A DNA stretch of 61,297 nucleotides, counting the filler, from Catajapyx aquilonaris (Eukaryota): the NCBI GenBank assembly GCA_000934665.2. It is 2 parts of 2 records of this genome, joined end to end, with 100 filler letters (N's around TTAATTAATTAA, not from the genome) between each part and the next. Parts side by side here need not be neighbours in the genome. Positions count along the whole stretch, not along the records: positions 1 to 30,477 come from KZ539185.1; 1 more part is not named here. One strand, given 5' to 3'. The position numbers were made by a program, and so were the translations under genes. The stretch's first letter is position 1; the number at the start of each line of letters is the position of its first letter. Shown one piece after another: positions 1-61,297 of the stretch. The notes under the pieces were generated by a model. It was not told where the DNA came from, searched no databases, and saw only the letters and a list, made by a program, of their open reading frames with translations.

Positions 1-962
1 TGCAAGTCTGCAATCTGCAGGCCGACTTGCAACCTGCAAGGGTGTTCGTTTTCGCTCCCTCCCGCAAACCGCAGGTAACCAAGGTAACGTAAACACTCTT
101 GCGGCTGCAACTTTCCAGGCGGGCGTTCATTTTGCAGCCCTTATTCGACTATTCCTCTTCTGATAGTCCAAAAGACAGCACAACATATTTTGCCTTGTTT
201 CCCGAAAAGTAAATCAGAGTATCTACTTGATCATGACATGCTCAGGTTGACTGTGCAGCAAAAATTCAGTCTATATGTATAAAAGAAACCTCCAGCAATT
301 CCTCCATTCCCGCCGCGTTGATACTATCGATTTAACATTCCATAATCGTTAGAGAAACCACGGGAGAAACGTCACAAATACGTCACAGTGGGGAGGGGAG
401 GGGAGGAGGTGTCGGACTGACGTAACACGAAACCCACAGCCCGCCCACAGCGTTTGGGCAAGGTTTGGGCAAGACGCAAGAGTAGTATAATTTACTTTCA
501 ACTTTCAACTACACTTGGCTTGGGGCATTGTCAGCGAAACTATGGCAGATATCACACGGTAAGCACCGTTGCCTGCACGTAGGACAGGGTGGTAGTTTGC
601 CGTGCACCTGTTGGACCTTTGCCTAATTAAGATTGCACATGATTTCAGGCCAAAACTTTGCTGGACTTAGTAAGCCTGGTGCAGCTGAAGGCCCTCGATG
701 ATGGAGAGACCTCCTCTACATCACGCTGCTTACCATGGCCAAGGGAAGGGGTTGTACCTGCTACTGAAAGGGGCTGACAGGAAGTATCTGGCAAGCAAGG
801 GACATCATGCAGTTCAGTTGGCAGACACAAATGGATAGCCCAAAGTATAGCAGACATCAAAAGGGCATGGAAATGTACTGAAAAGAGAAAGGTTGCCATG
901 TGAGAAAATCAGTGTCTCTCTTAGGTCACACAAATTTGGTACAAATTAGGTTTATCTTAACT

Positions 963-1003
963 TCCTGAGACCAAATGTCCATTTAAATGGACATTCAAAA
1001 AAA
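963..1003 (+). repeat. Short dispersed repeat: 22-bp palindrome plus A-tail (probable 5'-truncated retroposon tail)
   Basis: cctgagaccaAATGTCCATTTAAATGGACATT followed by an A-run; the same ~35 nt occurs inverted at ~38337-38374. Confidence 0.55.
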
Positions 1004-1194
1004 ATAATATATTTTGCAAAATGGAGTGTAACTTTTCTTTGTGTACCTGTACCTCTATATAAGGAAGTGTGCTTTGACCTACAGTTCTGTAAGGTACCAT
1101 GCTAGGAGGTAAGAAGGGAAGGAGCAAGCCCCATGCCTGAATTTTGACCCAGGAAAATAATTTCATAGTTATCTTTAATTGTCTTCTGAGAGGA

Positions 1195-1527
1195 TTTTTT
1201 TTTTTTTTATTGATACCCCGTGCTCGAGCCTGAGGCTCGTTTAGGGGGGTGGGCTACCACCATCTGTGGTGAAACTAGTATACTGAAAGTATTTAGTGTG
1301 TTTCACGGGTCGTTAGGAGGGGATGTGCAAAGTGCATGTGCGCTGTCGTTAATTGGTCATTTTGTGAACTCCCCCGGGTGGCTTAGTCTATCGAAAATTG
1401 CCACCCGAAACGAAGCCAGAGATGGCCCAACTCTGCACGAAAGAAGGTGGGAACCCCGGGTGGGGATCGAACCCGGGACCTTAACTTCCGTGGGCGCGCG
1501 CGTTACCGCGGCGCCACTCCGTCTCCC
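1195..1527 (-). mobile_element. tRNA-Arg(ACG)-like SINE, poly(A)-tailed variant
   Basis: Minus strand begins GGGAGACGGAGTGGCGCCGCGGTAACGCG...CCACGGA...GGTTCGATCCCC (A box, B box, resembles tRNA-Arg ACG); T-run at ~1195-1208 is the tail; head and body shared with four other copies in the window. Confidence 0.85.
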
Positions 1528-1896
1528 TTCAATTATTTCTGAGAGGAATTGCTATTATGAATTCCACAAATGAATGTACCAAACATTGTGTGGAGGATAG
1601 AGCACTATGTCAGTGATCCAATGAGTGGCATTTAACTTTTCAGCATTCATCTGTTTTGATTTTGTGGCACCAGTGAGTCCTAATGACCTCATTTGAGGAC
1701 ATTGTTTTTTTGTCATTAATTTGATCAATATTAGACCTATAATTTTTTTCTGATTTCTTATTGACAAAATGTTCAGCAAATGCAACAGGAACTTACATTG
1801 TGTTACAAAATGTTTCTCAGGTCTCAGGAGGTTAATTGACGTGTTTATTTGTATTTAAAGCAGGTCCATGTCACTTCCCCCCAAGTTGTATGGATA

Positions 1897-2112
1897 CGGT
1901 AGTTTAACGCCTGTGTCTCCACCAGGCTGGGAATTTGGCGCTGGCAGCACTACATTGTTCGCTATCCGCCATCTTTTTCAAGGTGCACTCTAGTGGTAAG
2001 TCTGGGGAAGGAAAGAAAGATCGAGCCAATCGTGGCTACCTACCACAGGAGCTGCACCTTGAACGAGATGGCGTCTTAGCTAACGATGGGACACAGTTAT
2101 TACACTACCGTA
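1897..2112. mobile_element. Degenerate MITE
   Basis: Imperfect terminal inverted repeats atacggtagtttaacgcctgtgtctcc / gggacacagttattacactaccgtat. Confidence 0.5.
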
Positions 2113-2690
2113 TTCAAGGAGTGTCATAGGGCTGATTTAAAGTATGGGCCATTGATGATTGATATTTATGAAAACGTGATAAAGTTGTCTCATGGTATTT
2201 ATTTTCATTAAAATGATGAATAATTATCATCATCATCATAATTCCTCATGCTTATGGTGGAAGGTTATAGCAAAATAACTTATGTCAGTATTTATTAATC
2301 TTCGTGAAAGTGTTATATGTGTAATAAATTAGGTCTTGAAGGCCTTACGGTCAATCCAGGTCCAGGATATTTTTGACCCATTTTCCAGCCTTCTTGTATT
2401 TTTAATGTGTTCTGGAGAGACCACTTATTAACCACATTTGTCATTGCACCATCTGACCAGTTCCTGTTCTGCCACTTCTGGGTTTGCCAGGTGGCCTGGG
2501 TGCCAGGTACATTCTTCAGCGAATGTAAACAAATGCACACGAGTGGTTCGTTGGAGCAGCTTCTTTAAGCTGCATATACGCGCTGTTCCTCATCAGAGAT
2601 GCGAGTTACATACAAATCTGACTTGTGGACATTTGCAGGAATGTTACCCCATTTGTAGGCTGAGGACTACCTGTATTTACATCCTAATAT

Positions 2691-2886
2691 AGGCAGACCA
2701 CTGTAACTTGCCATTGATGTCATCGTTTTGTTTTCCAACTCCTAGACTAGACAATGAAATTCTGCCGAACGCACCCCTGGAACCTTCTACTTTTTACTTG
2801 CAAAGTGAGATGTTCCAAGGGGCAGAATTTTGTTGCCTAAGAGTTGGTAAACAATGACGTCAATGGCAAGTTAGGGTGGTCTGCCT
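2691..2886. mobile_element. MITE with ATAT flanks (possibly Sola-like)
   Basis: TIRs aggcagaccactgtaacttgccattga / tcaatggcaagttagggtggtctgcct; ATAT on both sides. Confidence 0.75.
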
Positions 2887-3161
2887 ATATGTACATATTC
2901 TGTCCAGGAGTTCCATGACTTCCATCATATGAATGAGATATGTCAGGGGTCAAAGAGACCAAGGTGCAATTGGCACTCCAAAATTGTTATCTGCTCTCCA
3001 AACTGAGCCTTGGAGTGCAAATTTACATGAGTTGGTCCTGCTTTTTAACATGGCTAAACCCAGTAATTAAAATATTAAGCATTCGCAAGTAATTTGCACT
3101 TCAGATGAAAGTCAGAACTTTGTACCTAGTAGACAAAAAATGTAAAATGTATAATATGGAT

Positions 3162-4050
3162 GCGAGGAGGCATGGTGGTCTGGTGGTTACGCCACTGGCC
3201 AGCGAAGCGGGAGGCCTGGGTTCAGATTAGTGCTTCAACATCTATCGGATTCCCGGACTGTCCAGTATCCGGATATCCGAGCCTGTTTCGGATCCCTCTT
3301 CCCAGCTCCGCACTATCCGGATAGTGTCGGACGGTCCGGATAGTTTCGGATCCGGTCCGAGACACTTTGTACCCATCGGGATCTGAGGATCCGGATCGAA
3401 CTTTTGTTGTGAGAAATGAGCATATTTTATTTGCATAATTAAAATACTGTGTAACATGTCGCCGGTTAGAGGTCACAGTTCTCAATCCCGGGCTTCTCTT
3501 TTTTTTTTCACGTGTGGGCTTAGGATTGTAGGGTTTATTTCTATGAAATAAGTCAAATAAATTCGATTACGTCTAGGTAACACTGCACTTTCTTTCACCG
3601 GTACTCTGGAAGCTATAATAGTCTTCATTTCATAATGTATGTTGTGAATGTAAATGAAATAATTGACATTTCTCTAACTAAAGAAGAGACTGTTCATGTA
3701 TGAACTCTTTTTATTACCCTACACCCACGATACCGAACCCAAGATCCGGATAGTTACAAAGTTTCGGATCTGAAACCCAGACTACCCGGACCGGATCCGA
3801 AACTCGGACTATCCGGATAGTCCGAAAACCGGACTATCCGGACCGTCCGACAGTATCCGGATAGTGCGGATCTGGGAAGAGGGTTCGGATTCAGGTTCGG
3901 ATATCCGGATACCGGACAGTCCGGATATGTAGAAGCACTAGTTCAGATCCCTTCCCTGTTACCTCTGCTTGGCCGGGTCTTTTTCCGCTTTTCACCCAAC
4001 ATGCCAGGGCAGAATTGCATACCCTACTCTGCCCAGGGCCAGGAGAAAAT
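3162..4050 (+). mobile_element. tRNA-derived SINE split at its B box by a hAT MITE
   Basis: Head ggcatggtggtctggtggttac...gaggcctgggttcagat continues as ccc... after 3948; right boundary approximate. Confidence 0.55.
3228..3940. mobile_element. hAT-type MITE
   Basis: TIRs tagtgcttcaacat / atgtagaagcacta; perfect 8-bp TSD GTTCAGAT (3220-3227, 3941-3948); subterminal arrays of CCGGAT/ATCCGG motifs in inverted orientation. Confidence 0.9.
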
Positions 4051-4386
4051 GTCTGGTGTATTTCAGAAAGTCAGAAATGACTATAATTACAGTGCCGTCC
4101 CTTGGGAACCTCCCTCTTCCCCCCTAAAACGTAAATATCACACGCTTAGTCAGCATATTCAGACAGAAAAACGGGCCTTGTTTATGACTTGATTAACAAG
4201 TTAAATCACGTTTAACCCTGGAACCGTGCCGTGGGGTCTTTTTGGAACCCAAAGAAATTAAAATGCATTAAAATTACAATTACAGTGAACTGTTTGCCAT
4301 TTAAAAAAAGTACGTATATAACAGGAAGTGCATGATTATTTTGAATTAGTGATCATTTTAGGCATTGTTCAAAGAATGATTGTACA

Positions 4387-6426
4387 TCTAATATATATTT
4401 CAAGACGTATGTCCCTTGGTGTGACCTAAACAGATCCATACGAAGGCCTCCACATATGCCCCAGGGGTATCACTAGGGGTAGTTTTTGGCTGGGAAGGTT
4501 CTTAGCGCATTGGAATTCACCTCCGAGGTCATCCTTGGCCACAGGAGGCGAAAAGAACTTTCGGAGTTTGGCACCCTGTTCTAATAATCTGCATTTTGGT
4601 ATCAACAATCTTTGCTCAGTTGTCCGGGTTACAATGCCGGAGGGGTCAACATCGCCCCCCCCCTCCTCCCCCCTGCTGCCACTCCNCCTGCCACCATCCC
4701 CCCCGTCATTAAACTTTCGACATTTCATTTTATACAAACACATTTTTAAAAAATACCTTTGCCACGGCAACAGCGTTCCGTCGAAATAAACGGGGGTTTT
4801 GTCCCTGCACCCTACCTGTGTGCATTATCAATATCATCATCCCACCCACTTTAAGATGGGCCAAACAAAAAAGGTAGTAGCATTGGCAGATGAAGCTCAT
4901 CAGATACACGCAGAGTTCGGCAAAGGAGGGACCGGGAGACTGAGGAATAGAACACCATCAGGCACGTTTGAGTGCTAAAGCTACCAGCTATTCGAGAAAA
5001 AGAGAGCAGGAGAGTGAGGTGGAACGTCAGGCCCGTCTCAGTGCTGATGTCGCCAGACACTCCGCCTGCAGACAAAATGAGTCTGCTGAATAAAACCAAG
5101 CCAGACTCCACTCTTTGAGAAACGCGGCCATCATCATCAGCCGGAGATTAGCTCCATTTTCATCAACCAGCCTCCTAAATGCCACTTTCCAACTACTCCA
5201 CAACAGACATGGACTATTCTTCTGTCGATGTTGTTGCAATTGGTTCTATGTCAGAGGTATGCCAACAATGTCAGGCAAAGAAGTGGAAGGGTGAAACAAA
5301 ATCGATCTGTTTCTCCAATGGAAGAAAGGTTAGCTTTCCTATACCTCTCCACAGCTACTTAAAATGCTCCTCTTAGGTACTATCGGGTTCAAATACTTTT
5401 GGCCACTTTATCCTGGTCTAGAAGCAACCCTTCACATACACACACCTCCTTAACGTCGGGCTGTGCGAAGGGTTGCTTCAAGACCAGGAGAAAGTGGCCA
5501 AAAGTATTTGAACCCAATAGTACGTACGTCACCTAATAATTCAGAACATTTCCTGAAGACCATCAGAAATTACAATTCGGCCTTCCAGATGACATCTTTT
5601 GGGGCCAACGTTGTTAGAGAAGGGGGCTTCATGCCTACATTCAAAGTGCAAGGGCAAATTTACCATCGCATGGGATCACTCCTTCCTTCAGAAAATCACA
5701 GTCCGCGGTTTCTGCAACTTTACTTCGTGGGGAACATGCAACAGCAGGCGGAATACCGTTGCACACGCCTCCACATCACACTGAAACTTCAGGAGATGAT
5801 CCATTCCACTCACACTTACGTCAAAAGCTTCAAGCTTGCACTTGAGAGTCCTCCTCCTCTGGAATTTGACTTGGTCATAGATACAGACAAGCGACCACAA
5901 GGTGAGCATCGTGGTCGATTCAATCGACCTTCTTGCAATGAGATTGCTGTCATCATGAGTGGTCAGGAGCATGGTAATAAGAGGGATATTGTGTTCAGCG
6001 AAGCTTCGAGGTAACACGCTTCATCTATGCAATTATGAACGTAATTGGCTATATACCAAATATTGCATGTGCATCAATCCAAACAACACACTATACGGAT
6101 GCCAGATTCTAAGCTCTGCTATGTTGGAGCTTCTATACATACATTTACTTCTACATTTACTGCACAACCTTCAATTTTTCACTACATACTTTTGCTGGAT
6201 TTTGAAGGTGTATTGTGTATTTTCTTACAATCCGACATCCGCAGTGCGTTGTTATGACTTCATGCACATGCATGTTACAGGCTCCATGTTACAGGTATGC
6301 CAACATGGTATAGCCATAATTATTACAAAGGTAACTACCAAATCAATAATAAAGTAATATAAGTAATATAAGTCACTCCTATGGAAAAGTCTTTCATAAC
6401 CCGAGTAACGCCGGGTATCCTGCTAG
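4387..6426 (+). mobile_element. Internally deleted Helitron with Rep/helicase N-terminal remnant
   Basis: 5' TC after an A; 3' hairpin cccgagtaacgccggg plus CTAG before a T; no TSD; broken ORFs IGSMSEVCQQCQAKKWKGE and HFLKTIRNYNSAFQMTSFGA...TFKVQGQIYHRMGSLLP typical of Helitron proteins. Confidence 0.9.
5380..5520. mobile_element. TA-flanked MITE inserted in the Helitron ORF
   Basis: TIRs ctatcgggttcaaatacttttggccacttt / aaagtggccaaaagtatttgaacccaatag with TA on both sides. Confidence 0.85.
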
Positions 6427-6671
6427 TAGTCAATACGTTGAAAAGTATTATATAAAAATTGATAAAAATTAAAATATGGCGTGGGGTCCTAAAAGACCCC
6501 ATGGCACGGTTCCCGTAACTTTCAGGCACGGCACGGTTCCAGGGTTAAATAGTGGTTGAGCCGCTCAGGAGAGGTCATCATCATCATCATCATCTTCATG
6601 GCGTTTCCCAAACAGATATGGGGTTGCCAGTGGATATCCAGGAAGAGGTCCTCAATATCCTCGTATGACCA

Positions 6672-6681
6672 AAAACAACAA

Positions 6682-6717
<36 letters not shown>

Positions 6718-6722
6718 AAAAC
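6672..6722. repeat. (CAA)n microsatellite; (CAT)n at 6576-6593
   Basis: Read directly from the sequence. Confidence 0.9.
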
Positions 6723-8468
6723 AAATCTGAAGCCTGGTCAGGTACTCGCAGATAATTTTTAAAAAAAGAAAAAGAAAGGGGGGATAAAATAGATTGCCGA
6801 CAGGACAGGCTGTGCTGGGATGTTGACTTCGGCGGTGTCCCAGGTGACGTCCCCCAACAAAGGACGGGCAAGGCTCACCAACACAAGGATCACCAGACCG
6901 AAACCCGTCGCCGTGCATAGGACGGGCAGCAAAACCTACAGGCTTCCGGATGGACCGCCTTCTACTTGCTGAACGTACATTCTATACTACTGTACATTCT
7001 ACGAGTACATTATACTGTATCGTAATCCAGGAGAAGTAACTCAGAAAATAGGCTAGTAAGACTGGTGACATGGTTTGATGTGGAACTAGGTCATGAAAGA
7101 CATGCTGAAGCATGCACTGAAAAACTACCAGACAACCCTCACATAGGATGTACAGGAAAAATACCTACTGGTACAGTTACAGACAATCTAGAGCCAAAAA
7201 CAGAGTATTGGGTGAAACTCAGACTGCTTTTAGAGTCCGGAGAGGATGTCTGAATAACATTTGTGCTAATAAATGTTACCATTAAAAGTTAAGTATCGTG
7301 ACTCAATGGCAATAAGTTATATTTTTCGGTTCGCCATATTTATTGCTAAATGTCCCCAACTACCATCCATGCAAAATAGATATTTAAGTTGTTGCCATCC
7401 CCTGGATAAAATTCACTGGAGATTTGCAACACTGCACTGTATTGATTCTTAATTGGTTTTCAGAAGATATTGGCTTTATGTAAAATAAACTGAATTAAGT
7501 TGTTCACTAATACTTATTATATCATCGATATTTGGTTCTGGTGCATTATTTATTTTTCTATTTTACCTGTTCTTTACAAAATAATAATTATGTGTACGAG
7601 TGTTCTAGCTTTCTGTAAAGAGCCACTTGGCCCATCATGGCGCTAATGAAAATTATATAACTTATAGTGAGAGACTTCTGGACATGTAAATTGCGATAAC
7701 TTTCAGTAAATGTCACCTATACGCGTATAGGCATCCTTCTGTGCATCCTCATAGTATAAAACTGCATGTGACTCTTGTGACTACATTGTCGGACCCACAG
7801 AATTAGAAGGTATACCGGTACTCTTGTATATACAGTACTTTTGCAGCGGATCTTGTGTTTCGGTATGTTCAATATGGGATATAAAACAAACTGAGGTCAA
7901 CTGATAAAATTCGAGCCCTTTCGCTACTTCCCTGAGTCCTCTGCTCCACGTCCCCGTCATCCACCAAAAACACCTACACCGCTACACGTGGGATCATGGC
8001 GACTCCAATATTATTTATTAACAATGTTTTTGCTTGTTTATACTTTCACGTTATTCTCTGCTCGAATTTTTCTCTTCATTTTTGTCTATGTTCAATGGCT
8101 CGACCACATCTGACTACTATATTTACCATTGCATATTATACTGTATCGTGTACTGTATAAAGGGGACGAAAAAAGGGGGACCAAATGGTTTTAGAATTGG
8201 CCGCCTGATGTCGCTTTTGGCTATCACACTGCAGTCAGCGCCTGTGGTCAGCGCTATCTAACAGTCTTATTGAAAAGTTGTTGTTGGCAGCAATCAGGTA
8301 TGCGGTTTTGTTGGCTTACTTGGTCATTGGTCTTTACTCTTTAGCACAAAGCAGGAGGCTCCGGTGACTCGGTGAGAACCAAGAAGACGAAGGACTACGG
8401 CAAGAGCAACCACCTGCTGCTGGTGAATGGTGACCTAGTGATCGAGCTCGTACAGCTTGGGTTTCGAA

Positions 8469-11400
8469 ATGGTACTCAGGATAGCTCCAGAACCGCCGAG
8501 AGACGACTCTGATTGCCATTTCTCAGGGGACGAAGGTACATTTAAGGGTACATTGCTCTGAATTGATATCGCGCGAGCAAGTTGTGATTACATTGTGACC
8601 TGTTGGAAGAGCTGGGATTACCAGCTGTTAAGTTTAACCATTCAGGTTGCACTCCAGAAAGCATTCTTTAATTACAATACTATAAGGGAGGGTTGACTTA
8701 ATTATAACTTATCCATATGATTAGGTTTGGCAGAAGCAGGACCCATTGGAGTAGTGGTGGGCTCCAGTGATGATGAGGCAGAAACGGACTCAAATGTGGA
8801 TTATGGTGGTTATCAGCTACTACCACAGTCTTCAGTAGAACAGCTGGCAGAAGAAGGAACTGGTGATGATGAAGCTCCACCACAGGCACAAGGTGTTTCA
8901 GAAACACAGCTAGTAGGTCTTACAGTATTTTCTGAGTACTTTTCTATGCGAGGCAATCTGTATAAGAGATTGCATTGTTCTTTGTTGTGTTTGGAACCTT
9001 TTCAAGATCATCATGTCAGGCATCACCTATCAGGAAGTAACACATTGGAATTGGTACATGGGTCAATAGTGAAATAATGAAGAATTTCAGTTTAAAAATT
9101 TAAAAATAATAATGCCTTCAGAATATTTTTTAAAATTTTTTTCCACTAATAGTCTATAACAGCTGAGATCGTGGACTAGAATTGAATTATTGTGGAAATC
9201 AAAACCATGCTATGTTGCATTTTCAGGATTAACGAAACTCACCCTTATTGAACGAAGCCTATAATAATGAAAATACAGATCGCACATGCATGATTTTGGT
9301 ATGCACAGGAAGATTTGACAAAACTGTCGACATACCAGGTGGTACGACTCCCTTGAGTTGAGTGACGACTTTGTGTAAACGACAGTTGGACCCCCCTGCA
9401 GAGGCTGCAAAAAACATAGTGTGGGTTTGATTTCCACACAATCGTGGAACGTAAAACCACACTATGTCAAGCGAAAATCAAATTTATGATGCACGTAACT
9501 CGCAATTATGCTTCGAAGAATAGAGTGCGGGAAAAATAGTTCTGTCGAAATTGAACCCGTACCAGGTGGTTCGACACTGTTTGCTCGACCAGGAGCCATA
9601 CGGTAAGCAGTACCTCAAACAGTGTGCGATTTTACGTTCCATGGACTATCACGTGAAAGGGAATACGAGTGGACCAAGAGCACAGAATCTAGGTACCCTG
9701 GGTTCCTGATTCCCTCAGTCCAATAGCACATGAGTTGTTCTAAACACATAGAGGTGTGTTGCATATTAGGACAACCCAGTGTACCTAGATTCCGTTCGCT
9801 TCCTTGGCCCGCTCATATTCCCTTTCACATGATATTCCGTGGAATGTAAAACTGCGCTATGTTCGGGGTGAGTTGCAAGTGGGGCATGCAGTACTACTGC
9901 TCACCATACAGCTCCTGCTTGAGCGACAAGTGTCAAACCACCTGGTATGGGTTCAGTTTCCCCTGAACTATTTTTCCCGCACTTTATTCTGCTAATTGTA
10001 AATGCGAGTTAAGTGCATCATAAATTTGGTTTTACGTTCCACGAAAGTGTGGTAATCAAAACCATGCTGTTTTTTTCCGGCCTCTGAGGGGGGGAGTCCA
10101 ACTGTTCCTGGCCATTCAGTCATCTTTCAACTCAAGGGGGTCGTACCACATGGTATGTCGACAGTTTCGCCAAATCATTGCATGCATACCAATATCATGC
10201 ATGTGAATCTGTATTTTCGTTATAGGCTTCGTTCAATAAGGGTAAGTTTCGTTTATCCTGAAAATGCAATATAGCACGGTTTTGATTTTCACAATTCGTG
10301 ACTTTCCTGTTCAGAGCCCCCTAGCGGTTTCGACTCCCCACGGTCCCAAGATGGCGGCGAAATAGGTTGGAATCATATCTGAGCACCAGAGGCGACACTG
10401 TGGCAGTTTCTTTGGACCCCCTGCCCAACTTGTCTGATTTTCCGATTCCATGGCTTGTGGAAGGCAAGAACCAGACAAGTCAGCATGGATAAACAAATGC
10501 AGGGCTTCACACTCCCTTCGGGATGGATTCAGAAATGGAGCAGTGTCGCTGACCATGTAGGGGGTTAACCATCGCATCGGGGTGACCATGGAAATATGGG
10601 GATTCGCATATTGCTGCATCAAAGCCCATAACCGGATGGTCGGAACGTCTGCTGAACGGCGCGAAACTCTACTTCCCGGGCGTTCCCTGCCAAATCGTGA
10701 TGGGGGGGAGGGGACTTGCGACTCTTGCTATGGGGTTGCTGCGCATGTTGGCACAGTAGGCTACTAACCTTACTAACAGTGTACCCTGTTGCACCAACAT
10801 GCGGTGTCTCTCTTCCCAGTGAAGAATTATTATTGTGGATATTATTTATCCCAAAGGGAGTGTGAAGCCCTGCATTTGTTTATCCATGCTGACTTGTCTG
10901 GTTCTTGCCTTCCACGAGCCATGGAATCGGAAAATCAGACAAGTTGGGCAGGGGGTCCAAAGAAACAGCCACAGTGTTGCCTCTGGTGCTCAGATATGAT
11001 TCTAACCAATTCCAATGAGTTTGGATTCGTTGCATGCACCCCCCTTGCGAATTTGGTGCACCTACGACCATTCCTGTGGATTTTAGACAGGCTCAGTGCA
11101 ACAAGTACCTAAACGCCTTTTCATTTTCGATGTGACTTGTCTGGTTTTCCGATTCCATGGTTCAATTACTTTCTGATTCCCCCTCATAGTTTGCTGTTTT
11201 CATTACTTCTTCCTTTAGGCCTTGTTAACAAATAAACCAATTGTACTTGTTCCCAGATTGTTTATTAACAGTACTTGCAACTTTCAGGCAATTGAAAGGC
11301 ACGAGAAGAACTATGCAACTGAGATAGCCCCAATATGGCAGACCTGTCCTTGTAACAGTGGGGAAGAAGTAGCAACGATGGATTCTGACCAGGCAGAAAG

Positions 11401-11569
11401 AGTGAAGGCAGCCATGGAAGGGTTCACTTTACCTGCCTCTACTTTCCCTCCTTGGGCTCAGGAGGTATCTGAGGAAGTGTGGAAGGCACAGCTCATGGAC
11501 AGGATCCGAGGGAGAGGAGATGGGGGGATGGGAAGTGGAAGTGAACCAGACAACAGTGCTAGTAGGTAA
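8469..11569 (+). CDS. MEA1: Male-enhanced antigen 1 homologue, ~178 aa; exons 8469-8535, 8725-8912, 11288-11569
   Basis: GT-AG junctions join in phase (1, then 0); acidic N-half with GYQLLPQ; C-terminal MDSDQAERVKAAMEGFTLPASTFPPWAQEVSEEVW matches the recalled MEA1 motif [41 protein letters not shown] at ~11925. The first exon is the least certain part. Confidence 0.85.
9185..10298. mobile_element. Foldback non-autonomous DNA transposon in MEA1 intron 2
   Basis: ~400-bp imperfect inverted arms, e.g. gtggaaatcaaaaccatgctatgttgcattttcagga vs tcctgaaaatgcaatatagcacggttttgattttcac. Confidence 0.8.
10370..11002. repeat. Inverted repeat pair (~155-bp arms) in MEA1 intron 2
   Basis: 10370-10525 is the near-exact reverse complement of 10848-11002, so the same peptide appears in ORFs on both strands. 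Confidence 0.85.
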
Positions 11570-12056
11570 AAGTAAAATGGAAAGTGACTGATCTATTGAA
11601 TGCAAAGCATATTATTGAATTATAGCTACCCTGCATGTTTCATAATTTAGTTCACGTCTGTACCAACAGAAATGCTGTGCATGTACCACAATTCCTGTTG
11701 ACTCCCTGAGGGGAAATGTGGAAGGGAGGTAGTGGGGTTGAAAAGGTGTGTGTGTGTGCACATTTGATTCTTCTCATCTGCTAATATTTGCCAGGTGTCC
11801 TCCAGATCAGGAGTACCAACTTGACACAGCAGCATCTGTGATGCATCAACCAATGTGACTGTGAGCTAACTTATGAAACGCACAGTATATGAGAACATAA
11901 ATGTATTATTTGCTGTATAAACCTAATAAATGAGAGATCATATCATGTTAAGTGCAGTGCCACTGATGTAAGTGAATCGCCACCAGGAAGTGTATGAGAA
12001 AACAGGATTCTTTCACTGACTAGGAGTAAGACATCAGGGGACCTGATTTCTGTATA

Positions 12057-12413
12057 ATAATAATTATTATTATTATATATAATAATTGGTTGGGTAATGC
12101 TCTCACCCATCAGGGTTTATCGCATGGACCTTTATTATTAGCTGTTGGTGTACATGGTACCTATTTAGCGTATCGCCCGGGCCCACGGGCAGGATGACAG
12201 GAGGGGATGTGCAAGGTGCAGTGCATCTGACGCTGTGGCCATTTTCAGTGAACTCCCCCGGGTGGTTTAGTCTCTAGGAAATACCACCCGAGATGAAGCC
12301 AGAGGTGACCCTGAACTCTGCACGAGATAAAGGGGGTGTCCCCAGGCTGGGATCGAACCCGGGACCTTAACATCCGTGGGCGCATACGTTACCGCAGCAC
12401 CACTCTGCCTCCC
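12057..12413 (-). mobile_element. tRNA-Arg-like SINE with (ATT)n tail
   Basis: A/B boxes on the minus strand; approximate TSD ctgatttctgtata. Confidence 0.9.
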
Positions 12414-12866
12414 TCTGATTTCTGTATACTATTCTTGAAGCTCCTGCCCCAGGGAGCCTCCTCCTTGTGATTGCAATAATTCCCATTCCACAATTGAGGG
12501 GTGTGGTGAAAAAACGTGACAACCCACAAAGGTGTAATTTTTCAGGAGAGAGAATTGAAGTTTGCGTTCTCTTCACAAATTATAAGGAATGGGAGTTTTG
12601 ATCTAGTCCATGTTACCGTCTCGTGCATGATACGTGAAATTGGAGTATACCAAATTGTTTGTCATGTCTTTTACACCGTTGCTATATCCAAGTGAAATTA
12701 TTAGTGTTCCTCTCTCCCAAACAAGTGCTCTGCGACTGCAGTCAGTGCCGGATTAGCGATAAGGCCACACTTGGCTATGGCCTAGGGCGGCATACTTTGA
12801 AGGGCGGCAACGGGCAAGTTAAAAAAAAGGCAATATTATATAAATATATAGCAACGCAGCATTATA

Positions 12867-13563
12867 CAGGGCTATTCAAAATGAATCACCTGGTTTAAAA
12901 AAATCGTCACACATAAAGTACTTGAGACAGGATGAAAAAAAAATTTCAGTTGTATTAGAAAACTATTCAAGTTTTTTTAGCTGCATTACAAATGCTCAAT
13001 ATGTGCGCCCTTTGTCACTCCGCAGACATCCACCCGAAAATACATTTCTTCCCATACACGTCCCAGCATGTCAGGGGTGATGCTTTCAATGGCGCTTCTG
13101 ATACGCTCCTGCAGTGCCGGGATAGTAGTTGGTGGACGAGGAACAAAAACTTTATCCTTCACATAGCTCCAGAGGAAGAAATCGGATGGGGTTAGGTCAG
13201 GAGAACGAGGTGCCCAGGACAAGAGCTTCTGATCAGTCTCTGTCCCACGTCCGATCCATCGCTTTTCATTCACTTTTTAACAAATTTCGTGCGGAAATGC
13301 CGCTGATCGGTGATTATGGACTGATTTTGATGAAAATCCAGCACTCAAAATGCCTTCTCACCAGAGATGCTGTTTTCACTACCATTAGTCGCCATTTTGC
13401 AAAAACTGTCCTTTGGCGGCCAGAGACGAAAGCTACTGGATTGGTGGGTGGTACGAAATAAAACTTGAACACTTTCCCTATCCAACTGTGTAGCTATCAT
13501 TGTCGTATTTTTAAAGGCACTGGCAATAAAAAAATCACGAAACCAGGTAATTCATTTTGAATA
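12867..13563 (-). mobile_element. Deleted Tc1/mariner element with transposase C-terminal remnant
   Basis: TA|CAGGGCTATTCAAAATGAATCACCTGGTTT TIR with matching right end; ORF 12986-13273 WAPRSPDLTPSDFFLWSYVKDKVF...GAHIEHL. Confidence 0.9.
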
Positions 13564-13664
13564 TATATATTCATATTATATTAGCACGTATTTTCGAGCC
13601 AGTCAGACAGCTTTTGGAGGCGGATTCATAGAAACAGTTACAGGCTGCAGGCGGTCTATAAAGC

Positions 13665-14096
13665 CAGCGGTTCTTAACCTGGGGTGCGAGAAGGGTGCCA
13701 AATGTACCATAATGGTACACAAAAAATACCATAATTTCGCCAAGTCCAATGTTACTCTGTAATTCCACGTCCATGAAAAAAAGTGCTACCAATGTTGTCA
13801 AATAAACACCCTGACACCTATTCAAATCTCCCAGTGAGTTACATTCACCTAAGATTGTGTGACCTTGAACCAAATTNCCCCCCCCCCCCCCATCTTACAA
13901 CTTGTTATACTCTTTCATTGAAGGCTATTTCATTTAAATTAACTCTCATTTTAATTAAATACGCGATTTTGGCACTGGCTGAGAGCAAGGTGTACCTCTA
14001 ACTCTGAACTTAATCTATCCCCCTGTTATAGGGGGTGCGACAAGGACCAACTGTCTTTAAAGGGGTGCAGAGGCCCGAAAAGGTTAAGAATCACTG
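13665..14096. mobile_element. hAT-like MITE
   Basis: TIRs cagcggttcttaacct / aggttaagaatcactg; shorter relative at 59340-59533. Confidence 0.8.
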
Positions 14097-14485
14097 GTCA
14101 AGACTGGCCTAGGGTAGCAAAGAAGGCTAATCTGCCACTGACCACAGTCGAGTATTTTAAATACAGCAGTTTTTGGTATCAGTAACTTAGAATCTATTAT
14201 GCAATTGTCGTGTGAAAGTGAAATCCCGTATCGACCGGCAGTAGTGTACAAGGCTGAAGATGACAATACTAGTGATGAAAGTTCTGTACCCAATTCATCC
14301 ACAAGTGATGTAATGGGGAAAGATTTTCCTATCTCATGGTTCGAGACACTGGCGCCAAATGCCCCAATTCCAACAACCTCAGGCAATATGTCAACAGATC
14401 AGGCCACACCACAAACACTTAACAAGGCCTCGACCTTGGACAGTGAAGAAAAAACTTAATGTGCAAGGGGTAGAAAATGGGTAAA

Positions 14486-14839
14486 TATTTTATTTATTTA
14501 TTTTTATTTTACCCCATTGAGAGATCATCGCTCTATTAGTGGAGTGGAACACCACCATATTTTCCATTTTCTTAATTTTCTTCAGCTCCGTGCAAGGATG
14601 ACAGGACATGGGGTAGGGGTGGGGGATTTTGGGAAGAAGACACCGGTGCAGTGCAATGTCATAAACTGGGTCATGTGCAGTCTCCCTGGAGGTTAGGTTG
14701 CCAGACACCTCCACGGCGCAGGTCAGAGATCCTCCTGGCGCAGGTGAAAGGGAACTCCCAGGCAGGGACGAACCCGGGACAGGCGGGACCTTTCACTCAG
14801 CAAGCCAAGACGTTACCATCTTGGCCACCACACCTCCCC
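14486..14839 (-). mobile_element. tRNA-derived SINE, family 2
   Basis: Minus head ggggaggtgtggtggccaagatggtaac...gggttcgtccc; A-rich tail; TSD agaaaatgggt (14472-14482, 14840-14850); relatives at ~49070-49445 and ~51670-52028. Confidence 0.85.
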
Positions 14840-15263
14840 AGAAAATGGGTCAAAATAGTAACTTGGAATATTGCAGAGTTCAATATTTTAAATGCATGGA
14901 GCGTTACGAAAAATATAATTAAGGAAGTAACAATTGCAGGTTTTGTCGAAACATGAACGGAAAAAGAGTTGAACCGTTAAATTTTCCCCTACAATTTCAA
15001 ATTTTTCAAAGTAAAGCGGTTAGGGCGTCTTTTGGCGCGCATCCGGAGGCCTTTTTTTGGTAGTGTATTCGGAACTTCGAAGTTGCAGTTGACACTTAGT
15101 ACATAGTTGTCGAGATAGAAGGAAACAGGAAAGACAAGGTTCGGCTAATATTTATTGCCCTCCCTCTTGCACAATCAGTGTACAAATGGAACCGGCCCAT
15201 ATGAAAATTAATACAAGAAGCAATGGATAAAAGCGTCCCAGCAATATTAATGGAGGATTTTAA

Positions 15264-15595
15264 GGGGAGGCGGAGTGGTGCTGCGGTAACGTATGCGCCC
15301 ACGGATGTTAAGGTCCCAGGTTCGATCCCAACCCGGGGACACCCCCTTCATCTCGTGCAGAGTTCAGGGTCACCTCTGGCTTTGTCTCGGGTGGTATTTC
15401 CGCAGACTAAACCGCCCAGGGGAGTTCACTAAAAATGGCCACGTTTAAGACATTGCACTGCACCTTGCACATCCCCTCCTGTCATCCTGCCCGTGGGCCC
15501 GGGCGCTACGTGTAAAGGCTCAAAATAATGTACTTGACACAATAAATAAAGGTCCGTGCTGCATACCTCAGATGAGGTCAAGCACTACCCCGGAA

Positions 15596-15650
<55 letters not shown>
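15264..15650 (+). mobile_element. tRNA-Arg-like SINE with (ATT)n tail
   Basis: A/B boxes; 14-bp TSD atggaggattttaa / atgggggattttaa duplicating the LINE GDFN codons. Confidence 0.92.
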
Positions 15651-15652
<2 letters not shown>

Positions 15653-15682
15653 GGGGGATTTTAATGCCTGTATAGGAAATTA

Positions 15683-16289
15683 CAGGGTGATTCTCCCGAA
15701 TGGAAACCCAAACATTCCTCAATAACTTTTTCACTATGGTATGGTTCCCAATGAAAATTGACATGTACTTACCTTGTATCATGCCAAACAAGGTCTGACT
15801 AAAGAATATACCACAAGTGGTCCCCTCCAGCATCCATGAATTTTTTAATGCGAGTCTGCATATTGCCGAAGAATCCTGCAGATGTGGTGGCAGGGATGGC
15901 ATCAATCTCCTGCCCGCCGCACACTGTAAGCCGTCTTTGAGAGCATAAATTGTTCGAGAGTTAATTTTCAACAAACTCCGCGAGAAAAAAAACCAACCCA
16001 TCATTCCCCAAAATTAATTGGACTGTTCCCGTGGCCTTGAGATGACCTCTCGCCAAGCAGGTGTTTCACTCCCGCCAAGGCAGTGTCCACATCTGCAGGA
16101 GTCTGGCAATATGCAGACTTGCATAAAAAATTTCTTGGATGCTGCAGGGGACCACTTTTGGTATGTTTTTTAGTCAGACCTTGTTTGACATGATACAAGG
16201 TAAGTACATGTCAATTTTCATCGGGAACCATACCATAGTTAAAAAGTTATTGAGGAATGTTTGGGTTTCCATTCGGGAGAATCACCCTG
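15683..16289. mobile_element. Tc1/mariner MITE with ~200-bp TIRs
   Basis: TA|CAGGGTGATTCTCCCGAATGG ... CCATTCGGGAGAATCACCCTG|TA. Confidence 0.9.
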
Positions 16290-17030
16290 TACAATACATA
16301 ACATAAATGAATCAGACCTTTTACTCTACTGGAACGTACAAAGACAAGCGAAAGATGAAACACGAAATTCAAACGGAAACAAATTGGTTGAGGTAATAGA
16401 TTACTTATCTCTATTCATTTTAAATGGCACGATGGGTTAAAGATTTCAAGATATTCCTGGTAACAGAATCAGACAATTTCATATTACAAGGCATAATCAA
16501 ATTCCCCCACGTAGTCGAATCGACAAATGGGTTCTTAACAAAGGAGGTAATCTCACCATTAGATGGCTTTGGTTTTTTGAATGAAGAATTTACTTGGATA
16601 TTAGGGACATTTGGGGGCATAGACAGTGAACTAGACAAGCAAATGAGTTTTTTCAACACCAGTATAACAGAAGCACTCCAGGACTTTGGGCTATTAAGCA
16701 CTACATCAGGCAAAGATCCAAATGACTTGAGGTTGAATTTTGCACGTTGATTCGATGTCGAAACGGCACAAGCGAAGGAACACATAAAGGGGTTATTGAA
16801 AATCTGGAGTAAGTCTGAGTCCCCGGAAGACAGAGAAGCCTACATAACTCAAAGAAAGGGCTATAAGAACATGATCGTGGCAAAAAAGAAAACATTTCGC
16901 CCCAACTCTGAGACAGAGATTACTTAAACCTTCATCCCCCGCCGAACTTTGGGCAGCAGTGAAAAACACAAAGAAACTTAAACCAAGGCCAGAGGTAGAA
17001 GAAGACAAATGGTGACAGTTTTTGGAATTT

Positions 17031-17270
17031 TCCCGGTTGGTGTGGTGGTTAAGGAGTCCGACTGCTAATCGGGAAGTCCTGAGTTCGATTCCAGGGCCGG
17101 CGATCCTGATCGTGGTTTTCTGGGGATAATTCCGGGATCACTTCCATAAAATAGGCCACAGCCGCTTCCTTCCTTCCCTATCCTTGGCCCCATCCAATGG
17201 TGGTATTCCACCCCCCTAATGGAGTGCCTATTCTCCCAATGGGGTAAAAGAAATAAATAAAAATAAAAAA
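17031..17270 (+). mobile_element. tRNA-Ser(GCT)-like SINE
   Basis: tggtgtggtggttaagg...gactgctaatc...gagttcgattcc head; tail tggtggtattccacccccctaa...ggggtaaaagaaataaataaaa. Confidence 0.75.
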
Positions 17271-17494
17271 TCATCCCAGATCACGTCACTAGTCGCCAAT
17301 TGCGAACTGGTAATAGTAAACCCAGGAATTGAATTAACGCCATTGGACCCAGAACTCGATAAACCCTTAACACTGTTGGAGCTTTCTATCAAGAAGCTCA
17401 AACCAAAAACAGCACCAGGTGCTGATTTAATATCCAATAAGCTAATTAAAGAATGTGCTTCAAGTATTTTGGAAACTTTATTTGTAATCTTTAA

Positions 17495-17847
17495 CACTTA
17501 ACTGGTGACCTGGGGTCTTTCAACACCCCAGGTGCAATTTTTTGTTATAACATGTTTAATTGTAGTTAGGTATATGATTTTTTAAATTCCGTTCTACGGC
17601 AGCTAGAGAGTTGAAAATTAAACCAAATTGTAGAAAACAGTTGTAGAAACTAGTCGTCGCTGGCTACCCCAGTTATGGGATTATGCCGTGATGTATGTAT
17701 GTATGTAGAAAACAGTTGCAGGTGTTGTGTAAAAAAATTAAAAAGCAAATATCATTAAATGCAATTTATATTTAAAAAATCCCCTGGGGTCTTTAAACAC
17801 CCTAGGTCACCGTGAGTGTTAGGATTTTCCAGGTCACTAGTTAAGGG
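17495..17847. mobile_element. piggyBac-type MITE containing a short retroposon tail
   Basis: TTAA|cacttaactggtgacctgg ... ccaggtcactagttaaggg|TTAA; internal ~60-nt insert ending (ATGT)n flanked by TSD gtagaaaacagttg. Confidence 0.8.
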
Positions 17848-18461
17848 TTAAACACAGTCTAAATTCACAACAAATTCCGAAAAATTAGAGTCAGGTGAGG
17901 ATAACCCCCATATTTTAAAATGGAGACAGATCCCTGCCGGAAAATTATTGGCCGATAGCAATCTTGTATAACACGTTTAAACTATTCACATCAATTTTAA
18001 CGAACAGATTGCAGGAATGCGAATGCTCTGATGAGCACAATATTCTCTCAGACTGGCAAGCAGCATTTCGTAAAAATAGAGGCTGTATGGATCACCTTTT
18101 CACATTTCATATTCTCATTCAGAAATATTTGGCTAAGCCCAAGGGAAAACTATATGCACTATTTTTATAGACTTATCTAAGGCATTTGATTCACTTACAC
18201 ACAACAGACTTTTCAACAGACTAAGGCAGTCAGTTATAGAATGACCTCGCTTCTTAAACACATCTATGCCAAATTAGAAATGGTAGCATCACAAGAGTTG
18301 GAGACCATCAGAATAAATTGTTACTGGTTTGCCACAAGGTGAACCCTTCTTTAACCTATAGCCTAAAATGAAAATGCTAAAAAATCGCATTATTGTGCAA
18401 AAAGGGCACATTTCAGGCCGTCCAATGCCATTGTTAGCTGCATGCTACAAGTGTGAAATTA

Positions 18462-19207
18462 CGTGGGTCGTCTGATAATTATTAGCAACCCTGTTACCAC
18501 GCGGCACCCCAGGCTGCCAGGACCGAATGTGGATAAGTACTTTTAGAGTCGTCCCTGGGGAACCCTATGGTAACATTTGCGAAGCACTCGCAGCAGTAGG
18601 TGCGGAGCAATGCCTGTTCAAAGTGTACCCCCTCCACGTGATCACCCTAAAGACAGCTCTGCTTCAACAAGATTCCTGTTCGTTCCTGTTTCATGTGGAA
18701 AATCTTCCAGACAGCATCATCAAGGTCATGTGCAGGTGTGTTGCGACTCTGCCTCCCGTATCCTTCCATTGCAAGGTTCATACAAGCATTTCAAGAAGGC
18801 CCCCTCCCATACCGCAACAAACCCGACCCATTGCGAAGCTGGAACAACTTTGTTGGATATGGACCGGCGATGGACCTGCATCGAATTGGCTATGGAAATT
18901 GGAAAGCATTGGAAAGGAATTGGGAATGGGAGCTGTTGGCACAAGAGATCAACTACAAAAATTAAGGAACCCTTACATTACTTTCGTTTCTGTAAGAGGG
19001 AAGCATATCATAGGGCTGTCTCTGTGTGGCACCTCCACAAAAAACGCTGCTGAGGGCGTTCAAAGCTTTCTATGACTATGGAAAAATGTGATAAAAATAG
19101 CTGAGGACTACACCTAGCAGATGTAGGTAATGTGAAATGTTGATGTGTGTACCCATACTGGTACGAAAATTACAGCAGTGTTGCCAATAATTATCAGACG
19201 ACCCATG
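18462..19207. mobile_element. Tc1/mariner-type non-autonomous element
   Basis: TA|cgtgggtcgtctgataattattagcaac ... gttgccaataattatcagacgacccatg|TA. Confidence 0.85.
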
Positions 19208-19889
19208 TAATATCGTGACATCTGGTAATTACTTCAGTAGAAGGACAACATCACAAGAGAAGCAGTCTTGGAAATAATAAATACTGAAATGTCGGTTTTC
19301 CTGCCGTCATTTGGTCATCTTGGCACTGAATTTAAAAATTTGCTGCGGATGAACCACTCAGGGGGGCTGAACCTGTGACGGGATTTGGCCCGCGAGATAA
19401 ATACAACTGTGGGTCCTCTTAATTTCCACCATTTATTTTAGTCGCCAAAGTAGGTAAAGAGGTAGTGTGAGGAAGGAAAGGGAAGGGATGGTTAGTGACC
19501 TCCCCGAAGGGAAAGCTCAAAGAGCCTTGAATGGTCGGAGGTTGTCGCTGAAATACACACGACCGCCCAATGCATGATGGGAGTGGTGAGGTGTACAAGG
19601 TTGGCAGATGAATACAAGCAACAGTGTGAAGACAAAGTATACATACATGAACCAGCGTCTAGTACAGAAAATAGTCTGGTACCAAACCATTATTAAATCG
19701 TTAGGTCAATCTTGAAAAGACGCTTTTTTTGAACACACACAGATTGAAAATTGCCCTAGCTGTATATTGAGAAAAATGACCCCAAAAATGACCAAATGAC
19801 AGGAAAACTGACATTTCAGTATTTATAATTTCCAAGACTGCTTGTCTTGTGATGTTGTCCTTCTACTGAAGTAATTACCAGATGTTCAT

Positions 19890-20036
19890 GTATCATCAGT
19901 TCAGAAAGAATTGTCCCAGTCATCCTGACGTGTGGGCTGGCCGCTCGACACACACCATGTAAGTTACATGGTGTGTGTCGAGCGGGCAGCACACACATCA
20001 GGATGACTGGGACAATTCTTTCTGAACTGATGATAC
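19890..20036. repeat. 147-bp near-perfect hairpin (probable tiny MITE)
   Basis: gtatcatcagttcagaaagaattgtcccag...catgtaa G ttacatg...ctgggacaattctttctgaactgatgatac; flanks tcat / tcac. Confidence 0.9.
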
Positions 20037-20095
20037 TCACGATATTAATTTCACCACTCGCAGCATGTGGATGCGCCCTTTTTGCACAACAATGG

Positions 20096-20609
20096 GCAGT
20101 CTTGAAACAAGGACATGTCCCCCCCAGCCAGGATGTCCATCATCCCCTCCTTGGCTTCTGCACAGGTCCCATGGATATGTACCTCCAGGTACCTCCCTCC
20201 CTTGGACATAATGGCCTCTGCTATCAAACAACTCACTTTGGGGTCATTGGTGCAGGCCATTCCAACGTATCCCTTTCCTTTTGGGGTTGGTGGTGTGTTA
20301 AAGAGCATCTTTAACACACCACCAACCCCAAACATTACTTCCTTAGCAGAATCAGGGTTTTCAAGGCAGCTGATGGTGATGTCCGCTGCCTGCACGACCT
20401 CCGAAGTTGCCTGGCATTCCTTCGAATTGGAGCTCCAATCGACCACCTGGAGCTCCAACCCGAAGGAATGCCAGACCCTTCATGAGAATGCGTTTACCGA
20501 TGTCAGCGACAATCACACCAACGCGTTGGTGTGACTTTAGCTTTCTAGACACAAGATTGGATTTCTGGGCGTTGCAATGCCCAGAAATCCAATCTTGCAT
20601 CTAGAAAGC
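20096..20609 (-). pseudogene. GLYR1: GLYR1/NP60-like (3-hydroxyisobutyrate dehydrogenase fold) pseudo-exon
   Basis: After acceptor ccccactttag: KIGFLG..VGVIVADIGKRILMKGL..QVVDWS..EVVQAADITISCLENPDSAKEVMFGVGGVL..GKGYVGM..IAEAIMSKGGRYLEVHIHG..AKEGMMDILAGGDMSLFQDC, colinear with the recalled GLYR1 dehydrogenase domain; stop and frameshift come from inverted insertions; truncated by a transposon arm. Confidence 0.8.
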
Positions 20610-21319
20610 TAAAGTGGGGAAAAAACATTCCAATGCATTTCATCACATAGTTCCACTAGGCAAAACAATGACTGGCCAAATTTGACAATGCAACTGTTAG
20701 TCCACTTCTGCATGCAAAGTTTGGAGACAACTTTGTCCTCCATAACGTAGTTGCCACAAAGAGACATTACTGACACCAATTTTCATCAATTGAAGGGTCC
20801 TAGATAAAAAACGCACTTTTTTGGGGGGGCGGGGGGAGGGGGGGGGTGCAGCAATTATGTAGGCTATTTTAAGCCGCATTTACATGGGAGCGATTTATCA
20901 GCAATGTTGCAGTGATGTACATAGCTTATAAATTATGACTTTCTTTGTAAACGCGGCTTTAATGCCATTGTACATTCGTGTATGTAGCTGAACTACGGCA
21001 ACTTACGGAAATAAAAAGTTTCATGATGTACCAGTGAAAGTTGAGTAATCAGCGATTTTAGCTCATTTTACCACCAGTTTTTGGAAGTTTTTTGCTGTTT
21101 TTGATCTCAGATCCCTCAATATTATTGTTGAATTTATATACAATCATGTTGTTGTTTTTTTCCAGCTGTACCATGATCCTATCACGAACAAAATCCCGTT
21201 TCCTCCCGCAATCAAAATCCATCACTCGCAGGCAATGATTAAAGACGGTTCACGAAAAGATGATCCCCTAAGAGGCCCAAGAGGCCTATCACGGGGTATT
21301 CATTCCTATTCATTGGCTT

Positions 21320-22660
21320 ACTTTATGCTGTGACATGACTGTCAACATGTTTGCAATCTAATGGAGCTGTTAATTATTGGCAGGCTAGGGACATTTTTGG
21401 ATCCATTTGTGGGCCTGTGGGCATGCAAGAGGAAACACACACATGCATTGTCACCTTGTTGTCGTCTTGGAGGGTCGATGTCACGTCCTTCGCAGCCACA
21501 GAGACGTCCTGTGGGGCAGTGACCACACTGGGCTGGTCGTGGCCAGCAATGAGGGGACCAGTCGAAACATGGTCCATGGCTGCCCCTTCTTCTAGGGCTA
21601 CATTCTTGGGCACACCTGTCACCTGCATTTTGATCATGAGTTGAACTACTACCAACACTACATGTCAACTTAATTACCCTGAACCCGACATCACCAGTAA
21701 GGAAAAATATTCATGACCTTATGAGTATGTCCACAAAATTTTGCCTGCCTAATTTCATCCAAAGCAGCACATAATATTTTATCTCACTGTTCAACATATT
21801 CATTTGATCAACCCTTGCATCATTGGGCACTCATTGATGCATAAATATGCAATGGACTGGTTGAAAAAATTGTATGCAAAGACTTCTGCCTCATACTGTA
21901 TACATATGTGAGGAAATTGTGAAATGATAGTGAAATGGTATTTGATAACTTCTCACATTTCTCCCCGCATCAGTTACATGAAGTTACACTCTTGCCAAGT
22001 TTCAGCATTCTCTGTAGTCCAAACGTGGGTTTAGGTAGCCCCGGATATACAGACAATCTCTGTGCATTATTATATCAGATTCTTTGTAGTCCGAAAGTGG
22101 GTTTAGGTAGCCCCGGTCATACAGGCAACTCTCTGCATAATTATCTCTGTAGTCCGAAAGTGGATTGAGGTAACCCTGGACATACAAATGCTCTGCTTTT
22201 TAATGGTAAGAATCGTAAGATACTATGTATGGCTATTATTCATAAATAAAAGTTTGTTCCTGCTCATATCAAACACAAATAAATATTTTTGGGGGGCTCA
22301 CATTCAATGCAATAACTACATTCTTCTGCGGAATCAGCTCCTGTGTATCTCAAAGTAAGACCCCATTCATTTCAAGTAATGCACTTATGCTGTGACATGA
22401 AAGTGATCATATTTGTAACACATTCCAACTCTTAGGCTAGGGACATGTTGGGTCCATTTGTGGGCCTGCGGACATGCAAGAAGATATGAAATAATCCTGC
22501 ATTGTCACCTGCATATTTTTCTCAGTTACGGTCAGTGTCCCAGAATTTGGAGTAATGTCCTCTGGGGCAGTGTCCACATTGGGCCCCTCGTGGCCATGAT
22601 GGGGAGTCCCCACCTGGTGGTCAGCTTTAGGAGGACTCTCGGGCTGGGTGTTGTCCATGG
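21320..22660 (-). repeat. Diverged direct duplication (~280-bp units at ~21320-21600 and ~22382-22660) with low-complexity ORFs
   Basis: Shared ttatgctgtgacatga and aggctagggacat...ccatttgtgggcctg..catgcaaga; both ORFs end ...SSCMxxGPQMDP. Confidence 0.75.
22009..22187. repeat. Three-copy minisatellite (~65-70-bp unit)
   Basis: tgtagtcc(a/g)aa.gtgg.tt.aggta.ccc.g..atac repeated three times. Confidence 0.85.
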
Positions 22661-23840
22661 CAGAACGTCGAGAGGTGATCAGTAGGCGCTTCTGGGTCTC
22701 CTGGGCAGAGGCGGACTGGTGTTTTCTCTTGATTTGCTGTGTGGATATTGAGGCGGTTAAGTTACCTCTGGTTTCGGTGGGTGTACATAAGCGGCTGGTC
22801 AACTTCTTGCTGAGTTGCTTCTTCGCCTGAACAGACGGTCAACGCAAGTTAATCACTGGCAGGGTGAGGCCAGCTTGGGGATTATTGGCAAGCATGGGAG
22901 AAACAATGTTTCGATCAGAGGCAGGTCATGAGAGAGTGTTAAGCATGGCTAAATGAGGTTTCATACTGAGGGTTACCTGTTGACTTTCTTTGTTGTTGTG
23001 CATTGGGGTATATTGTGTGGGTCTGAGTTCTCCCGAAAGAGCCTATGTAGGTTTATCACGTATGTAGGTGTGGAAAATAAATATGAAAATAAACTAAACT
23101 GAAATGAAATGAGCATTATGAAACTTCCTGAGATTGCAGGTACTACACACTTCAGGTTTAGGTTTATTAGGAAGGAGCCAAAGCAACTGTGGCTATATAT
23201 ATATATATTATGATGGAACTTGTGGCTATATTGGGCCATGCTCCTGCTGAGCATTTCTATAAATGAATGTCGTCCCCTTGACCATTGCAGAAGCGCCGAG
23301 ATATTATGACTCATCATATTTTGCGAATAATGACCTCCAGTACAAGGCAATGCAGCATTTCATTGGTGATATTTTACGTGCAGCAAATATCCAACCCCCA
23401 GCAAATAAATTAAACATGCAGCCCTACATTATATTCAGCCCCAAATGAAATTTACTGCTTATTATAACCTCCTGGCATCAGATCACACTCTGCATCCAAC
23501 ATTGCAGCAACGCCATGCATATGTGGTGGGCATGTACTTCCAATCATCCCCTACCGTTTAGTAAAGCATCGGCCTGTCTTTTTAAAATACCAATAATTAT
23601 AATGCTTCCACCTCTCTCCAAACTTTCCTGGATGTAAGAAAAAATTCTGGTGGACCCCTCTCTCCCTGCTTTGTTCCTTGCATAAGTCCACAAGTCACAG
23701 TAAGCCCACATCGTCAAGAACACTTATTAACTTGAAATCAACAGGATTTTTAAATTGGTATAGCCTTGACAGAATGTAGCAATATATCTTGGGGCAATAT
23801 TGGCTAAATACTGGCATAATATTGAGCAACATTGGATATA

Positions 23841-24345
23841 CAGGGTGGACGGAAAGTTTCGGNNNNNNNNNNNCCCCCCCCCCCCCCCAGGTTTTTTAAC
23901 CCAACTTTTCACAGTGTCTTTTCACATCTTTTAAAAGTCCACAAGCAGTTGTAATGTACAGTACACTATCTTTTGAAGCATAATCTTGAGAACATCTGAG
24001 CACCTTCGCTCTCGCAGCAATTCCATTAATAACTTCGCCTCTGTGATTCATCTAAACATCCAATCTGTTTTGCGTTCATTTTGCTTGTTGCCTTGGAGGA
24101 CCCCAGGTCATATTCCGCGTCAGCTAAGGTTTTTATGACCCTTTTCCATGAGTTCTCCTTCATGCAAATGTTGTGAACTCACTCCTGACCTTATTTTTCG
24201 CATTGGTCCATAACCTGGTCCAATAAAAATTTGAAAAGGAATGCATGAAATGGCCGACCCGGAACTGCTTGTGGACTTTTAAAAGATGTGAAAAGACGCT
24301 GTGAAAAGTAGGGTTAAAAAACCTGGGGGGNTTCCGTCCACCCTG
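23841..24345. mobile_element. Tc1/mariner MITE nested in an element rich in CCAATATTGG motifs (~23780-24960)
   Basis: TA|CAGGGTGGACGGAA ... TTCCGTCCACCCTG|TA; inverted arms extend ~110 bp. Confidence 0.85.
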
Positions 24346-25019
24346 TATATTGGGCCAATATTGAAACTGCAACTTTTCTCTATATATGGCAATATTGGCA
24401 TACAATATATGGAAATATTGACGTACGATATATCTCAGGTAGCAAACCTTTATATTGGACCCACATGGGTTTGCTAACTGTGGATAGGGAAGTGGCTTTT
24501 TCGCTTTTTATTATTCGCTTCTTCGCATGGTTGGTTGGTTGGTTGGTTGGTGTCCGGAGGTTCCCGACTTGTATGGCTCTTCTTGTTGAAATGTTGAGCC
24601 TTCGCAGAAAAAAAAAAAAACGCCTTTCTATACCACGGATTGTCCTGCTCGCACCATAAGCATTGCCATTGAACGAGTCTAGCAAATTAATGTCACAATG
24701 AAGTACCTCGGGGGTAAATGAACCGCATGCAGTGGAGTTTCCTGCCACCTTTGCACACGTGTAATGGCCGAAATTAATTCGCATTGTTGTAGGATAAATC
24801 GGAGAAGACTTGCAACAATACACCAACAGGCAGCGTCATCTGGACGAGGGAAGCTGCCAATGTGGCGCCTATATATCCACTATATTGGCTAAATAGTGCC
24901 AATATTGCCAATGTGGCGCCGATAAAGCCAATACTGGCCCAATATAACTTGCTACTTGGGAAACTTATACCTGCTGCCAGGCAGCCTCACGTAGTCAGCA
25001 CTTGAGCACAGTATTATCA

Positions 25020-25214
25020 TTATTCACTAGTCGAATTTGTTTCACGTACCTGTCCTTGTCGCTGCTTCTGCATCAAATACTTTTTTAATAACCATATCTT
25101 TCCACTCCTCACGTCATTCCTTGGAAGCCCATCGTCATGATCGTCACTGCAGTCCGCCATTCTGAGATGGAGTGTTGTGTGTTTACTGCCGCCAATAACG
25201 CAACGCCTCGGCAA
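25020..25214 (-). mobile_element. Possible THAP-domain N-terminal remnant of a DNA transposon
   Basis: xPRRCVIGGS resembles the THAP start MPxxCxVxGC; the rest of the domain is not recognisable. Confidence 0.3.
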
Positions 25215-25993
25215 CGCCCAACTTTTTGGGGACTTTTAGATCGCTTCTAAAGAGCTAAACAAGTGTAGAATAGGATTTAAATAATCCCAAATGTAATAAA
25301 CTTTTAAAAATATTGTTATAATACGGTTATAATAATTGTCATGGCAGTGGAATGTGCGTGTCCGGCTTTCACGGAGAAGTTTTAAACCCTTTCGGTAATG
25401 TGCGCCTCCGATTGGCTAATACGAACTAGTTTGAACCACATCAACGGATTCCATTTGGCCAGCTTCGGTGGACAGGTACGGTACAACGTTGGTCAGAAAT
25501 TAATATGGAATTTATTGATTTGAATAAGTTATTGCAATTCGTTAAAAATGCAGTTGTCTTTGCTGTGACGTCATCATTTGAATGCCATGTGAGATGTGAC
25601 CATGGCGATGTCCCGATGTGACTGTGAAAGCAGACGGCGCAAGTAATTGTCGGGAAGATAAGAGGTACCCTTCCCTTACTGTGAATGTCGGTAATTCGGC
25701 GTATCGGCGAGCAATGTCAGCAATCCGTGTGACCTGTCTCATATGTGCATCATGCAAATGTGCCGTTTTTGCCAATTTTGTTTTACCGCTGTGAATAATG
25801 GAACCAAATTGCATGATCCCTACCATTATTTTGTTCACTGGAGGAACGTAGGTCTAAAATTCAGAGTTGCTAGTTGGTTACTCACTGTCAGTATTTATCT
25901 TGCCCTATTGTAATGAGACATCAGCAATTTGTGTGGGGGTGTTTTAATTCCAGAAAATCCATTTCTTTTTAATATGTTGATGTTATTGAGATA

Positions 25994-26571
25994 CGAGGGC
26001 GAATCAGACAGTAATTGAAGACGTTTTTAATTCAGATGTTTCACTAGAGAAACTGAAACTGAGATACATATATGAAAGGGCAAGTCTTCTTCTAATTTTA
26101 GACATCATACATTTTGGTGCACTTGTCCTAGCGGGACACTAGTTTTTCCATACCCCTTCAGGAAAAAGAGTCAGGCTAGGTGGGAGCCAGTGACGGATGC
26201 CCTCTTTCACTTCCTCGATGTCCCTGAATTGATGGCCCGCCAGGTCCTTCTTCATTGGTTCAAAGAGATGGTAGACCATGGTTTAAACCACATATTTTTA
26301 TGAAAAAAGAAGCACTATCTTCTCAAGACCTCAGCGATATCGACGAAGTGAAAGAGGCCATCCCTCACTGGCTTCCCACCCAGCCTGACGCGTTTTTATG
26401 CAGGGGCATTGAAAAACTAGTGTCCCGCTGGGACACGTGCACCAAAGTGTATGGTGACTATTTCTAAAGTTAGAGGAAGACTTGCTCTTTCATACGTATA
26501 TCTCAGTTTCAGTTTCTCCAGTAAAACCTTTGAATTAAAAAAGTCTTCAATTACTTTCTGATTCGCCCTCG
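25994..26571. mobile_element. Mariner-derived foldback MITE made of two inverted 3' ends
   Basis: TA|CGAGGGCGAATCAGA ... TCTGATTCGCCCTCG|TA; ~230-bp arms each encode the mariner C-terminus (GIEKLVSRWDTCTKVYGDYF). Confidence 0.9.
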
Positions 26572-26933
26572 TAGTTAAGCTACAGTGAAAACTAAAAATT
26601 TCCCATCAATTTTATAAGCCGCCCAGGAATCTCGACCGAAAGCCCAGTGTTTTCTCCGAGCTCCACAACGTGGTGTTTCATATTTAGGGCCGCTTTTTGT
26701 TTGGCACAGCAGATGTCTCTCTCAAAAGTGGGGGAAGGAGGAGAGGGAATGGGTCAGATTATTTCGAAAAACCGGCAACTATGCTCTGAACCCGAACATA
26801 AGCTGGGAGGGTTGCTGCCCTTGATGTTATCATCTATAATCCTCTGTGGCATGTGCCACAGCCTGTTGAGAAAGTCGAGTAGTCCATTTTATATAATCCT
26901 GAAGTGACGTCTCACCACCCCTCTACTGACTTA

Positions 26934-27058
26934 GGGCCGATTTCACCGAGCTCAGTATATGATAAAACCAGGGTATTTCTCAAAATCCCTATCTATTTGT
27001 ATGGATTTTCCTAAAGAAACCTGGTTTTATCATATACCAAGCTCGGTGAAACCGGCCC
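26934..27058. mobile_element. PIF/Harbinger-type MITE
   Basis: TTA|GGGCCGATTTCACCGAGCT ... AGCTCGGTGAAACCGGCCC|TTA. Confidence 0.85.
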
Positions 27059-27904
27059 TTAGTAAAATTATTGTAAATACAGCAAGTTACAGTTGTATGT
27101 AAAAGATGAACACTTCACTATTTCTTAGAAAACCATAATACAGTGTTTCATGTTTTTACAAGTTTTTGATGTGTTTTATTAGAGTTTTTTTTGCTCCTCG
27201 TATTATCCGACCATGTCCCAGTCCCTTGAATGATGGATAATCGTGGTTCTGGTGTGTGTGTATATTTGCATCTGTAAAATGGGACAGATTTGGGGTGGGA
27301 TAAATGCCTCTATTGACTTGCTCAAAACTTTTTTTGTTAATTTTTTATATGCCATCATGTTGGATTTATACTCATTTTTCTTCACCATGACGAGCAAAAA
27401 CGAGCATTTGCTAGGGTTCTGAAAAAACAAAAAAGGCTACTGTCTGCATGGTGTCTATTCAAGATAGGATGTTCTGGTTTTCACTACTTACTGAAAGTAG
27501 AGGTCTGGGCATTTCAGAATATGCAGGCCTACACTACATGTAGGGTAAAACTTTGGTAACTGTGACTTTATTAATGGTCTTACATATGGCCGCCGAAATG
27601 ATAAATTTTGCCATTTTCAAATGCCTGTAAAATCAAAAGGGCTTGAAACAACAGGATGGACTTTTTACATTCATGAACTCTGACTGGGAGGGGATCCAGC
27701 CATGGTAAAATACGTAAATTCGGGGTTGCAAGCCCTTCCGGCCAATTTTTAGGTCAGAAATGGGAGAAATTTCGAAATTTGCATTCTTCAAGGTCTAATA
27801 TCTCATAAAGTGGTATACTTTTAAAAATGCGAAATTTTGGCCACGGATACTCCTACTATTCCTTAGTAAAAAACACCGCGAATAAAACCATGCCCTTTTC
27901 TGCC

Positions 27905-28026
27905 GTCCCGCCGTGAAGAGTCCGATTCCCGTGGCCCATAAGAGCGAACGTGGCGTGCACCCTTTAACCTAGGAAGGATGGATGCAGGACCTGTACTCGA
28001 CTTTCGCCCTTACGGGCTACGGGAAT
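27905..28026. repeat. Small GC-rich inverted repeat / MITE
   Basis: gtcccgccgtgaag..ccgattcccgtggccc vs gggctacgggaatcgg..cttcacggcgggac. Confidence 0.6.
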
Positions 28027-28363
28027 CGGGGGCTTCACGGCGGGACCTGAATGCAACCCCATAAAAATTGGCTGGGACGCGATTTTTTAGTACAGTATCA
28101 GAAATATTACGTATTATCATATTGCCAAAATATGAGTGTAGGGAGAAGATGTGACATTCTTTTCAAATCCCGATGTACTATACCTAGGGACAGTAGGATT
28201 TGTTGGAATGAAATGCTCAAATTGTTGGAATGAAATGGTCAAATTGTTGGAATGAACAGATGAATTCTTGGTACAAAAGTATTTATTTGTATGAAAATCC
28301 AATATAAGGAAATGAATTACGTATTTCCTTGTTTTGGATTTTCATATGCAAGAGCAGAAAGTA

Positions 28364-28621
28364 TTATTTTTCTAAGTTAGTCAGAGTTAAATTTGTCCGC
28401 TTATCGGTCAGGACCATTGAAAATGTAGAAAAAAACCTTTCACAGTCCACATTGGATGTGGGGAACCAAACAGCTTTAAGGCTTTGAGCACAAAAATCAG
28501 GATGCTCTTCCTTCATTCCCAAAAGGGCATCCAACATAGGCACATCCCTGTACCAGACCACGTCTACAAGTTCTCTGAATCCAAGGACAGCGTCTTGAAA
28601 ACTAGGGACACTTTTCATCAA
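28364..28621 (-). mobile_element. hAT-like transposase C-terminal (dimerisation) remnant
   Basis: WFPTSNVDCERFFSTFSMVLTDKRTNLTLTNLE fits the hAT P.TS..CER.FS......R..L motif. Confidence 0.75.
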
Positions 28622-29532
28622 CGACTGAGAATCAATAAGTTCTTTTTTTAAAAAAAGTATGGGGGAAAATCCTCAAAATGTTGGAAAGACTAGAAAATGT
28701 CGGAATGAAGCCATTTATGTCCATATTGTCGATATCGACAATGCCGAATTTAGGCATAACTTCAGGTACCTACAGTCGACTCAAGAAGTCCGGCCACAAA
28801 AGAAGGCCTGGACAGAAGAGTGTGCCCACATTTTTTATACATAGGATTTTGGGCGTTTGGTGGGGGAAACAATGTCCCAGGACAGGCTAGTTCTTGCCCA
28901 TTGGTGGAGAGCAAAAGTGAAAGGTGATGAACACAAAGAGAAAAGAGAAGGGGGAGACGTGGTGGGGGGATGAACGTGGCCACGCCTTTTGTGACCGCAC
29001 TTCTTGAGCGGACTGTACGCGTGGAAGGTGGTGCTACCATGTGCTTGGGCTCGAGTGACAGTGGTCGCTCTGGAGACCTGGAGGCCGGGTAGCATAGTAG
29101 GTTTGTCGTACGACTCTATGGTCATAGGGTCGAGACACCTGACGGTTGGCTTGTTAAGTAGCCGTGGGCGTTTTTGGTGTGCCTGAAAGTTTGGCAAATA
29201 GCCAAGACCCGGTATCGGGGGGCCATAAGGAGGGGGTTTGGGGGTCAATGGACTGGCGCCGGAAGAAGGGTGGGGGTGGTTAACACAAAGTGCCACTCCT
29301 GCCTGGAAAAAGGGTCTGAAATGTCCTTGAACACCTGGACACCTGACCACCGTACCCGGCCGTCGACACTGGGATGATTGTCGTTAGCTGCTTGTGGGGG
29401 CTACGAGGGACTGCTGGAGTGATGTCATCTCTAGCGTCGTTAGCTGCTGTTCCACCGATGACGCCCGGGCGATATGTACCCGGGGGGTACAAATAGCCCG
29501 GGCGATTCTTACCGCACCTGAATAACTGAACC

Positions 29533-30455
29533 GTGAGTCAGGTTTCAGCCTTCGGGATCCCCTCTGGCACGGGTTCTCTACACCTGAACTCGGGAACTAA
29601 GGTAACAGTTACGAACACATGTACGTTTGACGCATTGGCAACAATAATTGCCAATGGCTACACTGAAGTCGAAGCATACCGATCATTTGTGGATGGATCT
29701 AGCAATCTTCTCCTCCAGACCGCAAAGATCATGGCTACATTGGGCGCCGTCAAACAAACATATACGCTGCGTGCAGAGGCTGTAGTTGCGATCAAAACTC
29801 CGGAGGCATTGCCGGCACCTACACTAGGAACCACAAAGAACGGGAGCAACACATGCCTGACGACGTACAACGCATGGGGAAACGCCACTACTATGTCCAA
29901 GGAGTTTCTCCAGGGCATTCCGAGCCTGCAAACAACACTGACGTGCCCCAACGCAGAATGCCAGCGTTATACTCGCCACGCCACAAGTACGTTGTTTTGG
30001 AAACAAATTCCAATGTAATGTGCAAGAAAGGCTTCGCATGCTTGGAAGAAGCATTAGCGAAGCCATTGAATTTGCCAAAGGCGTGTAAGATTATACCAGG
30101 ATCAGTGAAAGTGGCAAAGTGTATTCCACCTTGCTCTGCCTCTCCAGATCTAATAATTGAGGGATACCATCACCTGCTTATTGATCTAGATTATTTGGGA
30201 TCAAAAATGCCACTTTCAGGACATCTCACATTCAACCGAGTGCACAAGTTGTCTGAAATCCCTCTTTCATTGTACGTGGCAGGAAAAAATTACTCGTATG
30301 ATCTGCTGGGTGTAGTGGCACACCGCCCTAGTCACTACACGGCCTACACGCGCAGGAGAGCCAGCGAGACTTGGGATCACCATGATGGACTTTCAAGGAG
30401 AGTGATGTGTAATGTAAGTGAAACCCAAGAAGTCATGCCACACCTCCTTAGTTAA
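29533..30455 (+). pseudogene. Frameshifted USP-like cysteine-protease domain, probably transposon-borne
   Basis: Cys box NTCTFDAL, CxxxxC (CPNAEC), His box YDLLGVVAHRPSHYTAY..WDHHDGL; two ORFs joined by a frameshift near 29985; no introns; GC-richer than the flanks. Confidence 0.6.
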
Positions 30456-30477
30456 TAACCCATGTTAATAACCCACC

Positions 30478-30577
30478 NNNNNNNNNNNNNNNNNNNNNNN
30501 NNNNNNNNNNNNNNNNNNNNNTTAATTAATTAANNNNNNNNNNNNNNNNNNNNNNNNNNNNNNNNNNNNNNNNNNNN
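30478..30577. other. Scaffold gap: 100 nt of N with a central TTAATTAATTAA linker
   Basis: 44 N + TTAATTAATTAA (30522-30533) + 44 N; an artificial all-frame-stop spacer. Confidence 0.95.
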
Positions 30578-32539
30578 CTTTATTAGATATTTGAGTGTAG
30601 TATATGGAAGTGCGCGAAACTCAATTTGTGTCATTTGGTGGGTTAGGGCAGTATTGCACCGACCCCTTCAATTAACAATAGTCTTATTTTCATGTACAGG
30701 ATCATCCAGTTGAAATGTTTGCATTAGATTCCGATTTTTTTTTTGATTTTTTTTGGAACTGCGCCCCTAATTTTGAAACAGTTACTTTGAGAGAACATTA
30801 AATGTATTAGCTCTAATATTAGATATTAGACACGATAGACTCGTCATTATTAATTCTTGTGTGTTTCATCGCGGTTTTCTGATATCAAACACTGTGCGTC
30901 GGGCTGTTTGACTAATACTCCATGAGAATACTGCCGTTCGCGTCATGGCAAAATTGCGTAAGTTTTTCATCAGTTTAATACGGTACCTTTAATATACAAT
31001 AGTATTCTGCATATCTCTACGAAGATTGATGATGACTCCCAATAATAAAACAGAGGTTCCGGTTTAGTTTAATAGGTTCCATGTCAAGACAGATAAGTTG
31101 GTGGCTCAACCATCTCAGAATTTGATATAAAATTCAAGTGTCAATTTTGCCTGGGAACCCATCTGGCCGACAATATCTTTTGCGTATCTCAGGTGCTCGT
31201 GTATGATGACCTCAACACTGACCCAACACCGTACATGTACCGTAGAACTTCGGACGCGTTTTGGTAGTTGCTCAGCTGTCCCATTAAGACATTGATGGAA
31301 AATTCGGAATAAAATATAGACAGTATAGGAAATATCCTTTATTCACATAAAACTTGTTTTTTGATGCTAAATTAAATCATCTTTGCCGTCCGGAGCAGGG
31401 AGTATGGTCCGGAGTCACCACACTACCGTATGACTGTGTGGGGGTCTTCGAACGCCCCTTTATTTCACGTTGTAGGACATGTATTGAAGTTTTGAAAAAC
31501 TCACAGTGGTCACCTCCAAACAAAGGGTGTTGGTATGGTACCGGTACCTACTGTATATCCCACAAGGGGCATATGTTATACCGCAGATATGAACACTCTT
31601 GTATTGGTGTGTTCATTCCACATGACCCTCATTGATATACCGTAGGTTGATATTACTAAAAATACAACACCTTCTGGGAAGGACTCTGATCTTCGCCAAT
31701 TTGCAAACAACTGGGTCACCACAAGACATTCATCATCACCCTCTGGCCACCTAGGTGTCCAGATGTTGATGAATGTTGGTGAAAGAAAAATATTTCAGTT
31801 GTTTCTTTCGGCAACAATTTTTTTTGCTAATGAATTTGACCTGGAACTGTTTCTTGATGACCACTCAACATAGAGGAGTAGCCCTACACTGAATTTATTT
31901 TCCTACTCAAAAGATACTGCAGGTTTCCCTCCGTGTTTCTTTGCAATTATGTTTGTTTAGGACCATGTCCGAAATGGTGCTGCATGGGACCTAGTCCTTT
32001 TCTACTGATTTTGCTGCCCTGATGTAAAGAACTTTGCATTTCTCATTGGGCACAGCCCATTCAAGGTCCTCAGTCCTGTAGTGTTGGTGAGACCCCCTAA
32101 AACTCTGATGTACTTACTACCCATGTCCAAAGTCAAACCCCACAAAATTACAGAAATAATATACAAAATTTATTGAATTTATGACCCTGAATTTTTGTTT
32201 CAACCAATATTCTGGGACAAAAGAGAGGACTCATGACACTACAAAAATCAGCTGTGGTCCAGTTTACATCCGTGCATTAGGAGAGTGTGGGCACTAGTTA
32301 CTTTAACTCATATCCTAATGCATGTTATTTTTGAGTTGGGGAAAGAACGTGTGTATAGAAGTACTCCTCAATGTGCATCTGGCTTGCTCATGTTGTATTG
32401 TGCAGCTCTCGAACCCATTCTGTCTAACACCCTTGGCAAACAGCTTTTTTGGACTCCCAACAAGTCTCCACACTGGCCCAACCAAAGAAAAGTGTAAGCA
32501 TCTGATTTCATGCCAAGCGTCCGAAGTTACCCCATTCTT

Positions 32540-32770
32540 CTACAGTAATAACTTGGCCAGTTCTTTCACACTGACGGGTCGGTCTTGACGAATACGCTCA
32601 TCTGCGGCCGCTACAGTCTCGTCTGTGACAGCAGTGTGTGGGCGACCATGCGGGCGACCAGGTTGTGGGGTGTCCAGCACACTTGTCAAGCCTCTTGCAA
32701 ACTTCCGTGCCCATTCATACACTTGCTGTAGTGATATGCAGGCACTACCATACTGTGCCTTCATCCGATG
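32540..32770 (-). mobile_element. Mariner transposase N-terminal (HTH) fragment
   Basis: MKAQYGSACISLQQVYEWARKFARGLTSVLDTPQPGRP...IRQDRPVSVKELA. Confidence 0.85.
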
Positions 32771-34269
32771 GTGAATGTCTGCTCCACTGTTTCCCTTTTT
32801 TCACCACACTTCTCCCAGTATTACCTAGTTCGCGGCATAGGAGGGGAGGAGGCGGTTGCCAAAGTCCCCCATGCCAAATGACCATAAGCATTGAATGAAA
32901 ACATGCTAGTGTGTAGGGAAAGCAGGGTAAAGATTCCTTACTCCTGCACAATAAATTCCAATGCTGTTGTCATATTTGGAATAATTAACTGCAGAAATAA
33001 ACTCCTAACACCGTATATAGGCAGGTAGTGCGTTTCACAATGTGGTTTCAAGGGAATTTGCATTCCAGAAAAAAACAATGAAATTGGTTTGACAAACTTT
33101 TTAATTTGCCAAGTAGGACCATACATTCATTCAGGAGCCTTTACCACTGGCAGTGAGTCAACACAATCATCTCAAAACATAAGTGTCATGATGGTATTCC
33201 TATACCACCGTCCTCTGAAAGAAAACCACAATGACCGTACCATCACGTAGTGCATTACTTGTCTTGATACATTTGTCCATACCAGATCACACATTGCCTT
33301 TACAGTCCAACTTTTTTTTGTATGACAGTAGCATGGTGTATGATTAACCAGCTACTAAGACAGGAATACCACTGCAAATACAAATTCGATGGGAGAAAAA
33401 GCAGTTTTAATTTGTCACTTCTGCTGCACTTGACAGTACAACTAATTTTTTCCCACGTCTCACCTGACACACTGTTCCAGAAGGAATTTAAAAAAGAAAA
33501 CAGTTACAGGGGGTGGACGAAAAGAAATGTCTCTTGGCACACCTTACAAGTTATTTGTTGCATACAAACAGTGGTGGCCTAAATGATTGTCATGCTTTTT
33601 TTAAATTCTTACAGGCTGGCAGTCTTCCGCCCAGCACAGCAGGATAAATAGGGTACATTTGATGTAATCAGCATGTCATGTGAATGTTCCCTACCTGGCT
33701 AGATGGTACAGAATGTAAACCCAATGCATCAGAGAATTTAGGACAATGCACATTCTTGTAAGATATGTGATGAGATCACCGCACAAAATTAATGAATGAT
33801 CCCTTTCTTGGTAGCTGGGCTGCAATGCCACCAATGCCATGGTCACTCAAATTCTCCAATTATAACCCAGACAATAATATGACGTATTATGTATCAATTG
33901 TAGTGACTCAAGGTGAAACTTTTCAGCAAAGCTGCACCTTGAGCATCCCAAAAATGCAATTGGTGCCAATAAGGTATGACACTCTGCATGTATTATAATA
34001 TATTATTCCTATATTTATTACCTATAATGAGCACTATTCCTATATGAATTTATTCCTTATGCACAAAATAACAAGGCCGTAATTTGCATATGATTGTCCC
34101 TTGTCACATTACTAGTGACCATGAAAGCCAAGTAATAATTGGCTCAAAATAACTCTCTTATACTCAAAAAGAGCAAATAAGGATGAAAATCCTGTCCACC
34201 TTGTGTCTAACTACAATAATGAGACTTGGAAAACCAGACTACTGTCCTAACATCCCAACCCTGGAATAT

Positions 34270-37200
34270 TTAGAGGCGGTACCACTCCATAGACACTCGA
34301 TGAGCACTAGACTCGATGACATGGGCTATTTTTTCTGGAATTTGATGCCCCAGCCACATCATTTGCAACTGGTGATATCTGTCGTGGCTTAAGTGGAGTC
34401 GGTTTCCTCTCCTCAACCCTACATCAGTTTCACCATAGTCATCCAAGTATGGAGGCGACACAAAGCAACCTGCAAGGATAATATCCTACATTATGCATTG
34501 CATATATGCATTTTCTTTTTGTCTTGCATTGCTTAAAAAAAAAATCTCACTATCAAACAACATTATTTAAAAAATTACTATCTACAGGGTGTTTGTGAAT
34601 CGACCAGTCAGACCTGTACCCGTGGCTCAATTGACACCAGAGGATCATGTTATGTAGCGGAGTCATTATGTCTGGGCAGCCTCATTACCGAGATAATTGC
34701 CTTCAAACGACAAGTACAAAGTATCCTGGGAGGTATGGAAACCTTCAGTCTCGAAATCGCATCACCGGACAAAATAGCAGCCTTTCAATTTTTTTCAAGC
34801 GCAATCGCAATCTTTGCAATCTTTTTCAAGAGCAATCGCACTTGTCACTGCTATTTGACAATCACTCTTAGGCCCAATTGCTAAATCGCAAATGATCAAT
34901 TATCTCAGTAATAAGGCTGCCCAGACATAATGATCCTCTGGACATGATCCTCTGGTGACAATTAAGCGATGGGTACAGGTCTGACTGGTCGATTCACGAA
35001 CACCCGGTATAAGCAGCATTATTATCTTGATAGTGAATACTTATAATCTGACCATAGCATTCCCAATTATTTTAACAGCATGCTATTCTTTTCATAGTAA
35101 TAGAGTAAGTAATAACTAACCTTTTGTGCATCCAGCCATAACAAATGCTTCACAATCACGAATTCTCAAGAAAATTCCAACACCTGCACCGCAGTAGTAG
35201 GCATGATTGGTGCAAGCCCCTACCAGCTGACCTTCCAGTTGATACTGGCAGCAGAGGCTCTGAAAAAGTGAAACACATGCATTCAAGGATTAGGGATACA
35301 AAATATTCTAACACATCCCATACAGCCCATGGCCAGGGAGCATATACTACATAAGAGGCGCAAACTTCTGTCGGGCCATTGTTGTTCGCGTCTTTCTGTT
35401 TATAGGGTGTTGCCAAGGCCGGCGGCCATCTTGACGTGTGTGGGATACCAACGAGGTATAAATAGGGTACAGGCAAAAATAAGGTCCGCCATCTTTGATG
35501 GTTTTGGCTGCCATGGCAACTACACTGCAAGAACACGCGCGAATTTGAATTCGATATTGGAAAATTGGTAAGTAAATTGTTATTGCCGTGTATTTCCATG
35601 GCAGCCAAAACTATCAAAGATGGCGGACCCCCGCGGACCTTGACTGCCTGCCTGTACCCTATTTATACCTCGTTGACATACCACACACTTCAAGATGGCC
35701 GCCAGCCTTGGCAACGCGATAAACAGAGAGACGAAAAAAATCGAATGTTTGCGCCTCTTATGTAGTATATGCTCCCTGCCATGGCTTTTAAACCCTGCAT
35801 CCACACGGGAGGTGCAGATAATTATGTTGTGATGTGATGATGATAATGTCGTATGAATAACTTTCCACAATGGATGTCAAGTGCACATGTTAGAATGACC
35901 ATAACTCAAGCACATCTACCTCTCCAGTGTGACTGCACAATGTCATTCATTCTAGAACACTTCACCTGTGAGCACAGTATTTCTCCACAGACCAGGCACA
36001 TCGTAGGTGTACGCACGTCTTCCCCATGTCTATTGGGGCAAGTGAAGAGTGATACAGAGTTGATTAGCTCACTGTAGTCTGCTGGTAGTGTCACAAGCTG
36101 GTTAGGTACCACTGGGTGCCTCACAACACCAGCCCTTTCCTCTGTGCCCAACATACTGCTCACTCGGGGATGCTCAGCCCACCTTTCAGCCACTTGCCAC
36201 ATTGTCATACCAAACAGCTCCATGCACTCCGCTGGTAAACCTAGGTAGCGACACAGTCCATGAAAGGTGTCCCCGCCGATCTCCTGCAATTCCCTGGAGC
36301 CAGGGACATCCGTGAGGAAGTGAAAGAAGAGGGCACAACATCGAAGGAATGGAATAGTTGCCTCGGTTATTACTTTCCAAGCATTACATGGCTTCAGGTA
36401 ATCTGGAGTGGTTAATCCGGCTGCATCTCGGACCCTGTGCAGCAAGTCAACAACACATCTACTCTCCTCCTCTTCATTATCCATTTCACCACTGTCAAAA
36501 TTGGCTGTCAGCATAACCTGCACAATGTGGCTTGCGACTACTAGGTGTAGGACATACAGGTCTTGAACAGAACCGCAGGGGACAGGGGGTGGTGCGGAGA
36601 GTGAAAATAGGCTTGGAAGACACATCAGGAGTTGGATAAGCAATCCGAGAGGGTCCCAGTCCAATATGCAAGTATCTGGCTGATGGGGTCCACTGGGAAG
36701 TAACATGGTGAGGAGCTGCAGTGCGTGACTGGCCAACATACAAGGCTGCACTCTAGGAAGATGCACACCCTGAGCTTCCTGCCCAAGATGTCCTTCAATT
36801 CCTCCCAATGCTGGGGCTAACACTCCTGCACAACGAACAATACCCATGAGACAGTATTGCTCACGAGATGATAAATGGCTCAGGAGAGGTTTCCCTTCCT
36901 CACGGAGGAGCCACTCATTGGCATTCAGGGTGTAGCAGCATGATTGCCACACCATCAGAGGAACACATTCATCCTCCATATGTGGGTTAATACCCAGGCC
37001 GATCTTCATGTAATTATGAAAAGAAAGCCATCACGTTACTAACAGGTTCAATGTAACTGTCGGAAAACAATGCTACTGTTCATGCAGCCAGAAAATAGTA
37101 GTGTTGTCTCAGGCCTTTGTTAGTTCAATTGTTGTTGACATAACTGACAGCATGAACAAGTTTATCAGTGGCCATAAGTTTACTTACAGTGTAGGTAGCT

Positions 37201-38176
37201 TGCAAGTAGAGGTTGAGCATCTCAATGAGGCTGTTGGAAAGCACAGTCGGCTTTCTTGTGATGCTTATTGTGGCATCCTCATCCTGTTGACCATTTTCTG
37301 ACTCAGGTTGGGTTAGCTGCTTCTACATTAACAAGAAAGCAACAATGTCAACCTCTGCCCAAGTTTGACAACTGACATTCACAACTATCCGTGTACTGCA
37401 GTCAAGTCACTGAGAATGCCAAAATACATACAATGCAGAATGAAATGAAACACATAGCTGACCTTGTCCTTGAGGCTGATCAGCAGTCCATCCAACCAGT
37501 CTTCAAAGGAAAGGTATTCAGGAGGGACATCATTTGCCTCACTCAACAGTCCCAGGGGCGGCACAAGGGGCAAGACTGTATTACCTATACACCCACAGAG
37601 AGGGCACAGATATTCCTGCTTGTTGATGTCAAAGCTCAATGGCGTCTGCGATCTGTGTGCAACGGAAAGGAAGAATAAGGTACAAGCACTCGACCCCTGT
37701 CACCCCCAACTCCAGATAAATAAAATAATTTGATATAGGGTATTCATTGGTAATAATCTAAGAAACCTTTTGATGAAGTATAATTGGGCTTGGTCTAGTT
37801 TATTGCAGTAGGTTAGTCTGCAAACATGTGCATTACACTAGTGGGGCTATTTTTGTATCAAAAATTTTCATTGCGACAGAGAGATTTCTGGCCCCCAATC
37901 TTTGAAGGATAGTCTGGGCTGCATTTTACACTGCCTTCGCTTTTGACAATACTCTTGCCATGTTCCTCAGGAACCTCGTAGAAGGTGATAGAATAATCCC
38001 CAGATATTTATACTCACTGTCAGTGACAAACTCAATTCGCTTTCCTTCCATTAGTATTCTATTATTCCTCACTGCGATTCCCCCTCTTTGGAATACCACA
38101 ATTGCGTCTTGGCTAGGTTAACTTTCATTTTCTTTCATTTGAAATAATCTGTTAACAAGTTCACTGCCTGTTGTAA

Positions 38177-38238
<62 letters not shown>

Positions 38239-41200
38239 TTGGATTCCTGCATAGGTCGATGAGTAGTACATGTCACTAAATTTTGGTCAAGATTTGTCGG
38301 AAGGTGGCCCGCTTGACGTGGAATGCCTCATATATATTTTTTAATGTCCATTTAAATGGACATTTGGTCTCAGGTTGAAAAGAAAATTACCAGTTCTCTA
38401 CAGCAACAAAGATTGTCACAGACACATCTTTTTGTATTTCCTAATACACATTCCTTGCGAATCCCAGCACATTCACTGCATTGACAAAAATCGCACTCTA
38501 AGTATGAGGGAAAAAATATAACTTATCAAAAATGAGTACCTAGCTTCAGCAGCTGCACCCGCCATTTTCATGAGTGATTTAATTTTCGTGGCCAAAGTCA
38601 GCTATTCGACACTTGGTGGCTACACATTGAGGCCAGATTGTAATCATGGGATACCAACAGATTACAGTGCTGTTGACATCACTAGTTGGCGCCAATTTTT
38701 TTTTTTTGCTGATGTCAACATATGAAGACATCAGGTCTCAGGAGGATATAACTTACATGTATTCAATATCAGTAAATAAACCATGATAAATAATTTGGTG
38801 TTTGCAAAGACTGTGTCTTCTCAGTCACACGACTGACAGTCCAGTCCAGCATCTCAGAAGGGTTGGCTGAGATGTGTTTTGGCCAGAAAGTGTCCCAATG
38901 ATCATTTCCATTCCATGAGCTCAGTTAAGTTACATGTCTCTTGAGATGTAATTTTTAAAATTTGAATCTTGACTTCTCTGCAGAACAGTTTGGCTCTTAG
39001 GTATTACCCTTGGCACATGTATAGGACGAAGATGTTAATGCAGACCACTGCATCTGTCCAACAACACTTTAACAGTTCTTCCAGGTACGAGCAATCTCAA
39101 CTTAAATAAAAATAGTGTGGTTGCTTACCTATATTGCCGTCTTCTCGCATTAGCTAGTATGTTGTCAAAATACTTCTGCCAGCAGTCACTATGCATGACA
39201 TGTCCACAGGTGCTGGTCAACGTCCCACAGGATAAATCGGCTGGGAGATATAGGGGATTGCAACCCTTTGCATCACCCTTCTCTGTCCTGTTGCCTCCAC
39301 CATACCCTGCTCCTCCCTTCACTCCCTTTCCTTCATCAGCTTGCTCCATCCGTTTGGTTCTGTATTTGCATAAAATGGTAGATCTTTGCACATAGGCAGG
39401 CAGGACCAAACACCGGCCTATGGCACTCACACTCGCATCTTCTTGGCATAATATGCATGTATGGCTGAAATGATAAAATAAAGACTTGGTTGACACATGT
39501 TACCTCCTGCAGTTATGTGTGTAAAATACTAGCTGTAACTAAATTCTACTACCCATGAATCCACTAGTGGCATTTCTCCCATCTATTTTTAACAGTGAAT
39601 TTTTATCAATCTGCACACATTCTTTTGTCCACATATTAAAACATGTGAATTTTTTGTCTTCCCAGCAGAAAAAATAAAATCCTTTGTACTAGACAATGTC
39701 AAACACAAATGTCTTATGTGTATATTTTGCAGCTTCTCACATTCATGAGAATATCTCAAATTGTTGAGCTCTCAAGCAGTTATACTCACCATTGATCAAT
39801 GACCTGCCTTGGTGTCTGGTTTGGACCCAAGGCTACTTGTATCTCACATGCAACCTTGCTGACGTCCATAGCAGCGGAACCCCCCACAGATGGTGTGGCC
39901 CCCTGTTCCTTCTCAATGGCCTCAAACAACTCTGCATTCTCCTTCAAAAATGAATTCTGCATGGCAGTCATCTGAGCCATCATCTTGGCACCACTTGCTT
40001 TTGCCATTTCCTGCCTTACTAGCCTCTCTTTCTGAGGGTAGAAATGTAATAATCAACAAATGCACCCTACAAGCTCATGAACATATTGGAAGATCCCTAG
40101 TGCTCACGCTGATGGCCTCCTCATCCTCCTCCTGCAGCTTACACTTGGTGGTGTCAATGGGCACCTCCCTTCCAGTTTCTCCCATGGTCTTGGCTGTTCT
40201 AGCCGCCACCTGCCTGTACTTTGTTAGGGTCCAAGTGAGCAGATTCTTGCACGAGTCCACTTTCATGCTCCCCACTAGGGTTTCCATAAGATTTATCAGC
40301 CCCCATCTTTCTGCCTGTTCTGTGAAGACTACAAGTTGGGGAGTCTCTGTCTTTTCCCTCTTTTGCCGCTCCTCCTCATGCAGTGCATAGCCAATCAGAT
40401 GCAGGACAAGGTCAAACTGAACTTCTGAGAAGCTACTAGCACAGAGGATGTTTGCCCTGTGAGGTATGAAATAATAAAGTCAGCTTCGTTGTGTCATGCT
40501 AAAATCTAGTAAGAATACATCCTGCTTTTGACAGCTTCACATCCTAAAAAACTACTAAGCTTATTTAGGAGTAGCAACAGATCTCACCACTCAAGTATGA
40601 GTTTCATGAGGTGGAGCATAACATCACACTGGAGCAAGTTTGCCACCATCTTGAAGGATTCAGTGAAAGGTGGAAGTGGGGGAGGAGGGCAACACTCAAG
40701 TTCTCCTGCAGCCTTCCTCTTCTTGCATTGAGCTTCTTCGGACTTGGACTGCTCCTCCCGGGTGTAGTGGTAGAAAAACGGGTTGTACTGGAAATCATGC
40801 TCAGGCTTCAATTCATACACCCCTTTTTCATTGCCAATGATGGGTTTCCTGAAAACTGCTACCTCCTCTATAACATGTTCCAGCAGCATTACATGGTTGG
40901 CATCCTCTGGAAGCTTTTCAAGTAAGGCAGAGTGGGCCATAGGCTCAATACACAAAAGCTGTATTATCTCGTGCTTTACGCAATCCTCTTCCGTCACCTG
41001 GTAAAAATGTCCATAAACACAGCTTCAGGCAGAGAAATCAGGCACATTAAATTTATACTATTTTATTACATTTTGACTGTTGAAATTATGGAAATATAGG
41101 AGGAAAGATTAATCTTTTGATTTGAAGTTGTTCAGTGATTTCTTTGCCCCCCTTGATTTCAAATCAATGAGGTTTCATTTCATGCTATGGGATCAAATAG

Positions 41201-42005
41201 CAAAATCCAAGAGAAATAATGATCATCTTGACCAACCTTGCCCACTCCTGGCAACCACCTCTCTCCCACAACTCTGATGAGAAGTCGCAGCAGCTCCTCC
41301 ACTAGGATGATCACCTGCCTCACACTCTCCTCCTCAGAGATGTTGTTTAAGGAGGAAGTCTCAACGTCAGCCTTGGCCCAGTTCATTAGTCTAAACTTGT
41401 TGAGTAGGTGGATGAGAAATTCATTGCTCTCTATAAGGGAGGCTCCCATCTGTAGTACCATAGTGTCTCTGTCCAGCATCTCAAAGCGGCACTTCACATG
41501 ATGGTAAAAGTACAGTTGATTACAGAGGGAGTAGCCATTGCGGCGCCACATGCCTGCATGCGCCTGTGCCACCATCACCTATTTAAGAAATTGATTTGTT
41601 CACTCAGGTGGCCCTTTTTAGAGAGCATCTACTGCAAGGTTGAAGCAAAAGTCACAGGAGAAGTTCTGTAAGAGCCAATAATGCAAAGGAAGTAGGGGAG
41701 ACGGAGTGGCGCTGCGGTAACGTATGTGTCCACGGATGTTAAGGTCCCGAGTTCAATCCCCTTCATCTCGTGCAGAGTTAGGCCGTCTCTGGCTTCATCT
41801 CGGGTGGTATCTCCAATAGACAAACCACCCGGGGGAGTTCACAAAACGACCACACTTGAGACATTGCACTGCACCTTGTACATCCCCTCCTGCCACCCGG
41901 CCAGTGGGCCCGGGCGCTACGTTATCAAGTCCTGATGTGTACTAATGTATATGAGTAATAAAGGTCCATGCCATATAACTCGGAAGGAGTTCGTGCACTA
42001 CCTGG

Positions 42006-42043
<38 letters not shown>

Positions 42044-45000
42044 GCAAAGGAAGTACCTAGTTTTTCTCTTTGTGATTGATTCTCACAGCAACTTGACCAA
42101 TTATTCTGCTGAAACCTTGGAGTTGGGTTGTGAATTATGAATGCTTAACATCTCTTATTTGAAAATTACAAAGCTCATGATACAGACCTGAGTCCTGAGC
42201 ACTGGCTCCATGATTTGCTCAGGTGTGGGTTTGTCATCTCCATTAACAAATGATTCAAAAGTCAGCTCATGCTTTCCCAAGTGCAAGTGGAGTCCTCCTA
42301 ACATACGAGTCAGTGGAAGATAAATGGACACTGGCTTGGATGAGATGTCATATTCAATGCAAGCAGCACAGTGGGCAGCCAGTTCGCATACAACTCCTGG
42401 GTGACTCATTTCAGTTCCATAGCAGCCATTCAGCTTCTTCAGAGTGCACCTTCAAGAATTACAGAAACTGAATTAGACCATGCCGTTCAAAGCAATACAT
42501 CTCTGAAATTTAGGGATGGGTTGACAGCATTAAATCATGCTGTAGTAACAAGCTTACTGATCTCTTTTTCTAATGCTAATTATCTTTTCCTGAAAACAAA
42601 GAATTTCCCTAAATATATGGGTCATTCCATGTCAGTTGGGCCCCCTTTGTACCCTTGATGTGGCGGATTGGAATGATATTCACAGGTTATGGTGACCTAG
42701 CGCTGCTAAAACATTGTACCAAAGTGTTTTGAAATTTTTTGATTTTTACCTGTTTTTTGGGGGGTGGGGCGATTCCAGGACAGTTCATGCAAAATAAAAT
42801 TGAAAGTTCACCCTCTATTTTTTAATGTTAATGAAATTTGGTACGATAATTCTCCAACAGGAATAGAGCACATCAAATTTTTTTACATAAATACGTTCAT
42901 TAGGTCGCACGTAATTAAATGGGCAAAAAACCCGTAAAAGTTGCAAACACGTCGACAAATGACCCTATATCTCGTTAACTGCATAGCCCACCGTTACATG
43001 TGATGTATGTACGTGTTGGGCAAGATGAAAGGATTTCGATCATTGAATTTTCAAATTTTTTGAATCGAAATGACGGCATGTTATGTAGAGTTCAAAGTTT
43101 AAAAACAAAATATTCGCTATCGCGACGCCTCCTTCGGCTTTTAAAAAATATGTCCCGTAATACGTACTGGATTCTTCATTTTTCGCCGATTTTTTCGGAG
43201 TGGGCCCTCCATTAGTTCCGGCGTAATAAAATGAAACAGATCGGTCATATGAACGGTGATGTCACGGCTGGGATGGAGGGATGCAGGGGTGGCATAACGG
43301 TGCTTTTTGGTTGCCGGTTGACCTTGAAGAGTACGCATTATGAACTTCTAATACCCTTCAATCAGTCTGCAAACCCTTAAAAAGGCACCTGTTATTGCCC
43401 TGGAAAATAATGTTACGCGCTAGGCGGCATGTTGGCAGGCAGCCTCCGTCCAAAAAGCAACGTAATGCCACCCCTGCATCCAGCCGTCCCAGGAGTGACG
43501 TCACTCAGCGTACACCGTTCATATGCCCGATCTGTTTCATTTTATTATGCCGGAACTAATGGAGGGCCCACTCCGGAAAAATCGGCGAAAAATGAAGAAT
43601 CCAATACGTATTACGGGACATATTTTTTAAAAGCCGAAGGAGGCGTCGCGATAGCGAATATTTCGCTTTTAAACTTTGAACTCTGCATAACATGCCGTCA
43701 TTTCGATTCAAAAAATTTGAAAATTCAATGATCGAAATCCTTTCATCTTGCCCAACACGTACATACATCACATGTAACGGTGGGCTACGCAGTTAACGAG
43801 ATATAGGGTTATTTGTCCACGTGTTTGCAACTTTTACGGGTTTTTGCCCATTTAATTACGTGCGACCTAATGAACGTATTTATGTAAAAAAATTTGATAT
43901 GTGCTCTATTCCTGTTGGAGAATTATCGTACCAAATTTCATTAACATTAAAAAATAGAGGGTGAAGTCCTTTGCATGATCTCTCATGGAATTGCCCGGTG
44001 GTAATTATTTTGAGCCTTTTCTTTGAGAGCCATTTTTCTTTTGGCTGTTTCTCCGCAACTAATCGTGAGACAGATGTGCTTTTGATATCAATTTACTCAG
44101 AAAGGTTGATATAATCATATTCTATGGTTCATTTAAAAATTTTAAATATTTGCGTTAAAAAGATTGAAATTGCAAATTTTAAACATTTAATTTTTAAAAT
44201 TATTGTACTTTATTTTTCGCTGGTTTTCACGTATGTTGTAGCCCTACATGTGAACTACATGTGGTGATATCAGTCCTGTTGGCTAGTATAATACTAAGGA
44301 AGATTGGGCCTCTTCAGTGAGACCCCCTCCATATATGTCGTCATTATGATGGGTACACCCAACATGCAAATAGCCCCACCTTGCTCAGTGCAAATGTTGA
44401 TATTCAAGTTGGGATGATCACTGGTGAGAGTACGGCACATGTAAGACTCCTTTGGTAGCCCACACCCCCCTCCCCAAGCAAACCCATGCCTCCCACCCCA
44501 CAAACACAAATTGATTTGTCAGTTTGGACACTTCATGTGGCGGATTTTTATGATTTTCTGGGTTTTCGATGACACAGCGATGCTAAAACATTGTACCAAA
44601 GCGTTTTAAAAAATATTGATTTTTTCCGATATTTGGGGGAGTGAAAATTTCATTACAGACTCTTCTTGTTTTGGCTTTTTCTCTGGAACTAATCAAGATA
44701 CAGAAGTGAATTTGGTGTCATTGTACTCAGAAATACTGGTAGAAGCGTACGCCATGGTAAAATGTGAAATTTAAATTTTGTTTGTTAAAAATGTTTAAAT
44801 TTCAAAATCGAAACATTAAATATTTTAAATTATACCCCTTTATTTTTCGCTGGTCTTGAGTTATGTTGTAGCCCTATATGTGGTCTACATGTGTGCACAA
44901 CAGTCATGTTGGCTAGTCTCATATTACGGGAGATTTCGCCTCTCAAGTGAGACACCCTCCGAATGATGTCAATACCCAATATGCGAATCCTCTCGACTTA

Positions 45001-48000
45001 TTCAGCGCAAATGTCTGCTGGTGAATTGCACAGCTCAAGTCTCATTTGGTAACCGGGCTACCAAAGGAGTCTTACATGTGTCGTACTCTCACCAGTGATC
45101 ATCCCAACTTGAATATCAACATTTGCACTGAGCAAGGTGGGGCAATTTGCATGTTGGGTGTACCCATCATAATGACGACATATATGGAGGGGGTCTCACT
45201 TAAGAGGCCCGATCTTCCTTAGAATTATACTAGCCAACAGGACTGATATCACTACATGTAGTTCACATGTAGGGCTACAACATACGTGAAAACCAGCGAA
45301 AAATAAAGTACACTAATTTTAAAAATTAAATGTTTAAAATTTGCAATTTCAATCTTTTTAACGCAAAAATTTAAAATTTTAAAATTAACCATAGAATACG
45401 ATTATATCAACCTTTCTGAGTAAATTGATATCAAAAGCACTTCTGTCTCACGATTAGTTACGGAGAAACAGCCAAAAGAAAAATGGCTCGCAAAGAAAAG
45501 GCTCAAAATTACCGCCCCCCAAAAAACGGGTAAAAATCAAAAGATTTCAAAACGCTTTGGTACAATGTTTTAGCAGCCATAACCTGTGAATATCATTCCA
45601 ATCCGCCACATCAAGGGTACAAAGGGGGCCCAACTGACATGGAATGACCCATATGGATTTGACAAGAACAAAGGGGATCATACTTATATGCAATCCACAG
45701 AACAGTCTTGTTTGTGCTACACCATTCCAGCATCAGGGAGGTGACAGATGACACATGTAAGTGCAAAGTTAATGCTTCTTTCCAATTAGGCTCGAATTCC
45801 AGGTGCTGGCCCACCTGACGCACCACTGAGTTCATTCCCTAGGATTCAAAGAGAGCAACTTGTTTTTCATATATGCCAGAGCAGAGATAAGCAATTTTTA
45901 AAGACTAAGAGCTATGCAAGCATTTTGCAAATCAGCATGCATCACTTATGTCCCTTCAAGTCCAAATACAGGGTGTCCCACAAATTACGCTATCCAGAAT
46001 TACATTAATAACTATAACACAAATGAAGATATTGCAACGGAATTTGAACTCAAGCAACCTCAACATGTGAGAAAGGAATTGGAATGGGTCTGGCAAATGT
46101 GGGTGCTGTAATACTGACGCTGGAGCGACGAATCGGCCAGACGACACCTGAGCAGTGGCACTGGATATTTTCAACAGGACGGGGTGACATGCGACACATC
46201 ACATGTCAGCATGGCCGAAATAAAGTCCTTCTTCGGCGACCGAGTCATTTCGAAGGGGTTGTGGCCACCGCTGTCGCCCGATCTTACACCACCTGATTAC
46301 TTCTTATGGGGCTTTCTGAAAGGAAGAGTGTACCGCAACAATCCACGGTCCATCCAGGCCTTGAAGGACAACATCGTCCAGGAAATTCAGGCAGTACCGC
46401 AGGATAATAATTATGCTGGCCAGAAGATTCCAACATATGTCGCGCCATGTTGAGACCTGCCTGGCCAATAATGGTGGCCATTTCCAACACATGTTGTGAT
46501 GCCATTTCAAATCACACATCACAAGGTTAGTTCAGTTCAAATGTCGTTGCAATATCTTCATTTGTGTTGATGTTATGGAAGTAATTCTGGGTAGCGTAAT
46601 TTGTGGGATACCCTGTACAAGCAGCATTTATGGTTGCTAAGATGTACAATAAAAATATGTGCATTAGGATTATGTAACATGAGGATGTGCAGTTAGTATG
46701 AATGCCTAATTTCAAAGGCCAAGTTACCTGCATCCATGACAGCAAGTTCAACTGCAAGGAAAATCCCTTCAAGAATCCCTTCTCCAGTGCAGGAGTCCAC
46801 TGCTCTGGCTTGGAGCTCAAAAGATACTTCAGGTCAAAAACAACATACTGCACGCGCTCAAAGGTTTTAGCCTCTGAACCCAGATGGTGATCAAACTCCA
46901 TCTTGCCAGCATCATTGCACTTCCGTTTGCACTCTGACAGGAAGGTCCTAAGCAGATGTGTTAGAACATCCTCATCTGATATAAGGTAGTGGGCTAGGGT
47001 TGTCACAGTGAAAATCTGCACTGATAAAGATGTAACAGAGAGGGAGTAATCAAGGTCATCGGTGATGAAGTTCTTCATTAGCTCAATGTACTTCTTAGTA
47101 AACATCTTGGCAAATGACTTCTTGCTGTCATACTCCTTAAGCATACCAGTAATGAACAGGTGGTGCCAGTGGTACCGAACCATCTTCCAAAGCTGTGTGT
47201 CACACATGAGTATGCGTTCAAGAATGGACCTGTCCTGTGCTTCAGCCTGAAGCATTATCTCTGAGTAGAGCACTCTGAATCCTTCAGAATGGGCTAGGAT
47301 CTTTTGAAGCCAAACAAGAAGTCTCAGTGCAAAAGTCTGATGAGCCAACACATGGCTGGGAAACACAAGCACTTTCAGAGCTTTGAAACCATATCGAGAT
47401 GTTCGCCGTTCAATAATTCTTTTCATGTTACTGCATTTCTTATATGTGGAACATAGAATCAGACTCCGCCCTTCACTGTCAATCATGGTGGCAATGTCGA
47501 TGGCATCCTTCTGTGTGCACTTGATTGCCCCACATAATGTGTTTATAACTAGTTCATTAGTATGGCTTTTATCATTATCATCATACAGAAGAGTACAATA
47601 ATTTTCGGGCATGTAATCTAAATCGAAAGAATCTTTATCTGAATCCCTCAGTTGCAGGTCCCATGGTAGTGACATGGTTCCTTCAGTCGTTGTAAAAAGG
47701 AAATAAGCATATTCCATCATATGAACAAAAATTGCTCTAGTCCGTTCGGCTACATCTGATGGAAGTGTCTTTGCCTGCTCCTCACCCCTAGGGCCTGCTA
47801 AGTGGCGGCTGCAACAATGATCCACTTTCCATGCCTCAGAATCCCCACAGTCACAGTACCCACTACCCTAAAATGCATGGAAAATATAAGCAAAATAAGA
47901 ATAAAATAACTTACTGCATATAGATTCACATTAAATGTCTTCCTCATTGATAGATTACCCCTATAAATATATTTTAATGGTGTACTTAGGGCAATTTATT

Positions 48001-48513
48001 TAACACTTTCAAAAGTACCGGTACTGTACTTACTTGAGCTGTTCTCATCTTGTACTTATGCTGCCTGTGTGGCGAGTTTCTGAAGCAATCTGCACACAAC
48101 ACACAGGTTGGATCTGTGCCACAATCTCTGCAGCTGTATATTGGTTCTCCCACTTTGAAAATATGACCACACAGGGTAGGTGAGTTGCTGATCTGGTTCA
48201 AGCCGTGAAATACTGCCTGTGGCTCTCCATTGCAGATAAACTGCTCCAGGGGGTCATACAAAATCCGCTGTGCCTTTTCCTCATCATAGGTAAGGTGGAA
48301 GCAATTGAGACTGAGCTCTGGGGAATATATGCGGGGCACATGCTGCCTCCAGTACTCTATAAAGTCAGCACTACAGAGGGTGCCCCTGGCCAATTTTTCC
48401 ATCCACACTGACACGATGTCTATGTGGCCACCACTGGTAGCTATGCCACCTGGGATCGGCTCTAAACTCATATCACTTAGGGGGCCACTGCAGTCATTGT
48501 CACATTCTGCCAT
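34270..48513 (-). CDS. UBR1: E3 ubiquitin ligase UBR1/UBR2-like N-recognin, 1805 aa; exons 48513-48034, 47867-46728, 45838-45684, 42449-42188, 41578-41237, 40997-40588, 40456-40108, 40031-39790, 39464-39129, 37652-37463, 37322-37188, 37003-35966, 35259-35121, 34469-34270
   Basis: All 13 introns are GT-AG and phase-compatible; summed CDS 5418 nt; UBR box (CGHIFKVGEPIYSCRDCGTDPTCVLCADCF...GYCDCGDSEAW), ClpS-like region, AGMWRRNG, YNPFFYHY, RING-H2 (CILCQE...CGHVMHSDC...YLCPLC), C-terminal PYLDDYGETD.GLRRG; AATAAA on the minus strand at ~34049-34054. The start Met is inferred; the frame stays open to the acceptor at 48553. Confidence 0.93.
34585..35007. mobile_element. Tc1/mariner MITE in the last UBR intron
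   Basis: TA|cagggtgtttgtgaatcgaccagtcagacctgtacc ... ggtacaggtctgactggtcgattcacgaacacccgg|TA. Confidence 0.85.
35326..35786. mobile_element. Palindromic MITE in UBR intron 12
   Basis: cagggagcatatactacataagaggcgcaaac vs gtttgcgcctcttatgtagtatatgctccctg; arms cover almost the whole element. Confidence 0.85.
38176..38238. repeat. (TAA)n microsatellite
   Basis: Read directly from the sequence. Confidence 0.95.
41695..42041 (+). mobile_element. tRNA-Arg-like SINE with (ATT)n tail in UBR intron 4
   Basis: A/B boxes; perfect 14-bp TSD atgcaaaggaagta. Confidence 0.92.
42619..45650. mobile_element. 3-kb foldback DNA transposon (Sola2-like termini) in UBR intron 3
   Basis: ATAT|GGGTCATTCCATGTCAGTTGGG ... 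CCCAACTGACATGGAATGACCC|ATAT (4-bp TSD, GRG end); contains two further long inverted-repeat pairs; no recognisable ORF. Confidence 0.85.
45969..46615 (+). mobile_element. Deleted Tc1/mariner element in UBR intron 2
   Basis: TA|CAGGGTGTCCCACAAATTACGCTA ... TAGCGTAATTTGTGGGATACCCTG|TA; remnant FQQDG...WPPLSPDLTPPDYFLWGFLKGRVY. Confidence 0.92.
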
Positions 48514-49069
48514 TATTCGACTAAATTCTACTTTGGGTGTACCACCTGTTAATCTGCAAAGAAAAGAAACATGCCTGTTAATATGCAGCAAGTGCTGGGA
48601 ATCCTGGCAAATAGACTTAAGTTTGAAACTGAATTTTCCAAGTCATGACCTCACTGTTCATGACCACCTGTGTGGTTAGCATTGCCAATTTAATTTATAA
48701 TTCACTTAAAAGTAATTTTTCCCATTACACTTTGTACACCTGAAGCATAATTTATGCACACCCATCAAATTTACACTTTTCTTGCTAATAAGGACCTGCT
48801 GTTTCATTACAGGCAAAATTAATTAAATTAATCCCTACCCCCTTTAAAAAAAAAATCACCAACAAAAATCCTTGAAATCCCCCATAAATATGTGTCACGG
48901 GGAAATTGCACAGAAGAGGTGTGCCATGCTTCCAATATTACCCACTCAAAGTGCCCACTCACCCATCCATTCAGTAATATACTCAACTGTATTGTTTTTC
49001 CCCTATTGCACGCTCTTGCAACAAGTACATTGTTGTAAATGTTTTGAGCAATGCACAAGTTTTTTATTG

Positions 49070-49445
49070 TTATTTTTTATTATTATTATTAAAAAAAATT
49101 TAAAACCCCGTGATAGGGCCAGAGTTATAGGGGGGGGGGGGGNGGGGGGGTGGAATACCATTATTTTTCCTTCAATATTTCTGCTTTTTCTTCTAACTCC
49201 AGTGCAAGGATGAAAGGACATGGGGTAAGGAAAGGGATTTTTTGGGGAGGGGACACAGGTCCAAGTGCATTGTCGGAAAGGGGTCATGTGCAGTCCACCA
49301 GAAGCCTAGGTTTCCAAGACTCCTTCTTAGGCGTGGGCAGAGACCCACTGACACAGGCGGAAGGGAAATCCCGGGCGGGGATCGAACCCGGGACCTTCCG
49401 CTCAGCAAGCCGAGACAATACCATCTCGGCCACCACGCCTTCCCC
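49070..49445 (-). mobile_element. tRNA-derived SINE, family 2
   Basis: Minus head ggggaaggcgtggtggccgagatgg...gggttcgatcccc; similar to the copies at 14486 and 51670. Confidence 0.85.
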
Positions 49446-49753
49446 GCAATGCACTAGTTGAAAATGTCATTTACCATCACAAATATGTTGCAACACCTTT
49501 TGCCCACCATTTAATTTCCATTTGTTCTATGTATGCAGTGTGCAAGCAATGCAACTTGACACCAACCTTATGGAGGTAACAACTTAATTGCTATTATAAA
49601 AAACTGCATTCATACAATTATTATTATTATTAGGCCTATTAACAGCAGCCATTTCTTTAGTTAAGGCATTGAACTTAAAGCCACATGACAAGGCAAAGCA
49701 AAAACACAGAGCCATTACAAATGTGCTGCATTCCCCATTCTCTCGCTGAAGTA

Positions 49754-50520
49754 TTAGCGTATCCGGAAAGTAAGGTCCGTTATTTATTTTAAAAACCACA
49801 ATGCACCCCCAAAAATTTTATTTACACATCTGAAATCGACAACTGTGTACCTTTTTTTCAAAATAGTTTCCAAACAAATCAAGGCATTTTTCATTGAGTT
49901 GCACAAGATTTTGTGGGCCTATGTCATAGAGTTTGCCTCCAGCCATTTCTCCTATCCCTGAACACTGATGGATTGCAACTCCTTGTCATGGTCAACGTTC
50001 TGCTATGCAAGCCATTTCTCCCTGTTCATGGACAGGTGGTAATCGCTAGGCTCTAAATCCTGGGTGATCGAACAATTCACACTTGAATTGTTACAGCAGG
50101 GTTCCAGTAAGCAAGCACAGGCAGTAGGCAGGTGGGTATTGTCGTGCAAGAAAAACACCAAGAACTCAACATGCTGCTACACAATAATTCAAGTGCGAAT
50201 TGTTCGATCACCCGGGATTTAGAGCCTAGCGATTACCACCTGTCCATGAACAGGGAGAAATGGCTTGCATGGCAGAAGGTTGACCATGACGAGGAGTTGC
50301 AATCCAGCGTTCAGGGATAGCAGAAATGGCTGGCAGCAGACTCTATGACATAGGCCCACAAAATCTTGTGTAACTCAATGAAAAATGCCTTGATTTGTTT
50401 GGAAACTATTTTGAAAAAAAAGGTAGACAGTTGTCGATTTCAGATGTGTAAATGAAAATTTTGGGGGCGCATTGTGGTTTTTAAAATAAATAACGGACTT
50501 TACTTTCCGGATACGCTGAG
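49754..50520. mobile_element. Mariner-derived foldback element made of two inverted 3' ends
   Basis: ~350-bp near-identical inverted arms (agcgtatccggaaagtaa...); the arm encodes DLEPSDYHL...DEELQSSV (mariner SPDLAPSDYHLF region). Confidence 0.88.
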
Positions 50521-50719
50521 TACTTGTAAACTATTCACATCTTGACCTGTACCATGATCTTGTGGCTCTGTGGATATGATTCTAAGAAGATAGCATTGGG
50601 AAGTCAACAACCCTAACAAAACTCATGGTTATACTAATAATAATTAAATGTATGCCTAATGTAATCTTAGGTAACTTATATCAAGAGCTAAGTAATCCGT
50701 ACGTGACACCCGCTTGCTA

Positions 50720-51186
50720 GGGTCAGGGCTAGAATCTCCAAATCTGGAGGCCTCTGTGGTGTTCCAATATGGTCACTCTCCTCCAGGACATTAGCGCTAA
50801 ACAACTCCACATCAGTTATGTCACGTGTTTCATTTACATGTGCAATTAGGGACATTCCCTGATCGGCCAGGATGCAGGTTTAATGTCTTGGGCTGAAGTA
50901 TGCCTAACCTGTTCTGGGGTGTGACTGGTATTATCCCCACTCTTAGCAATGCTATCTAAAACCCCTTAACGCCACCACTATTTACCCCCTGTGGATTTGA
51001 ATCCTCTGAAACAGTACGTATATGTGGTAATGCAAGCATACTTTTATTCATGGCCAGCAGGAGGGTCAGGGCTAGAATCTCAAAATCTGGAGGCCTCTGC
51101 GGTGATGAAATGTGGTGACTCTCCTCCAGGACGATAGCACAAAACAACTCCACATCGGTCATGTCACGTGTTTCACTTACATGTGT
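50720..51186 (-). repeat. Direct duplication of ~125 bp (50720-50843 vs 51062-51186)
   Basis: agggtcagggctagaatctc.aaatctggaggcctctg...acaactccacatc...atgtcacgtgtttca.ttacatgtg in both copies. Confidence 0.8.
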
Positions 51187-51669
51187 GGCAGGGGTTGAAT
51201 CACCTGCCACATTGGACACCATATTATCCTGGACCGATTCACCCTGCATCACACATTCAGAAGATTTGCAGGCGTCTTTTGCTTAGTCAAAATTCCTTTC
51301 ATTCTTGTCCATGACCGTCTGGATCTTTCTCTCACCAGAAGGTGAATTGCATTCCCAAACCTATCAGTTGATACCTGCTCATTTCCTTGACTGCCTGGGT
51401 TGAGGGTTGGTCTTAGGCTTCGAGATCTTCGTGTCAGCAGACTGGGTGAAGCTGATGGTCAGCTTCAGGCCGTGGTGCTTGTTGTCCCCGTTTTTCGTCA
51501 GTCCGTCCAGCATGGTCACCTTGGGTAGTGAGACGTGGGTATGCCTATGGAAAGTTGCATCAGCTGTCAAACCTGTCATCATCAAGCATCACAATCACTT
51601 TTGCCAGGACCACTACATTTAAAAACATTATTATAAAAAACATCACTTAACTGCCTTCACAACTATACC

Positions 51670-52028
51670 TTATTTTTTTATTATTTTTTAAAAATATATT
51701 ACCCCGCGATGTCCCTTACGGGAGCTATAGGGGGGTGGCATACCACCATCAGTTTTCTGTTTTTACTTCCATCTCCGTGCAAGGACTGGTTCGGGATATA
51801 GGGTAGGGAAAGGGATTGTTGGGGAGGGGACACTTGTGCAGGTGCATTGTCCTAGCCTTTTGGGCCATGTGCAGTCCCCCAGGAGGTTAGGTTGCCAGAC
51901 ACCTCCTTGGTGCAGGTCAGAGACCCTCCCGACGCAGGTGAAAGGAAGTTCCCCAGGCGGGGATCGAACCTGGGGCCTTTCACTCAGCAAGCCGAGACGT
52001 TACCATCTCGGCCACCACACCTCCCCCC
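51670..52028 (-). mobile_element. tRNA-derived SINE, family 2
   Basis: Minus head ggggaggtgtggtggccgagatggtaac...aggttcgatcccc; A-rich tail. Confidence 0.85.
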
Positions 52029-52867
52029 TTCACAACTCTACCTTAGAGCTCTTTAAAAAATCTCTGTCAGAGAACAGTAAGGGCTGATTCCATGAAAAAG
52101 TATGCAATAGAATGATGTGGTGTTTTCTGAGTTGAGAGAGTATATTTTTATTTTTGAAAGAAAATTAAATAATTTTCACATGATACATTCATGTTAACAA
52201 CATTGCTTTTTACACTGTTGGGGGGTGTGGAAATGTCTGTTTTGAGGCTTCACTTACGTAAATCTTCAAAATTCAACAGGAAAGTTAGTTTTTTTTCATT
52301 CAGTAAGCTGTGATTTCCACCCCATAAGAACTGGGTTAATGTACTTTATATTTATTTTTGCACTGCAATGACTGATTCAGGAAAAAAATTATTCAAAAAT
52401 TCCGTTTTTGTGTGTCGTGTAAGTCACAATTTTTAGTATTTCAATTTTTTAGATCTCATATTTATATAAGTTTTAAACTGATGAGATGTGTAGCTGTTAA
52501 AATGAAAACATAATTAACATATATTTACCGTCTATTTCTGATTAAACACCCTTTTCCATCAATGTTACGTTTGTGCAAATTTATAAATAAATAAAAAGTT
52601 AGTCACGATCTAATTGTAATGTCATGACAAGTCACATATGGAATTTGCCTTAGCACATATCTTGGAGACCCTTTTCTGACATTCTTTCCCATTCTCTGAA
52701 ATCTGTAATACCAAGTTCCACCAGTGCAGTGCAGACAGAGGGATAACACCCAATTTTACTAAATCAATTAAAATGTAGCATTTTCATAGATTTTCAAGCC
52801 TGTAATTTGAAGCCTTTTAGTTTTCAGCAGAAGTTGAATGCGCATACCTCACAACAGATTGATAATA

Positions 52868-53099
52868 CAGGGTGTTCCAAGTTCGTGGGTCACTTCTTTA
52901 TAACTGATATAGCCTGATAGCAGTTATTTTTCTGTAGCTTGTGCCCCTAACCATGTGCCCCATTCCTAGTGGCCCCATTCTATATAGTTATAGAATGGGG
53001 CACATGGTTAGGAGCACAACAAGAACCAAAAAATAACTGCTATTGGGTGATATCTTGGTGATATCAGTTATAAAGAAATGACCCACGAACTTGGAACAC
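52868..53099. mobile_element. Tc1/mariner-type palindromic MITE
   Basis: cagggtgttccaagttcgtgggtca / tgacccacgaacttggaacac. Confidence 0.8.
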
Positions 53100-53164
53100 A
53101 TATTAGAAAACTAATTTTACTAAATAATAAATAAAACACCCTACTATATTTTAGTGGTTGGTTA

Positions 53165-54208
53165 GGGTAAACCATACAGTGATGGCCAGTTTAGTGTATT
53201 GGTCTCAGTAATACATGAATATTCTCACCTTTTCTTTTCACGTAGATGTTCTAAAATATTTTTATAATGACTGAGGTTGTCCCCGTTCACATTGCATCAA
53301 ATTCACGCAAATCTATCAGAATGTGTATATATATTTAAATGCACAAAATATCCTACCTAAAAGACAGTAATGGCCACCCATCCAGATAGTAATGGCCAGG
53401 TGTCAAGACAGTGATGGCCATTGCAGAAAACAATAGGCTATCTACAATAGGGATCAAAGTAGGAACCCCATAGGTATTAGGAAGGTAGGCCTAACTGATG
53501 CGAGATAAAGCCACTCAAAAGCCTGTACAGGTTGTCAGGAAATATGACTGATTATTTTATTTTGCAAGTATTCGTCACATACAAGAATAGGCTTTGGCCG
53601 TTACACACAACAAGATAGGCTATGGATTTGCGATTGTTGAGTATTTCCTCCTAAAAATCATTGCTGTCATTTCTCTCCAAGAATAACTCTCGTGATCATG
53701 ATACTTAGGCTTACATATTATGTGGCATTCAATTTTTTAAAGCCTAACACAGTAATGTCCATGGCATGGCCATCACTATGAAACGTCATTAGATGTGGGA
53801 CAGTCAAGTCATGGCCATCCTAATGAATTCATACTCCTCAACAAAGGGACTGGTTTCAATCCCATGCTTCAATAAAGCACCTCTAGACCAATACTTTCAT
53901 ATACCTCGCATTGCTTTCAGGGTATTTATGAAATCAGAAACACACTTACAATGCAAGAGAGTCTTAAGAAAAAAGTTAACATTTACCAGCTGCATTCCAA
54001 CATGACCAGTAGGTCTCTGTGTCCGATGCCATTACTGCTCTTGCGATGCCCGCTGAGTACTGATTTTTGACCGAGTTCATGCCAGGGACCACAGGTGTCA
54101 CACCATGATCATTTCTTCATGTTATGTCATTTACACGGCCTATTTCTTAAAGAACCAAGGTGCAGTGGGCCATCACTGTATGGCGGTCCATCACTGTACG
54201 GTTTACCC
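53165..54208. mobile_element. TA-flanked non-autonomous DNA transposon
   Basis: TA|gggtaaaccatacagtgatgg ... ccatcactgtacggtttaccc|TA; internal (c)agtRatggcca motif repeated near both ends. Confidence 0.8.
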
Positions 54209-54295
54209 TACCTTGTTTTGATGATTTAAGTTAAGACATTGTGGATTTGAAACAGCAGGAACATGACTGTACAGACTTTATGTACAATTTATTAA

Positions 54296-54812
54296 CCCTG
54301 GAACCGTGAAAGTTACGGTAACCGTGACGGGGGGTGTTTTAGGACCCCATCCATATTTTAATTTTTATATAATACTTTTCACTGTATTGACTATATATGC
54401 AATCATTCTTTGAACAATGCCTAAAATGATCGCTAATTCAAAATAAACATACACTTCCTGTTATATTAAGACCTTGGGGGAAGAATGATCAAGGTCCACT
54501 TTTTGTCAAAAATGAGTTACACATCTCAGAAGATACTTTCACTAGTGTAGAATATGGCGGTTTGGTTGTGGATGTGGAGTTATGGTCATAGGTCACAATG
54601 GAAGGCCCAGAAAGTGGGATTTACAATGGAACCTTATGGGCCTTCAAAATTTAAAATTGGATTATCTCAGTTTCACCTCAGGTGGACCTTGATCGTTTTT
54701 CTCCCAAGGTCTTCATGCACTTTTTTTAAATGGCAACAGTTCATTGTAATTATCATTTTAATGCATTTTAATTCTTTGGGGTCCTAAAATACCCCACGTC
54801 ACGGTTCCAGGG
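54296..54812. mobile_element. piggyBac-type MITE (second copy, opposite orientation) with a nested MITE at ~54467-54713
   Basis: TTAA|CCCTGGAACCGTG ... CACGGTTCCAGGG|TTAA; inner TIRs aagaccttggg..gatcaaggtccac / gtggaccttgatc..cccaaggtctt are absent from the 4216 copy. Confidence 0.88.
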
Positions 54813-54896
54813 TTAAGACCAAAACATATGAAAGATCAGATGTAATTTATAACAGGAACAGCAGTCACCTCATTTCCATACAAAACTTTGGAAATA

Positions 54897-55019
54897 TGGT
54901 GTCGAATTTTCGTCCCACTGTTAGATATTGGCTAACTAGCAGTACCAGTGCCAACATTGGTACTGCTAAGAGCCTAAGATAGCAGTAACTAGCAGCAGTG
55001 GGACGAAAATTCAACCCAT
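54897..55019. repeat. Small inverted repeat / MITE
   Basis: gaattttcgtcccactg vs cagtgggacgaaaattc. Confidence 0.6.
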
Positions 55020-56812
55020 GCTCTTCAATTAGATTTATTGGTGTGATTTTCTCAAGCACATTTTTTTTTTTTTTTGTTGAGGCACAACAATATATTTTGT
55101 TGGTGATCATTCTGACGTATCATGCAAAACCATCAATAAGCTTTTTACAAGATGGCAACTGTATACAGTATACAATATAGCCTACTTTCACACACATACT
55201 TGGATATCTTATTCAATGTATACACCTACCACATCTCAGAATGTTACAGTCACATGGTGGCCCCAAAAAATTATAGGCCACTTGACAATAATACTCATTC
55301 CTGTAGCCTACATACCATTTTAATTTTAAACTTGGAAAACCCTCGCTCCGCTCACTCTTTTCTAGGCCTGCGGCCTGTGGTGTAGGCCATGTTCTTAATG
55401 ATACTCATCCAACAATTATCTGCATCATACTCCCCTCCCCCCTCCCTCCCCCCACCTTATATTAACCCTTTGACGGCTAAGTACATCATAATTATTATGA
55501 TGTCCTGAGGGTTTTTGAATTTGGCGCGCGAGGATGTGCATAGAGAAGGCGAACTTTGCGGTGCCAAACCCGGTTCAATATGCTCCTGCCATCTCTTGGA
55601 GGGTGAATCAACAACCATAGCAAGTCCAGATTCCCCCCCTGTTCCCGCCCAAGATCTTGGTTCCCGCCAAAGTTGAGTCGCATATGCCAAGGTCACGTTG
55701 CTCCCACGTGATCGTTTATGTATAAACATGTTCCCTCAGTGCAGGGACGCAGGGTGGTCGTAAAGTCTGGACCCTTGGGAGTTTATCATAGTACAGTGTT
55801 GTGGTAATACCATAAGAACAATGTATAAGAACAATGTGACTGAGTAAACTGGTAAGAGGTCCATCTTGGCTGCCTCCCCCTCACGAGACCATCACTCTAA
55901 CTACGGTACAGCAGAAAACAGCAGCACCATCATCCCTACCCGGCAAGAAAAGCGGGTCTCTTCCCACCATCCAACACCACCACAAAACCCCACAGCATGC
56001 GAGGAAGGGAGCGAGTCAAGAGTCAAGATACTCACAGGGCCACCGGCGACTGTGTCCTAGCAGCTCTTGGTCCTCGTGCCTGAGGTACTCGTCCTGGCCG
56101 GCGACGCAACAAGGTAGCCACTATACAACTGCAGGTGGGAGGGAAGGAGGCGTGAAGGAGGCAAGGAGCACACTCCACCCGTGTTCCACACTGACGGCGA
56201 CTGGGGAGTGGGCAGTCAGTGGGCAGTGGGGACAGTGGGGAGGAACAGGCCGAAGCCGAACCAGGGAGAAGCTCTTCCCTGGCCGAACAAAGACGAGGCC
56301 TCGACTGGGCCTCGACCGCCTCGTGCGTGATGGCCTCGAGGTAACGGAGCACCACCAAGGGGTCAGGGGTGAAACTAGACCCTCTGTTTCAGGGGGTGCT
56401 CAATGTTGTGGCAGTCGCGGGCCAATTTGAAAATTGGGCACACATCGCATCGTGGGTCGCACAATAGGCACTTACATTAGTTACATACCGTACCTCGTTT
56501 AAATGCAAATTCAGGTACAACAAAAAGGGAAAAATTGTCACACTTGAAACCAACTCCAGTGTCGTTTCGTGCACTTTATTAGAGTAAATTATATGCGATT
56601 CTTTATATTTTAGAAGTGATATTATTACCCTGGAGAGTTATTTCTGAATTTAGACTCCATGTAATAATTTTGTTTTGTAAACTCATGGGTGATGGGTCGT
56701 TTAAAAGGAAACCCACTGCATCTATAAGCAATTTTTTTAGAGTGACATCACCATAAAGTGAATCAAGGATTCAGCGAATTAGAAGACTGCCTCTGTTTAT
56801 TTGTTACGGTGA

Positions 56813-57132
56813 GGGAGGCGGAGTGGCGCTGCGGTAACATACGCGCCCACGGATGTTAAGGTCCCGGGTTCGATCCCAACCCGGGGACACCCCCTTCATC
56901 TCGTGCAGAGTTCAGGGTCACCTCTGGCTTCGTCTCGGGTGGTATATCCACAGACTAAACCACCCGGGGGAGTTCACTAAAAATGGCCACATAAAGACAT
57001 TGCACTGCACCTTGCACATCCCCTCCTGTCATCCTGCCTGTGGGCCTGGGCGCTTCAATAATTAGGTTACAAATATGTACATCGTACAAATAAAGGTCCG
57101 TGCTACATGCCGAGAAGGCCAAGCAACCAGGA

Positions 57133-57191
<59 letters not shown>

Positions 57192-57531
57192 CTAATTCTG
57201 TGCCTGGCTGTTGGACTGGAAGGTCACAAGAGTGGTTGTTCCAACCCCAACATGGCTCAACACCGGAGTCTCATTTTTACATAGATTTTACATAGTTTTA
57301 TATGGTTTTTTGTGTATTTATATGTGTGTATTGTGCGTGTGTTTGTGTATCTGTATGTATTCATGTCATCCTTTTCATTATCATCCTATTCATTATATCC
57401 TCTGCGTGGCCTGACCAGTCACCAGAGGATTCATTATACTGGTCGTTCGAGATGGCCAGGTGGACTGTAAGGCCTACCTGGTCATCGCTGGTAACCCCAT
57501 CTTGATGGGAATATGCCGTGAATGTATGTAT

Positions 57532-57608
<77 letters not shown>
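56813..57608 (+). mobile_element. tRNA-Arg-like SINE whose (ATT)n tail is split by a ~340-bp insert (57191-57532)
   Basis: A/B boxes; two (ATT)n tracts; outer TSD atttgttacggtg / atttgttacagtg. Confidence 0.88.
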
Positions 57609-57611
<3 letters not shown>

Positions 57612-57960
57612 TGTTACAGTGTCACACTCTATTCGTTTCTGAGTTAGCTAATTCCAGCCGGCAGGCAGTGCTCCATATGGCAATCATTAATATTTGACCT
57701 CAATTTTTATTTTGAGTGCTTCATTCTGGAAATCAACATACTGTACACATAAGTATGTGCTTCCAAAGAGCTCAAGATCATTACAGCTTACATTCACAAA
57801 TTCCCCTTTTCTATTTAATTTTGGTAAAATTGTAGGAGAGGCATATCATGAAAATAATATTACTTGAATTTCAGGTCAGAGTAGGTCTGTGATTTCCTCT
57901 GGAGTCATCACATTCTCAGATAAGTTTCCACATTCAGGACCCTTTTTGGAGCACGGATAA

Positions 57961-58310
57961 GGGGTCGTCCATATACCACGTGACCGTTTTGGGGGAAGGG
58001 GGGTCTACTGATATACCACGGTTGGTCACGGGGGGGNTTTTTTGTACAGTAGGTCCAGATTCAAAATAACCTAAAATTCGAAATCAGCGACCCCTAAAAC
58101 ACGGGGAGACATGTTTTTTGCGTGCTTAAACGGTTTAGTTGAGGAGCTATCGTTTGCGATCGCGTTTGTCCTGATAAAATTTACATTATGATAAATTTAC
58201 ACAAAAAAAGGGGGGGGGGTTCCAATGGATACCACGGTCAGTCACTGGGGGGGGAGGGGGGGGGGTCAAAAAGTGCCCGAAAATCGGTCACGTGGTTTAT
58301 GGACGACCGC
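57961..58310. mobile_element. PIF/Harbinger-type MITE
   Basis: TAA|ggggtcgtccatataccacgtgacc ... ggtcacgtggtttatggacgaccgc|TAA. Confidence 0.8.
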
Positions 58311-59339
58311 TAATATCCTGGAATCTATTTTGAAACTCTGTCTGAATCTGAGATTATTCATATATTTTGGTGAGCAGCCTCCATTACTGATTTGGAAGTC
58401 ATCAGATTTGATATAGGCCTACTGCAACTAAAATCTATGGTGAAGATAATTCTTTTTATTAAACATGTCCTTGCACAGGGCGTGCTGATCTTCTCCACCA
58501 TGGCAATTGGAGTCTTTCAAGATACGCGTCAGGATTTACTAACCTCCACCTTCTGCTGTATAAGGTCGCTTTCTTGAACTGCAATTTTTTATTTCAGGTG
58601 CTCCAGATGTGACTCTATGTCCCATATTTCCTTCCTACTATGGTCTTCACTTTATACCTGAGGAGAAAAACATTTACTTATTAGTACTTCATTTAACTAT
58701 TTAACATTTAAACTAGTAAAGTGACTGCTGCCGCCCCGGGATGTTCACTGGAAGGAATTCTCAGGAACTCAAGCCAACACACATCAATTCTGCTCAGACA
58801 TATATACACACAGCTGGCAGGACCCACACTTGGGACACAGCCACGACAGACGTCCATCCAAGACCATGACTACTACAGAACTCCCCATTCCAAACAAACC
58901 CCTGGACACCAGAACTACATCAACAGTCCAGTGTCCAGGCAACAGTCAGAACAGCGGCCTGTTGCCAGGCCACTACACTAGCATGGAACATACACTATTA
59001 TTATTGTACTGCCAGTCTGCCACAAAATAAAAGGGTCTACGACCACAACAATCAACATGATAACAAGCAACGCCACAATCCTATCTCTGCAAATTAATGT
59101 TTTCAAGACATGCGCATACAAATGGAATAACTTAACTCACCACTGCCTTGTTAAGGTTCTGAGAAAAAGACTACTCACCATAGTGTTCCATGTAGGGTTA
59201 GTAAGGGTAAGTTACCTGTCATCACAACTTCCTCTCAACTTCCATCTCAACTGTAGTTCTCTCTTGAAGGTGTTGACTTATTCCTTCAAGGAACTTACAC
59301 TAATGAGATCCTTCACCTCTTCTAAACTAACCCATAGGA

Positions 59340-59533
59340 CAGCGGTTCTTAACCTGGGGTGCCCGCACCCCCAGGGGGTGCGAGGTGGCTCCCCTGGCGG
59401 TGCGAGAAAGGTGCACCTTTGGACTGAGTCTAACTTACTATGAACTTAATCAATGACCCCTGGTGTAGGGGGTGCGACAAGGACCAACTGTCTTCAAAGG
59501 GGTGCGGAGGCCCGAAAAGGTTAAGAACCCCTG
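59340..59533. mobile_element. hAT-like MITE (short relative of 13665-14096)
   Basis: cagcggttcttaacctggggtgc ... aaggttaagaacccctg; flanks ccatagga / ccattaga. Confidence 0.8.
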
Positions 59534-61297
59534 CCATTAGAGGTCCTGTAATTCACCCAGTTTGTTCATACTGATCTCCAAAGAGTTGGTCTTTTCTGCA
59601 AGTTGTTTATCACTCTCTTCGTTGTGCACCTCCAGAAATGTTAGCTGATCCTAAGCTTCTCTAAGTTCATGTGTAATAGCATCTATTTCATTTTATTAGT
59701 ACTTGCCACTTGGTTAGTGTTTCTTCTAGTTCAAAAGTGGTCTGACATTCCCCTTCCAAACTTTCGACCTGCTTCCTCTCCCCAGCCAGCAATTATTCCA
59801 GTTCTCGTGTTTTTCTTGACTTGCCCACCTATGTCGTACCAGTACTGAAAAAATGTGACACATTTACAGTACTAGACTACTGAATCTAATGAGTATTTAA
59901 AAAGATTTGGTAAGCTATGTCGAGTATTATTTTCACTTGCAAGTCAGGCTTTACAATATTTTCTTCTTCAACCTGGAATATTGTAAATGCTCAAGCTGCA
60001 TTCTTTTCTCCTTCAGCTGAATTTCCAGTTCTTTATTACGATCCTGGTGGTCTAACACAGCCTTATGTAATTCTGAAACTTCTTTCTCATATACCCTTTT
60101 CCCAAGGAGTCAAATTCTTGCTGCACTAGTGATATCTGACCTCTATAAATAACGCTCCGGGATATTTCTCAATGTGTTGCTCTTTCTTCCTCAGAACCTC
60201 CTGGAAAGAATATTACACCTAATAATGTAAGTCACACTTGTACTTCACAGTATAACAGTTCACAAAGTCATGCCACTTTATTAACTTCTGTGCAATGCCC
60301 AACCTAATTAACGTTATTTGCTTGTGGCTAGTATTTGATATATAGCCCAGTCATTTTAGATTAAATTTTGGTCGAACCTTAAAAAAATTAGTGTAAAGCT
60401 GGAAATTGGTACAGAGGTACTCTTTGACCCCCTGAACAAGACACTAAAAGTCCTGAGAAATCCGAAGACCGGAACATGGTTTTTAACAAGCATAAAGGTC
60501 CTAAGTGACAAAAACATCGACATTTCACTCCAGAGTGAGCAGTTTGGCTCGAAATCACCCCAGAATGCTCGTAAGTAACTTGTTTTAAACGTGAGGGTGT
60601 GGGTGTAATCACAGATCCAAACTTTGACCGGAAGAATTTAAAAAACAGTAAGAAAGGGTCATTTTATTAAATATTACAAATACAGGTTATATGATTACAC
60701 AGGCCAACAAAATTGAATATTTATCTTGGGTGCCTTGAAGGTTAGACCCATTTTAGCATATATCTGTGGCGCTGATTCCAAAACTGGCATCCGTTGTGCC
60801 CCATCAGCGCTGGGTTTTGAGATTATTATAACGTTTTAAAGTTTGGACCGGTTTACTTTCCGAATCAAGTGAGCCGAAATCTTTTTACATCTTCTCAGAT
60901 CTTGGTGAAAATAATCACAGATGTACAGATATATGCCATATCTGCATATCAAATTTCACCCACATTGCGCAATACCATTTGGAGGGAAAATATTGAGAAA
61001 CTTTGAAAATGGCCGAAAATTAGGCCTCTCTTGAAGATTTTTTTTTCGGTGAGTGGAATTGGTCAAAACCTAATGAACATAGCTCGTATATATCAAAAGA
61101 AAGGCACATACCAGGAGAATGCGCCTTTGGAATTAGTTGTTCTCTAAAATGTAACTAGAATAATTTATTTTTACATTTCATTGGTCACTTGCACAATTAC
61201 TGATGTATTTGCGTTATATCAGTTGTATTTAGTGACACTAGTTGTGACCAGCACAAGGTTCACTATGTTAAGTTTGAGGCCTGACTCATGCATGGTT

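Follow-up and report, generated by a model that had tools for sequence, protein, structure and literature searches.

How did four palindromes come to lie within 336 nt of one GLYR1-like exon, and do the hairpins that they would form serve any purpose? In this study, we analysed a 61-kb stretch (61,297 nt) of Catajapyx aquilonaris DNA, termed the window, along which all positions are counted. The palindromes are named P1 (20534-20615), P2 (core 20513-20534), P3 (20411-20474) and P4 (20280-20332). Most likely, they are marks left by errors in DNA copying or in the repair of breaks.

The N-PAC/GLYR1-like exon copy

The coding similarity and its upstream flank are both on the minus strand:

20095..20608, minus strand: lone exon-sized N-PAC/GLYR1-like NAD-binding (beta-hydroxyacid dehydrogenase) fragment with two out-of-frame inserts
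20609..20650, minus strand: intron-like upstream flank, a pyrimidine tract and AG immediately before the coding homology

A preliminary description had called the exon GLYR1-like, and domain, structure and protein matches agree with this. The fragment matches the Rossmann domain PF03446 (NAD_binding_2; E 6.5e-10, 39.7 bits with the cut-off at 21), the PDB entries 3pdu (1.3e-17) and 2uyy (N-PAC; 7.2e-16) and a profile built from 69 full-length relatives (E 6.7e-37), with 44% identity to an insect N-PAC and 51% to the best representative. All seven homologues of our homology set (used for tblastn and for blastp colinearity) matched 20096-20449 as the sole region of the window, and tblastn with these seven detected no other N-PAC exon in the window, with no further HSP below E 0.23. 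When the profile was searched against all six-frame ORFs of at least 15 aa in the window, the next-best match reached an E of only 3.5, and no similarity to the rest of the exon was found beyond the inverted-repeat nest (below 18388). N-PAC/GLYR1/NDF combines a PWWP domain with a beta-hydroxyacid-dehydrogenase-like domain (PDB 2uyy). The Rossmann part is colinear here at 40-51% identity, but the window holds a single exon-sized piece, lacks the N-terminal PWWP and the C-terminal NAD_binding_11 domains, and carries two frameshifting inserts; further exons may lie outside the window.

In each palindrome one arm is homologous to coding sequence, while the other is extra relative to all seven homologues (7/7), as had been proposed. 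Omitting 20574..20519 (56 nt) and 20471..20450 (22 nt), both of which shift the reading frame, restores 480 nt (160 codons, 0 internal stops) that are colinear by blastp with 7/7 homologues at E values from 4.5e-34 (P0004) to 2.2e-27, in agreement with the preliminary description. The extra arms are regarded as putative inserts on the basis of the protein homologues and of the point at which one contig ceases to match. Tiny introns were rejected as an explanation of the inserts: none of the positions permitted by the direct repeat described below gives the 56-nt insert GT..AG ends, and 22 nt is too short.

Further damage is seen in the fragment itself. The dinucleotide-binding motif G-x-G-x-x-G reads G-V-G-V-I-V, its third glycine being changed to valine, and downstream of the K-E-C segment the fragment lacks about 10 residues. 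The final ~15 codons of the 142-aa frame are not GLYR1 sequence but lie in an arm of a larger inverted repeat. Judged by its sequence, the fragment is probably a dead, non-functional exon copy in which neither the frame nor the motif is intact. The 41-nt arm of P1 includes, as had been noticed before, an inverted copy of a putative splice acceptor (pyrimidine tract and AG, 20609-20615).

Palindromes and neighbouring inverted repeats

A repeat search over 19800-21100 recovered all four palindromes where they had been placed previously:

20280-20304/20308-20332, P4: 25-nt arms, 100% identity, 3 nt between the arms
20411-20437/20448-20474, P3: 27-nt arms, 93% identity (2 mismatches), 10 nt between the arms
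20534-20574/20575-20615, P1: 41-nt arms, 93% identity (3 mismatches), 0 nt between the arms
20505-20523/20524-20542, P2: perfect core is the 22-mer 20513-20534

The search also revealed a fifth palindrome, absent from the preliminary description, at 19890-19962/19964-20036 (73-nt arms, 96%). A scan of the whole window for hairpins (arms of at least 18 nt, loop of at most 12 nt, at most 8% mismatches) returned four, 4/4 inside 19890-20615, whereas none occurred in any of 30 first-order Markov simulations of the sequence. Under these criteria, P1-P4 and 19890-20036 are the sole strong short-loop hairpins of the window. Perfect arms of at least 11 nt number 11 in the window, compared to 0-2 per simulation (6 across the 30). 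The arms differ at 0/25 (P4), 0/11 (P2), 2/27 (P3) and 3/41 (P1) positions, a pooled 5/104 or 4.8%. All five mismatches are transitions, and the three in P1 reflect CpG sites that decayed in opposite ways; for one of these, a third copy of the sequence (copy 2 of the direct repeat) retains the CpG. Four of the five form G:U pairs on the minus strand, a count that had been given correctly, but since each of five transitions has a 50% chance of being G:U on this strand, the one-sided binomial p is 6/32 = 0.19 and not significant. Selection was therefore rejected as a reading of this strand bias.

Several other elements are found in the vicinity:

19890..20036, no strand: 147-nt palindrome with 73-nt arms, a high-copy repeat (MITE/foldback-like) and not a local duplication
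19210..20045, no strand: TA-flanked element with terminal inverted repeats of about 86-100 nt, the 147-nt palindrome being nested in its right end
18388..18493, no strand: left arm of a large inverted repeat, the right arm of which is 19176-19209 plus 20048-20094
20823..20846, plus strand: G-run tract that might form a G-quadruplex, some 210 nt away from P1; the window has 8 such motifs

The previous statement that the palindromes are not transposon terminal inverted repeats holds for P1-P4, which have single-copy depth, but not for the neighbouring 19890-20036, where the summed contig depth is 11,000-47,000 compared to 10-25 in the flanks and many loose ends come from other copies. Many copies, as expected of a MITE or foldback element, were thus found for 19890-20036 and not for P1-P4. 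The terminal inverted repeats of the TA-flanked element lie at 19218-19303/19800-19885 (97%), its ends match once the nested palindrome is omitted, and contig depth is at repeat level at 19737-19884. The right arm of the large inverted repeat adjoins the end of the N-PAC homology; its arms align with a score of 86 and one 26-nt gap, and a 15-mer of it is present twice in the window. Because no target-site duplication was found at 18387/20095, it may be either a transposon or a sixth, older inverted duplication. The G-run was considered as a cause of a hotspot, but with eight such motifs in the window its nearness to P1 is not significant (chance about 0.17), and it is a lead only.

On the minus strand, the arms are composed as follows:

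20575..20615, minus strand: P1 ancestral arm, intron end followed by C-K-I-G-F-L-G
20579..20575, minus strand: 5-nt direct repeat, copy 1, the last 5 nt of the P1 ancestral arm
20534..20574, minus strand: P1 inserted arm, abutting 20575-20615 without spacer as its reverse complement, with 3 mismatches that are all CpG transitions
20524..20533, minus strand: P2 inserted arm, a perfect reverse complement of 20514-20523 without spacer
20513..20523, minus strand: P2 ancestral arm, V-G-V codons
20523..20519, minus strand: 5-nt direct repeat, copy 2, in the P2 ancestral arm, 1 CpG transition compared to copy 1
20450..20471, minus strand: P3 insert of 22 nt that separates the K-G-L codons from Q-V-V-D-W, the reverse complement of 20414-20435
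20411..20437, minus strand: P3 ancestral arm, W-S-S-N-S-K-E-C-Q, holding a pre-existing 10-nt palindrome
20308..20332, minus strand: P4 ancestral arm, F-G-V-G-G-V-L-K
20280..20304, minus strand: P4 inserted arm, perfect reverse complement, 3-nt loop 20305-20307

These junctions fit the mutational reading put forward in the preliminary description, namely template switching or end-joining with templated inverted synthesis. From them we infer the mechanism as well as the number and order of the events. P1 and P2 most plausibly arose together in a single compound event, and therefore three events rather than four would have occurred. In the first, 51 nt would have been placed between the two copies of the 5-nt direct repeat, comprising the reverse complement of the left 41 nt and, directly after it, that of the right 10 nt. 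Allowing for later substitutions, 51/51 inserted letters are the reverse complement of adjacent sequence, and the P2 inserted arm meets that of P1 without untemplated letters. The zero spacers in both palindromes suggest that the complementary strand was copied or that hairpin-capped break ends were opened, rather than a simple snap-back. In the second event (P3), 22 nt would have been copied backwards from 14 nt downstream with a 10-nt loop, which is the classic snap-back/template-switch pattern; 22/22 inserted letters are the reverse complement of nearby sequence, again with later substitutions allowed, and the junctions show microhomologies of 3 nt and 2 nt. In the third (P4), at least 25 nt of backward-copied sequence would have taken the place of part of a surface loop, with a 3-nt loop remaining between the arms. 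This insert (20280-20304) is in frame and leaves the frame unbroken, and it replaces part of a loop whose length varies among homologues, solved relatives showing a 6-residue gap at this position.

Read support and a second copy

Read support was assessed in Logan contigs, which were built separately from three runs of one sample (2014). In 3/3 runs they cover 20055-20800 (in X1, 20007-20800), differ from it at 0 letters and contain 0 gaps, and their depth over P1-P4 equals that of the flanks at single-copy level. No contig that joins across any of the inserts was found in the three runs of this sample. The events are germline and real in the reads of the sample, and enough time has passed since they occurred for CpG decay to make the arms drift apart. 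The DNA evidence stems entirely from this one sample, which is probably the one that was assembled.

In all three runs (3/3), a second contig of 174 nt is about 90% similar over 20579-20650 (7 other letters, 7/72), and this second copy also carries the intron-like flank 20609..20650. It ceases matching at 20579, 4 nt from the centre of P1, as would be expected if this copy were without the P1 insert. Run X5, from another study (share 0.05), matches only the high-copy palindrome and, at 5 differences, 20351-20406, after which it is unlike the window; P1-P4 are not covered by X5 and gain no independent support from it, and its contig is read as another diverged copy. A joint from 20135 to 20351 was considered as an allele without P4, but it is more likely derived from the second copy.

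Origin and meaning of the palindromes

We consider it probable that the locus is a lone, non-functional one-exon copy, together with about 40 nt of upstream intron, of a divergent N-PAC/GLYR1-type gene that was scarred by three templated inverted-duplication events. By default, the hairpins are taken as by-products. Polymerase-theta and SD-MMEJ snap-back synthesis are related routes of templated insertion at double-strand breaks, and inserts of 22-51 nt seem to be at the long end for template-switch mutations. In the four-point model of short template-switch mutations, as presented by Loytynoja & Goldman (2017; PMC5453318), Monttinen & Loytynoja (2022; PMC8794818) and Monttinen et al. (2023; PMC10710096), a nearby reverse complement replaces or extends a stretch in one event and yields a perfect hairpin; two of these sources describe whole hairpins made at once (PMC5453318; PMC10710096). 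P3, with its junction microhomologies, and P4 each fit a single switch-and-return, whereas the locus as a whole comprises three events or four palindromes in 336 nt, and P1+P2 requires two successive reversals. Fold-back inversions of 2-150 bp are reported to arise at breaks in yeast, microhomology-primed beside the break and captured with 0-5 bp of microhomology (PMC11724301). P3, with microhomologies of 2-3 nt and a 10-nt loop, and P4, with a loop of 3 nt, resemble such fold-back or snap-back products. However, the known products are experimental and somatic or clonal, while those described here are germline and aged, and the zero-spacer palindromes P1 and P2 are unlike what is expected of intrastrand snap-back. 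The clustering also weighs against the preferred reading: at a uniform rate, three independent events in 336 nt are improbable (roughly (336/61297)^2 for the second and third), and none of the window's other unique sequence carries such inverted duplications. Therefore, a hotspot or a single compound event would be required.

The latter would be microhomology-primed, low-processivity break-repair synthesis (MMBIR/FoSTeS-like) with several template switches, by which all palindromes arose at the birth of the fragment. This is a variant of the preferred reading and compatible with it, and we regard it as possible but rather unlikely. It would account for the confinement of the unique-sequence palindromes to a fragment of roughly 560 nt that stands without any other N-PAC exon in the window, and the mismatch counts of the four pairs of arms fit a single common age. 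The intron flank also speaks for it, as it marks the fragment as a DNA-level copy. However, the second copy differs by ~10% (7/72) compared to 4.8% between the arms, which suggests that the palindromes are younger than the duplication of the fragment, on small counts and with only patches at least 90% alike compared. In addition, no upstream junction of the fragment with its surroundings is definable.

A second alternative concerns P1+P2, which might be the excision footprint of a cut-and-paste transposon that duplicates 5 bp and leaves hairpin-capped flanks (Transib/RAG-like), the hairpins having been opened 41 and 10 nt from their tips and then joined. The order of the sequence corresponds to this: flank, 5-nt repeat and the reverse complement of both are followed by the reverse complement of repeat and flank, then by repeat and flank. 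Both spacers are zero, no untemplated letters occur, and DNA transposons have landed repeatedly within 500 nt. hAT, Transib, MULE and RAG are described as leaving hairpins on flanking DNA, the repair of which leaves footprints (PMC5499845), and 5-bp duplications are attributed to Transib/RAG-like elements (PMC7204232). As in such footprints, the target duplication is kept on both flanks with inverted copies head to head; the 5-nt repeat on both sides (1 CpG transition) has the Transib/RAG length and is accompanied by mirror tracts of 41 and 10 nt, although template switching could yield the same. P tracts are normally 1-4 nt long. Measured against this usual length of a few nucleotides, the tracts are long and 41 nt is extreme. 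No Transib-like transposase or end was found in the window, and no transposase domain was present in the 95 of 164 window ORFs scanned. Moreover, a three-switch template-switch event gives the identical product, and a 5-nt duplication also results if copying returns to the original template 5 nt behind the place where it left. Taken together, an excision footprint appears improbable.

Still less likely is that the hairpins are an existing or emerging source of small RNAs (an hpRNA, shRNA or miRNA-like cluster) on a minus-strand transcript that acts on the parent paralogue. In its full form, which we rate as just as poor a prospect, serial template switching or repair would have made a polycistronic cluster of four 11-41 bp stems on one minus-strand transcript, to be diced and to silence the ~90% similar parent paralogue. 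Folding of the minus-strand RNA, as suggested in the preliminary description, did give four consecutive hairpins (-216.9 kcal/mol, z -18.6, 0/100 shuffles as stable), P1 pairing over about 37 bp around an 8-nt loop. The roughly 90% similar second copy would be a possible target, and template switching is documented as an origin of new miRNA hairpins in PMC10710096. However, the plus strand folds nearly as well (-198.2, z -15.9) and the G:U bias (4/5, p = 0.19) lends no weight. All stems pair perfectly or nearly so, three of the four have loops of 0-3 nt, and the mismatches resemble neutral CpG decay and not compensated change. In Rfam, 28 matches at E<=1 were obtained on both strands, all generic hairpins and 0/28 reaching the gathering threshold; the best (52.2 bits, gathering 75) is on the high-copy palindrome. 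With Drosophila hpRNAs and pseudogene-derived endo-siRNA sources the locus shares an inverted duplication of sequence from a protein-coding gene and the potential for double-stranded RNA against a paralogue. Drosophila hpRNA arms are hundreds of nt long and give many phased siRNAs, whereas a long single duplex is not found here, only four separate stems of 11, 25, 27 and 41 bp. If true, this reading would describe a de novo small-RNA gene caught at birth, produced wholly by mutation bias.

Finally, an assembly or amplification chimera, with the inverted inserts absent from the animal's DNA, is hardly credible: all supporting runs derive from one 2014 sample, perhaps the assembly's own data, and P2 and P4 are perfect as expected of in-vitro chimeras, but a different assembler reproduced the same 746-794 nt from 3/3 runs separately, with 0 differences and a depth like that in the flanks, neither a contig lacking an insert nor a joint across any palindrome was reported, the arms of P1 and P3 carry transitions (three at CpG) that in-vitro copying would not yield, and three to four inverted inserts fixed in one 336-nt stretch are unlike the behaviour of random chimeras.

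Templated inverted duplication, the preferred reading, is a known kind of mutation that is unusually clustered at this locus, and no new principle is involved. The position of three events beside an inverted-repeat nest suggests a local hotspot or one multi-switch repair event, and P1+P2 could preserve a trace, seldom seen in vivo, of break ends that were capped by hairpins. For annotation, it matters that such inserts break genes yet keep long open frames on both strands, and that they mimic miRNA precursors in covariance-model scans. If the reading holds, the locus would be an unusually clear natural specimen of replication or repair errors writing perfect hairpins into unique sequence, in which every inserted letter is traceable to its template, the original frame provides an internal ruler and CpG decay a clock.

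A probable decayed N-PAC-like exon copy carrying palindromes

The minus strand contains an open frame of 142 codons (20051-20479) that matched Pfam NAD_binding_2 (E 6.5e-10) and, among solved structures, beta-hydroxyacid-dehydrogenase relatives including human N-PAC (2uyy, 7.2e-16). Its database matches are ~540-aa proteins that combine PWWP, NAD_binding_2 and NAD_binding_11 domains, such as hoverfly N-PAC (44% identity), and an exhaustive representative search returned 263 relatives at E <=1e-3 with a top identity of 51%. Two more frames upstream, K-I-G-F-L-G and V-G-V-I-V-A-D-I-G-K-R-I-L-M-K-G-L, both align to the Rossmann-fold start in seven homologues. Sequence and repeat search confirmed the four palindromes of the preliminary description (P1 to P4) at their coordinates, and a fifth, absent from it, lies 250 nt from them.

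Palindromes of the cluster
19890-20036: fifth palindrome, 73-nt arms, 96%
20280-20332: P4, perfect 25-nt arms, 3-nt loop
20411-20474: P3, 27-nt arms, 2 mismatches, 10-nt spacer
20513-20534: P2, perfect 22-mer
20534-20615: P1, 41-nt arms, 3 mismatches, no spacer

Such density is not matched in the simulated sequence. Of 20 inverted pairs in the window (arms >=18 nt, <=60 nt apart), one is the N-gap and five lie within 19890-20615. Under stricter settings (arms >=18, loop <=12, mismatches <=8%) all four hairpins of the window fall in this 726-nt stretch, and none occurred in any of 30 first-order Markov simulations of the window. Short perfect palindromes elsewhere are mostly repeat-derived or low-complexity (AT microsatellite and similar). 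One of them, a perfect 22-nt palindrome, is present twice with mirrored flanks (974-995 and 38343-38364) and probably belongs to a family of dispersed repeats. Further inverted repeats of greater length are located at 5374-5526, 15681-16291, 23883-24330, 26929-27063 and 52939-53019.

It had been claimed that removing the inserts restores a frame colinear with GLYR1. Scripted removal of 56 nt (20574..20519) and 22 nt (20471..20450) indeed yielded 480 nt, or 160 codons without internal stops, colinear with all seven homologues (best E 4.5e-34 vs about 1e-23 unrestored). P4 leaves the frame unbroken and adds six residues relative to solved relatives, in a loop of variable length among homologues.

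The fragment appears to be a lone and dead copy. With seven full-length homologues, tblastn found nothing else in the window better than E 0.23, a match of one homologue to the inverted arm itself (20448-20510). An unfiltered profile of 69 full-length relatives detected only the N-PAC-like frame (E 6.7e-37) among six-frame window ORFs of >=15 aa, the next-best score being E 3.5. In the nucleotide-binding motif, valine replaces the third glycine, and about 10 residues are absent after K-E-C in the alignment to homologues. A stop lies four codons upstream of C-K-I-G, with a pyrimidine tract and AG before it; since this intron flank is present, the fragment would be a DNA-level copy and not a retrocopy. 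No exon continuation was found below 18388.

Downstream, the fragment abuts three nested layers of repeats within 18388-20094.

Nested repeats beside the fragment
18388-18493: left arm of a large inverted repeat
19176-19209 and 20048-20094: right arm of the large inverted repeat, split by the next element
19210-20045: TA-flanked element with inverted ends of ~86-100 nt
19890-20036: 147-nt near-perfect palindrome, nested in the right end of the TA-flanked element

N-PAC homology stops at 20096, <=2 nt from the right arm of the large repeat, and the 142-codon frame therefore finishes with ~15 codons that are not GLYR1. The 147-nt palindrome has TCA-type flanks and lies 4 nt from the end of another repeat's inverted terminus. 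Its contig depths sum to 11,000-47,000, about 1000x single copy, and other copies contribute many loose ends, so that it is classed as a high-copy foldback or MITE-like repeat and not as a local duplication. No target duplication was found for the large inverted repeat at 18387/20095; it may be either a transposon of low copy number or a sixth inverted duplication, older than the others.

In the cluster's half of the window, the only other domain detected (95 of 164 ORFs of >=75 aa scanned) was MEA1 (male-enhanced antigen 1), in an ORF or exon at 11219-11566 on the plus strand (E 1e-17). On the minus strand at 35909-48642, beyond the filler at 30478-30577 (44 N, a 12-letter all-frame stop linker, 44 N), are exons encoding zf-UBR, ClpS-like, winged-helix and PRT6_C domains of a UBR1/UBR2-type N-recognin E3 ligase. 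Because the window joins two records, whose halves need not be genomic neighbours, this gene need not be linked to the cluster. Long G or C runs are found at 20823-20846, 58210-58265, 49130-49150, 23874-23888 and 13878-13891, several adjoining a single N; these tracts may be hard to sequence, or might form G-quadruplexes. Eight motifs like the G-run tract 20823-20846 exist in the window, so its nearness to the cluster is not significant.

Read support and diverged second copies

Five sequencing runs, none recorded as RNA, comprised four of one sample (0.86-0.91 of sampled words) and one from another study (0.05). We examined contigs of three runs of that sample (X1, X2 and X3, possibly the assembly's own reads) and of the other-study run (X5). 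In all three sample runs a separately built contig, independent of the assembly, spans 20055-20800 (X1: 20007-20800) with no other letters and no gaps, at a depth (18.7, 24.9 and 9.95) equal to that of the flank 20662-20800. No contig joint in these three runs of one sample bypassed any inserted arm, and the X5 contigs do not cover P1-P4. An assembler chimera is thus excluded for this data set. Among the 104 arm pairs there are five mismatches, each of them a transition. P1 holds three, all through CpG decay: at one site the two arms have decayed in opposite ways, and another site is retained as CpG in a third copy (direct repeat). These transitions count against in-vitro chimeras, which would be perfect.

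The same runs hold extra contigs at ~1.5-1.9x depth on three patches of the fragment.

Second-copy patches
20579-20650: 7 differences in 72
20077-20135
20351-20383

One X5 contig matches 20351-20406 and then diverges in sequence, its 30-letter loose end, translated by eye, resembling the next N-PAC-domain residues. Together with the patches, this continuation indicates that at least one further diverged copy exists. The match 20579-20650 stops 4 nt short of the P1 centre, at a CpG-to-CpA change, which among the matches listed (pieces of >=90% identity) is the pattern expected from an insert-less copy and is suggestive of one. The contig at 20077-20135 crosses the junction of fragment and large inverted repeat, so that this junction may predate the duplication.

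Anatomy and possible origin of the inserts

On the minus strand, P1 and P2 read as the left flank with its terminal 5-nt word, the reverse complement of the flank's last 41 nt, the reverse complement of the 10 nt that follow on the right, the repeated 5-nt word and the right flank. Both have zero spacer, and 51 of 51 inserted letters are templated. This arrangement could go back to a staggered break: its ends would have been filled in, turned into hairpins and then opened, one 41 nt and the other 10 nt from the tip. Alternatively, it might be a transposon excision footprint with 5-bp duplications and hairpin-capped flanks, or a copying error with three switches that used the complementary strand. 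Snap-back within a single strand needs a loop and is therefore unlikely here. P3 contains a 22-nt reverse copy of a source 14 nt downstream, with nothing lost, junction microhomologies of 3 and 2 nt and a 10-nt loop; its source arm holds a pre-existing 10-nt palindrome, and by its sequence P3 would be a textbook snap-back or template-switch product. In P4, >=25 nt were copied backwards beyond a 3-nt loop, replacing ~7-19 nt of variable loop (as estimated from homologue loop lengths). Pooled arm divergence is 4.8%, and the individual counts (P4 0/25, P2 0/11, P3 2/27, P1 3/41) are compatible with a single age.

The closest known kind of event is the short template-switch mutation. In it, a stretch is swapped for the reverse complement of nearby sequence, with a whole hairpin possible in one step (PMC5453318, PMC10710096, PMC8794818). 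Fold-back inversions of 2-150 bp are documented at yeast breaks, microhomology-primed and captured via end joining (PMC11724301). Hairpin-capped flanks are left by hAT, Transib, MULE and RAG, and their repair gives footprints (PMC5499845); Transib and RAG-like elements make 5-bp duplications (PMC7204232).

We consider it likely that the locus is a dead lone exon copy with three templated inverted-duplication scars beside an inverted-repeat nest. The mutational half of the preliminary interpretation is supported. The scars may have arisen one after another at a hotspot or together in a single compound repair event, and a transposon footprint may account for part of them.

Predicted folding and coding potential

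The other half proposed a source of small RNAs. As suggested there, the minus-strand RNA (20260-20640) was folded and is predicted to form four consecutive hairpins (-216.9 kcal/mol, z -18.6); beyond this fold and the presence of a second, similar copy, nothing specific favours such a source. However, the plus-strand RNA is nearly as stable (-198.2, z -15.9), a difference attributable to four G:U pairs on the minus strand versus one on the plus. The count of four G:U pairs in five mismatches was correct but is not a significant strand bias (p 0.19), since any transition within a perfect stem creates a G:U pair on one or the other strand. In Rfam, 28 matches at E <=1, on both strands, belonged to unrelated miRNA families and none reached the gathering score. 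Drosophila hpRNA loci resemble the cluster in principle only. A small-RNA source seems improbable.

The cluster of probable templated inverted duplications adds a new case, unusually clean and tightly grouped, to a kind of mutation that is already known. The palindromes have also made a plus-strand open frame of 142 codons (20106-20534), which partly mirrors the peptide and is a pitfall for gene prediction.
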